DNA of 63,995 nucleotides, the filler included, from Basidiobolus ranarum (lineage: Eukaryota): NCBI GenBank assembly GCA_040143965.1. It is 3 parts of 3 records of this genome, joined end to end, with 100 filler letters (N's around TTAATTAATTAA, not from the genome) between each part and the next. Parts side by side here need not be neighbours in the genome. Positions count along the whole stretch, not along the records: positions 45,042 to 63,995 come from JASJQH010000263.1; 2 more parts are not named here. One strand, written 5' to 3'. The notes under the pieces are model-generated. The model made no database searches, was not told the DNA's origin, and saw nothing but the letters and a program-made list of their open reading frames with translations. Below, piece by piece: positions 1 through 63,995 of this stretch; position 1 is the first letter of the stretch; each line of letters opens with the position of its first letter. The position numbers and the translations under genes were made by a program.

Positions 1-1
1 C

Positions 2-115
2 ATCGCAAATGGAGATGGATCAAGAATGCCCTCAGCCAAGGAACTTGAAGTAGCAACTCACCAGGGTGAATACTTCACCAACATCGTTGCACAGTTTGTT
101 CGTGGCAGACAGTAG
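2..115 (+). CDS. 3' end of flavodoxin-like NAD(P)H:quinone oxidoreductase (WrbA/Pst2/Ycp4 family), partial
   Basis: Frame from 2 reads IANGDGSRMPSAKELEVATHQGEYFTNIVAQFVRGRQ*, matching the WrbA-family C-terminal motif xxDGSRxPSxxELxxAxxQG. Confidence 0.8.
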   Translation: MANGDGSRMPSAKELEVATHQGEYFTNIVAQFVRGRQ

Positions 116-1087
116 ACATTGATCACTAGAATTCTTAGATTTGTGTTTAATTAGCTTTGTACCATGTTAAAAACGACTTAAATTAGTGAACAATAAATAG
201 CGACAACAAGAAGATCATTGACGATCAAATGACTCAACTATTCTTCCCATACTACAAAAAAGAACGCAGGCATCATTTGGTGACACGAATATTTTTCTAG
301 GTCCCTTCACGATTTTCATGATCCCAATTATACTCACGCATAATAATCCTCGTGGTATCACTAGATTTCACACAATACACGTGGAAACACATTGAATGTG
401 CTAAAGTTTGGGTCGTAAACCTGTTACGCGTGTACGATGAACATATTATCTATGAAAAAACTACTGATATAGTCTAAGCTCAATGCGGAGTGCGGTGCAA
501 GATACATAAATGGATTCGTTTATACAAGAGCTTCAAGCACAACTAGTGCAGCGTTTTTAAGATGAATATAGAATAAATTGAGTATCAGAAGAATCCTGGC
601 GCACATAAGACAAAGACCAATGAGTACTTCTACAGTTCGAGATGGGTCGGCCGAGATTCTTTCTACACTTATATAGGCATTGTTGAAGCTTGTAAAAGAT
701 GGCCAAGAGGGTCAATAATTCACCGAACTGTGACGCGGATGATCACTTAATATTGCAAAGATTGCCTGTTAAGACTCTAGCCTAACGTCCAAAAGATTAT
801 TTATTACACTACTAGTTGAATACCAGCTCAAACGCATGGTTATTTTAGGCAATGTTCGAATACCAGATCACCATGGATCGAATGCATGTTATTCAATACG
901 TCCACTTTTAGTAATTCTACTTGGAATGTAACCAAACCCGTTTCGTAATGCATGTAGAAAGATGGATTTAAATAGGACTGTATCTCCACTCCCTTGGATA
1001 ACAATTTTTTCATTCTTGAGGTTCTTTCTCTCAACTAGTATTTTTCTTATTTGTAAATATAGACGCTCTGTTGAACTCGAAATAAGG

Positions 1088-1528
1088 ATGTCAGAGTGTC
1101 CCAGTGTTAGCTGTGAATTAGACTCAATAGAGCCAGCTGAGGGAACGGTCCTGGCAATATTAGGAGTGGAGAAGGTTGGGAAGATAGTGAAGCAATTCTA
1201 TCATTACAATACAACTGTTGAGGCCACTCGAGTATTCTTCAACGGAATCAATATCGAACGTTTGGAGCGCATACAAACTGTATTTCTAGTACATCTTCTG
1301 GGTGGTCAACAGATGAACACTCGTAGGATGCGTGCGGTTCACAAACGCTTGCTAGATCTAACTGATGCCAACTTCGATGCGGTTTTGATTAACCTACACC
1401 GTGCTTGTGTGGACCTGGAGGTTAGTGAGGAGCTGTTGGAAAGAATCATGGCCGCTGCTGAGACAACTAGAGACGATGTGCTTGGACGCAGTCACTTTCG
1501 CTCATTGAAAAGTCGATCTTGTGTCTAG
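1088..1528 (+). CDS. Group I (trHbN-like) truncated 2/2 haemoglobin, intronless
   Basis: B9-B10 FY, CD1 Phe (RVFF), E-helix RLERIQTVFLVHLLGG, proximal His in MRAVH, G-helix LTDANFDAV, H-helix end RDDVL; start set at ATG 1088. Confidence 0.85.
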   Translation: MSECPSVSCELDSIEPAEGTVLAILGVEKVGKIVKQFYHYNTTVEATRVFFNGINIERLERIQTVFLVHLLGGQQMNTRRMRAVHKRLLDLTDANFDAVLINLHRACVDLEVSEELLERIMAAAETTRDDVLGRSHFRSLKSRSCV

Positions 1529-1922
1529 AAAGGTGGGCGAAACGCACATCTTCAGTAGGCTCGGATAAGACTGACGATAGATTGGATTCACTGTATTTGA
1601 CAGATTATTTATGCGCAGATGTCGTAATTTAAAGACATTTTTATTATAGCGAGGGGCTAGGGAGTACAGGATATGGTTAGGGATAGGGATAGGGTTAGAT
1701 GACACACACAATAATATAAAAACCATCCCAAATCCCAAGCCTAATGAAACGTTCCAGTCTATTTTTGAACCCCGCAGTGTCAATCTCTAGTAATCATAAA
1801 AATAAACATGAAGCGATTCGACGCTGAATACATAACAATCAAAATACATGGGAGGCCATCGTCTAATACCAGAAAAGAGGATTTTTAAATACAAATGTTG
1901 ATGCTAGAAGTAATATGAATGA

Positions 1923-3718
1923 TCAAGCCACTGTGTTTCGCGAATTGGAGAATCCCTGTGTTGGATGCAACGATGAACTTGTTAGTGATTCCTGCACCAT
2001 CGGCCAATGTAGATGGTGAAACTTACCGAATAGTCAAACATTTTTTTGATCGAGTCTAGTCGCTCCGGAGCTACAGGCTTCTGTGGGGTTTCTAAAGAAT
2101 CTTCGTGAGTACTAATCAGGTGGCATATAGATCATACATTTACCAACCTTTCTTGGCCTGCTTTCCTGGGGTTTCAAACATAGACAATGATAACACCAGA
2201 GATTTGGATTTCACGGATCTTGAGAACACCGATTTGGCTGGGCTACTAATCATGCTTACACGTTTAGTGGTTGGTTGAGTAGGTGTGGTTGATCTGGATT
2301 TGAGTGAGCGTATAGAAGTTGGAGTTGCCAATGAGGAGTGGACTGAGCTTTCCGACTCGGCCGATGCAGGCCTTGATAGGTATTCACCATCCAGTTTTAC
2401 CCCAAAGCGACGAATGTACATTTGAAAAGCGTGACTCAAATCTCTCAATCGACTTTCTACTGCTTCTTCGGCCTGAGGATGTTGTTGACGGAACTCTCTA
2501 AGTTCTTGTACTCCCTGTAGATCAATTTAAGAACATGAGTTGATGATTTGTATGGAAGTGCGGTAAACTTACATACCTCATACATGGTGGAACCACGTCT
2601 AATTCTCTTGAAGATTCTGTCTAATTGATCGTCAATATTTTCGATTGGACTTGTCGAGCAGCTACGCAGAGAGAGAGACTTGACAGAACTTTTAGGAGAC
2701 AGAGTAAGGTTTTCATAAGAAGTGTTGAATTTGTCTTCCAGCAGACGACGATCTGGATATGTGAGCGATGGTTGAGTAAATGGCAACCGAAATAGCGCAT
2801 GTAAGGTGACTTACCAACAGTAGAAGAGCTCTGCAATGAATGAAGGATTTTGACATAAATAGGGCTTTGAGCAGAGTTTGGGATAAGTGAAAGTCGAGTA
2901 AAGATTTTCTCTTTGTATATGTGTATTAGTAAACTTAGTATGGATTTCACAGTTTGCCATGGATTGTTCGTAAACTTGAATCGTTGAGTTACTGAACACC
3001 ACTCTTGAGAATTAAAATCCTCCAGAAAGATGTTTATATCCGCCAGCAGCCTATCTACATTGACTTTCTTAAGCTTAATCTGCTCACGTAAGCCTTTGGC
3101 AACACGCCATATCAGCTTCTGAACAATATCATAACACTGGTAGTGCTCCTCCAAATTCTCCTCGTTTTTTATGAGGCCGTTGATGTGTAGAATAAATGTT
3201 TTGAAAAGCACTCTGTCCATATAAATCAATCAATATCATAGCGCAAGAATGATGGAAATCTAAATAAAGTGCTACCTGCAGATAGTATTGGGGTGAACGC
3301 GTTTCACAGTTTTACAAAACACCGAATTAAGTGAATCTTTGGTGGAAATCCCGTCGGTAGGTGGGATTTTACTAACAAACTCATCCAAGAGATACTTGAC
3401 GAGTCGCGTAAAAAGTTGATAGAGTGGATCGTATTTGAGGGTGGCAACTATCTCTGTGGTGGATGATAGCTTAGTTAGCGCTGATAATAGGTTTTTGGTT
3501 TGTTGGACCCACACCTTGCCAACTTGGCCGTATTCAAACAAAAGAGATAGCTTTAAGGTGAGGGCAATGAACAAATCGTTTGAGTGTGGAATAAGAGAGT
3601 TTGGATCTTTAGAGGCAAGGCTCACTATCTGCTTCGCGGCCTCGATCGTTTGACCAGTATCACCCCGTACGACAGTTCCGGCTAATAATTCACGTCGGAT
3701 TAAACTAGCTTGGCTCAT
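1923..3718 (-). CDS. XMAP215/ch-TOG (Stu2/Alp14/CKAP5)-like C-terminal-region protein lacking TOG1-5; multi-exon
   Basis: Spliced product has IVQKLIWRVAK..VNVDRLLADINIFL..PWQTVKSILSLL, then DQLDRIFKRI..EGVQELREFRQQHP..AFQMYIRR and terminal ERLDSIKK, paralleling the ch-TOG C-terminus; GT-AG introns join the listed ORFs; 5' start uncertain. Confidence 0.7.
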
Positions 3719-4486
3719 AATGCACAAAAGCTTACTGGGACTGAACAGAGGAAAAGGAATTGATTGACACGAGCACAAGTACAGGCCGAGATATATTTAA
3801 GAGAAAAACTGTAACTAATAGGAGTAGTAAATTTGAAGATCAATTGATCCAAGAATTCAGATAGTGAGATAATTGAGCTATTTAAGGAGCACCATTGTTG
3901 ATATAGATCACTTGTTCTGTCACTCATTCGATCTCCCATTCACCAATTCCAGCTTCAGTAAATAAAACACTCTCATTCGACAACTCTTCAGTTGAAGCCA
4001 TTTAAATCCTAGTGTTACTACTATTTCTATTTCCACCCGACATCCATCCGCAAACCAGTCATATCACCAGCCAACCATCACTTTGCAATTGTTTACTCAT
4101 AACAATCACTCACTAGATTTGATTGGATTGTTGGACAATACGCGCTAACCGCTACTGTTGGTCAGAGAAATTGTGTCACTTCTTACATTTGGAATTCCAT
4201 CGGTCGCCTCGGTCGCATCGTCGCGAATAAAATGAAAATACTTTCATTATGGTTTGCTACATCTTGTTGCGAAGGGGATCCACTAGGCCAATCAAAACCT
4301 GAGGTTCTGTTTCTCTTGGTCAGACTTCATAATTTTTACATGTAATCAAAAAGTTGTTTAAAATGGGCAATTTAATCGCGCGGATTTATATCCATTTGGA
4401 CACCATGAATTTTTTTCAGAGTTAGTAAATTGGAATGAAGTTAGAGATAAGGATCATACGGTAACCTAAAAATCCCTCCTCTTGCA

Positions 4487-7400
4487 ATGACCTCAGTGAG
4501 CAAATACCAGGCTTTCCCGCCTTCTTCGAACTGGTATGCATCACAGGTATCTAGTTACTCTTCAACCACTGGTCTATTTTTATATGGGGCCAGAGGTTCC
4601 ATTGTACTTTTGAATGCCAGAACTTTAGAATTTCAAGGTCTGTTGATCGCACATAATATACGAGTTAATGCTATAGTAGCCTCAAAATTAGATAAATTTT
4701 GTCTTACTGCTGGTGGAGATAAGAAAGTGAAATGTTGGGATTTAGTTGAACGAACAACAATTAGTACTCACGAATTACACAAGGTTCGTTTATTAGCTAA
4801 ACAAGAAAGAGAAATATTCCACATCAGAGTAATAAACATCACCTACATTTATGTTAATCTACCAATCTTTTTTTGGTTATAGAATGAAGTTCAATCGTTG
4901 GCGTGGTCTACCAATGAGGAGTTTTATGTATCAGGTAGGTAACAGTCCAAGGACTATTTTCTTTCGAGTATTGCTTGGGTTGCGGTTGATTCAAAAATCA
5001 TTCTCAGGGGATAAGTCCGGCTATATTGTAGCTTGGAATCCAACTACCGAGAAGGTTCAGAAAGCGAATCTTCAAAATTCTGGAATATTTTGTATAGAAC
5101 CGTCACCCACACACAATAATGTTTTCGCGGTTGGGTAAGGATATGTCTAGCATTATATGAAGTCTTTTCATTCTAATTCTTACATACAATTATATACTTA
5201 TTGATTAGCTATCAGAATGGTACGATGATGATTCTAAAGATAACACCAGAGGAAGAGATGAGTGTACTGTTTAGATTGAAGGGACATGATGATGAGATAC
5301 ACTCCTTATCGTGGCAGGAGGCAGGGTGGGATACTTCTGAAGCTGGTAAAGATCAATTAGAAATAAGGACTGCAATATACATAGGTACTGGGGCTAATTA
5401 GTAACGTATATCTAGAGTATAGACGTTTGGCATCGGGATCTCGTGATAAAAGTGTCAAGGTGTGGGATGTACCAAATGAACGACAAATGCTGAGTCTCAA
5501 GCTTCCAAAGGCAAAGGGACATTTGACAGAACAACAGAAATCACGTATTTGGACATCTGTGATGTGGGATCCTAGTTCCGCTCACAAATTGATCTGCAGC
5601 TCTTATATGTTGGTTAAACTGTTGCTCTTGAACGTAGATTGCTGTTCTAATTACCAACTTCGATTTTAGGGGTGAGATTATTATATGTGATACAAAGGAC
5701 GAGAGATGGATTAAAGAGAGATTCAAGGAAGGCCATTCTAGATGCGTGTTTAGTATGGTTCCTGTAAAAGATAGTCAGAGCATGATTACAACGTCTATGG
5801 ATCGACAGGTATGCGTGAGCAACATCGAATAGCGAAAGGTGAGTTAGGCGATATTAACTGGCCAATATTTAGATCATACTTTGGAATACAGGCAATAGGA
5901 AACCAAGGTCGTCGATTCAAGGCTTAGGTGGCTTTGTTTACTCTCTTGATATGTCCGAGCAAGATCCGACTAAAGTAGCTATGGGCTTGGGAGACAATAC
6001 CATCAGAATTTGGAATTACACGGACAAAGAAAAGCCTTATGATTCCAAGCTAATCTGGAAAGGGTTGAAAGGAAAAATAACTCGGGTAATGCTACAGATT
6101 GCCATAATTCACTTCATTTGCACTTACTAAAGCCTAGTTACCAGATCAAATGGCACCCTTTAGAGGAGGGCATCTTAGCATATGGCACAGATGCCGGTAA
6201 TTTTGGGATCATAGATGTATATACTGAAACCATCAAATCCTTCAAATCCTACCATAAATCCACTGTATACTCCATGGATTGGTGTAAAAGATCCAACTTC
6301 GATCCAACCGACGAGTCGAATGAATGGGCAATCTTGACTTGCGGTGGGGATGGGAAAGTCTTAATCAGTGAGGCCAAACGACCTGATAAGGCTTCAAAGA
6401 ATGTGAATGACTTTGTTGAGGAGAAGAATCCAGAGTGGATTCAGTCTATTAAAGTATGAACGCCTGATACAAGTGTTATTTTACAAACTTATTTTCTAAA
6501 ACTGGTGGTTTTTGACTAGGAGAAAAAGCAGAATCTAGCGAAGCGTTCTGAAGTGGCTATAGATCCTACGGGCGAGTTTTTGGCCTTAGGGAATACCGAT
6601 GGTTCGGTCGAAGTGTACCGATTGCCTTCCTTCAAATTGGTATATAGATTCATTGGTCAGCGTCAGACAATCAACAGAATGAAGTGGAAAGTTCACAATG
6701 TCCCTTCTGAAAATCCTGACTCGCCAGGTATGTCTATTACATGGACATTTCTGCTTCTTAAAATTTGACCTTCTACATCAATCACTAGAGCTTACAAAGT
6801 ATTGGCTTGCTTCGGGCTCCGACGATAATTCAATTTGTATTCATGATATCGTTACTACTGAAACTATTGAGGGTTTGATTATTTTGCAATATATCTGTGC
6901 TTTCGTGTACTAAATTAGCGCTATTTATATATAGAGATACCTATTCCTCAAACCTCTGCATTTCAATTACTCCGCGGCCATCGTAAGGGAATAACAGACT
7001 TGAGTTGGTCATGGTCAGAGCCTTATAAGCTAGCCTCTACCTCCTTTGATGGATCGTGTTTGGTACTCTTGACTGAGGATATATTCATGTTCCCTTGAAT
7101 GTATGTTAATTATTTCGATATCTAGGTTTGGAATGTGATGACTGGTGAAAAGTTGGGGCAATTTCAAGCAGAGTGCGGAAGAGCTATGTGTACGATATGG
7201 TCTATCCTTGACCCAAGTCAGATTTTTGTAGGACTGGATGAGCAAATGGTATGTCTCTGGAGAGTTTCAGAACACCCCTATGTTAAAAGTAAGACTTTCT
7301 ACTATGATTTTGTATACTTTCCCACATTGATAAAATCCAAAGAAAAACCAGATTCCACCGTAAAAAATAAGCCCAAAGTAGAGGTATCAGAGGTGGAGCA

Positions 7401-9241
7401 ATCAAACGTTGTGAGCTCCGTAGATTTACTTTCCCCGTCAGATAATTTGGATGAGCCTAGTAACAAACAACCCTCGATAGCAACAACTGTGACCGCTTCA
7501 TCCACTTCCACCCGAAAGAAGCGTAGTAACGAGAAAAAAGCGAAGACAAATTTGTTCCCTCGTAGCAGTAGCGCGTTCATGTCAGAGACGCGAAAAAATA
7601 TGCAACAAAATTGCTTGGACTTGGCCAAAAAATGGGCAGAGCTAAAGGGAGAAAAAGCAGGACCCGTTTCCAGCGAATCCAAAGGCATTGAGAAAAAAGA
7701 CGATACAAATGTGGTGGAACTGTTGTTTGGTGAAAGAAGAGAATTACTTGATCTTCTAGATATGGAAGGTATTCACCAATCATGTACAAATTTTGAAGGT
7801 ATAGCACTAATCAGCCAAATTGGCATTTTGTATCATTAGCCCAAGCATTGCGAGCGAATCCAAACACATCAGACCTTCAATTGCCTTTGCTAGTATGGCA
7901 AGGTAACCTTGAAGGGGCTTTAACCGAAGTGCTAAACTCCGATCCTCCTTCTATGAATCACATGCCGTTGGTGGCACTTAGTCCGATGGGTAAGATTGAA
8001 GTTGCTACAATTTTCTAGACATGATGCTTACTTGTGTGTATTAGCTGGCCAAGATATGTGGAGATCTTTTCTTAAAGCCTACGCCTCCAAGCTTGCAAAA
8101 TCTGGTGACTATCATACTGCTGTATTGTTCTATGTTGGTTGCTCGTGTATTTATGAGGCTATTGAGGTATATTGTGAAGCTGAATTATTCAGGTAAACAA
8201 CCTACTGCAAAAGGAAGATCATCTTGCCAATATTTACGTAGCTTTAAATTAGAGAAGCGTACATACTTGCGAAGTTACGACTATCGAGTGAAAACCCTGT
8301 CATTACAGAGGTTCTATGCAAATGGGCCACACAACTCGAGCAAAAGGGGTTGTATGAACAAGCATGCCAATGGTAGATACATTCTCTCTGCATACATATA
8401 TATGATATAAAATTGATCCCACGTTTGTTTCAAGCTATCTCACTGCCAACCTGAATGACGACGCCATCAATGCTTTAGCTCGACGAAACGATCTATCTGC
8501 TCTTCGATCAGCTGCAGGTTTGGCAGAGATATTAGGAGACTCTTCAACACCCGAGCGCTTCTTTAGATATGCTTTAGAATCTCATCGCAGGGGAGAATTC
8601 GCTGAAGCCGTTGAAATTTATCAAAAGTGCTCATTTGAGAAAAGCTCGGTATATTTGATGATTTTAGGTGTAGAGAAATGGATGTTAGAAAACAATCCTC
8701 AAACTAATGAGGCAATGAATCGCGAAGACACTGCCTCATTGGTGACCAATTGTAGTGAACCGAATAACTCGAAGCAAAAATTACAATTTGTAGAAACCAT
8801 CCTACAGCTTTGGAGAGGCTATGGTGTCCATATGGAGGAGTTAAATGGATTAATTGAATTACTTCAACGAGAAAAAGAAAATTTTGATATGCTAAGGCAT
8901 GACCACTTGGTAAATCCTCGTCGCTGTTTATTACAAAGTGAACGTTTTCATATCTAACCTTTGCTTACTTGGGATCTATTTAACAGGGACAAACGGCTTA
9001 CCACCTGACTCTGCACACTCTAAGCTTGGTTAGCTCAAACATCACAGAAGCATTAAATCGATTGACTATTCTAGAGGAGAATCTACGTTTGAAAGCAGAT
9101 CAAGCACAAATTGAATGGGTCAACCAGATTGTATTTGATAGAGATATGGTTGGCATTGAGAACCTAAGAAAATATCTAGAAGAGCAAGTAGTAAATCCCC
9201 TGCCCCTACTTAATCCAAGTGATGACTCTGTATCTACATAG
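4487..9241 (+). CDS. GEMIN5: Gemin5-like protein (tandem WD40 propellers plus TPR-like dimerisation region), about 17 introns
   Basis: N-terminal FPPSSNWY (Gemin5 PPSPNWY); WHPLEEGILAYGTDAG..YHKSTVYSMDW; VALSPMAG..W..AY..L..A..Y..EAIEVY..LFREAYILAKLRL; exons joined by GT-AG introns. Confidence 0.85.
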
Positions 9242-10601
9242 CTGCAGGGATACTCCGCGCATAAGTACTATTCTGATTCTAGCACAACCTTTACTGTAAC
9301 TGTCAAATAGCATTCGTCAAGTAAAGATATCCATCATGTTGGTTAGTAATAACCCATGAGTTGAAACCAATTTTACGTATTTGTCAGCCAAATTCTGTTG
9401 ACCAAATTCACGGCAAGTATTAGGGCAAGTATTAGGGTTAGATATCTGGCTATGAAAGGCTTATCCGAAACCGACGATGAAATAGTCTTTATGGTTTTGT
9501 TGTTGGGTTGGCTACTGAGTCATCTGTTGATCTTTAGTCTATATTTGGGCATAAAACAATCAAGTCACTATTCTAGAAATAATAACAATCAATATATATA
9601 TGTTTACGGTAACTATGTTCAATCGGAACCTCATGAAACATTCGCACGCAGAAACCAATTATCATGCTGAAGATCCACGACTCTGAACCACGTTTTCAAT
9701 AAGAGAGTTCGTTGGTAAAGAAGTCCCCTAGTCAGTTTCGTGCGGTACATATACGGTACATATATATCGTCCTCCAGCTCCCTACACGACTGTAACAAAC
9801 TCTCCACATGGAGAATATTCATTGTTTCGCTGCCATATGTTCAGGATTAGTCAGTTCAATCTCCTTGTTCTTCTTTACAAGGGATGACGGCAACTTGATG
9901 TTCTAGAATCACTGTCGATTATTTATAAACAAAATATATACAACTGCTTATCTATTTGCCTAATATAGACGATAATAAATGAAATACAAATACCTAAAAT
10001 TTGTGCTTCTCTTTGTTACTTTATATAATTTAAACCTGCTTTGTTTACTCTTTTTATGTCCTTTTTTGTCCGTATTCCGTATTCTGTATTTATATTGTAT
10101 AGAATAGCCTTCGAAACCAGTAGGAAATTAAGAGTTCTTGCCGAAAACTGCAGATTAACTGAATACAACCAGACTATATCCCGCATATGATATGCACTCG
10201 GAAAACTCTTAATGACTGATCATTTGATTGTAGCTTTGTGAGCTTGAGTTAGCGCTGTTTGCTTGCAGATTTTGTCAGCAATCAATTGTTCTGTCTTCAA
10301 CCACTCTTCTTCCTCAGACTAGTTCACTTTCCCTCCCTTTCCTTATATTACTTCAGTCTAAGCACTACCTAACTTTTGTTTTTGCCTATTTTTGTTGCTT
10401 CCATAGGCAGATGAGAGGTCATAGAAAATCTTTTCCCCAATCTCACACTCGCAAATAATTCATACGACGATCAACAAAAGGGTTCTCTCACCACCAATTT
10501 ACCTTTCTGATTTACATTAAGAGTATTTTTCGTGGAATAAGACTGTAAACGCTTTGGCTTTTACAGGTCCTATCAAACTCAAAACCACTTAAATATATAG
10601 A

Positions 10602-13600
10602 ATGTCACATTCTTGGAAGAATTGTTATTTTTCCCCAAGAAGTTCTAGTTTATTAGTTATACTCGCCTTTTATACCCTTCCGAGTTTGGCACAAAGTAGT
10701 CAGACCGTACTTGACTTTTCTTCTCTCTCTCAGTTAAGCATCGCTGGCCAATTCAATGGCATCTCTACGTATTCCCCCAACAGCAATGTTTCTCGACTTA
10801 ACCCCAATGTAGATTCTCTTATCCGCAAAACCAAGAATACCCTTGAACTAGTAGGATATACCTCAGTTGGAGGGAGTATAAACGCCATGTGTAATATGCC
10901 ATCTAAGCAAGGAGGAGGCGATGTTGATTTACAAGCGCAGATTTTTGTTGCTGGAAATTTCACCCATATTGGTGGAGTAGAGGTCAACAATATCGCTTTG
11001 TATGACCCAAGCACTAGGCTCTTCTCTCCATTAGTAAAGGGTTTAGATGGCCCTATTTATGACTTATACTGCGATGCTAGTCGAAATATAGTTTATGTTG
11101 GCGGTGCCTTTACTGGCCCAGTTCCAGTCAATATTTCGGATAAGTATGGATTACTACAGACCTTTGGTGGCTCTATAGCAATGTGGTCCAATGGAAATTG
11201 GACGGGCTTTGGTTTCAAAGGATTAAATGGCCCAGTATATACCATTGGAGCATCCAACACATCCAGCAGTATATTTTTTGGAGGCAATTTTAATTCCACA
11301 GCTGATGGTGCTCAAAATATGGCGCCAAATATACAAGAAGTTAATCTTATCAATGCCACGGTTAGTAGATCAATATTAATCCTTCTATGAAGACTCCTTC
11401 TTTTCTCTTTTGTAGTATATAATGGCAACGAATTTATTGACTGAAACTCTCTATTATAGATATCTGGTGGAAATTCAGCAAGTACAACCGGGTTCTCCAA
11501 TCCAAAGAATGTCATTTGTAGCGGAGATTCGGACACTGTAAATAATATTTGGTTAATGCGTGATAACATGCCTGGATATTGGTGGGCACAGTTCTCTACC
11601 CCAATTACTCCAAGTTTACTTCGTATTAAAAATACCAACTACGAGGGAAGAGGCACAAAAACATTTCGGTAAATTCCATAAACCTAGTACATCTTGTTTC
11701 TATACCGTCAAATTCTTATTCGCTCTATTTGTCACTAGGCTGTTCAGTTTTCCTGGCAATCTTATTATCCCTCTTTCATACTATGACCCCAACACGCGAA
11801 AGACAGTTACTTGTTCTGACGAATGTCCTCTAAATCATGACCCTAGTCTGCCATTTCAAGATTTTCGCATTATTCAGGGTGACAAACCCACCACTCTTAG
11901 TGGTATTAATATCGATATTTTGAGCTGGTATGGGGCCGGAGGAGGGTTTGGGAAAATCCAATTATATCAAAGTGGTATGTACTTTGAATTCTATCTAATG
12001 GCTGCTTGCTTTTTTACTGATCGGTTTGATTTGCAGAGATTGTCGTCCATGCCATCAATGAGTATAACAATCCCGCGTGCGCTTCCAGTTCACAACCCAT
12101 CAAGTCCAGTGTTTCGCTTACTGGAAGTTGGGAGAGACAAACAGAGCCAGACTCTTCCAAATCTATCCTCTCTTATACTGTGAAAAATAGCAAGGACAAC
12201 AAGGCCTCCATAACGTATACTCCTTTCATTCCTGAGTCTGGTTATTATGAAATCTGGGCATCTATTCCAGGGTGTTATGACGATGATTGTGAGGACAGAA
12301 TATCCGTTGACTTTTCATTGACTCTAACAAAGTCAGCCAAACAATCAGTAACAAACACAATACCCCAAAACAACAACTTCGATAATGTCGTTCCGATTTA
12401 TATGGGATATGTCACAGCTTCTTCAGCCAACTTCCAACCCAAAGTAGTCGCAACAATCTCCAAGAAGAGTAAAATCAAAACTGGGAATGTATTCGTTGCC
12501 GATGCCATTCAGTTTGTGAAGCTCAACTCCCTTTATAACCTCAATGGTGTGGTAGAGTATTTTCCCGACTCTGCCTCCATTATTGAAGGAATACCCATTC
12601 GAGCATTACAAAAGCCATTACCAGTGAACTCTGTGGTCAAGTCGATTATTCCTACTAACACCTCCGTCTTCATTGGTGGTGACTTCCGAGGAGTTGACAA
12701 ACTTGAATTTGCCAATATTGTCAAGTATAATCGTAACGCTTTGGTTCCATTTACAGGCGGTTATCCTAGAGGGCCCGTCAACTCTATGACTCTGATTAAT
12801 AACGAGTTGATAATTGGTGGTGATTTTGATGGTTTAATAGGAAACTCAAAATTGCCAGCCCGCAATATAGCCAGTTATAATATCATCAACGACAAATGGT
12901 CACCAGTTGGTTATGGGGTAAATGACCAAGTTAAAAAGTTAGTTCCTGCTGGTTCGGAAGCTGTTCAAATAATTGGTGATTTTAACGTAGTGTACGGAAA
13001 CAACACCCCTTTCAACCCTGATAGATTTTCAACTGGCTTTACTTCCTGGAACTTGACATCTAAATCTTGGGCCAATCCAGTATACGTTGCAGGCCATGCT
13101 CACTCTTCCATTGTATTTACTTCGCAAAATTCCTCTGCTGAAACCTCTCGCACCAATACCTTTTATTTGGCTGGAGCATTCTCTTCCGCTGCTGCAATTC
13201 AAGCCCCTGGATTTATCACACTCGACTCCCGTGGTGATTTTGAACAGCTTGGTACTGGTCCTGAATCTGGTGCAGTGAGTACAACTGTCAATTGTGGGAC
13301 TTATTACTTGACCAATGATAAAGAAAATGGTCAAAATATGAGCTATTCAATCGTTGGTGGAAACTTTCAGTCCACAGGTATTCGGAACGTCGCCATCTTT
13401 GATCAGGGTGTATGGAAAGGTATTGGAACTGGTGTTAGCGGTGAAGTTTATAGTTTACATGTCGCCGAAAGTCAACTATTTATTGGAGGTCTGTCGAACA
13501 ACACATCAACACCACCATTCAAAGGGTTCTCCATCTGGGATTTCAAAAACAATAGTTTTACCGATGTTCCTTCACTTGGATCCTCATCATCTCGTGATGC

Positions 13601-15128
13601 CAAGGATGACGGGCTGACTAAAGTCAATGTTATCCGCCAACGTCATGGAACTTCCAATGTCATAGTTTCTGGATGGTTTAAACGTGCAGGCTCTTTGGAG
13701 TGTAATAATATATGCCTCTGGGATACAAAGGATAAGCAGTGGGTATCCCTTTCTTCTGGAGTTGAAGGAGAAGTGACCGACATGATTGTTACCAATAGCG
13801 ACATCATTGCTGTAGGTAACTTCGTATTATCGTCAGGTCAAGGTTATTTGGCGAATTATGATTTTGATAAATCTGCATGGAAGCGTATCGAACCCAAGGG
13901 TGATGAAGATACTCTACCTGGTGCTGCACTATCTATTATTCATGATTCAGGCAATAACATATACTATGTCGCTGGACAAAACGATAAAGAAGAATGCTAC
14001 ATGAGAAAATGGGACGGAACTAGATTTACCCCATTGCCTGTCAGTCCTCTTCCTAGCAGCAAAATCTCTCGGATGAGTATCGTTCCAACCAAGTCTGTCT
14101 CAAATGCCAACAATCAAGTTGTTGTCAAAATTGCCGGCGAATCTGAACCCAGCGCCGGATCCGCGTTAATGGTCGTTGGATCACTTGTCTTTGAAAAGTT
14201 TGGAAATGTAAGCGCTGCGCTTTTCAATGGTGAAGAATGGATACCAGTTCTTGTTTCCTCTCAACGCGATGGATCACCTGGTATAATTAAGTCGGCTTTT
14301 ACCAGAAGTATCATCACATTTACAACCAAGGACCATCTTCCGTTACCATTGGTTATTTTAGTTTCTGTCGCTTCCTCCCTCGGTCTTGTCTTCTTCATTA
14401 TGTTGATTGGTTTAGGTTTAATTTATTTGAAGAAAAAAAGAAGAGCCGCTAAATACCCTCATCCCAATGCCTTGTATGCTAAGAAACCTTATATGAGAGA
14501 AAGCGCAGCAATTACTAGTGTGGCCTCTGCGGATAGTCGGGCAATATCAGACTACTCTGATCAGTATAGATCCCAAGCCCCTGGAACCAGCACATCTGCC
14601 ATGGAAAAGAGTATGAATGAGTCATCGATTGCACGTACTGGAGCTCTAGCTACCGCTGGTCTAGGAGCAGGAATCTCAGCAGCCCAAGGCGGTAGACCAC
14701 ACTCTGGTGTGTCTGAAAAGCATGCCTCTGCTTCGCCGACACTAGATGCCTCTATAATGTCTTCTCCAGAACGCTACACGATGCTGTCAGAAGGCAAGAT
14801 AGCGGATGGAATGGATACTGGAGCAGTTATTACTCCAGACCGGTACCAAGTGTACTATGCCAAGTTCCCCTTCAACGCTCGAGAACATGGAGAACTAGGG
14901 TTCCAAGCCGGTGACAAAATTTATGTTATCGACAATACAGATGATATATGGTGGATGGGCATTATCGATCATGGTATGTATATTCTTCGGCATTGATATC
15001 TTAACCATTACTAACTTCCTTTACAAATAACAGGCGATGGAGGCCAACTATCGCAAGGTGTATTCCCTGCCAGCTATGTGGTGGATAGACCATCTTCAAC
15101 ATCTACCACCTGGAACACAATGGCATGA
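10602..15128 (+). CDS. RAX2: Rax2-family polarity landmark protein (signal peptide, beta-propeller ectodomain, TM, C-terminal SH3); 4 introns
   Basis: Signal peptide; repeated GG-x-F beta-strand motifs; AGSLECNNICLWD Rax2 motif; TM LPLVILVSVASSLGLVFFIMLIGLGLIYL-KKKRR; SH3 YYAKFPFNAREHGELGFQAGDKIYVI..WWMG..GVFPASYV. Confidence 0.85.
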
Positions 15129-15786
15129 TTTCGAAAACCATATCTCAATAGAGAGGAGACTATAAACCAACATATGGATATCTGACTTGTTAATCTGGTC
15201 GCTTTTGGTTTTTGTATTAATATGGCCGGTTTACGTCAACCAGAATTCGTCTATACACCCTCTACCATTCTCTACACAATCCTCGCATTCATTTCGTAGG
15301 TTTCCTTGATACTAGTCGCACTTTGTTTATTCTGAAATTATCATAAATCTATCATGCTCTGTATACCAGCCTTCTCCTTGGCTGAATCGTCTAGAAGTGA
15401 GGTGATATTTGCGATGATTTCTTATAAGATTATGCTGGATCGATGACTCGCCTATTTCCTTCTTTTTCCACACTATTTAGACTATTTTTGTTTGGTAGCC
15501 AACATTTTATCGTGATTGTTTACCCCACCCATACTCATCTTTGTGCTACCAACGAACTATTTGCATTTTGTAAGACGAAGTCATTTTGCTCTTTTATTTG
15601 ATGCTTTTATTTGATGTATACCCTATTCTAATTTCCTAGAAGTTAAAATTGACTCGATATCACTGACTGATTTCGTAGCCGTTCGTGCCTGTTCTGCTAG
15701 TGTTAGTGATTTCCCTTGTATCCAAAGCCTTGTTATAAAAGCAATTTTGAAATAAACAAGGGATAACCTTATTGATTAAAAGCAGA

Positions 15787-15832
15787 GATTAAGTTGATTA
15801 AATCATCCACTCTAGGGATTAAGTTGATTAAA
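15787..15832 (+). promoter_or_regulatory. Direct repeat GATTAAGTTGATTAAA (two copies, 30-bp period) upstream of RPS15
   Basis: Exact 16-mer at 15787-15802 and 15817-15832, about 220 bp before the RPS15 ATG; regulatory role is inference. Confidence 0.35.
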
Positions 15833-16054
15833 GGCATCTAGATTTTTTCATCGAGGAAAGCCGAATTCAGTTGTTGGTTGGTATGTAGAAATATCATGTT
15901 ACATAGTGGAATAAAAAATTGATTCTTGGGATCTGATTGGATGAATGGGGAAATTTTTTGCTGCACTTTCAATGTTGAGATGGTGGAGAATAAAGCAAGA
16001 ATTCTTGGGTAATTTTCGAATCCTCTTGGACTTTGTTTCCGTATATACGTAAAA

Positions 16055-16590
16055 ATGGTAAGTAAATGCAAAGAAGCATCTGATTCATGTTATAAATGCA
16101 TCCATCAACTCCATGCTTAGAATGTAAACTGACTCTCTCCCCTCTATCCTAGGCCGATACCACTGAGATCAAGAAGAAGAGAACTTTCCGTAAGTACTCT
16201 TACCGCGGTGTTGACCTTGATCAACTCTTGGACTTATCTAGCGAGCAGTTCATGGAGCTTGTTCACTGCCGTGCCCGTAGAAAGTTCAACCGTGGTCTTA
16301 AGCGCAAGCCTATGGGTCTCATCAAGAAGTTGAGAAAGGCCAAGACTGAAGCTCCTGCTAACGAGAAGCCTGAGGTTGTCAAGACCCATCTTCGTAACAT
16401 GATCATTGTTCCCGAAATGATCGGTTCCGTCGTTGGTGTTTACAACGGAAAGACCTTCAACCAGGTTGAAATCAAGCCTGAAATGATCGGTCACTATCTC
16501 GGTGAATTCTCCATCACCTACAAGCCCGTCAAGCACGGTCGTCCCGGTATTGGTGCTACCAACTCTTCCCGTTTCGTTCCCCTCAAGTAA
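16055..16590 (+). CDS. RPS15: 40S ribosomal protein uS19 (S15); ATG-only first exon, intron 16058-16152
   Basis: [87 protein letters not shown]; strongly biased codons. Confidence 0.98.
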
Positions 16591-17085
16591 AGAATTCTTT
16601 ACGAACAATCCCATTTTTCACTACTCTTTCACTCTTCTTGGGTGGTCAGTTTCCTATATACGTGATATTAAAATTGGTCATTTTACGAACATCTGAGTAA
16701 ATGCTACTATATAAATGAAGTGAAATATTATTATCTGGAATGTTAGTTTCTTCCCTTGAGATCGTGAACATTTGTTATGTGTGCAGCAAAGTGAATTACT
16801 GCTTAATTTTTGGCAGCGTTGATTATGCTTCGGTTGTTGTACCTCTGATTGTGACTGGTGCGGGTTAAATAAAATTTTGATCCAACAATCTATTCTGGAA
16901 TACTTTACCATCTACAGTCTAATCCAATTGACCCTGGAATCCGAAATTGAATTGAATTGCATCGTAAAAATTTTACCTATCTCCACTCAAAATTATTCGA
17001 GTCTCCAGTATTACTTCAACGTCGAGTAATTTTGGTCATTTCTATCACCAAACGGAACTCTTCTTAGGTCTGGTAAATATTGAAC

Positions 17086-17859
17086 ATGAAGAAACTTCCT
17101 AACACTCAAAGAATCGTGAACAGACTTAAATTTGGTGTAGGTGCCACCAAACTTAACCCTGATATTAGAAAATTAACTTTCGAATATCGTACTAGAGATC
17201 CCTCTCCCACTGTTAGGTATTTATTTTATACATTTATCCCCTTTTCAAAAGAGGAAGTTTAATATTAAACTCGTGAACTGTACAATGTTGTATTTTCTGT
17301 TTACTAACTTCGTCTTGTTAGATTCATTGAGAAGACTCTTCCTCGTCTGCAATTCCATAACCCTGGTGTTTCTTTCGAAATTCTTAGACATACACCAGTC
17401 AAGTTCAAGCCTATCAGAGAGAGAAAACCAAGAGAAGGTCAAGCTGCTCCTCAGGAAGCTGAAAAGGTTGAAGAAGGGGCTACTGAGGTGGTCGAGGAAG
17501 TTAAACCAGTAGAGAACACTGTAGAGGAAGTAGCCGAGCAAGCTGTTGAGGAGTCCGTGGAGGCTGAGACATCTGCCCCTACACCTGTCACAAACGAAAA
17601 ACCTGTAGAAAAGAAAATTAGACCTACACTTAAAATTGAATTCGGTAAGAGAATTTCTGGAATTATATTTTAACACTAGTTAACCAACACTCATTCTATA
17701 TCTAACTCTATAGCCAATGCCAAAACCACCACTTGGAAATTAAAGAATATTCACAGTAAATCGATTATCGAAAAGCTTGTCAATGTTTCCTCTGAAAACC
17801 CCAACCCTAAGCCAGAGAATCTTTATTTAAAGGTTAAGAAGCCAGAAGTTGAGCTCTAG
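17086..17859 (+). CDS. Mitochondrial ribosomal protein Mrp49/mL61-like (L51/S25/CI-B8 domain); 2 introns
   Basis: RLKFGVGATKL..IRKLTFEY..RFIEKTLPRLQFHNPGVSFEI motif; long E/K/V-rich insertion before the last exon. Confidence 0.7.
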
Positions 17860-18486
17860 AGCAAATAGCATTCAAATAATATCTCATTCTTTTCTCATGC
17901 ATATGTTCCCAATCTTCTCTTTCATTTCTTCTGCTCTTCACTCGATCATTCAAGATTTATTCTATGGACATGTGTCAGCAATACAATACATTCCAAATTC
18001 AATTCAATAAAACATCTAAATCTTGCTTCTATGAAATTTCACTCAAGTGGGGAAAATACAGATACACAGGCTTCTTGTCATATTCAATGAAATCTGTGGG
18101 GTAGAGTTGAAAAAAATCATCGACTTATCCCGGGTCGTAGACATTTTTCATATCCTAATGTTCTAGGATAATACTGAAAATAATTCACCGAAGGGGAGGG
18201 GTTCGAACGATTACAAAAGAATCTAATGCAACTGCACCGACTCTTTCTCTTTCGTATTCGAGTTTCTTGTCCTCACGAATAGGTAAGATCCCTTTTGAGA
18301 TCCCTTTTGATAATGATATTAGCATTGGTGTATGGATGAGATTGTTGGATGAATTTTCATAAGCAAGTTCAATGGATGAATAGAGTTGAACTAATGGAAT
18401 AGTGTCTGAAATTTCTTACTTTGTACAAATGCTACTCGCTTACCTTGTCACGTATCTAATTGAATTTCGTTATTATAGCTTTAAAC

Positions 18487-18816
18487 ATGCGTTATATTGC
18501 TGCTTACCTTCTCCTCACCCTCGGTGGTAACGAATCCCCTGCTGCTTCTGATGTTGAGAAGCTCCTTTCATCTGTTGGTATTGAGGCCGATTCCGAACGT
18601 CTTTCCAAGTTGATCTCTGAATTGGAAGGTAAGAACGTTGAAGAACTCATTGCCCAAGGTAAGGAGAAGCTTGCTTCCGTTCCTTCCGGTGGTGCCGCTG
18701 CCTCTTCAGGCGCTGCTGCTGCTGGTGCCGCCGCCTCCGATGCTCCTGCCGCTGAGGAGAAGGAAGAGGCCAAGGAAGAGTCTGATGACGATATGGGTTT
18801 CGGTCTTTTCGATTAA
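18487..18816 (+). CDS. RPP2: 60S acidic ribosomal protein P2
   Basis: [53 protein letters not shown]; probable 5'UTR intron about 18283-18478. Confidence 0.98.
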
Positions 18817-19526
18817 ACGCATCTCCTTTCCCCTAAATCTACTTCACCTTATGTATTTTACGATATTGTAAAGGTTGGTTGCTTTAACTGTTCTCAAAAA
18901 TCATTTTCAAAATGAATTCCAAATGTAATAAATCTTTGAGCATCTTTTTGATTGGCAAATTCTTCGGTTTCTCTTTATTTTACTTCACCGCTGTTCGCTA
19001 TGAGTAGTCTCTTTAACATACATTAGCTATGAGAGTAGTAGAAGCATCAATTCATTCATGGAGTTGAAACGTACGTAACAATTTCAGTACTCACAATTTA
19101 GTAACATCTGGTATGGCAGAGAAAGGGAGAGGTGATTTCATCCATTTGAAGGTGCAACATGGCCGATAGTCGCATTCTAATTTATCGGTGATATGAATCA
19201 ATTGAATCGGCATCTGATGAACGCCAAAGATTTCTCCAAAATTTCAATAAAATCAATCGTCATCATTCGTGGCTTTGGTTGGTATACTAGTGAGCCATTT
19301 CATATGTGAGTAGACTCACCGAAGTTGCCTAAAAATAGGAATCGGCTCAATAATTTTCATCGCTTAAACATGGGTAAGCTGACATCAACGTGACCTGATA
19401 GGTATGTATGTAATTCATTCGGTCGACCAATGCCGAATAGGTTTTCTTCTACCGGTTCTTTCCCAGTTCAATTCCGTGTTCAGAGGGGATACTACCAAGT
19501 GACGAAAAACTTCCAATAAAGCTAAG

Positions 19527-21810
19527 ATGAGCGAGTCTGACGCTGATGATGCGGCCAACAAGTTTGATAGATTATTTAAAAAATGGTCCAAGGACTTCAA
19601 CTGGTTAGGTCGTAGCGATAACCCACAGGGGGGTGCACTGTTATGTACCCTTTGTATACAAGGTAATAAACGAAATAAGTTCACCAAAGGGTGTACTCGT
19701 TTAAAGAGAAGTGCCATACAAGAACATGCGATAAGTAACGACCACAAGGCAGCAATTGACCACTTTCATAGTGGTGCAGGTGGTTCAACTCTACCTTCCA
19801 ACAGTACCAACTTTTCTACCGCAATTTCACCCACCACACCTTTTCACAGCGAAATTCAAAACAACTTGACTCCCTCAATGCCTGAAGATAGATATATTCA
19901 AACTCCTATATCGAAACGGTATGTTATTTTACGCGGAAAACTTTCTTGGGAAAGACTTAGAGAACTCTTTTTTCTTATTAAGTATCATTTGAAATTCTAG
20001 TTCTTTTGACCAAGCCTTCGTTTCAAGCATATCAAGTGTACGGCACATCCCTTCGAACTTGCATAGTCTTCAACTCTCCCCTGGTCTAGTATCTCCAGAA
20101 ACACGTAAAGTTGAGACACCAAAGAAAGCCATTCACTGGGTGGAATATGCACTTCGCTCGGTTTACCACTTGGTCAAGAACGACCACTCCTTATTAGAAT
20201 TCAACAACATTGGAGAGTTCATAAGTTTTCATTTTAACCTGTTTAACAATAGTCGAATAGATAATACCGAGGAACAAATGAATAACTCCAAGAGGTATTT
20301 GCGCATTTTATCGCAGGTCATTGAAGAGGAAATCATCACGAAATTACGAAATAGTGGGACTTTCTCTATTCTCCTGGATCAACCAAGTGATTTTGAGAAT
20401 TATTTCTTCCTCTATGTTAAATATGTTATCAACGGATCAGCTGAAACCAGATTTTTGGATATTATCGAGGTGACGAGTTTGGATGAGAACACTATATCAG
20501 AGGCCATATTGTTCTACCTGAGAGAAAAGAATATTCAAGTCGAGAATCTAGTTGGATTGGCAAGCAATGGATCCCATTTCGTTATGAAGGAGTCGGGGGT
20601 GGCCCAGATCTTGAAAAGACAATCACCGTTCATGTTGTCGGTGCATTCCGTTATCCACGGTTTATCTTTGATTGCCCAAGACGCTGCCGAAGCCGCACCC
20701 CAGGTGAAGCAGTTCGAGTCGGATATGAAAGCACTCTTCAGTTACTTGGCTAGATTTCCAATGCGTATGAGTGAGTTGAAGCTATCCCAAACCCAAGGAG
20801 TGGAGAGTGAGATCGATGTGTTGGAGATATCCAGTCCATATTGGCTACTCTCCTCCAATGCAATAGAGAATGTGGCTAGGTCGTTGAGCTCGGTGGTGAA
20901 CTTTTTGGAAGAGAATGCTAAAGGCGATCGTCAGGCTAGTCACCTTCTAGATATCATCTCTGGTTTACCGTTTCAGTACACGCTGTTCTTTTTGGTGGAT
21001 ATACTGTCATGCATTAAAGTATTGAACAAAGTCTTTTTGAGTAAATCGGTTTCTTCCACGGAGATCCGACAACAGGTACAGTCTACGATATACATGATAC
21101 GATCTATCTACCTGGGGAACTCAGTGGGTGGTGTGTTTCTACCTGAATTCTTGGGCTCGATCGAAGGTGGTGGATCAGAGGAGTTGGTCCTTATGGAGGA
21201 GATGGCCAAGCTCTATGCATCGGCATTGGTGAAAAACCTAGAAGATAGATTTCCGGACACGGAGATTTGGTCAGCATTCTCCATTTTAGACCCGCGAGCG
21301 TATCCGGCCAACATCAATAATTTAGAGAATTTTGGGAATAATGAGTGCACCATATTGCTGCAATATTTTGGAAAAGATCGATTGGATGCCAACGGACAAA
21401 GTCATCAGAATGTCGTAGATCCTTTCGAATTCAAACGGGAGTTTTTGATCTTTCGTACACATATTGCATGCTCTTACTCGAACACCACATTTGATGCTAT
21501 GTGCAAGAATGTGCTCACCGAGAATAGCTTTCGATTGAGATATCCAGAAACAGTGAAGTTAATGGAGATATTATTGACATTACCCACTTCAATGATGGAA
21601 TGTGAAGTTGGCTTTGTTTATCACAATCGTATAAAAAAATCCAAGCAAAAGCTAGCCCTGAGAGGTGGCAAAATCGATGTTAAACTTATTGCTATGCAAA
21701 TGCTGGTCTATCTAGAAGGTCCCACGATAGAACACTTCGACTTTGCCAAGGCTCAATCTCTCTGGTCACAAGAGCCCGCCGACATCACTCACGAATTTAC
21801 GAATTGTTGA
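19527..21810 (+). CDS. hAT-transposase-derived protein (TTF-type Zn finger plus degenerate DDE domain; ZNF862-like), intron 19919-20000
   Basis: W..F.WL..CTLC..HAISNDH Zn finger; FSILLDQPSD, GLASNG, VHSVIHGLSL, PYWL, NLEDRFP, LPTSMMECEVGF hAT blocks; splicing gives an uninterrupted ORF of about 733 aa. Confidence 0.8.
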
Positions 21811-22446
21811 CTATTTATGGCTTCGTGAATTCATAATCTCCCAACCGATGTATATTTCCACCCTTTCCATTTAATAATAAATAAAATTCATTGAATTGAG
21901 CGTCGATTTTTGTGTAAGTGAATGATATGCTCAATAGTTCACAAAGTATACTTTAAAGTAAGAGTTTATGAAAATAACTTGGAAAGAATATACGCTGTAT
22001 TCCTATAACCCACGCTTTTTGGTGATGAAACGTGAGCCTCAAACTAACAGCTATTTACCATCTGACAAGTCTGTCAAAAGACGATTTTGCGAATGACCCA
22101 AGGCCACGACCAGTAGCGAAAATATCTGGTACACAGCACAAGAGAAACCTGCCTGTCCTTTAACTTAGACCAGGTTCAAGTACTTATAGCGAGAGTAGAC
22201 AGATCCGAAAGATGTAATAATATGGGATTGTTGAGGATTTGTATTGAGAAGGTTCGATTAAATATCAATGTTTAAAATAATAAGAATGGTTTTTTTGAAT
22301 GCAAAAGAAATTCGTACACATTACGCACACCATGTTTACCACTCTCGGTGAAATGTACAAGAATGTGCACAAAGAGTAGTTTTCATCGGACTACTTCGAT
22401 ATTGAGAAGAGAAGTTAGTACTATTGGATATACACTCTCAATAACT

Positions 22447-22546
22447 NNNNNNNNNNNNNNNNNNNNNNNNNNNNNNNNNNNNNNNNNNNNTTAATTAATT
22501 AANNNNNNNNNNNNNNNNNNNNNNNNNNNNNNNNNNNNNNNNNNNN
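22447..22546. other. Artificial contig linker (44 N + TTAATTAATTAA + 44 N)
   Basis: TTAATTAATTAA gives stops in all six frames and is flanked by symmetric N runs. Confidence 0.97.
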
Positions 22547-23720
22547 CCCCTCTTTTCATACTTACCCTTACCAAAACATCTATACCCTAACCCTCCGTTC
22601 TTTTTTAACCTGGAGTAAAACTTTGGTTTCAGCTGGTTTTCACTTGTTGGATAATTAAGCTTTATTCAACATCATAGTTAACTTTAGTTATGATAAATAT
22701 ATCAGAAACAGAAAGCAACATATCTATAGCCCCTATATTCTAAATATGAATATCTCTATATCTATATAGCAAGTATGTCATATTACTCCCACTTATCTAT
22801 TATATCTTATTACACAAACTCCTGAATATCTCAAACAATTGATTTACTTTTCTACTATATGAGTCACCATATACTACTAAGAATAAAGTAACTAAAACAC
22901 ACTATAATAAGTTGCTTCTAATACCCTAAGTCTACCCCCATTATGTCCAACAGCATTATTTTCTTCTCCTACAACAGTGTATCAAACTCCTTTTTCTTGT
23001 AGCAGATTTTTTGTTTTAATTTTCCAAACTTGATAATTGGTTCTATCCAATTTTTCAGAAGAAGGAAAAGTTCCTGAAGTTTGAGAAGTAGACATTACAA
23101 GAGTGCAAGCTTGGGGCTCATAGCCTGTTAGAGTGTTTGGGAGCCTGTAGGAGGTGGTTTAGAGAATTAGAGAAATTGGTGGCTTTCACTTATTGATTTT
23201 TTGGGTAGAAAGTTGACATTTATAGTTTTATCAAGATATAAGCAAACTAGTATGTATAATGTGCTAAGGAAGGTCCCAGAAAATTGTGTGCAAAGTTTGG
23301 GGCTTCTAGCACAGGTTTGAAAAATCTATAAATCTGATAACTTCTGAGTTTGTAAAAATATTCCAAGTAAATTCTAATTGAGAATCATGGGTAAGATCTT
23401 AGTGAGATATAAGATAACTAAATACTAAGCTATATATGACTATAAAGGTGTTTAGGCAATGCTAATTTCAACAGCCTCTAATACACAGACTCTACCCCCA
23501 TTATGTCAAGATCCTCCAACAGTCACAGGAGCATGTATGCCAAGTCTGGGGCTTCTAGCACAAGTTTGAAAATTCTATGCATCTGAGAACATTTTAGGTT
23601 GGTAAAATATTCTAAATTCCTCTGGAGAATAGTGAAAGATGTCTTAGTTCTAAAAAATGTGTAAGTAGACCTGCAGAAATTTTTGGCAGTAATTTCAAAT
23701 TCAGTCAGGATTATCTTCTG
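22547..23720. repeat. AT-rich, CpG-free modular repeat block (probable transposon-derived or satellite-like family)
   Basis: 22785-22953 matches 45042-45220; TCTACCCCCATTATGTCAAGATCCTCCAACAG recurs at 23491-23522; GCxAAGTyTGGGGCTTCTAGCACArGTTTGAAAA occurs near 23290 and 23539, with a shorter variant near 23104. Confidence 0.8.
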
Positions 23721-24584
23721 CAATGAGCAACATGCTCTCCTTGACAAACCATATTTTGAACTCTGAGGATTATTCTCTGAGGCTGTATCATAGCTACTTG
23801 GGAGAACTCAGGGATCAATATTGGCAAATTTACATGCCTTTCCTGAAAAGTATACCTCGTGGTGTTATTGCATGGTACAATGATTGGATAGGTCACTACT
23901 TTGATTTCTATTTCCTCCATTTCCTATAACCAATATTTATATCATCGCCATTGACTCTTTATGAGTACCCGCTCGTCCACAATAACACAGCCATCACCAT
24001 TCCCCCTTTACCAAGACAAAAGAACCAACTCTCAATTTACCATCCCTAACACTCCAATTCCTGATGCTTTCGAAGCTGCAGCTGAGTTGTATTCCATACA
24101 CATCCACTAAGTTACCACCACAATGACTGCCTGCCTCACTGCCAGTGTAGCTGACAATCTACCTCAGTTGTTGAGCATCAAATAGCTGACATATACGTCT
24201 CAGGATCCTGACATACAGATTGGCTCAAGCTTGTATGGAACATAGGGAAGAACCTCCTTGTTTCTTGAAATTTTTATCGATATTGTACGGGATAAACATG
24301 AGAGAATAAAGGAAGAGAAGTTCATATGGTGAGGACTCACGAATGAGAATATTGGTCAATATAGATATGGCAAACAAGATTGCGGACAAACGTTGTACAA
24401 GTAATAAAGTGGCGGAGGGAAGTAAAGGAAATCAATTATTATGAAGAATGGATATTGGAATGCAATAATAATAAAATATGAATGGAACAATGGATTGTTT
24501 TGAAATGTAAGAGAAAATCATAGCTTGATCATTATTATTATTACTATTATGAACTATAGAAAACTGTGCTGCCCTCCAAACTGC

Positions 24585-26056
24585 TTAAGGCTGGAATTCA
24601 TCCACCACTTTCTGGAAACTTGCTACACTCTTTGTACACTCCCGTCTTAAATTCTCTCCCTTTGGTGTGCCCCATGCTCCGCTAGCAACCATGTTACGGA
24701 AGTAACGGAAGCAAGCTTCTTCACGGAAGTTTTCATAGATTTTCTTGTTGAGATTACGCTAGTACACAGGATTGAAAGTTAATATAAAAGGAACTATTTG
24801 GCTTAGATAACTAAAATCCTCACTTACCTCAATCTTGCGCGTGGTTAGGGGATAGTCATGATTCTGGTGAATGATGTAGTCGTTAGGAAGGATCCAGTAT
24901 TCAACGCCAGACAAGTAAATCTCATAGAGACAAGCAGCCTTATTTCCGCCATAACCGATGAACCTCTCGTTACACCATGGCACTCCGTCCTTCTTAACAA
25001 TCACATATGGCTCATAGCTATAGTTGTAATCGGTGACCATGTAAGGTTCCTCACTTTGGTACCAGTTGGTGTAGTTGGTAGAGCCATGACCTCGCTGCCA
25101 GCTTTTGTGGAACATATCTATTCTTTCATCCTGTACCAATTCCAATAAATCTTCCTTGGTTTTGGGAAATACTGCGGCATCCCTTCCTTCGTCAAGAACA
25201 TTATACTCGAAGGCAGGTAGAACAATGGCAGCCTGACCGGCTTCTAAACGCTCCATCAACTCCGGGTAGGAATCGAGATTCTTACGGAAATCTGTGCAGA
25301 GATAAAAATCGATATCGAGCAGGAGAAAATAGTCAGTACGACTGAAGAAGCGAGCAACATTTCTCCAGTAATTGAATTGTCTCTCGTATTTGTCAACAAT
25401 CAAATGGACGTCCACATATTGCTTCATCAAGGGATTGGTTTCGTACATTTGAGCCAATCGATCCAGAATCCCATCTTTTCTGTTGTCATCCGATACATGT
25501 AATGCCACTGAAATGGGGCCTAGATAAGATGAACATTTTAGTTAGTGACTCTGGTCTAAGTCTAAGCGCTGTGTTAGTAGAGCTTACCTTTGTAGTTGCG
25601 AACCAATTTTTCAAACACATGGAAGCGATCGGAAGTAATCAGGGTAGCAACAGTGATTTCCTTCTTGGGAGGGGCAGGATCCATTTTGTAATAATACGGA
25701 ATCAAGTTGGTGGGCTGCATGCTTTCAGAAAAGAGTTTGGAGAAAAGATACTGCTGCTCCACTGGCTCTGTCAAAACGAACAAAACAGAAAAGGGAACTG
25801 GTTAGCTCCTGGGAAACAGAAATGAAGGTGGAGCTAGTGTAAACTTACCCTCTGAGTTCGGCCAGTTATGAGGACGAGGAGTCTTGGCCATTGGAAGTTG
25901 GCTGAGATGGCCAGCAGGGTTTCTGGGCGTCACTGTATGCCCTTTCTGACTGTTAGGATCATAAAAGCGATGTAAAATATACACGACTGAGACACAGAGG
26001 TATCCCAAGAATATGTACTTGGCGATCCGGGAAAAGGAGTAGTCCACTCTCATCAT
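24585..26056 (-). CDS. Glycosyltransferase family 49 (LARGE/B4GAT1-like), type II membrane protein; 3 introns
   Basis: N-terminal TM; ITVATLITSDRF..YKGPISVALH; RQFNYWRNVARFFSRTDYFLLLDIDF (DxD); SYEPYVIV..PWCNERFIGYGGNKAAC. Confidence 0.85.
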
Positions 26057-26949
26057 ATTTGCTGGGAAGAGGTTGAGTAGAAATCTAAGTTAAAGGGCTA
26101 GGCTTATGCGGGAGTAAGCTGTGTGTGGGGGGTTTCAAGGCGAACGGGGCGTCGACGCAACGTAAAATATAACTTCACCCGAAAATTTACTAAAAATACA
26201 GTGGGAGATGGAACCAACGAGCTTCACACAGTTTGAAAGTCTGGATGAATGTCAACCAGTGGCACAATGAAGTGGGTAAGTGTGGCTTTAAAAGAAAGCT
26301 ATCAAGAAGGAAGCCAGAGGAGGAATACCCAAGTTCACCACGATAATGCGACCCAAATGTTGCAGTTATAGGCAATGGAGAAGGAAGTAACATACCCATC
26401 ACCTATTTAAGTAAAATTAGTAAACTCATGCAGTCGATTTCCAAATGAACGCAGCTGAGTGGATACTAATGGAATTGCTTGAAGCAAATAGTTTATTAGG
26501 ATGTAACCACATAGAGTCTTAATTGGTATAATTGTCCAGCACTAAATGAGTCTCATTTGTAATTAAACCGATCCTATATTTACCCGATATATAGCAGATC
26601 TATATATATGTCTGTCTTACTATGACTCTGGAAAGCAGACTAAAGTGGTTCTGTTTACACAAATAAGCAATGTGATTAGATGCATTATATGGGGAACATC
26701 TCCAACGACAAACAACCGGCATTTGAAGTGCAAGCGGTAACCAGGGTGCTTACTAGAAATGATGGCAAGCAAATGATGTGCTGGAGCTATGGGAGTGATT
26801 CGTGCAAGCTCCTCACATATTACCGTAACTGGCAAAGTCAGACAATGCTCGAGGTCACGGGAAGCCATACGCCCTCAAAGCAACCCCTTGCCCCCACCCT
26901 AACCCTACTAACGAGCAAGCAATCCCTACAATTACTATCGAAAGATTAG

Positions 26950-29900
26950 GGGTAGCTAGGCACTTAAGTGTTACAGATTTAGCTACGTCTGCGTTTGGCA
27001 ATAAAGATATAACATATTCTAGACCAAACACTTTTAGTGAGAGTCTCCAGATAAGCTTATACCAAGTAAAAGAATTTAATGTATTCAATTTACGCTTTTC
27101 TAGCTATATTGCTTCTATAATCCGTCCAGGGCCAACCATGGATGATTTCCACAGCGAAAGTCAATATCGTCTAACCCATTTTAAAACTCTCAGATGTCAC
27201 TCACAAGCGCTGGAGTTTGATGGTGTTGTACACCCAAGCGTTGGATCAATCAGTTACGAAAATTCACTTGGATAACCTAATTTCGGGATCCCGATGGCCT
27301 GGGTACAAAATTAATGTGTGCCACTGAAACTTAATCTTAGAACTGTTGATGGGCAGCTCTTGCTTGGGAATGACCTAAAGATTTCCTTGCGATTGAGTGA
27401 TATTCAGGGCCATTTGATATGGGTCTTAATAACTGATATTAGTGCTACATGAATGGAGCCAATTTCCGTCATGGCTCAACCCTTTTATAGCACCAACAAG
27501 ATCCAAACCGGGTGAGATTCCAAGGAGGTGCATAGTGCTAAATCCTAGGCCACAGGGTTTATTGCGCTCTCGTCACTTTGCTTCCTTTTTTACAGCTTCT
27601 TCTCACTCTCATAGCATAGCGCTAGTTTGATCTTTTAGCCAACATAGGGGCTCTAATCCAAATCCATCTAAATTCGACTACTGCTTTCCCCTTAAGCAGA
27701 AGCAGATGCTTAGGGTAAAACCAATGTTCCGAGACTAATTGCAGTGGCACAATCGTTGACTCATAAGCGCACATAGAGAGCGTACGATGTCCACACTGAT
27801 TCTGGACGACTATTGGTATACAGTAAAGACCAATTCGGAAGTGATGGGGCTTCAGTTATGAGATGTACCTGCAGCTAGATAAGAGTATACACAATGATGA
27901 TTGTATCAACTTCTACAGCTACCCTAGTGGTCGGCTAGAGAGCCAACACTAGCACACCTGTTTCTCGCCCTTGATGGGATGCATCGTACTTGAAGATATT
28001 ACGACTTTGCTCTCCATAATCTCACTTCGATAGATGTTTCCTTTTTGGTCATTCATGTATGTACTATTCCTATGATTCTGAGCTCCCAATCATGGCAGAT
28101 CACATTCTTGGCCAGCGAAATAACGCTATATTCATGGATATTTCGGTGGAAATCTTGTTCCAGTAAGGGTACTTGCCTAGGTGTACAGCCCCAGCATCGA
28201 TACGATTTCATAGTAGTTGCCTCTATTCCAGTACGGATTAATCAAACCTTCAGGTCTCGATCACAGCAAATCAGCAACAGTAGAAACCCAACGAACAGAC
28301 TATTAGGACGGTGCTATGTGAACAGGAATATACTACCAATGAAGTAGCCAGCCAATCAATCGATACATTGATGATTGAGAATGATCCTCTGCTCTGACTG
28401 CTAGTTTAGGTGCTCAACGTCATACTGGACACTAGATGAATTAGAATAGTCATCTTCCCACATTCGCCGCAATAGTTGACTTGGGATTTGAGGACACATG
28501 GGTCTAGTGTAGGAGATATCCATTGATCTCGCCCTAAAGAACCAATGTGTAACCAAACCCTTCCAAAGTGAGCTTCTCTCTTCCTCGTTAATCTCTAATC
28601 ATATGATGTATTTACGCAGCCCATACAACTTTCACTCTTAGATTTTACAATTGAGGGAATAGCCTGCCTTGATAGTACTGCTTCTCGGGCCTAGCCGCTA
28701 CCTACTGGGCCTGCATACCTGCAGTCAAACACGTAATCTACCATTGTTTGATCTACTACAGCTTGATAAAGCACTGGCATGGTCATTTCAGTTGGGCCAT
28801 GGCAATATCCCTATCATGCCTGTTCAGTCAAGTCCTCTAGGCTCTGGTTTGCTTGAAGGAATCTTGACGGGTTCGATATTACCAAATATTCCGCCACTTC
28901 GAGTGCTAGACCATTAGTTGACAGATTCTGACCAGTGTTTTCTCTGAAATACCGCCAACAAACGCCCTACAAAACTACTGAGAATCATCAATAGTTTGAA
29001 TGTCACTGCCCCTGCTAGATGGAGAAACGCCACACCAACCGCAATTCATGTTCATGAGAAACATTGGTTCACTTCATTCGATAACGGCAATTTCCAACCA
29101 TGTATCTTGATATTGGGCCAAATGAATGAAATTCGTTGGTTTCTATCATTAATATATTTCATACATCTCACTTCTTAATTTGGGTTATTTATCTCCTGGA
29201 GATTCATGGCATTCATTGCTTAATCCTTCAATTGACCATCCCCTGACTCTGCCATTCATTTCATTTGATATACGTGGAACACAGCTCCTATAGTGGAAAG
29301 TTGTGTTTCCTGGACGCACGTTTTGTTGCAAATTATCGGTAGAAATTATACATTAGTCAGCCTATCATATCCTGCATAGAGCCCCTTCCCCTCTCCCATA
29401 CATTTTCTTTTGACCAAATAGATTTAGTGTGGAACATCTACCTTAGCAACAAATTAGGGCCCAGCACTGCACTTCCTTAAATATTCGATTTCTTGCTAGC
29501 AACTAATCCACAATAATTCGTTAGTGTAACCTGGTCCTAGTGATCCGTGGGAAGTACCGGTCTCAACCATTTCAAGTGGGAAGAGAGGAGTCTATGAACT
29601 ATCATGAATATTCTATTTGTAAAGGTCCCTTTTTGCCATCTTCACCCCTTTTTCTTCAAGTGGAACTTGGCCTCCCTCCCCAAGGGGTTGTTAGTTCAGC
29701 TAAAACCACAATTGCAATGGCTAGCGGTTCAGCGTTAGGTACATGTACAGTTGCAACATGACCCCAATGGCGGAATCAACTGTAACATACGGACAACCAT
29801 GGGTAGCAACCTGGGTAAAACCAGTATTCGTTGAGAATAAATTATGAGTAGAATCATCGATTGATTGGTAACCAATTTGAGATTGGTTTGGGCTTCTAAA

Positions 29901-30100
29901 AACATTCGAGAGAGCACAGAGTCAACTGTATTTCAGAATTTTAACTCGACCGTTAGTTGGCTTGGAGGTCAAGATCACAGCATCGAAAGAAAGTCCCAAC
30001 CATTTCATAGTAAAAAGGAAGAGTGTGGACACTGCTGCAAAGCGAACAGTAAATACTACAATAAGTATGGTTTATCAACTGCTTAGCTGGCCGAGTTATT
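26950..30100 (-). mobile_element. Probable highly decayed non-LTR (LINE-like) retrotransposon relic
   Basis: No long ORF; minus-strand remnants in LINE order: disrupted CCHC knuckle CYS*FRHWGHVATV-C (29741-29787), LEGFGY..EINGYLL (about 28510-28566), KPCGLGF (about 27540-27565); boundaries approximate. Confidence 0.35.
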
Positions 30101-30930
30101 AAATGAGAACCTTAAATCATTTTGAGGTGCACATACTTGTAAATGGCCTGTATTCTGCATCCACTGGTCTGATCTACATGTATTTAAGCATCCTATTTTC
30201 TCTTAGGCCTATTAATGAAGAAAGTTGTATCATCTGAGAGGATTCGATAAGGCAATATGGATCCAAGTACATTTAGTGTCAGCACAGCCATTGATGACAA
30301 CATTTCGAAAGTCTTTTATGCACCCAACCGGTCAAATGCTCTTGATGCCAGGATAAGGAAACACTATATTGCGGATGCAATAAAGCGAAGTTCCCTTAAA
30401 AATTGCCACTTATTACCTAATCGGATCGGATACCATGGGTGTCTTGTTGAGAGCATAGTGTGAGGGAGTATTCAGGACGGAACTCTATGGAGAATATGCT
30501 GAAATCTTGATCCAGACCAACAAATCATCTCAGCCAGTCTTCATTGACAAGAGTTAAAGAAAAGCTTGAATGCTCTTTGGTTTCAATTCTTCACTCGAAA
30601 GTTCTCTACTCGCTGCGAAAATCCAGGCGAAGTCTGAACGAGAACTATTTATCTTTTATCAATCTTGATTATATGCATGCATTGAGAGATGTTGCGGTAT
30701 CACAGATCAGATCCTGGCAAATAGAATTCTTGTATGGCTGATCTTAACATATTTTACGCATTTCATGGAGTTTCTTTTAATATAGGCTTGTTATGACCAT
30801 TATGAGTGGAAAGTTGAGAAGAACCTTATTCTTTGTCATCTCAATACTAGATCACGTGAGTGAACCGAAGCTCGAATATGTCTAATGACAATCACCGAGG
30901 AATACCGTCATCAAGGCAGTTGAACATATT

Positions 30931-32805
30931 TCAAGGTAAGTTTATTTTCGAACAATATTTGTATAGTTCCGCCGCCTCTTTAACTCTAGAATATTGAACT
31001 AAAAATGGTTGCAACTCGATCACAAATTCCGACAATTCAATCACTTTATTCCGAAGTAAAGACTGAACGAAAACACATACCTACAAGTAGACACTGTTAA
31101 TTATATCGTTTTAAAAGTAACTAGCAAAAATTCAACTTACCAAACGAACCTGTCTATTTTGAACATTGCGGTCTGTCATGGAGTCACAAGAAGATATATG
31201 TCGCTCCAAATACTGATGTAAGAACTCTTGAGGAATTTCACAAGAAGTGGTGAGTCGGTTCACCACCTCCAGTGAATGTAAGGTAGTGATATCGCTCAAA
31301 GCATTCAGATATCTAAATAGTATCAAAATAGATGAAAACAAGAACCTAATGAATAAAATGTGTCCATAAACAAAACATACTCTGCCATTTCTTTGCATTT
31401 CGATAACTGTATCAGGGCTTCAATTACAATAGTTGGATTATTTTCAACCAAAGCTGAGAGGTTATCCGGGGTAAGTCCACTTCGATAAACAAACTTCACG
31501 TCGTTCTCAAACTCTTGTAATATTAACTTGGATGATATTAATAATATGACGTTAATAATCTAGATACAGAAAGATGATTTAAATATCATTTTTGAACCTG
31601 TTGCTCAACCATCGATAATGGCTCCTCGTATGCTTTGGCAAGTAGTTGACACGTATTTTGTTCTTTCTTCGCATCTTCACACATAGTATAATCCCACTCT
31701 AAAGTATGCTCTCCAAAACTTGGATTTAGCCAAAGCAACTGAAATATTTTTGAAAGCAAATGGTTGGTATTTTTAGTTAAGAGAAAGAGAGAAGGATTGA
31801 AACTTCTCAAAAGTAGGTCAAAGTTTAACTACCTCTTCAAAGGCAAAATCCAAAGTTGGGACTTGAATTGTAAATGACTAAATCAGTTAGTATTTTTTGC
31901 GTTCATAAAAAGTTCCAAATAATTTCCATCTCCTAACCTCCCCTTGAAAATTGACATTCTTTTCTCTACGCGATTAATGAAGGTGAGTTTTATCAAATTT
32001 CATTTGTTTCTTATTTGCTAAATCGAGAAAGGTAGTGCATACCTGAATATTTCTGAACTTTCGAGCTCTGCGAACTTCTCCTCTACTTTATTTTCAACGT
32101 TGGGTGCTCGTTTGAGGAGTTCTTTAATTTCCACGGGTAGTGAGGAAAGTAAGTCATCCATATTTACAAGTGACTCTACCTATATTGAAGTAAGGTGTAA
32201 TCTGCAAGATACAAAGGGACAAATAAATTATATATTTTGGCTTAGGTCGATTGCAGAATAAGTGATATTACTCCCGGCAACATATAAATGGTAAATGATA
32301 AAATCGAATTTCTCATTGGTGGACATCAAGCGAGGTATGATCTGAGAATTTCCCAATAAACGGGTTTTGTCTGCTTTAACTTTGTAAATTGTCTGCAAAA
32401 GATGAAGCATAGAAAAGGTAGATGCATCAATACAAAAGCATAGTTGATTCTCTTCTTCAGCCTTAAATTCCGCCAATCTTTCAGTAGCTAAGAAAGGTTA
32501 GAGAATAAGTAATGATGCTTAAATACATTCGTAGTGAGAATAAAGTATATGCCATAAAATAAAAATATGTGGTTGAAAAGCCATACACCAAAGAACACAA
32601 AACGTCCACTTTAAATAGGGCCAGTGCTGAGATGGCTAGAGTTACCACTATCAAGAACTTGGGATATCCGTTATGGCAGAATTGTCTCCCTATATCTACC
32701 TCTGCGACATAAGGCAATCCATCTCTGACTTGAAGGTATAAATACCATACTAATAGCCATTTTCAATCTAACTGATATAATGCCTGGTCTGGAAGATAGT
32801 AGAGT
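30931..32805 (-). CDS. CNOT11: CCR4-NOT subunit CNOT11 (DUF2363); multi-exon, 5' end unresolved
   Basis: GLTPDNLSALVENNP; LHSLEVVNRLTT..PQEFLHQYL..ISSCD..QNRQVRLVCVFVQSLLRNK..YSRVKEAAELYK. Confidence 0.88.
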
Positions 32806-33145
32806 CTAGTCATGTTTTGTGCTGATTTCCACCTGGTGGCGTCTGTGCCAAAGGAACCGCAATAAAGCGCCTAGATCACGGTGTACATATAGTCATTGCC
32901 TTCCAACACAACAATCGTTGCTTGAATACTAGCCCAAGGTGACGGTCAAATTTCGTGACTTTGGAGTTATTTTTCAAGTATCCAACAATTGCATTGATTA
33001 GTAATGAATCAACAATAATGATTTTTTTCGAGTTTATTTTTAACTAAGCAATTCAAAATATCGAATTCGATGGATTGTTTCATTGCCTAGATGGTTTGGT
33101 AAAGCTATCAAGCTTTTAGTAAATCGTGTTACAAATCTCGTTTTC

Positions 33146-34670
33146 ATGGACCAAGAAACTGCAAACACACTATTTGAGAGAGGAGGCTTTCTATTGTTTT
33201 TAGATGCACCAGAGAATCTCGAGTTTGGCATTGACTATAATTCCTGGAACATTGGACCACGGTTCAAAGGAGTCAAACTAATTCCACCGTGGATTCATTT
33301 CGTATATTATAGGTATGATGAGTTCGTGATATGTATACTTGATTATTAACCGATTAAAGTCGTATTTATGAGTGCTAAATAACAATTACTTTTAGTGTAC
33401 AGGACAAGACTAGTCAACAGCATGGGCTGAGATCTGGATTTTTCCATAACTTCGAGGCTGGCAAGGTAGGATAAAAATATATTCAAAGAATACATTTATA
33501 ACTTCTCTAACTTTGTTGAATGTAGATTCTCTTGAAACAGTGGAATCCTCAGATCGAAGATCTGTTTGAAGATTCAGAGCTCGATCCTGACCAAGCCAAT
33601 AGATACAAAGCTGGTAAGGCCATTCCAGATTTCCATTTATCAAATAATACTTTAAATAGGCCAACTTTACTCAAAGGTGACATGCAATGTTGACTTCTTT
33701 CGTTTCAATCCGTCTAGATATAAGATATTTTGATCAATTTATGGGAGCTTATCCCCTCGTTCCCAATGACACATATCAAACCTGGCTACATTTGAGTAAT
33801 TATCTCACTAGAGACTTAATAGAACATCATGTGCCCAATTCTGGTAAAGTGAGTTGTGTAACCGGCTCAGGTGAAGATCAACTCGGAGAAGAAAAAGATG
33901 AAGATGGCCTAGAATTTACTCTAATCGATTTGAAGAAGTCGTTTCCGGAGGGTGCATCTGGAGACCAACTGACCAAGTATAGTCTTGACAAGAGTCATCT
34001 CCTCGAGACTTTGCTTAGCAAAGCTTACAAATCTGGTAAACATTCACTGACTTTACTCCGACCCAAGCAGTTTGCATCTAGAATTCTTACGCCTTTTTAT
34101 GTTTCCCAGATTATGAAAACCTTTTGGGCGAGTTTCAACTCTCTTTTATATGCTTAATACTAGCACAGAATTTCTCCGGTTTTAATCAATGGAAGAAGCT
34201 GATCCATTTAATCTGCAGTAGCAAGGAGACTATTATCAAACGTCCTAAACTTATATTCGATTTCTTAAGTATGTGTTGACTACGACAGTTGCAGATCTCG
34301 TGTAATGATTTTTGTACTTACTCCAGCTAACCATCTCTCTATTTCTTCATGGTAGATGTACTTAAGTTTCAAATGGAAGAGTGTCCTAAAGATTTCTTCA
34401 TTGACGTCATTTCTGAGAACAATTTCCTCGTTCCAACGCTAAGAGTAAGTTATCAACTGGTAAATATCTGATGAAAATGTAGCTGATTCAGTAAATATTC
34501 CCTAGACATTAATACGCAACATCAATGATTCAGACGGCGTCGATACCTCTATCATCTCGATCCTTCATGAGTTTCAGGCATTTGTAAGCCGAAAGTTCGA
34601 TTGGTATCTGACCATTGAAGAGGAAGAAGAGGAAGAAGGTGAGGACGCTCCGGTCATAGTAGAGCTTTAA
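33146..34670 (+). CDS. AAR2: U5 snRNP assembly factor Aar2; 6 introns
   Basis: EFGIDYNSWNIGPRFKGVKLIPP.IHFVYY; LTKYSLDKSHLL; LLGEFQLSFICL..QWKKLIHLICSS; DFFIDV..NFL; acidic tail EDAPVIVEL. Confidence 0.92.
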
Positions 34671-35864
34671 GGTACACATTGACTCTAATTTATCCCAAGT
34701 GGTCACATTGATACTGTATAGAGGGACCACAGCCAAGGAAACTTGGATTTTTGCCACCCTTTCTGAATGTTCGTAGTTAGTGGAGATTTGTTTTTGAATG
34801 AAGAATCCTGATCAGATTTAAATATTCGAATTCATGATTTATTTGCCAATCAATCTCAGAGCTATTATCAAAACCATAAAGCATACAAGCATGTAGTCAA
34901 CTATAGCACTCCTATATAAATCATCTGAATCAACTCATTTCATATTTACTTGCCTCATCTTCAAGTAATCTAGCCCAAGAGTATATTTCTATAGAGATGG
35001 AGAGCAAGCCATTGATTACGCTTTTAGAAGAAACAAAGGCATGTAGCTAAGGGTATAGCTTCAACGGAAGTCCGGGAGTTGTGAGAATGTACTTAGAGCC
35101 CAGGTTGGGTAGTTTTGAAAAACTCCAGAATCTTGGACACTAAAGTGTGTGCTATTTTACAATCCTATTACAACAGTGCGAGTATTTATTAGTGAATGAG
35201 AGATCTAGTTGAATTATTAGTCTAACCATATATTATTATTACACAATGCTCGATTAAGACTGATTCTGTTGAAATGAATCATAGATTGCGTGTGATGCGG
35301 CAGCTAAAGCAATGATTCCAAGAAATACGAAACTGAAACAACGTTGAATGCATGCATTGATTGGAATATTGCATGTATATACACACTGTATAATTAAATC
35401 AAAGCTGGACTTGCAGAAACACTGTTAGTTAAGATTCCTCATGTGGAATTGATTCCCAATTAGTGGTCCAGAATGTGACAACATTTGATTGATGTCATGA
35501 ATCTCATCAGCATCATCAGTATCATCAGCACCACAATACATTGAATGACAATCTGCGCTTGGGATATACCGTATTTCTTCAAAAGTGGCTTATAACCCAT
35601 TTCTATTTTTGGGTAGGTTTATTTATTATTTATTTAAGAATGCAAATGGTTATTCATTACAGCAGGCGCTCTACCGTTAGGCTGGGTCATGAGCCGAGAT
35701 TCATTGGGTATGCAAGATGACAAAGACATGAGGACACGCAATAAGGAAGCTACCAGAGTCACTCCAAAGGCCATTAACTTCAATTAGAAGCTGTTGAATG
35801 ACTCATTGTAATGATGACTCTTATGGTTACTTAAGGTATGTAATTCGCAGTTGCCTTAAGCGCT

Positions 35865-36125
35865 TAGGATCGTGGATGTGCTGGCGGTAATTCCAACCAT
35901 GATGATGAGCAGCTAGTGCATTCTCCGACTGGTGTCCTGTGACGGTACTTTTCGGGACTTGTAGTAGTTATACTGGAATCTAGAGCTGTTGGACTCCCAC
36001 AATAATTTGTGCTATGCTTGTCTACGGGCAAGAAGCCCTTGGTCGAGCTTTTCAGCTTGGATATGCATTTGAAAGGGTTGCGAGCATAATGAGTGCCACC
36101 TCCGGATAACGTCTCATCCAACATA
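35865..36125 (+). pseudogene. Possible decayed amidase-signature family C-terminal fragment
   Basis: Frame-shifted pieces in amidase order: VDVLAVIPT, SAFSDWCPVTVLFG, VGLP, LGYAFERVAS, VPPP; interrupted by stops. Confidence 0.3.
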
Positions 36126-37136
36126 GTTGGTATAGTATATATCACGACAGCTCACAGTATTACCGCTCAATATTTATGACAGGCTGCCCAATATATCCAG
36201 TAGTAGATCTATAACCGAGTTTTTCCGGTTCTAGGAGGTTATGTCCTCTCCAATCTGCATGATTGAAGAAATAGTATTAGTGGCTTTCTGGAACATTGTT
36301 TAGCATACCCACACTTCATAGCTGATCCTTGATGGAATAACACGTAGAATCATCTCTAATTCGAGTATATTTATGGAATCCTATGAGGCCATATCGTAAT
36401 TTCCATCCAGTTGACGCAACCTAGTTAATCCAAAAATGGACCTATTACTCCACATTCCAATGCTCTTGGAAATAAATGAGTATCTTGCACTCCGACAAGG
36501 AGAAACCTTTTCCCACAAGGCTCCAACTGATCGCTAACGTAGTCTGTGCGTAATAGATCCTACAAGTAGGTCTTATATTACTTTCCACCACGTATCTCGA
36601 AATGAAGCCCCCTATTGCTCTCCTCATAGCAGATGTATTTCGGAAACTACATTCAGATATCCCAGGTTTAACAGAAAGGTACTCAACATGTGGAACCAAT
36701 CTTGGTATACTATTATTGTAGCCAACTTGTGTACAATAGAAGTGACCAGCGTGAAGTCATTTGTTTATTGCGAAGACATAGGCTAGGTGCTAGTGTTTTC
36801 ATGTCTAGATCAGTACTGGCATTATATTTTACAAATCAACAAAATTGTAATGACACAGGATGGATACGAAAAAGGCTTGCAATATTTCTGTTTGGCGTTA
36901 CGTTCCCCACCTTCACTCCTAAAACCAATCAATTCAAAACTGAGTCTTTCAATGACAAAGCCGTCAAAGGGCATACCGTCGATGACGCGAAATATTTTTA
37001 AAAGGTAATGTATACGTATTATTGTATTAATTAAGTTCTGTCTCAATTTTCGGGAATGGCAGTTGGTTTACCCTCTCAATATTCATTAGTATAGAGAAGA
37101 CTGCACACGCAAGGAGTAATTTGCGGCATGTATACA

Positions 37137-38365
37137 CTAATACTCATATTCCTGATTTGAAAGGCTGCCTGTGATTTTGATTTTGGGCTTTTCAACCGAT
37201 CCCGGGTCTAATGACATACTTCCAGTATATTGCAGCAACCGATAAGGTATCAGATAGTTGAAGCAACGCAAACAAAATAGAAACATGTTCAGCGGTAGCC
37301 AGATGATTCTTGATATAAATTCCACCAACCAAATCAATGTGCTTTTACTCTTCAGATTAGTTGACCCATTAACCCTGCCCATGCTCAGTTCGATACTGCT
37401 TAATCGCACTTCAAATTCAATCAATTTCGCCTCCTGATACTTCTTCGATACTTGTTCGCGTAGTTCAAACTTTTGGAACCACTTGGTTAACTCGATCAAG
37501 GCTGGTTGTAAGCCCTGCTTAAGCTCACCAACTTCCGATTTGGTGGCCAAAGCTGTACGTAACTGATGAAGCTCGCCCTCTAAGGTTGCTATGCGATTAC
37601 GTAGCTCTTCCACTTCGTTATTGGGGCAACGGACCTCTTCACGCAAACGTAATGCACGATTATTAGCCAGTCCGATCATATGAGAAACAGGTTTGATTCC
37701 AGCAGCGAAAATGAAAATCATGATGTTGAGCTGAGAGAAATATTTGTTGTAATCAGAAAGAAACTGTCTGGAAATTTGTAGTAGATATCCTCCTAATCCT
37801 GGTGAGATCAAGACCAATAGCAGGGAAAGGTTCTCTTGTCGACGCAATTTTCTAATGGCCTCCGAGCGTAAAGCCTCTTGTGTTGAGTTTCCAGGCTGAT
37901 TGGTGTTTTCAATTTGGTTGATTCGACGTTTACGTGCAGCGAAATAAAGCTCCCAAGGGACTAATGAACACTACCCATCAATACAATGGCTTTGATTACC
38001 TCAATTGAATACAACTTACCTTTAATTACGAGGAATAGATAGAACCCAACTAAAGCCAGCAGCATTAGATCGCTCCAGGCTCTGGCATCTCCATGGAACA
38101 CTGATACCACTGGCGGTAAGATGGCAAAAAAGATGGGCCAGCTATGCGTAGAGGTTGAGAAATTCTCCCCGTTGTCTCTTACATGATTTGAACTCGTTCC
38201 CTTTCCTAGATTGGTGGCTCCAGGCCACTTACCAGTCATTGGAGGATCTGGTTCAGCAGAGCTGCCATCCTTCATTTTACCCAGAGTTGAATGTAAAGGC
38301 GAAGGGTTCTTTGGCAAGGGTTTACTCGAAGTCTGTGGCTCAAATATACGAGAATGGGTTGACAT
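37137..38365 (-). CDS. Conserved fungal multi-pass membrane protein with coiled coil, function unknown; 1 intron
   Basis: SWPIFFAILPP..DLMLLALVGFYLFLVIKVPWELY..LRRQENLSLLLVLISPGLGGYLL..NIMIFIFAAGIKPVSHMI, then a heptad-rich segment and a C-terminal hydrophobic helix. Confidence 0.75.
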
Positions 38366-39478
38366 AATATAGAGTATAGAGTAAAAGAGATTTAGCATGT
38401 GGGAGGGTAATTTTTATAGGGAAATCAACTCAATTGTGATTGTAATGAATACGATCTGAAAGCCACGGTAAGCTAGCGAAATAGACAGTCATGAAACTTC
38501 AAAAAAGAACATTGTGCTAGTTTATAGTCGAGTCATGGCCTCGTGTTACTTACGTAGCACGATTCTTCATGATACCTACCAAGGTGAATGTAGATATCTG
38601 GAGCCTATTCATGGACTTACTTAATCATGTGTCAATCCAGAGATCACTTGACAAGGAGTCAGCGAATGGAGTTTGCGCATAAATGCTCGTAGCCAATCCT
38701 TACTCTTCTTCGTGAGGTTGCAGTTTCAGAGCTGTGTGTTATAAGCCTCAGCATCACTGGAGGAAACATAGCCAGGACTCCGCTCTCCAGGAGAATAACG
38801 GGCTCAGGGCCCCTAACTTGCTACGTAGCATGTCATAAATAATGAGGCCCTCTTTTCATTTCGCAGCCTTATTCATTTATCAAGATTACGTTAAAGGCTG
38901 AGAAGTGGGATTCAATCATGAAGCCCTGCAACTAGCCAAGCCTGCATTGATTAGATATCACATGTAGACTCTTAGCGCGTCTGAATGCTCCATTGAGACG
39001 TCTCTACATGGCCATCATAGCGACTTCAAGCCATACAGCTCAATCTCAATCCATCAAGCCAGAAGTCATGCCGATATTATAATCCATTCCACAATCACCT
39101 GTTGGGGTTCAAGCGTACACATGATTTGGAGATTGAGATCATATACTCCAAAACTATGCGTTTGCTGTGGAAACTACTGGAAAAGGATGATGCTATTTGA
39201 TTTGACAGAATTCGATGTAAATTAAATTAAAATCTCGCACCTTCAAAAAATCCAGGCATTTTTAAAATAATATATTCAGGAATCTATTTGTTAACAGCTA
39301 GGAACTTTACAAATTAGAGTATTGGCTTTCTGTAGACTTCAGAGTTTATGTTTGAAGCAGGAAGAAACTTTGGAGAATATCCTTGCTTTTCGACAAGTTC
39401 GTCTTATCTGTTTTCATACACATACACACATCTATGCTTACGTGCCCTTTATTAAGTACTTCAATAGGTCATTAAGCT

Positions 39479-41734
39479 ATGGGTGGAAACTTAACGAAAC
39501 TGATTGAACAAGAAAAAGGTTCAAAGACACTCAATCTGGGTCAAAAAAACATAAGTGAAATCCCACCTCAGATCGAGACACTCCGTGACAGTTTAGAAAG
39601 GTAAAATCTTTCATCTTAGTCGGTAGTCAATGGTGCAGTGGACTAACTTCGCATCTAGACTGGGTTTGGGCCAAAATTTTTTGAATTCTCTACCATTAGA
39701 AATAGCAAAGTTACAGAATTTACGCTATATCAATCTAAGAGCAAATCTCTTCAAAGAATTCCCTTTAGTGGTAGGTTTCCCGCTCTATTTCTGGTTGCTG
39801 CCAAATTATTTATACCCGAATTTTGTTAGCTATGTGAACTACCACGTCTCGAAATTCTGGATTTGAGTAAAAACAAAATTCGAATATTACCTAATGAACT
39901 TGGCAAAATCAAAACACTGAAGGTATTCATCAAGTTCTTCTACTGTTGGCTAGTGTACATATACTCATTTGCCCTGCAATTGATATTTTAGGTTTTGAGT
40001 GTAGCACGTAATCGTATTAAAGAGCTACCATTCTGCATAGGGCGCATGGAAGACCTACAAGTCTTAAAAATAGAGCATAACCCCATCACTTTTCCACCCC
40101 GACATATAGCTCAATCTAATCACAACAGTGGAGAATGGTTGGAGCACTTGAAGGAGTATCTACGGGAACACTCAGGTTTGTCCATGCTAGAGCCTTACGT
40201 TGTTGTCCATCATTAATAGAATTTATCTGAAACAGACACCCCAGACTATGCTGAGGATGTGGTAGAAGAGAACAGTACCGACGACGGCTCTTTAATGGAA
40301 CACTACGCTCGCGATCAATACGATTTGCGAACCAGGCGAATGCCTTCTACCGAGTCTTTAAGTTCATATATGCGGTCTGACAAACTTTCAATCACACAGG
40401 AAAATCTCGCTGAGCTTAAAATATTGATGGAGAAACGTAGTTCTGACCGCCGGCACCAGTTCGGAAGATCATTCTCAATGCCCAGAGGGATTGTCAGTGA
40501 GTATTCCGATAATAACGGCAGTCTGCCTAGTATCTCACTCTCACGCCATTCTCGAGGGATCTCTTTGGATTCAATTAGCTCGGTAGATACACAGACATCA
40601 GTTGATGGGAATTGGAATTGGGACACTTACTTCCTACACGCTAATCCAATTCCCAAGAACATCTCAAACGTCAATGGAAAATGGTTGGCAATACACCGAA
40701 GTATTTTGTTTATGATGATTCAAATATATTGTGCAGTGCAACAGCCCTTAGCGCTTACTCTGGACATTCACACCACCGCCATATTTTCGGGTTTGTTGTC
40801 GGACATCTCAAACGGAATGACGTTATACGTACAGATCTTAGAAAAGTTTGAACGAGGATTACATCAACTACGACCTCAGGACTTCTCCGGCTTCCACCAC
40901 GACTTAGTCCAAGCGTGTCTTAAAAACATTAACTCTTTTCAGAAATTAGTGCGCGCCGTATATTTAAACATAAAGCCCCTGACAAGAAACAGCGACATAC
41001 GAATTACGAAGAATCTATTGGTAGTGATACACACCGGAACCATTGAGATTAAAAATGCTTATGAAGCTCTAAGCCAATTTAGTGCGGAGTTGTCCACGAC
41101 TTCATTAGTGATCGGGCAGAACCGATTTTCTAAAGTTAAACGAGGTAGCGTTGTATTGCGTGATATTGAAGTTAATCCCGAGCTATACACCTTAGCTGAA
41201 AACACCACTGCTGCCGCCACGAGAGTAATGCTTTTGCTGACAGAATCCCTTGAAAGACTCAACCTCGGAGACGATGATACCGATAAATTAAATCGACAAA
41301 AGGATTGTTTTTCCTCCAAGATAGAGGAGCTTCTATCGCATTTACAAACTGCGGAGAGCGCTACCAAATCTCTAAACCGCTCACTTAATATCAAGAACAC
41401 CAGTAACGAAGATTCGTTATTCAATCGGCGCTTTCTTGAAGACATTGACAATTTTGTGAAGGTTCATTTGGGTTTCTGTAGCACAGGTTTTTTTCACACA
41501 TCTAATGCACTTTCCACATAGGCTGTCATTACCATGGCCTCTATCACCCGAGCCTCTTTGACCGAGCTACATTTGAACAAGTCCGTTACTTCCGGGCTTC
41601 AAGCACTTGTTCGTAGTACAAGAGAGTTAGCTCTTTTGTTTGCTAAATCACGACCCAAATTAACGACAGACGATAACAGCGAAATGAGTGATGTGCACAT
41701 CGAGGTCTCATCCGTATGTACGTTAGGGAATTAA
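39479..41734 (+). CDS. SOG2: Sog2-like RAM-network leucine-rich-repeat protein; 5 introns
   Basis: N-terminal LRRs (LRYINLRANLFKEFP, LEILDLSKNKI, LQVLKIEHNPITFPP); SOG2-domain-like DIRITKNLLVVIHTGTIEIKNAYEAL. Confidence 0.8.
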
Positions 41735-42944
41735 GACCAAGTGTATTCCTACTAAACCTATGCTCTATTTCTCATCATGTAGGTTCCTAGGATCTTGCCT
41801 CCCACCCCCGAAGTCTCAGAATTCTGAGGATTTTTTCCAATGTGGAATTGTATTTTGGCAGTTGAAAAGCTGTTATCTGTATATATATATATTCGCTTTT
41901 CGTTCATACCAGATTTCTTTGCCACATTCCATTAATACTATCGTACTTAGAATTTGGAGATCTACCTCGTTTCCTTCACTTTCATTGTCTACACGTTCTT
42001 GTGTTGTTCCACGTCTATGATTTATTGTTGTTTAATGTTCTATGTATCATTTCTCCTTCACATCCATATCCCGTCGCTCTTCACTTAGAAGCACATTACA
42101 GTGAGGATGTTCGTCTTTACTTATTGATACAAAATCACTAGATTTCGGGTCTCTTTGACACTCACCCTTTCTCTTCCTTTACTTTTCATTATCAACCATA
42201 TTCATTGGTCTAACCCACAACAATTTATCTAACTTTTACGGGGCGACTGGTTAATAGTTAGCCTTCTAAGAGGACCACATTTTAAAAACCCTATACAATT
42301 TATTAACGAAGAGACCGGTTTCTTTATTTAATATTGTGAGTATTAGTAACATACGATATAATATACCATAAAATAATCAATCAGATAGACCGTTAAGTAG
42401 TTGATATAAGACCTAAGAGCACTCTGCTATCCCACGTTGGCTATGTACCATAATTGTTAGGTCACTATGACTTCAGTCACGGAAGTGCCACCGACCGTAC
42501 TATCTTAAGTTTGGGCAGACTCAGAAAAGTTCCTTTTATACTAGTCCGAATCTGAATAGAGCATCAATTCTCAACTATACAACACCTTTCAAAAGGAGGG
42601 AGCTACAGAGAACTATTGCTCCCATCAATGTTCTTAAATAATGCTTGACTTGAACCAATATAGCGTGGGATTTGACAACACTTGTCAAAGGATAAATCTG
42701 AAAGAGCTAAGGGTATTTGGGAAGGATTAATACGATGAGGATACGCAGATTCCTTCCTTCTTGTAGTAAACTCTCATTTGGTTTTGAACCGGTTCAAACA
42801 CTCGCAAAGTAATGAATGTAAAATTGAATCTGCCGAAAGGCCGAGGATTGTCACTATTAGTGTATGATTCGTTAGATTTTATTGATGCAACTCTCATGAT
42901 ATTTTCCATTCAATATATTTTAAAGTCAACTCAGCAGAGAGATG

Positions 42945-43824
42945 TCAGTTCGACTGCAGTAGGGTTGGCTGTAATTGTTCTTCTGTTTCGTGATATTTAA
43001 CTGTAAGAACTAAAAATGCTGACAATTAGTGTAGTCGAATATAAAACGTAGGTTATAAATACTCACCTGGGCAGGGCGCGCTATGTATACAATGTTTGCT
43101 TACGCTACCTAGAATTTGGCTAAGAGTAGGGTGAGTTATTTCATTTGTCAAATACAACGTTTTCACAGAGATCATACAAACCTTTGCATAGCGTTCAACC
43201 CACGGTCGCCCAGTACAAGCATGTATACCTCTTGCGAGGATACATAATCAACAATACGGGTACGAGGATCGATTCCTGTCAACGCTACAGCATCACAATT
43301 AATCTATATTCACGCCATGAGGAAAGGATCATTGAGGTAAGTATTTTGGATAAAAGTGGGCCCTTATTTAACCATAAAACAACCTGGATATCTTTCTTCT
43401 GCATTTGCTCACTGAGCCACTCTAAACCCTTTTTCAGTATTTCCTCGGCCTCACGTTTGGCTTTAGCTTCAGCATGCTCTTGTCGTTCTTGATTCACCCA
43501 AGAAGCTACGTAGAGAAAATGAAGATTTTCCTTTAGAAAAGTAGAAAGAGAGAGAGAGATTAAGTGGAATCATAGGCGTTACTTTGATACTGTGCATTTT
43601 CAAGTGTGTTGGAAAGAAGATCTCCAAATTTACATGAGAGAACTCCTACAGTGAGTAAGATGACCTTATCTCCCGGATGGTAAGCGTTCTCTATAGCCCA
43701 AGCTAGAGCGTTCCTATATCGGAGTGGGTAAGTATGTAAATGCAAACACCTGTGTTTGTTCTTTTAAGTAATAGACTTACCGTGAGTATTTTGTGTTATC
43801 ATAAGCAATCACTATTTTGCTCAT
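42945..43824 (-). CDS. Universal stress protein (USP) family; 5 introns
   Basis: MSKIVIAYDNTKYSRNALAWA..DKVILLTV; GIDPRTRIVDYV..MLVLGDRGL..ILGSVSKHCIHSAPCPVLTVK. Confidence 0.88.
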
Positions 43825-44337
43825 TTCTTTGTTTGTATATAGTTAGGATGCAATAAAGCTACTATTTTCTATCAAAGGGATTACTGTTCAAATATATCTA
43901 GATATTCAGTGAGAAACAGGAAAGGAGTACGCAACACCTGACACCACTAACCTGGATGCTATATGATGAAGAGAAGTAAATACAAAAGATTCGAAGATAG
44001 ACTGCGTATGTTCCAGAGATGGAGTACAATGGACAATGCTTCACTACGCCCTTTAGAGATATAGCAACAAATCAAGCTTACTCTTGGTGATCGTACCAAT
44101 CACACTGCTTGTATCAGGGACGGTCATAATTTGCTAAATTGTATAACTACGTTGTCCCTAAAATGGCTAAACCCCTCTACCAGTCCTTTGCGGGTTGAAT
44201 GGATGTGTAACATAATATGATGGAATTAGACACTAGGTCTAGACTACACCGCCTGACGTGTCATGAGTGGATGTTTCTGGTATATTTTAAGATCACAGAT
44301 TAGCGTGCATTTAACCTGCTTGCACAAAGCATCCATT

Positions 44338-44913
44338 TCAGAGCAATTTATTTAGCTGATAATAAAGCAAAATTGTGACCGGAGCCATAGCGTAGTTAAT
44401 TGAGCTGTGGGTAGCCCTTGACTGAGCGACATGATTGACGGGATTGGCAATAGCCATGGACGAATTGTCGGACAGGTGAGTGCTGAGAAAGGAAAGGTAC
44501 TCAGGAAGGTTGACATAATAAGTTACCTCTCCAGTTACTGCGCATTTGTTAGAAAACGGATCTGCGATGTTGACACCAAAGCTAGTCAGCCCAAGGAGTC
44601 TCCAATCATTATTCCCATGCTTCAGGAAGCTTGGACTGCCAGAGTCCCCAAAACAAGGAGCAGCTCCTGGGGTTGGTTTGGTACAAAATCGAGTAGTATC
44701 AAAGTCAGCAATAGCTGTCCCACAGAATTCCTTGGTGGCTAAGGGTAAAACCACCTTCAGCAAGACGGGGGATTGACGGCGATCTTCGGTCTGACCAAAC
44801 CCTATAGTGGTGATGTTCACGTCTTCAGAGGGGAGTCCTTCACTCAGAATGGCCGGCCGCACGTTGTCGTCAAATTTAAGGGGATCTTTTAGCTCAACCA
44901 CCGCAATATCATT
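44338..44913 (-). CDS. Last exon of an S1 (trypsin/chymotrypsin-fold) serine protease, truncated by the contig break
   Basis: NDIAVVEL (catalytic Asp), IGFGQT, CFGDSGSP (catalytic Ser), LLGLTSFG; S/A-rich linker plus hydrophobic C-terminus. Confidence 0.88.
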   Translation of the reverse strand, partial: NDIAVVELKDPLKFDDNVRPAILSEGLPSEDVNITTIGFGQTEDRRQSPVLLKVVLPLATKEFCGTAIADFDTTRFCTKPTPGAAPCFGDSGSPSFLKHGNNDWRLLGLTSFGVNIADPFSNKCAVTGEVTYYVNLPEYLSFLSTHLSDNSSMAIANPVNHVAQSRATHSSINYAMAPVTILLYYQLNKLL

Positions 44914-44941
44914 CTAGAATAAAATAAACTCATGAGTATGG

Positions 44942-45041
44942 NNNNNNNNNNNNNNNNNNNNNNNNNNNNNNNNNNNNNNNNNNNNTTAATTAATTAANNN
45001 NNNNNNNNNNNNNNNNNNNNNNNNNNNNNNNNNNNNNNNNN
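44942..45041. other. Artificial contig linker (44 N + TTAATTAATTAA + 44 N)
   Basis: Same design as the linker at 22447-22546. Confidence 0.97.
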
Positions 45042-45220
45042 ACCCCCACTTATCTATTATATCTTATTACACAAAACTCCTGAATATCTCAAACAATTGA
45101 TTTACTTTTCTACTATATAAGTCACCATATACTCTTAAGAATAAACTAACTAAAACACACTATCATAAGTAGCTTCTAATACTCAAAGTCTAACCCCATT
45201 ATGTCAAGATCCTCCAACAG
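45042..45220 (+). repeat. Copy of the dispersed AT-rich repeat (left arm of the inverted pair)
   Basis: Similar to 22785-22953; 45109-45220 is the reverse complement of 63884-63995 with two mismatches by eye. Confidence 0.92.
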
Positions 45221-46156
45221 GTACAAAATGAATAGTTATCAATATCAAGTAGAGTTTGAGCTTTGCTCAGAATATTGAAGATTCTAACTGTTTCCATGCA
45301 ACAAGGAGATGTAATCTACTTTTGAGAAAAGTCAAGAAATAAAAGGTTTGCTCTTGAAATACATTGTTCTTTAGTATATTCAAACTGTATTATATATCCA
45401 GGGGTAGTCCATGGAGTTTTAACACCATTTCAGTATTTAAGGTTTCTTTTGTTCATCTTTTTCATATTCAATTTCACTCCATTGCTTCTCGTAAATTGCT
45501 TCCAAAATACATGTCTACATTTCGAGAGAGATAACATGTAACTTTGCGTATTATCGGTGACTTCTAAAAGCTAGATCAACCCAAGTGGCGTATATTTCGT
45601 AGGCAACGCATAATCCCTTTCATTTTCAGTCAAGGGCACCAGTTTGTGGTAGATCAACACTCGAGTTCTCAAATTAACATCGCCTTATTTCGTAAAAATA
45701 CTTGTAATGATTGTACCAAATTTCAAGTTGACGAATTTTGATGGTTTTTTAATAATCTGCCTGACACTTCAAGAACCCTCAACGATATCTAGATCTAGAT
45801 TGATACATTCCGGATCGATGTGGTACGATTTCTTTTGGACCCATCACATGCTCTATGGGACATTGCAAAAAGTCATTTGGTTACATTCAATTTGTTTCGC
45901 ACAGATCAACTGGTATTAATCTTGGTTATTATGGAATATACTGTTATTCAACCGGAAATGAAATTAATTAATCTAGGCTCTAGACAGTGCGAGAGGTCAT
46001 GTTCAAAAATGATTCATTTATTAACTAAAATTTGTGTCCACGAGGGACCAATTTGATCTATGAGCGATATATGGAAGAATTGAATTGTGGTTGATTTACA
46101 GTGAATTCCATCATCAACAAGAAGGGTAAATAGGCGTGCTCAAGTATGTGGGGCTT

Positions 46157-47098
46157 CTACGTATAAGCTGGAGGTGAGGTGGGAGTGCTAAGTGAATACA
46201 GGGGAAGGGTATCTTCTTCTTTGTTACTTATGTGGATGGGTGTCCTCACCAAAATATACTTCTTCATCCCAGAGCCATTGAGTAAGCATATTTGTATCTC
46301 AATTAAATGTGAGAGACTCAACATATCGCTCTTACAATCCGTTTGTATACTAGAGTCAATCAAGATTTGAATGGAGTTCGAATGCACTGTTGGCTTATAT
46401 TTCCTGAGGTCTTCGTATTTAATGGTTTCAATAAGCGGTCGCTTAGTGGATTTGATATCACCATTCTTCGTACGATACCTGACCGCCTCAACTATACAGG
46501 CCTGAATGGATTCAATTTTAGAAGTGGTGTTCAACAATTTGGTTCCAATGTTGAGGTTGACCTCCTGTCCCGGTTGGTAAGAGTTCGAATTGGAATAGAT
46601 CGTAAATCCTAGTTCCCCATGAATTTCCCCGAATTTCAATAATTCTTGGGAATTGATATCATCGAAATCAATAGAATGAACTCTGGATATATATACGGAG
46701 CGTTCATGTAGCAATTCTGACTGAAGTGAGAACCCTTCTCGTTTGGCAACCGCTTTGAGGCTGTACTGAATACACCCGTTACGTGAGTTGACTGATTCGG
46801 GTAGGTCGCCGGTAAGTGGTAACTCAAAATGATACATGTAGGTACCACTATGAAATGATTTGGGATTCTGGGTCACTTCCAAAAATTCTACATTATGTTG
46901 TAAAAATATTTCGGTGGTTTCTGAAGGTACCGAGGCAACACCTTGAAGGCTTAGCTGAATGGAAGTGATCTTGTTGATACCCCGCAGACTAAGTAATAGG
47001 TAGCCACGAAGCGCATGGCCAGATGCGGTATCTCTGCAACCACGAAATACGATCTGTTCATTGAACAAGTGAATATGGAGATTGCTATTGTACCACAT
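46157..47098 (-). CDS. Alpha-arrestin (ART-like ubiquitin-ligase adaptor), intronless
   Basis: LRGYLLL..ITSIQLSLQG; GTYMYHFELPLTGDLPESV..IQYSLKAVAKR arrestin-N motif; C-terminal LPLY and PPAY motifs. Confidence 0.85.
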   Translation of the reverse strand: MWYNSNLHIHLFNEQIVFRGCRDTASGHALRGYLLLSLRGINKITSIQLSLQGVASVPSETTEIFLQHNVEFLEVTQNPKSFHSGTYMYHFELPLTGDLPESVNSRNGCIQYSLKAVAKREGFSLQSELLHERSVYISRVHSIDFDDINSQELLKFGEIHGELGFTIYSNSNSYQPGQEVNLNIGTKLLNTTSKIESIQACIVEAVRYRTKNGDIKSTKRPLIETIKYEDLRKYKPTVHSNSIQILIDSSIQTDCKSDMLSLSHLIEIQICLLNGSGMKKYILVRTPIHISNKEEDTLPLYSLSTPTSPPAYT

Positions 47099-49558
47099 TA
47101 TCGTATATGTTCGCTTAGAGGCCTTCGAGTGATTTTATAGTCAACACAGTCCTAGTCAGTTGGTGGAAAGTGCTATTTGCATCAATGGAGCCATCGGAAC
47201 CAATCGCTCTCTAACTACAGACAATTCCAGGGTTCACTTGGCGAAATCCTTGGTAAAATTGTTTACTTAATTTAAATCCTGGATTGATATATCACTATGG
47301 TAAAGTCCAGAGAAATTCGTCAGTGAATCCTATCCAATGGTGTCTAGGTTACTTACCAGAAAAAGGTATGAAACTTCCAGTGATGGCAGCCAAATTGCCA
47401 AACCAATCCTGAGAAGATTTATGCAGAAAAGACGGGCTTATTACAATCAAACTCAACCACTCATTAAGTAAGAACTTGGATAGAAAAGCAAATCATCGAA
47501 TCACAGCCAACATATCTATTGCCTTTCTCATTCAAAAAGAGTTATCGAGCATTCATGCAAACCGTCGGTCATGATAGAAGTTGTACATATCAATGCGGAG
47601 ATGCCCTACTTTAGAAGTAGACTCTCTGGTACACTCGAAGTGCTTTGGATTGCTCTAAATTCATCACTACTATGTATCAATTCTCCCAATCATATTGCAT
47701 CTCACATCAGTATTACTTGGCAACTATCTAATGTTATCCTTATGATGTTGTGTAGGTCCGCATTGGATTACTACTTGTATTTATCAGTTTAAGCCGAGCT
47801 ATTTGAAGTCCATTGTGATTGGTATTCCCAGGTTAGTGATAAGTAGATGAATATTTTTTGCATCGTTTGCCAGCAGTGATGCAGATTCAGTGGAACATAG
47901 CAAATCCACCTCCGCTTTGGAAATACACTACCAGTCTCCTGGCATTCATCGGATTGGTTGAGGATCAAGAGAAATCAACATCCATTGTCAACTATGCTGA
48001 CATGACAAACGCTAGTGAGATCATAGTGAATCATATTTTTCTCTGATTTGGCTAAGGTACAAGAGCCATTTGACACGAATATACTGTGCGCACACAATCG
48101 ACAGTAATAGATTTCAGCAACACGGTATGCTAATTCAAGCAGCACTGTGTTTGAGGTGGCTCATCCATGAAGTCTTCCAGGAGTAAAGGTAACTTGACAG
48201 GAGCTTTAATTAGAACGAATTGAGTAATTTTCATATTGTGGTTGACTCGGGGGTAATCGAATTGGTAGTTTGAGTGAATGATTTGCGATTTCAATGGTTC
48301 TCTTAATCATCGGTTCCACCCACATCACACGCTGCTTCCAATAGAAGTCCAACTATGTCAAGAAATTGAATGTTTTCTAGGTTCGAACCCATTCATTGTG
48401 GAATGGCATCTAACATTACGGTGTTCCGACTGGAATTCTGATCATTTCTCTTGTGACTAGAGAATAGGCTACATGGCACTACTGTCAAGCTTGATCACTT
48501 AGACTATTGACCGAAGCTGACGCAAGTGATATTTATTTTTATAACTAAATAGGGGTGCAAGAGGTCGTTTGGTCTTCACTGATATCCTCCATAGAGTTGA
48601 CTCATAGCCCCTACCCTTACTGCATGCACCTTGTGAGCATACCTTATACTTACAAGAGTTACTTGAATCAGTATGTTCTGAATAAAGACAAGGGAAATCT
48701 GAACTGTCTTAGGTCATAGGAAAGAAATTTAATATACGACCAGTTAAATTTGAAATTAGCTAATACAATACAGCAAATCCGAACTCTATTATGAAAGAAT
48801 ACAGGCATTCACTAAGTTCTGCGGATTGGCAGTTGACTGGTAAAAATACGGCTGAGTCTCACGCCACGCAGATTTATGTGAAAAACCAGCTAGCAAGTCA
48901 TAGTCGGGTTTAAGTACGTCTGACCTGACTTGATGAAACATTTATTGTAGAGATAAGTTGCTCAATGGTAGATTAATTTAACGTCTTCACTGGTTTACAA
49001 CCGCTATATATCAACCCAATAGAACCTACCTGAAGACTACTGTCATGGACAAAAAATAATTTGATCCTAACTTACTCTCATGATCGAAAGCTACTCTGGC
49101 TAATGGATCGCCACCAGTCCAAATGAAACCAAATCAAAAATCTATTCGCAAAATACATTGATGGGAATGTTGCTTCCATGAGTATATGCATTCAGGTTAA
49201 TCCTGATTCCTAAGTTGAGCGCATGCACTACCCATTACATACTTGTTGTTGGTGCTGATTCATTCAACATGCCAATATACTTGCTATTGTTCATCGGTTA
49301 GCGGTGTCCGTTACCAAATACTCTTGGCTGGTTGTTTAATTCATCTTTTGTGTTATTCAAATGAGCGATGATTTAAAAGTTTGAGACGAAAGACAAGTAT
49401 ACCGACGTACAAGTAGCTTGATGACAACATACAATGAGCAATTATAAACATATGATCTGATTTGAATTTACATAGACAGTGGATATTGTACAGGTAGAAT
49501 GGTGGGGAGAATATTGCAGAATCAATAATTTCGGAAAGCAGGTGAAGCCAAGCCAAAC

Positions 49559-50527
49559 TTAGGAGAAGTACAGAGGTGAATGGGATGAGCTAAAGTAACT
49601 AGGAGGCTCTGCAATGGCGGCACAATATGTTGGCAGTGTTTCCTCAGAGCCAACAATTTCATGTGGTAAAAATTTCAATGGAGTCCGTACCACCACAAAT
49701 CGTTTGGAGCCATCGCTATCAGAGAATGTAAAGGTGAGGTTCAGTTCATGTGAGATAGAAACATACTCATTCTCACAGTCCGGATGAATATATTCTTTAG
49801 ATGAGTTGGTTGGGAAAGTGACTTCTTCGTACCATTGTCGATGTCCTATAGGTAACCAGCTAGTGGATACCTCATGCAATAATGTCTTGACAAAGTCTTT
49901 ACTTCCGTTCACCTTTCTGGTGATATTCTCAACTAGACCGATTCGAATACGATGTACTTGATTCCCATACCCCAGCGACTGAGTGCCAATATGTAAGGGT
50001 ACATAGTCCCCTGGTTTGTAACTGGAGGAGGGTGAAAATATGTAAAATCCAAACTGAGAGTGAATCTCCCCCACTTTATATAGTGCGTGGATCTCTTCCT
50101 GAACTCCCATGACCCTTTCGACAACAAGCTCCCTCTCCGTATGTAAATCCCCCCAATAACCGATGCGCTTTGCTATTGCGTTGAACATATATTTGATACT
50201 TGTTGTGCTGGAAGTCATACTTTCGGGTAAATCACCCAGCAGAGGAAATTCAAAATGATATTCGTAACGTCCGGGTAGAAACTCCTTCACGTCGTGATCT
50301 TCTTCCAAGAAAGACACGTGATGGCGGAGGAAATGTTCTTCAACAGCTGGCTCAACTCCTGAGCACCATCCTTTCAAACTCAAGTCAATTGAAGAAATCT
50401 TCGCCGGATAGCGTATATGAAGTAGTACATGGCCATGAATCACTTGACCTGATGAGGAGTCGCTGTCACCGCTCAGTACTACCTTTTCATTCTCGAGATG
50501 AATGTGAAGCGAATTGAAAGACCACAT
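49559..50527 (-). CDS. Alpha-arrestin paralog, intronless
   Basis: IHGHVLL..ISSIDLSLKG; PGRYEYHFEFPLLGDLPESM..IKYMFNAIAKR; LPTY and PPSY motifs; start set at MWSFNSLHIHL by alignment with its paralog. Confidence 0.85.
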   Translation of the reverse strand: MWSFNSLHIHLENEKVVLSGDSDSSSGQVIHGHVLLHIRYPAKISSIDLSLKGWCSGVEPAVEEHFLRHHVSFLEEDHDVKEFLPGRYEYHFEFPLLGDLPESMTSSTTSIKYMFNAIAKRIGYWGDLHTERELVVERVMGVQEEIHALYKVGEIHSQFGFYIFSPSSSYKPGDYVPLHIGTQSLGYGNQVHRIRIGLVENITRKVNGSKDFVKTLLHEVSTSWLPIGHRQWYEEVTFPTNSSKEYIHPDCENEYVSISHELNLTFTFSDSDGSKRFVVVRTPLKFLPHEIVGSEETLPTYCAAIAEPPSYFSSSHSPLYFS

Positions 50528-52591
50528 CGACACGGTTGCGCTGGCAATATTCCAAAATTCGTTGCTAAATCTAGTCACTCAGAGGAGCCATGCTGGCTTT
50601 ATGTGTCTACAAGAATGGATTCGGATCCAGATCAAGTTGATTTAACTCATTATGTACTCGGTCATCTCTGTATGTCTTAGCTAACTGCAATATCTTTCAT
50701 ATTATGTGTCCTCAGACATCTACCCAAACCCTTTAGGTGCTGAGCTGTCTTTAAACTTGTATCTAGTGAGGAGTAGCCAGTTTATTTCATCTTGACCCCT
50801 TTTTAATGAACAACTCCAAATTAGTGCATGATTCGGTGATCTCCGCTTTTTCTTCACAAATGACCCACACATGAACTCACAGGAGTTTCCACTGTACATA
50901 GAATCTTTCAATGGCCCGATTTAGAAAGGATTTACAAGCAGTTGATGCTAGATATGGAGTGGTAAAGCGAGTGCTAGATAAGAAATGATTGACTAACATT
51001 CAGGCAACTCAATGCTACTTAGTATGTTCTCATGTATACTTGGCTATGCATAAAGTGAATCCCTTATGTCACTTTTAAAATTAATCTATGTGAAGAGGAA
51101 AATATTCTTCCTTGAGACTATCAACAAAAACCACCTCCAAGACACATCTTTGGTAGATTTGTTACTACTGTATAAGAAGACGAAGCCGTATTTAGAAATT
51201 GACATTGGTAGAGGGGACAGCGCATGGAGAAGCATGGCCTCAGTTAGTGCATGATAAGTTGCACCCATTTTGTACTAATATATAATCGGTTTTTGTTAAC
51301 CTCTTAGCACATGACACCCTAGGATCCCATTTTGTTGTGCTGGCAGACCATACCGTAAGTCAAAAAGTCAGAAACCCATGCATCCCGTGGATATGTGTCA
51401 TTTTTCCAACACTCTCTGAACCATAAAAATGGTAGGACCTCTTCTCCAACCATTAAGTTATCCAGTAGTTATGTTTTTCTTGTCGAAGTGGTTGTAAAAA
51501 ACTGGGATAATATTTCAAAGCATAGAGAAAGAGAGAAGTATTCTCAGCAGCCATTTTACAAGGTCTGGCTCTTTGTGCTTGACTATGATACTTACGGTTT
51601 GCAGTCATTTAAATTTCAGGTTGGACGTTTCAGTGATTGAAATCCTGGGTTTCTATGATTTATATGCAATCATCCCTTTGTGCTACATCAGCCAACTGCC
51701 GCTCAAACTCTTAATATTTGGTGTTCTCTCTGAATCTGCTTTAATTCGCTTGTAAGCATCACATAGTAAAATCACCTCCTTGTTTTGTTACATGCCTCCT
51801 CATAGTTTGATCTAGCTTATGAAGGTGGAGCGCTCTTCAGATCTTTAATCCAGTTGATTCGATGTAGGCTCATTTGAGAAAGGTTGAACTTAATAAAGGA
51901 GGTTGTTTTAAGTATCATAGAAACGACAATCCATGGATTTTGGAATATAGTTTGGGGTACAAGCATAAGGAGAAGAAAGAAAATGAAAATACCACATATA
52001 AGTAATATTCCATAATTCCTTTGTGACGCACATCAAACATTCAGTAGATTCTCATTCTTTACAAGGACTTACGGTTATTCTTCATTTCATAATCAATTTC
52101 TCGCCTTTCTTCGTAGTTTGTTCTAGTAACGTTCCTTTCGTTTGATGGATTGGATATGGCGACATTGAGTTTCTTATTGTATTGCATACCAAGCATCTTT
52201 TGTTACTGCCAATACAGACAGGGAAATGGTTTCAGTGTTAATTGGTTTAATAGTAAGCTATTGGATCTATAGTGCTATGCGTTTGACAGGGAGTTTCTTT
52301 CCTTATAACCAAACGGCTATCAGAAAGTTACCTAGAGTATGATTTGCTGGAAAGGTATTTCAAGAGGTACCGTGGAAGAATGAGGTTCTGAGTGTCTCAT
52401 AATCGGGAGCATTTATTACTAATACTGGTGCAAGTAAATTAAAGCAAAGCCTAAGAATATATCCATATTGAGTATTTACAAAAGTATAAGGGAGAGAAAT
52501 AAATGAGCAACAATGTCCTGTATAAGTCTTGTGTTGTAAATTACAAAATAAACAAGATAATGGAGAAGTGAGGTCTTATAAAGTATCAGCC

Positions 52592-54518
52592 CTAGCTCTG
52601 TTGGATCTTTTCGTGTAGAGAAATGACTGCGGTGTAGGTGCCAAAACCACAGCTTGTAAATCCAATCAGGACAATGAAAAATTCTGATAGGTTCCTATAA
52701 AAGCCAGTTGGACCACCAAACAATCGACGATTGAAAACTATTGGTAGGACCTGGGATGAGGGATGTTAGCACATTTGCAGTGTATTTGCCATCATAAACG
52801 ACCAATATGACATCGATTTCTACTTACGAAAATCAACATAGAGTTAGAGACAGCTCCCAAAAGTGTGATTACCTCAGCAAAGTACGGTAAAACGATGGCA
52901 ACCAGTGCGGAAGAAGATAATAAGATGGTACGGAATGCTACTCGACTTAAAAGTTCTCCTGCACATGACATATGAATTCTATCGATTTTCAATAGGTGTT
53001 CAACCTTTATATTCGAGGGAGATTTAGTACCATTCAAGGATTCATCTGCATTTATGCTTGCACATACCTCTAATGCCAAAGATGCTAGAAGAATGGGGTT
53101 TGTGAGAAGTACGTGAGCGGTGATTACAATAATAGCAAAGGTCAAACATGGCCCTATTACGAAATTCGCAACAAATGAGTGAATACAGAAAATCAATTGG
53201 AAGCGATAGAATTACACTTACCGGCTGGGAGAGTGTTCAGGATAGGTGATTCCACTTTATCCCCATAAACATAATAGCCAACAAACGCGGTTACAATATA
53301 CATCGCAAACACAGTAATTAGGGCCTTCTTTAAAACCTTGGGCCAGTCTTGTCGGTTACTCATACTATGTTCGACATGAGGAAAGACACTATTACCACCA
53401 AATGAGAATCCCACAGCTGCCAATACTGAAGGAAAGGCCAGTAAGTTGTAGTATTCATGCTTCGCGTCTGCATAGTTGGGAAGATCAATGAATCCTGTTA
53501 CTAGTACGATGAAGACCATAATTACGGTAGCAAAAGCACCAAAAAAGCTATGGAAATTTCCTTTAGTATATAAAATGTACAAAAAGCATTCGGTAAGACT
53601 CTACCTTAGCACTGCTACTTCTTTTAAAGTTTTCATAAATACAAATGGCGGCCATATCATAACGGTGCAAACGACAATCCTACGCAAAAACAAGATGAGA
53701 AGGATTGCACAATATATATGCTCGTACTTAAAAAGCGATGACAGGAAATTCAAACATACCAATGGGTAACCTTCCAAGTGGGCAAAATATCCTCAAAGAG
53801 TTGGCGAAAATTGGCAGAAGCAAGGATGAAAAATAGCGCAGAGGATCCAAACATCATAGTACTAGTGAAAAAGTTCACCAACAAGCGGCCATATTTTCCA
53901 AAAGCTACTTGGCCGACTTCGGAAAGACTGTTGAGACGTTTACTATTCATGCAAGGTTACTTCGCTGTCCGATAAACGAGATAAATCATGAAATAAACTA
54001 ACCCATCAACGTATAGACATTTGATTAATAGGATACCACTATAGTAGGCGATACAGGAGCACAAGGCAATACTACCCAGTCCGATCCATCCACCTTGTTT
54101 TAGACAGAATGGAAGCTGAAGGTATGTTGGAGTTAAGAAGTGTATAGTATATGAGGACTAATGGACTTTTTCATTGAGAAATTGAAGAAAAAGGATATGA
54201 CACCAGAACCAGCCATTAAGCAACTATTGAATTGGAATTTGTAAGTATCAAGAGCGACATCAAGGTTCAATATATATAAATACATACACTAGATTAAAGT
54301 AGGCTCCCCAATTGGAGCCATGATGGCCCTCATCAAATAATTCGAGTTCACCTTCAGCCTCGATCGCTTTGTCAGCTGTAAGGGAAAATGTCAGTGATTG
54401 GGTTTTACAAGTTTTTCCAGTTCATCATACCAATGCTGTCTACTCCTCCGTACACTCTTGGTGCCATTTCTGATTTCAAAGGGTGTCCATCCGTGCTATC
54501 GGTAGTGGGCCAACTCAT
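52592..54518 (-). CDS. Aa_trans (AAAP/Avt1-like) amino-acid transporter; 8 introns including one AT-AC
   Basis: AYFNLVCLMAGSGVLQLPFCLKQGGWIG; EVGQVAFGKYG; MKTLKEVAVLS; FSFGGNSVFPHVEHSM; VGYYVYGDKVESPILNTLP; LPYFAEVITLLGA. Confidence 0.92.
54122..54198 (-). other. U12-type (minor spliceosome) AT-AC intron, 77 nt
   Basis: 5' splice site ATATCCTTTTT; branch site CTTCTTAAC about 10 nt before the terminal AC; removal restores GSGV|LQLPF in frame. Confidence 0.92.
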
Positions 54519-57128
54519 GACAAACACGCAGGGTTTTAAGATTGGTTGGGAAACAAATATATAAGATGCTGGAAGGTCTAAGTCTATCAAGGAATGGGTG
54601 TGTCCTACTTCAATGACTAGGATAAAATGCGGCTTGCAAGAAAAGGTAACTGACAATGGATTCTTCGATGCAGAGAAGGATTACTCTAAGGCGTACAGCA
54701 ATATGTAGTAAATTTTAAAGTTGGGAATGGATCCATCGGATGAGTTGGTTTTATACTCCCATAGCTTACAGGGATGTTTGTACATGGATCGCATTGGCTG
54801 TACAGTCATATTAATATGTGGGTGTACTAGTTCGCATGATATATGGAAGAGTAATGTAAGGTCACATCGAGGGTTGTATACAGTATGCAAATAAATCGAT
54901 CTATTTTAGAAGGTTTCTCTCCAGCGATTATATCGATCTTTTATGAAACATACTTGGCATGCATTGTTTTTACCTTGGGTATGACTCGTAGGATATCAGG
55001 AACAGGTCAACGTGATAGAAGTAACACAGCATAAAGCCAAATGATTCCAGAAAATCTACATCATTGGGATTAGTAATTCGAAATGTATAAATAACAATCA
55101 CCGCACTCAAAGCACGCAATGGCTCATCCTACTAAATTTACTTCCGTGGAACTCCTGACTGCGTGACAGCATTCATATTGTATTGCCATATTTGGGCGCT
55201 GGCCAGATTAAAATCTGAATCGATGAAAGCAGCCACAAAGTGCTTGTCATTTAGGGGTTGGTAGATACTAATCAGGACATTTACGAAGTTTCATGAGATC
55301 CATCACATGATACAGAATCATGCTACTAATGAATGGCATCCCAAACACTAATAGCCCACTGCTTGTAAAATTGATTAGTAACCGCTGGCTAATCAATACG
55401 CCATTATCAATGAAAGTGTCACAAGAGATGAATTGTTCTACAGATCACACGACTGAGAAGCTGCCGCTTTACCATATTGAAACAAGTGAGGCTTATCAAG
55501 ATTTCCACTAAAGAGGGAGCACCATCTCACATATCACGCAAGTCCGCATATTTGCATACATTGCAGTGATAGCACTGGGTAGTGGCAATCCGTTTGATTC
55601 TTTTTGCAGACGAGCACACTGACTGGAATCAACTTCAGAGGTAGCAAGTGGTATGGCCGTTGGAATATACGTCGGAAACTGGCATCTGTATCCACGTGCC
55701 GATTCTTGGTTAATTTTACGGTAGCGTTGATTTGAAAGGCATCGGAAATTACCGTGGCGAGATTTGATCACGCATCGAGTGAATCCATCAGTTCACGGCG
55801 TATCAAACTCGTAGGTCAAATACTTCTCGGCTGTTGATACATGGAACTTTCCTAATAACTGGGTTTCTACATGTAGTGGTACTTTACTTTGTTGTCAGGA
55901 TCTTTTGAGCAGCTTGCTATCTAGGATTCTCACTTGCATGACTCGAGTTATATCAGTAATAGTCAGCATGATGGAAGTAATACAGAGTTTTCTGGATACT
56001 GTTAAATTAAGTAAACTAGCCGGAGATCTATTGGGAAATTGATCCTGGCTTTTTTATTGGTTCCGCTCATTTTTGTGGTATCCCCCAATGTATGTATCGC
56101 TTCGGATTGATCCATATGTTCTGATTCTGGAATATCGTCGGATTTTAGGCAATAAACATTGCTTCAACATCTATGGCTATGTAAGTAACTGACGTGGAGA
56201 AATGCGACAACTGATCGTGAGATTGGACTACCCACTGACTATAAAGCCTCGTCTTTTCAATATCGACAAAGAGACAAGACGAGCGACTTTTGTAATCTCC
56301 CGGTCAAATTCTCTAATGCTACCTATCTGACCCTCTTGCTGTGACTGAGGACCAATGTTCTATTGTTAGCTCTTTACATGGGTCTATTTGTCTTTTATTT
56401 AAAATCAATTGGTAGTTCACTTTCAGACAGCAAAACAAACATTTCTAATAATATATTATCAGGGGTAATTCACAAACAATGCATCATCACTGGGGCAGAG
56501 TAATAAGATGCAGTAGTGAGCCTGAGTGAGCATTCACGATACCAGAAGGGACAGAACCTGAATATTTGTTAATGAGTTGTAAGTGGGCTTTTTCGTACTC
56601 TCCATTCCTGCTCGGTTCAAATGATATTCATTTCTCAAGAAGTTCTTGCACTTCCTAATACTACCTTTTATGGCGGTACTCTAAGACTTTCTAGTCATGA
56701 ACCAACTGCTTTTGACAGCTGCTCATAACCAAAATAGTAAACTACTAACCACGTTGCAAATAAACGAATAAAAATATCTAGCATGACGAAATTTACCAAC
56801 TAGAGGTAAGATCGAATAAGAGTTAAAATAAGGTAGAAAATTAATATCCTCCATGTTGCACTAGCAATATACCCATCACTAGCTTTAGTTCGATCCTCCT
56901 ACCAAACAGTTTCCATTCCTTGACCAATGCATATTAGTGTGGAATTGAGATTTGACCAAATAATGTGCTGGTGCATTCATCAACTCAAAGTCGTGAAGGA
57001 ATATGATTTTAATACGTCTTCCAAAACTCTGGCAAATAATCATTAATTCAAAATGCGCTATATATATAACTTTCCACACTTGGCAGTGCAGATGATGATG
57101 GTAAAATTGAGTTATTAGCGGCTTCAAT

Positions 57129-58908
57129 TCAAGAGGATACAACATCCTTGGCGTACTCATTGTTTAAGCCACTATTTCCTGATCTTTGCGTAGAGTTCGC
57201 TTCTGAAGCTTCACCTAGAGCCAAAATCAAGAAGAATACGCCATATAATTGAAATCCAGCTAATCGATAGGTAATCATATTTGCTACATAGCCAACTACA
57301 GTGGCTGTAAGGGTAGATGCTAGTAACAATGCAGTAAGCATCAGTAATAGCCACCCAGGAATAGTGGCAAAGGCCAGTAATGTTAACTAATAAGGGTAAA
57401 ACCGTTATTATCATGTAAACAACTCATGCACACACTACATCAATTTACCTTTCGCATACAATGTTGCGACCGCGCTGAAAGTTCCAGCACTTTCAGGTTC
57501 CTCAAAAAGCTACATCCATAATAGCCAAGTAATACGGCGTTTAGAAGAAACAAGACTGGTACTTCATTTGTCATCATAATAACTGCAATTTTGTAGACTA
57601 TTGCTATCTTACTGCTTACGCCAACTATCAATAGGATTACCACCAGGGTAAAGTTTCCCATGCAAAAGTACAATAGAGTATAGAATATTCGCAACCTTTG
57701 TGTCCGACCGTGCATTTCCAAGACTATTCTTCCCCTGGTTGAAACGATGAATCAATGAATAATCGGGAAATAAAGGAAACGAATAGCAACTTTTGAGGTA
57801 CCATGTAAGTAGCAATCCACCATATGCCAAATAACCGACTAGCCATGAAACATAAATGGCAATCTGGCCAACAACTCCATTTATTTTGTTGGCATCAACG
57901 CAGACTCCAACTTGAAAACAAGAAGTTTAGTTCAAAGTAGCATGCACAAGTAAAAGAAAGGTTCTTACTTAAGAGATATGCAAAAGAAGCCACATATATT
58001 CCAACCCGAACGTCGATAAAAATTCTGTGGATCACGTAGAAGCAATAGAGGCGGTAGGTGATATATATCAAAAATAAAATAGACTTGGAAAGCATTAGTT
58101 TCATATATGCATATGTGATTACCAGCAATCTCATGTAGGCTTACACAGGCAAAATATAACCACTGCATCACAGCAAACCCTGGAGACTGCAATAGGCGAT
58201 TCCAAGGACCTGGCTCTAATATATTCCAAAGAATTAAATGGTTGCAATGTTGGAGAATAACATCAAAATCGTACCCTTCCAAATCTGAATCACGGGGGGA
58301 TTTCTGGCTGCATTGAGCAAATTGCTTAAAATATCGCCGTGGTCTTTGGCCACTATTGTCAAATATATATCGCTAGGCTTGTCTCTGAAATAGTTTCCGT
58401 AGCTCTCATGGTAGAGATTCCCAAATGAAAACTTGCTCTCCAACGTCGAGGTAAAAACTGCAACCTTCAGTGTGGGATAATTAAAGCTTTGTAGTTGCTT
58501 GGAAAGCGATGCTAGTAGAGATACAATCTGGATACAGGAATACGATTGTAGATATATCGTTAAATATAAATAGATTACGAGTAACAATCTTAAAGGACTC
58601 ACATCTGAAAATTCATAGCAATTCTTCGCTGAGGCCTCTTTCCAGCTTATAAAAATAGCCATGGTGCTGACATTATTATATGTGAGTTGAGTGTTATTTG
58701 ATGAAAAAGGTGAAATGCGGCAACCATCCAGTATTTCTGCTTTGAGCAATATTGAGGTGAAATTATAGGAATCAGGAGAGTCTTGGTAAAAGTCATAGCT
58801 GGAAAAATAGCTCAGGGCTCCGGATGTGAAGGGTGTATCAGGGATGATTTGAATTGTTGCGAGTGCTCGCCATAGTAATGTGAGAATGAGCAGGACTGCC
58901 TTGACCAT
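57129..58908 (-). CDS. Signal peptide plus PA-like ectodomain plus seven hydrophobic segments (GPCR-like receptor candidate); 6 introns
   Basis: Six GT-AG introns join the ORF fragments into one frame: MVKAVLLILTLLWRALA signal, ectodomain ending EPGPWNRLLQS, seven hydrophobic stretches, short tail. Confidence 0.7.
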
Positions 58909-59918
58909 AGAAAGTTGTGTGAAGTGAATACGGAGAGGCCTGGCCACCTTTCAACAGCACTTGAAGTGATGACTGTGACGGGCAGGTAAGTTCTAAAAGA
59001 GAGGTAGACAGATACCCTATGGGCTACTTATAGGAATATTTGATGTCGAAACTCCAGTATAGTGTTGATGATTCTCTATAAGTATATGATATCTCCTTGC
59101 TTCAGCCATTTTCATCTTAATTGCTATCAATCCCCTTTACTCAAGAACCTGACTAAGGAAAAATGTTTCAGCGAGTTGTGTAATGAAGCATGCGTGAAGA
59201 ACTGGGTCAGCACAAGTCAAGCTCGATGAATGATTTTCACTTGTGGGGGCCTTAATGAGCCAAATGTGCACTTGTGCAAGCTCCGTACAGTTTTGAAAAA
59301 ACCAATAGCTTCAGGTAGAGATAATTTCACCTCCTGAAGTGAATACTTGTTGAAACCTCAAAAACAGAGATATGTATGTCTACCGCCAACACTATTGGTT
59401 GCTGATATTAATAATACTGCTTTTTCCTAACGATCAGATGCAGCCTGTTAATCTCGGTGGCAATCAGAAATCGACGAGGGAACGAATTCAAGTTCAATAA
59501 TGTAGTAGTATTAAGCTGACAGGTTGGTATATACGTCTTTTATGATCACTATAGTTGCATTATAGAGTTCAAATCCTGCTGCCCGTTGACGACCTATACT
59601 TTATGGTCAACGGTGCAAGACTTTCTCCTTGCGCTAATTAGATGTTAAATACGGTTACTATATCTTCGTTATTATGTCTTTAGCCATCGTGACTTCTGAT
59701 GGCTTAATCTCGATATAGTATAATCAATAGATCAAAGAGGGTGGACATGGATTCAAATATATCCAATAGGGATTTTATTTGGTTTTAGTTTTACTCTGCG
59801 CTATGCATGTGGTATTATTACCAATTAGTGCGATTTTCCTCAGATTTAAGTAGTTTGAATATATTCCATCTGGTATTCTGATGAAATTCTGCTTCCCACA
59901 AAATAACATACCCTACAC

Positions 59919-60811
59919 CTACTCTCTTTTAGCAAAGTATTGAACTAGGCGTGGGCGTGCTTCGACTGCTTCTTGAAGTTGCTTCAGATGGGGATACCTC
60001 TGTGAGAAATATTTGTTAGTCAGTTACCGATTCCTCTACCATAAATGTGTTTGGGACACATTAAAAGTTACCTCAAGCTTGCCAAGGATTTCTTCATCAT
60101 GGACGATTTGATAAATCATTATATCTGCGTACGTAAACTGTGAGGAGAAGAGTGTTAGCAATTGTTTAATATACCAATTCCGAAACTATAAAGCTACATT
60201 ATCATTCAATGCGAAGGGCCCCTCATGCTTTCCAAGCAGCTTCTCGACTATATCCAAATACCCAGGAAGCTCATTTTCAACGTGTTGGGCTCTATCCTTG
60301 GGAGATTGCAATCCAGCAGCCCAACTTGCACGCCAATCAACCACAAAATCGGAAACACTATCGATAAATAAGTCCTCTTCCAGTGTCCTTCCTTTGTGGG
60401 TTCCTTGATAGCACACCAAAGCGTTAATTCTACAAATACTTCGATGTATGAATTCAATCACACAGTTCTTACCTAGTTTCCCAGCGATATAGCGCAACAG
60501 CGGGACGGTGCCAAAATAATTCTCCCCATTGAGTTCGAGTATTGGCAATGAGCCAACTGGGTTTTTTTCTGTAGCTTTTAGTTGCTTACTTAATGCAGGC
60601 CATTGATCATCATATGGAATTCGTTCTTCTTCGTACTGAATACCAGCATCTTGTAAGAGAACTCGGATATTTTCACCACGTCCTTTAGCTAAATCGAAGT
60701 GAGCATTGTAAGTAACCTAAAGGAATGCATGTGATTCATAAGGAAATTTTCACCTCCAAGTTCGAAGTAAATGAGCTTTGGAGTACTGCCGAGAGGAGAT
60801 TTCGATGACAT
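59919..60811 (-). CDS. Glutathione S-transferase (Tyr-type, sigma/alpha/pi-like); 4 introns
   Basis: PKLIYFELGAKGRGENIRVLLQDAGIQYEE; PVGSLPILE; LLRYIAGKLG; FTYADIMIYQ; YPHLKQLQEAVEARPRLVQY. Confidence 0.9.
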
Positions 60812-61294
60812 GTTAGTTTATAAGTGCTTGACTTTTTCTAATCAGCATCCGTCTTAAATACGCTCTTGCAATGAGTCATAATACTCGCAATGGCCATGCT
60901 TTTGATCTGCTTTGAAATCAGCCACATTATTTAGATACTTCCTCGTCAAGTAACTAATCTGTGCCGTAACAAAGCCTATTTGTGCATCTTGAATTGTAAA
61001 TCGGATACCGCCAATATATCTATATTGGATTTCACTGCCAGATGATGATTCGTGTTCATAAAACTCGGTGGTGACGTGATTAGAATACAAAGCCAATCTG
61101 CCATTATCAGTGTGGCATTGAATCAAAACCTCCGGCTGGACTGACACCACTCACTATGCAATTACTAATCTCTACATGATTTGTCAGGTCACTACAATGG
61201 CGTGATTCGCCTAATTTCTTACCTGTGCTCAAGCATATCCCCTATATATAGATATACAACTCAGGGCGCATTTGGTTAGAATCCATTTAAACTC

Positions 61295-63369
61295 ATGACC
61301 ACTATCACACAAGAACTCCACACGTCCAAGGTATTTCACAGCGGTGAAGGTAAGAATGTATCTGCTTTGAGCTAGTAAATCTCCATAGATGTCATTATCT
61401 GACATAAGGATTCTTTTGATTCCTAGTTACTATCCAAACACTGGCAGGGGTGCGAGAGAATGCGGAAGAAACGACAGCGTTTATTCGTTCCTTCATGCCT
61501 CAGCAGCACCAATCCTTTTATGGCTCGTTGCCTTATGCTCTTGGTAGTAAACATATTCGGCTCTGATATGTCACTAATGATCTAAACACATGAATTCTTC
61601 CTCAGTCTCAACCTTAGATAGTAAAGGTCGGCCCTGGGCTTCATTGATCTATGGAGAGCCAGGCTTCATTGCAGCACTATCGGACAACAGCATAAGAATT
61701 AGAATTCAGGTTATGCATTGGGATCCTCTGGAAGATAATCTCATCCACCAGACTCGAGAACAAGTAAATGGTGGGCTCCCCTTTGGGATGCTAGGCATTG
61801 AGTTACATACACGTCGTCGTAACCGTGTAAATGGTCACGTCGTGAGCATTAAGCCAGACGTTACCAGTGGCTACTACGACTTGACTGTCGACGTGGATCA
61901 AAGTTATGGTAATTACTGTGAGAGTCCTATGGTATTTGTTGTAGCGGACTAATTAGTATCGTGTAGGGAACTGCCCAAAATATATTCAAACTCGTCAATG
62001 GTCAAAGAGGCAATCAAATCTGGAAGATTCCTCTCAAGATCGTGTCAATTTTCTGGAGCGACCAACCGAAACGTTTCCGGAAGATGTTCGTGGAATTATT
62101 AAGAACGCTGATTCATTTTATATAGCCAGTCGCTTTATTGACTCGGCCACTCCAAAAAACGCATCTGGTTTAGATGTCAGTCATCGTGGTGGCCATCGTG
62201 GGTTTGTACGTTTACTGCCGGACAACAAATCCTTTGTGTGGCCGGACTATAAGGGTAATAATATGTTCATGACATTGGGTAATATTCTGAAAGATTCCCG
62301 TGCCGGTGTCCTGTTTCTTAACTACGATGAAAACTCAGTTGTGTACATCACTGGGGTAGCCAAAGTGATTTTCAACGATGAAGCTCGAAGGTTGATTCCT
62401 GGCATGACCAGAGTTATAATGTTTGCGGCCGAGGAATTAATATTTGCTCGGAATACTTTACCATATCAATTTCAATATCAGGAGGACTCCCCATTCAATC
62501 CACCCGTACGGTATACCTCTGAAGGGAATGGTGATCGTGGCGCAATAGAATCTATCAATTGGGCAACACTAGTAGGAGTTAAGCGATTATCGTTCGATAC
62601 TTCTTCATTTACCTTTGAAACCAGTCAGCCAGTTACTTATCTTCCTGGACAGTATGCAACTTTTGACTTTTCAAATGAACCTGGTGTTGGCCAATTGAAA
62701 GAATCTATTCTGCAGCATGAAGGGGACTTGAAACAAGCCATATTGAATGATGACCTAGTACGAACTTGGACAATCTCCTCTACTCCTCCTCTAAGGAATT
62801 TCAACATAGCAGAGCCGGTGAGCCAAATAACAATTACGGTGAAGCAAAAGCCAGGGGGTTTGATATCGACTTTTCTGCATCAACATTATTCGAATGTGAC
62901 ATCCAGAAACATGCTGAGAGTGCCCTTAGTAGGTGTGGGAGGTACCTTCACTGTATTTCAACCCATCCACACTCGTTCAGCCCGCCCGAAGCTTCTGTTT
63001 TTAGCAGCTGGTGTTGGAATAACTCCTTTTCTGTCGATGTTACCAGCCCTTCGTAAATATGACGTTCATCTTGTGGTTACTGCTCGTCGTGAAGACGATC
63101 TTTACCTTAATATCATTCAGCCATTTTCAGAATTTGTAAAGATTACCGCACTACTAACTAGGGAGAAGCCTAGCACAGATTCCCGTGGTTCTTTATCCAT
63201 ACATAGTGACAGATTGAATGCCCTTAATCTAGCACATTATGTGGAAGATGTGAAGAATCGTGAGGTGTATATTTGTGGTCCAAACGCATTCATGGAGGTT
63301 ATGATGCAGGCCTGTGCACAATTTGGGATTAATGCCGATGATATCCATTCAGAGGAATTTTCGTTTTAG
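61295..63369 (+). CDS. Pyridoxamine-5'-phosphate-oxidase-like split barrels fused to an FNR-type FAD/NAD(P)-binding reductase; 3 introns
   Basis: FHSGE..FMPQQHQSFY..LDSKGRPWAS..GEPGF; TRRRNRVNG; GNCPKYIQTR; DVSHRGGHRGFV; PDYKGNNMFMTLGNI; YLPGQY; RTWTISS; AAGVGITPFLSML; YICGPNAFM; HSEEFSF. Confidence 0.9.
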
Positions 63370-63883
63370 TAAGTCTGAGTTTTTGTTTATTGACGCAATA
63401 ACTTGAAATGTTTCTATTTCTGGCCGCCTGATTCTGACATCCGTAATCCCTTTGGTGCGTTCGTTATGATGCTGAATACTCGAGACAACTCCAATCAATG
63501 TAGGTATGTCAACTATCCTTCCACTATTACAATTCTTAACCATTGTGGTTGTAAGTCCGATATGTTTGGACCCTGTCTTTGAAGTAACACATTAAATAAA
63601 GCTGATGTATATTGATGCTAACAGCTAAGTTATACCTTGAGCAATATACATTCTGCTGCCAGCGAATCTAGGAATAGTAGTTTATGCTCATAAATACATG
63701 AAATAAACATGGGAAAAGGTGAAGATGAGAAAAATATTGCGATTATTCCGTTTCCTTGGGTCAGATGTACGATTAAATGGGGTATTAGAGCATACATAGA
63801 AATTAGCAGTGTTTTTGATCCGAAGAAACATATATTAGTGGCTATTTAAATAGACAAATATTTTATGGATTGTTATTTTGATA

Positions 63884-63995
63884 CTGTTGGAGGATCTTGA
63901 CATAATGGGGGTAGACTTTGAGTATTAGAAGCAACTTATGATAGTGTGTTTTAGTTAGTTTATTCTTAAGAGTATATGGTGACTTATATAGTAGA
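63884..63995 (-). repeat. Inverted copy of the dispersed repeat (right arm), running off the window end
   Basis: Reverse complement matches 45109-45220. Confidence 0.92.

Follow-up and report, generated by a model that had tools for sequence, protein, structure and literature searches.

The segment 54198-54122 on the minus strand of a stretch of Basidiobolus ranarum DNA (the entire analysed stretch, 63,995 nt, is referred to as the window) is very probably a genuine intron of the U12-type AT-AC class and occupies the third of nine intron positions in a predicted amino-acid transporter gene of the Aa_trans family. This assignment is carried by three direct observations, on the splice signals, on the reading frame and on the fit to homologous proteins. 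Its core is the agreement of two independent criteria, namely a U12-type donor site and protein homology, at one and the same position.

The exon model of the transporter gene was built by hand from the sequence with the guidance of tblastn, and the exons were subsequently joined by script and translated. Searching the window with the relatives of the protein by tblastn identifies one copy of the gene. The homologous proteins to which reference is made below include P0001 (B. meristosporus K493DRAFT_387366), P0002 (B. ranarum K7432_003479), P0003 (B. meristosporus K493DRAFT_393001) and P0007 from Phycomyces. The gene model consists of the following features:

52592-54518, minus strand: coding region of the predicted Aa_trans amino-acid transporter gene, with 10 exons, 9 introns and 441 codons plus stop
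54431-54518, minus strand: exon 1, with the ATG at 54518-54516 and an N-terminus that aligns with P0001, P0002 and P0003
54288-54375, minus strand: exon 2, from sequence, tblastn and the assembled model
54224-54287, minus strand: intron 2, U2-type GT-AG, 64 nt (GTATGT...AATAG), from sequence and model
54199-54223, minus strand: exon 3, a 25-nt micro-exon in which the final base of a Val codon is followed by C-L-M-A-G-S-G-V
54122-54198, minus strand: intron 3, the putative U12-type AT-AC intron, 77 nt, phase 0, top-ranked of 35 in-frame solutions
54003-54121, minus strand: exon 4, beginning with L-Q-L-P-F, Pfam Aa_trans 26.8 bits
53760-53942, minus strand: exon 5, from sequence, tblastn and the assembled model
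53605-53679, minus strand: exon 6, from sequence and the assembled model
53222-53547, minus strand: exon 7, the largest exon, Pfam Aa_trans 59.3 bits, 88% identity to P0001
53068-53153, minus strand: exon 8, from sequence and the assembled model
52828-53004, minus strand: exon 9, from sequence and model, Aa_trans 21.7 bits
52751-52827, minus strand: intron 9, phase 0, from the assembled model
52592-52750, minus strand: exon 10, with the stop codon TAG at 52594-52592, from sequence and the assembled model

Joined together, the ten exons amount to 1326 nt, equivalent to 441 codons and the stop codon. The eight introns other than intron 3 are all of the GT-AG type with a length of 55-80 nt; their donors read GTATG, GTAAG, GTTAG or GTAGA, and the TCCTT extension of the donor is found in none of the eight. 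The sequence-only reading had described the exon 54199-54223 as 25 nt long and preceded by a U2 intron, which is right, with the 64-nt intron at 54287-54224 directly upstream, such that the micro-exon sits between a major intron on its upstream and a minor intron on its downstream side. Two exons score above the Aa_trans (PF01490) cut-off of 25.6 bits on their own, exon 4, which by itself aligns to profile positions 22-59, and exon 7; exon 9 stays below this cut-off. P0002, 81% identical to the model, reaches 207.4 bits, with an alignment that covers profile positions 2-409. As judged from these profile matches, the gene is one that encodes an Aa_trans (PF01490) transporter. The family takes in the fungal vacuolar Avt transporters as well as animal SLC32, SLC36 and SLC38, and the likeness to these transporters consists in the match of exons of the window to PF01490 and in the splice, which restores the conserved motif G-x-G-x-L-x-L-P.

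The boundaries of intron 3 can be read to the base. In minus-strand orientation, exon 3 closes with the codons GGT GTC at 54199, and ATATCCTTTTT begins at 54198; at the other end, the intron terminates with ...CTTCTTAACTCCAACATAC at 54122, followed by CTT CAG CTT CCA from 54121. Both descriptions had been given in the sequence-only reading and are exact, and its statement that removal of these 77 nt restores GSGV-LQLPF holds equally, with the intron in phase 0 and the motif rejoined. Two internal signals accompany the AT-AC termini:

54190-54198, minus strand: U12-type 5' splice site ATATCCTTT, identical at 9 of 9 positions to (A/G)TATCCTTT and the sole such match in the window
54132-54139, minus strand: branch-site motif TTCTTAAC, identical at 7 of 8 positions to TCCTTAAC, with one mismatch

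The hallmarks of U12 introns have been described as the donor (A/G)UAUCCUUU, the branch site UCCUUAAC and the lack of a polypyrimidine tract, with a distance between branch site and 3' end of 10-20 nt and an optimum at 11-13 nt (PMC8199999). The presumed branch A of intron 3, at 54133, precedes the final base of the intron (54122) by 11 nt and thus falls within this optimum. On the other hand, 13 of the last 20 nt of intron 3 are pyrimidines as compared to 8-14 in the eight GT-AG introns, and with this overlap the absence of a polypyrimidine tract does not discriminate between the two classes. The phase of the intron counts against the U12 assignment, as phase 0 is given as the rarest phase of minor introns, with a mean share of about 22% (PMC10639083).

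Evidence also comes from the combination of the reading frame with the homologous proteins. All in-frame and stop-free single introns of at least 30 nt with GT-AG, GC-AG or AT-AC termini were enumerated from 54223 to 54003 and ranked by the similarity score of the resulting product to five homologues; among the 35 solutions obtained, the AT-AC solution 54198-54122 ranks first with a score of 200.0. The model can be aligned over its whole length with P0002 (356 identical residues in 442 columns), and the junction of exon 3 and exon 4 is free of gaps against five full-length homologues, P0002, P0003, P0004, P0005 and P0007. Retention of intron 3 stops translation after 88 residues, and skipping of the micro-exon, as read from the sequence, shifts the frame and leads to a TAA after 7 codons. 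Only the join of 54199 to 54121 yields a full-length member of the family without a gap at the junction.

Taken by themselves, the splice signals are not rarer than expected by chance in 64 kb. The donor RTATCCTTT is observed once in the window as compared to 1.86 expected occurrences, with at least one occurrence in 84 of 100 shuffles, and a looser composite, for which the donor, a branch motif and the 3' end have to fall into a span of 150 nt, is present in 72 of 200 shuffled windows. The expectation of a perfect donor per position, however, is approximately 1.86/(2 x 63,995) = 1.5e-5, and the sole perfect donor of the window falls exactly at the junction demanded by homology, which is a coincidence beyond chance. 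A loose scan of the window for U12-like elements delivered 17 combinations of donor, branch site and 3' end originating from 10 donor sites, of which two with a short span were inspected besides intron 3. The second AT-AC candidate at 39377-39509 on the plus strand (133 nt, ATATCCTTG...CTTAAC...AC) extends across the probable start codon (M-G-G-N...) of the LRR/SOG2-like gene downstream, and with the frame uninterrupted across its 3' end it was judged to be a chance match. The combination at 56844-56937 on the plus strand has no coding context and was likewise rejected.

An intron of the major type at the same place would be one alternative. The claim of the sequence-only reading that there is no GT-AG solution is wrong; the best 15 of the 35 enumerated solutions include two in-frame GT-AG introns, 54201-54116 (86 nt, score 176.6) and 54201-54158 (44 nt, score 175.6), which both score below the AT-AC solution and the shorter of which would insert unrelated residues. 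The longer one is possible due to the GTC codon before the intron and the CAG as the second codon after it:

54116-54201, minus strand: rejected alternative in-frame GT-AG intron, GTCATA...CTTCAG, 86 nt, which would delete V-L-Q

This intron is in frame and stop-free, and were it the real one, the protein would simply be devoid of V-L-Q as is P0001, an annotated relative with exactly this three-residue gap. Such a reading is nevertheless very improbable, as the donor GTCATA does not resemble any of the GT donors of the other eight introns, the score of 176.6 falls behind the 200.0 of the AT-AC form, and a U12 donor matching at 9 of 9 positions together with a well-placed branch site would have to be mere coincidence. 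In addition, the columns that would be deleted are conserved throughout the family. The model was aligned with 155 family proteins (P0001-P0007 and P0029-P0176, excluding P0008-P0028, which are related to another gene), and 129 of the 156 rows cover the junction; the V-L-Q columns are all filled in 124 of these 129 rows, and Leu occupies the middle one in 113 of the 129. Of the five gapped rows, four are devoid of the whole region, and P0001 alone displays the specific three-residue gap. This sole row aligns to the Aa_trans profile only from position 51, compared to position 2 for P0002.

The AT-AC intron itself could in principle be removed by the major, U2-dependent spliceosome, as are the rare U2-type AT-AC introns. 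Non-U12 AT-AC introns do exist, and counts of 'other AT-AC introns' are available for several species, with 31-32 in Phycomyces as one example (PMC2846911). In intron 3, however, the donor bears the U12 extension TATCCTTT in full and the distance of the branch motif to the 3' end is 11 nt, which makes removal by the major machinery exceedingly improbable. Major-type AT-AC introns possess donors that resemble ordinary GT donors. Equally, the transporter gene could be a silent or decaying copy, the segment of which is never spliced and owes its good fit to inheritance from a functional ancestor. The protein with the gene's own exon 7 is indeed absent from a collection of 5.8 billion proteins, in which the product of another ORF of the window, 12030-14996, is present with 100% identity. 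However, the frame is open in each of the 10 exons, the ends of the nine introns are all intact, the 441-aa product matches its relatives over the full length, as seen from the 356 of 442 columns identical to P0002, and the terminal branch of the transporter in the tree is short (0.11). Nothing indicates decay of the gene, and a silent copy is regarded as highly unlikely. A U12-type AT-AC intron at 54198-54122 remains the preferred reading.

The sister protein from B. meristosporus deserves consideration also with respect to gene annotation. P0001 is the closest relative of the protein encoded by the window, with 88% identity in exon 7, and in a tree of 11 rows the two proteins are sisters with a support of 93/98, which is under the star threshold of the tool. 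The annotation of P0001 is without exactly V-L-Q, the residues that the GT-AG form 54201-54116 removes. As read from the protein sequence, this gap suggests that a GT-AG model has been forced over the same AT-AC intron, which would consequently be common to both species. P0001 contains two further gaps in the same region and, with its Aa_trans alignment only from profile position 51, appears to be a poor model in general, which renders the V-L-Q gap weaker evidence for a forced GT-AG model. The absence of these three residues nonetheless lends support to the earlier claim that predictors restricted to GT-AG introns would mis-annotate the gene.

In B. ranarum itself, the search of the 5.8-billion-protein collection for a protein with the gene's own exon 7 gave a best match of 88% among proteins of 192-2000 aa and none among those of 59-189 aa, and the public protein sets of the species seem to lack the transporter gene or to leave it unannotated. 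A scan of metagenomes for relatives of exon 7 reduced 183 pattern matches to one locus (L001), which according to tblastn shares no more than a chance match of 13 residues, has a G+C content of 52% and is unrelated. An annotation artefact of another kind might be present in P0003, which has approximately 22 extra residues, between ...MLIFV and ...PIVFN, exactly at the position of intron 9 of the window (52827-52751); judged by its location, this extra stretch looks like an annotated read-through of the intron.

The host lineage provides the context in which a minor intron can be placed. For B. meristosporus, Larue and Roy (2023) reported 249 minor introns as identified by intronIC, 0.554% of its introns and the highest density among fungi (PMC10639083), and Olthof et al. 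(2024) listed 237 minor introns along with genes for U11, U12 and U6atac as well as a divergent U4atac candidate (PMC11347168). Among other early-diverging fungi, 205 minor introns have been counted in Rhizophagus irregularis, about 20 in Phycomyces blakesleeanus and about 4 in Rhizopus oryzae (PMC10639083; PMC2846911), minor introns in Rhizopus and Phycomyces having been known since 2006-2010 (PMC2846911). As reported in the same 2023 survey, convincing minor introns are absent from Ascomycota and Basidiomycota (PMC10639083), in line with the statement of the sequence-only reading that Dikarya are without a minor spliceosome. The present intron shares with the catalogued introns of B. meristosporus the genus, the intron class, the (A/G)TATCCTTT donor, a TCCTTAAC-like branch site near the 3' end and the AT-AC subtype, as well as a host lineage among the non-Dikarya fungi that retain minor snRNA genes; it differs in being located in B. 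ranarum DNA. With the minor introns of R. irregularis, Phycomyces and Rhizopus it has in common the same consensus signals and the occurrence outside of the Dikarya, with absence in Ascomycota and Basidiomycota. In one supplement file of the 2023 survey, neither K493DRAFT_387366 nor K493DRAFT_393001 of B. meristosporus appears with a per-intron entry (PMC10639083).

As Basidiobolus does not belong to the Dikarya and the genus is rich in minor introns, a minor intron is expected in this DNA and does not come as a surprise. With about 0.5% minor introns and, as a rough estimate, approximately a hundred introns per 64 kb, about one minor intron would be expected in the window, and one credible candidate has been found. 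That this fungus possesses a working minor spliceosome is deduced by analogy from the papers on the sister species B. meristosporus; an Rfam search of the 64-kb stretch gave 0 matches at the gathering thresholds and 0 at E values up to 1, and hence no snRNA.

The minor spliceosome would be expected to splice intron 3, and the transporter gene is presumably expressed. In the accepted scheme of minor splicing, ATATCCTTT would base-pair first with U11 and subsequently with U6atac, and TTCTTAAC would base-pair with U12; the lariat would arise from the A at 54133, and the exons would be joined from 54199 to 54121, linking G-S-G-V to L-Q-L-P-F in the conserved N-terminal motif of the transporter.

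With respect to its age, intron 3 might conceivably represent a recent gain specific to Basidiobolus and part of a genus-wide burst of minor-intron gain rather than an ancient relic, although this is considered unlikely. Among the hints to a recent gain, the reconstructed ancestral density of minor introns is low in Zoopagomycota despite B. meristosporus having the highest density in fungi, and phase 0 could mark younger minor introns (PMC10639083). Furthermore, the length of intron 3 resembles its GT-AG neighbours (77 nt versus 55-80 nt). None of these hints is decisive. Copies of the 77-nt intron, as imagined by a mobile 'introner', were searched for elsewhere in the window with only chance matches of at most 13 nt as the outcome. 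Should a recent gain nevertheless be true, it would be part of a burst of minor introns of a kind so far convincingly documented only in Physarum. A weaker reading than a recent gain is that the minor intron together with the 25-nt exon may gate the expression of the transporter, an idea based on the early stops in which intron retention and exon skipping, as predicted from the sequence, both end. The rate-limiting splicing switch put forward in the sequence-only reading is likewise speculative, and neutral processes have been argued to explain most of minor-intron evolution (PMC10639083).

The remainder of the window contains further genes. Just downstream of the transporter and on the same strand, two ORFs, 46157-47134 and 49559-50578 (both minus), match the N- and C-terminal arrestin domains of Pfam. 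Arrestin-related adaptors of yeast steer the endocytosis of amino-acid permeases, and by analogy the location of the arrestin-domain ORFs near a transporter may not be accidental. A Rax2-like gene with an SH3 domain extends over 10593-14996 on the plus strand; its ORF 12030-14996 (988 codons) matches B. ranarum K7432_005011 with 100% identity, which assigns the window to B. ranarum or a near-identical strain, a fungus outside the Dikarya. The ORF immediately upstream has a weak Rax2 match of 27.2 bits, below the cut-off of 28.8. Two ORFs look like ordinary genes, 24759-25541 on the minus strand with a match to Glyco_transf_49 (154.7 bits) and 61957-63369 on the plus strand with a match to an oxidoreductase NAD-binding domain (28.8 bits). 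The lowest G+C content of the window, 0.334 as compared to about 0.40 elsewhere, is observed at 22001-24000, and no tandem repeat was found there; a search for tandem repeats and tRNAs across the 64-kb stretch gave none.

Intron 3 is an ordinary further example in the fungal lineage already richest in minor introns, and by itself the transporter intron opens no new question. Its value is mainly practical and consists in the correction of gene models. A gene finder restricted to GT-AG introns would either lose the gene or deliver a protein without three conserved residues of the N-terminal motif, and since such models hide introns of this type, catalogues of minor introns that are based on annotation would undercount them in Basidiobolus.
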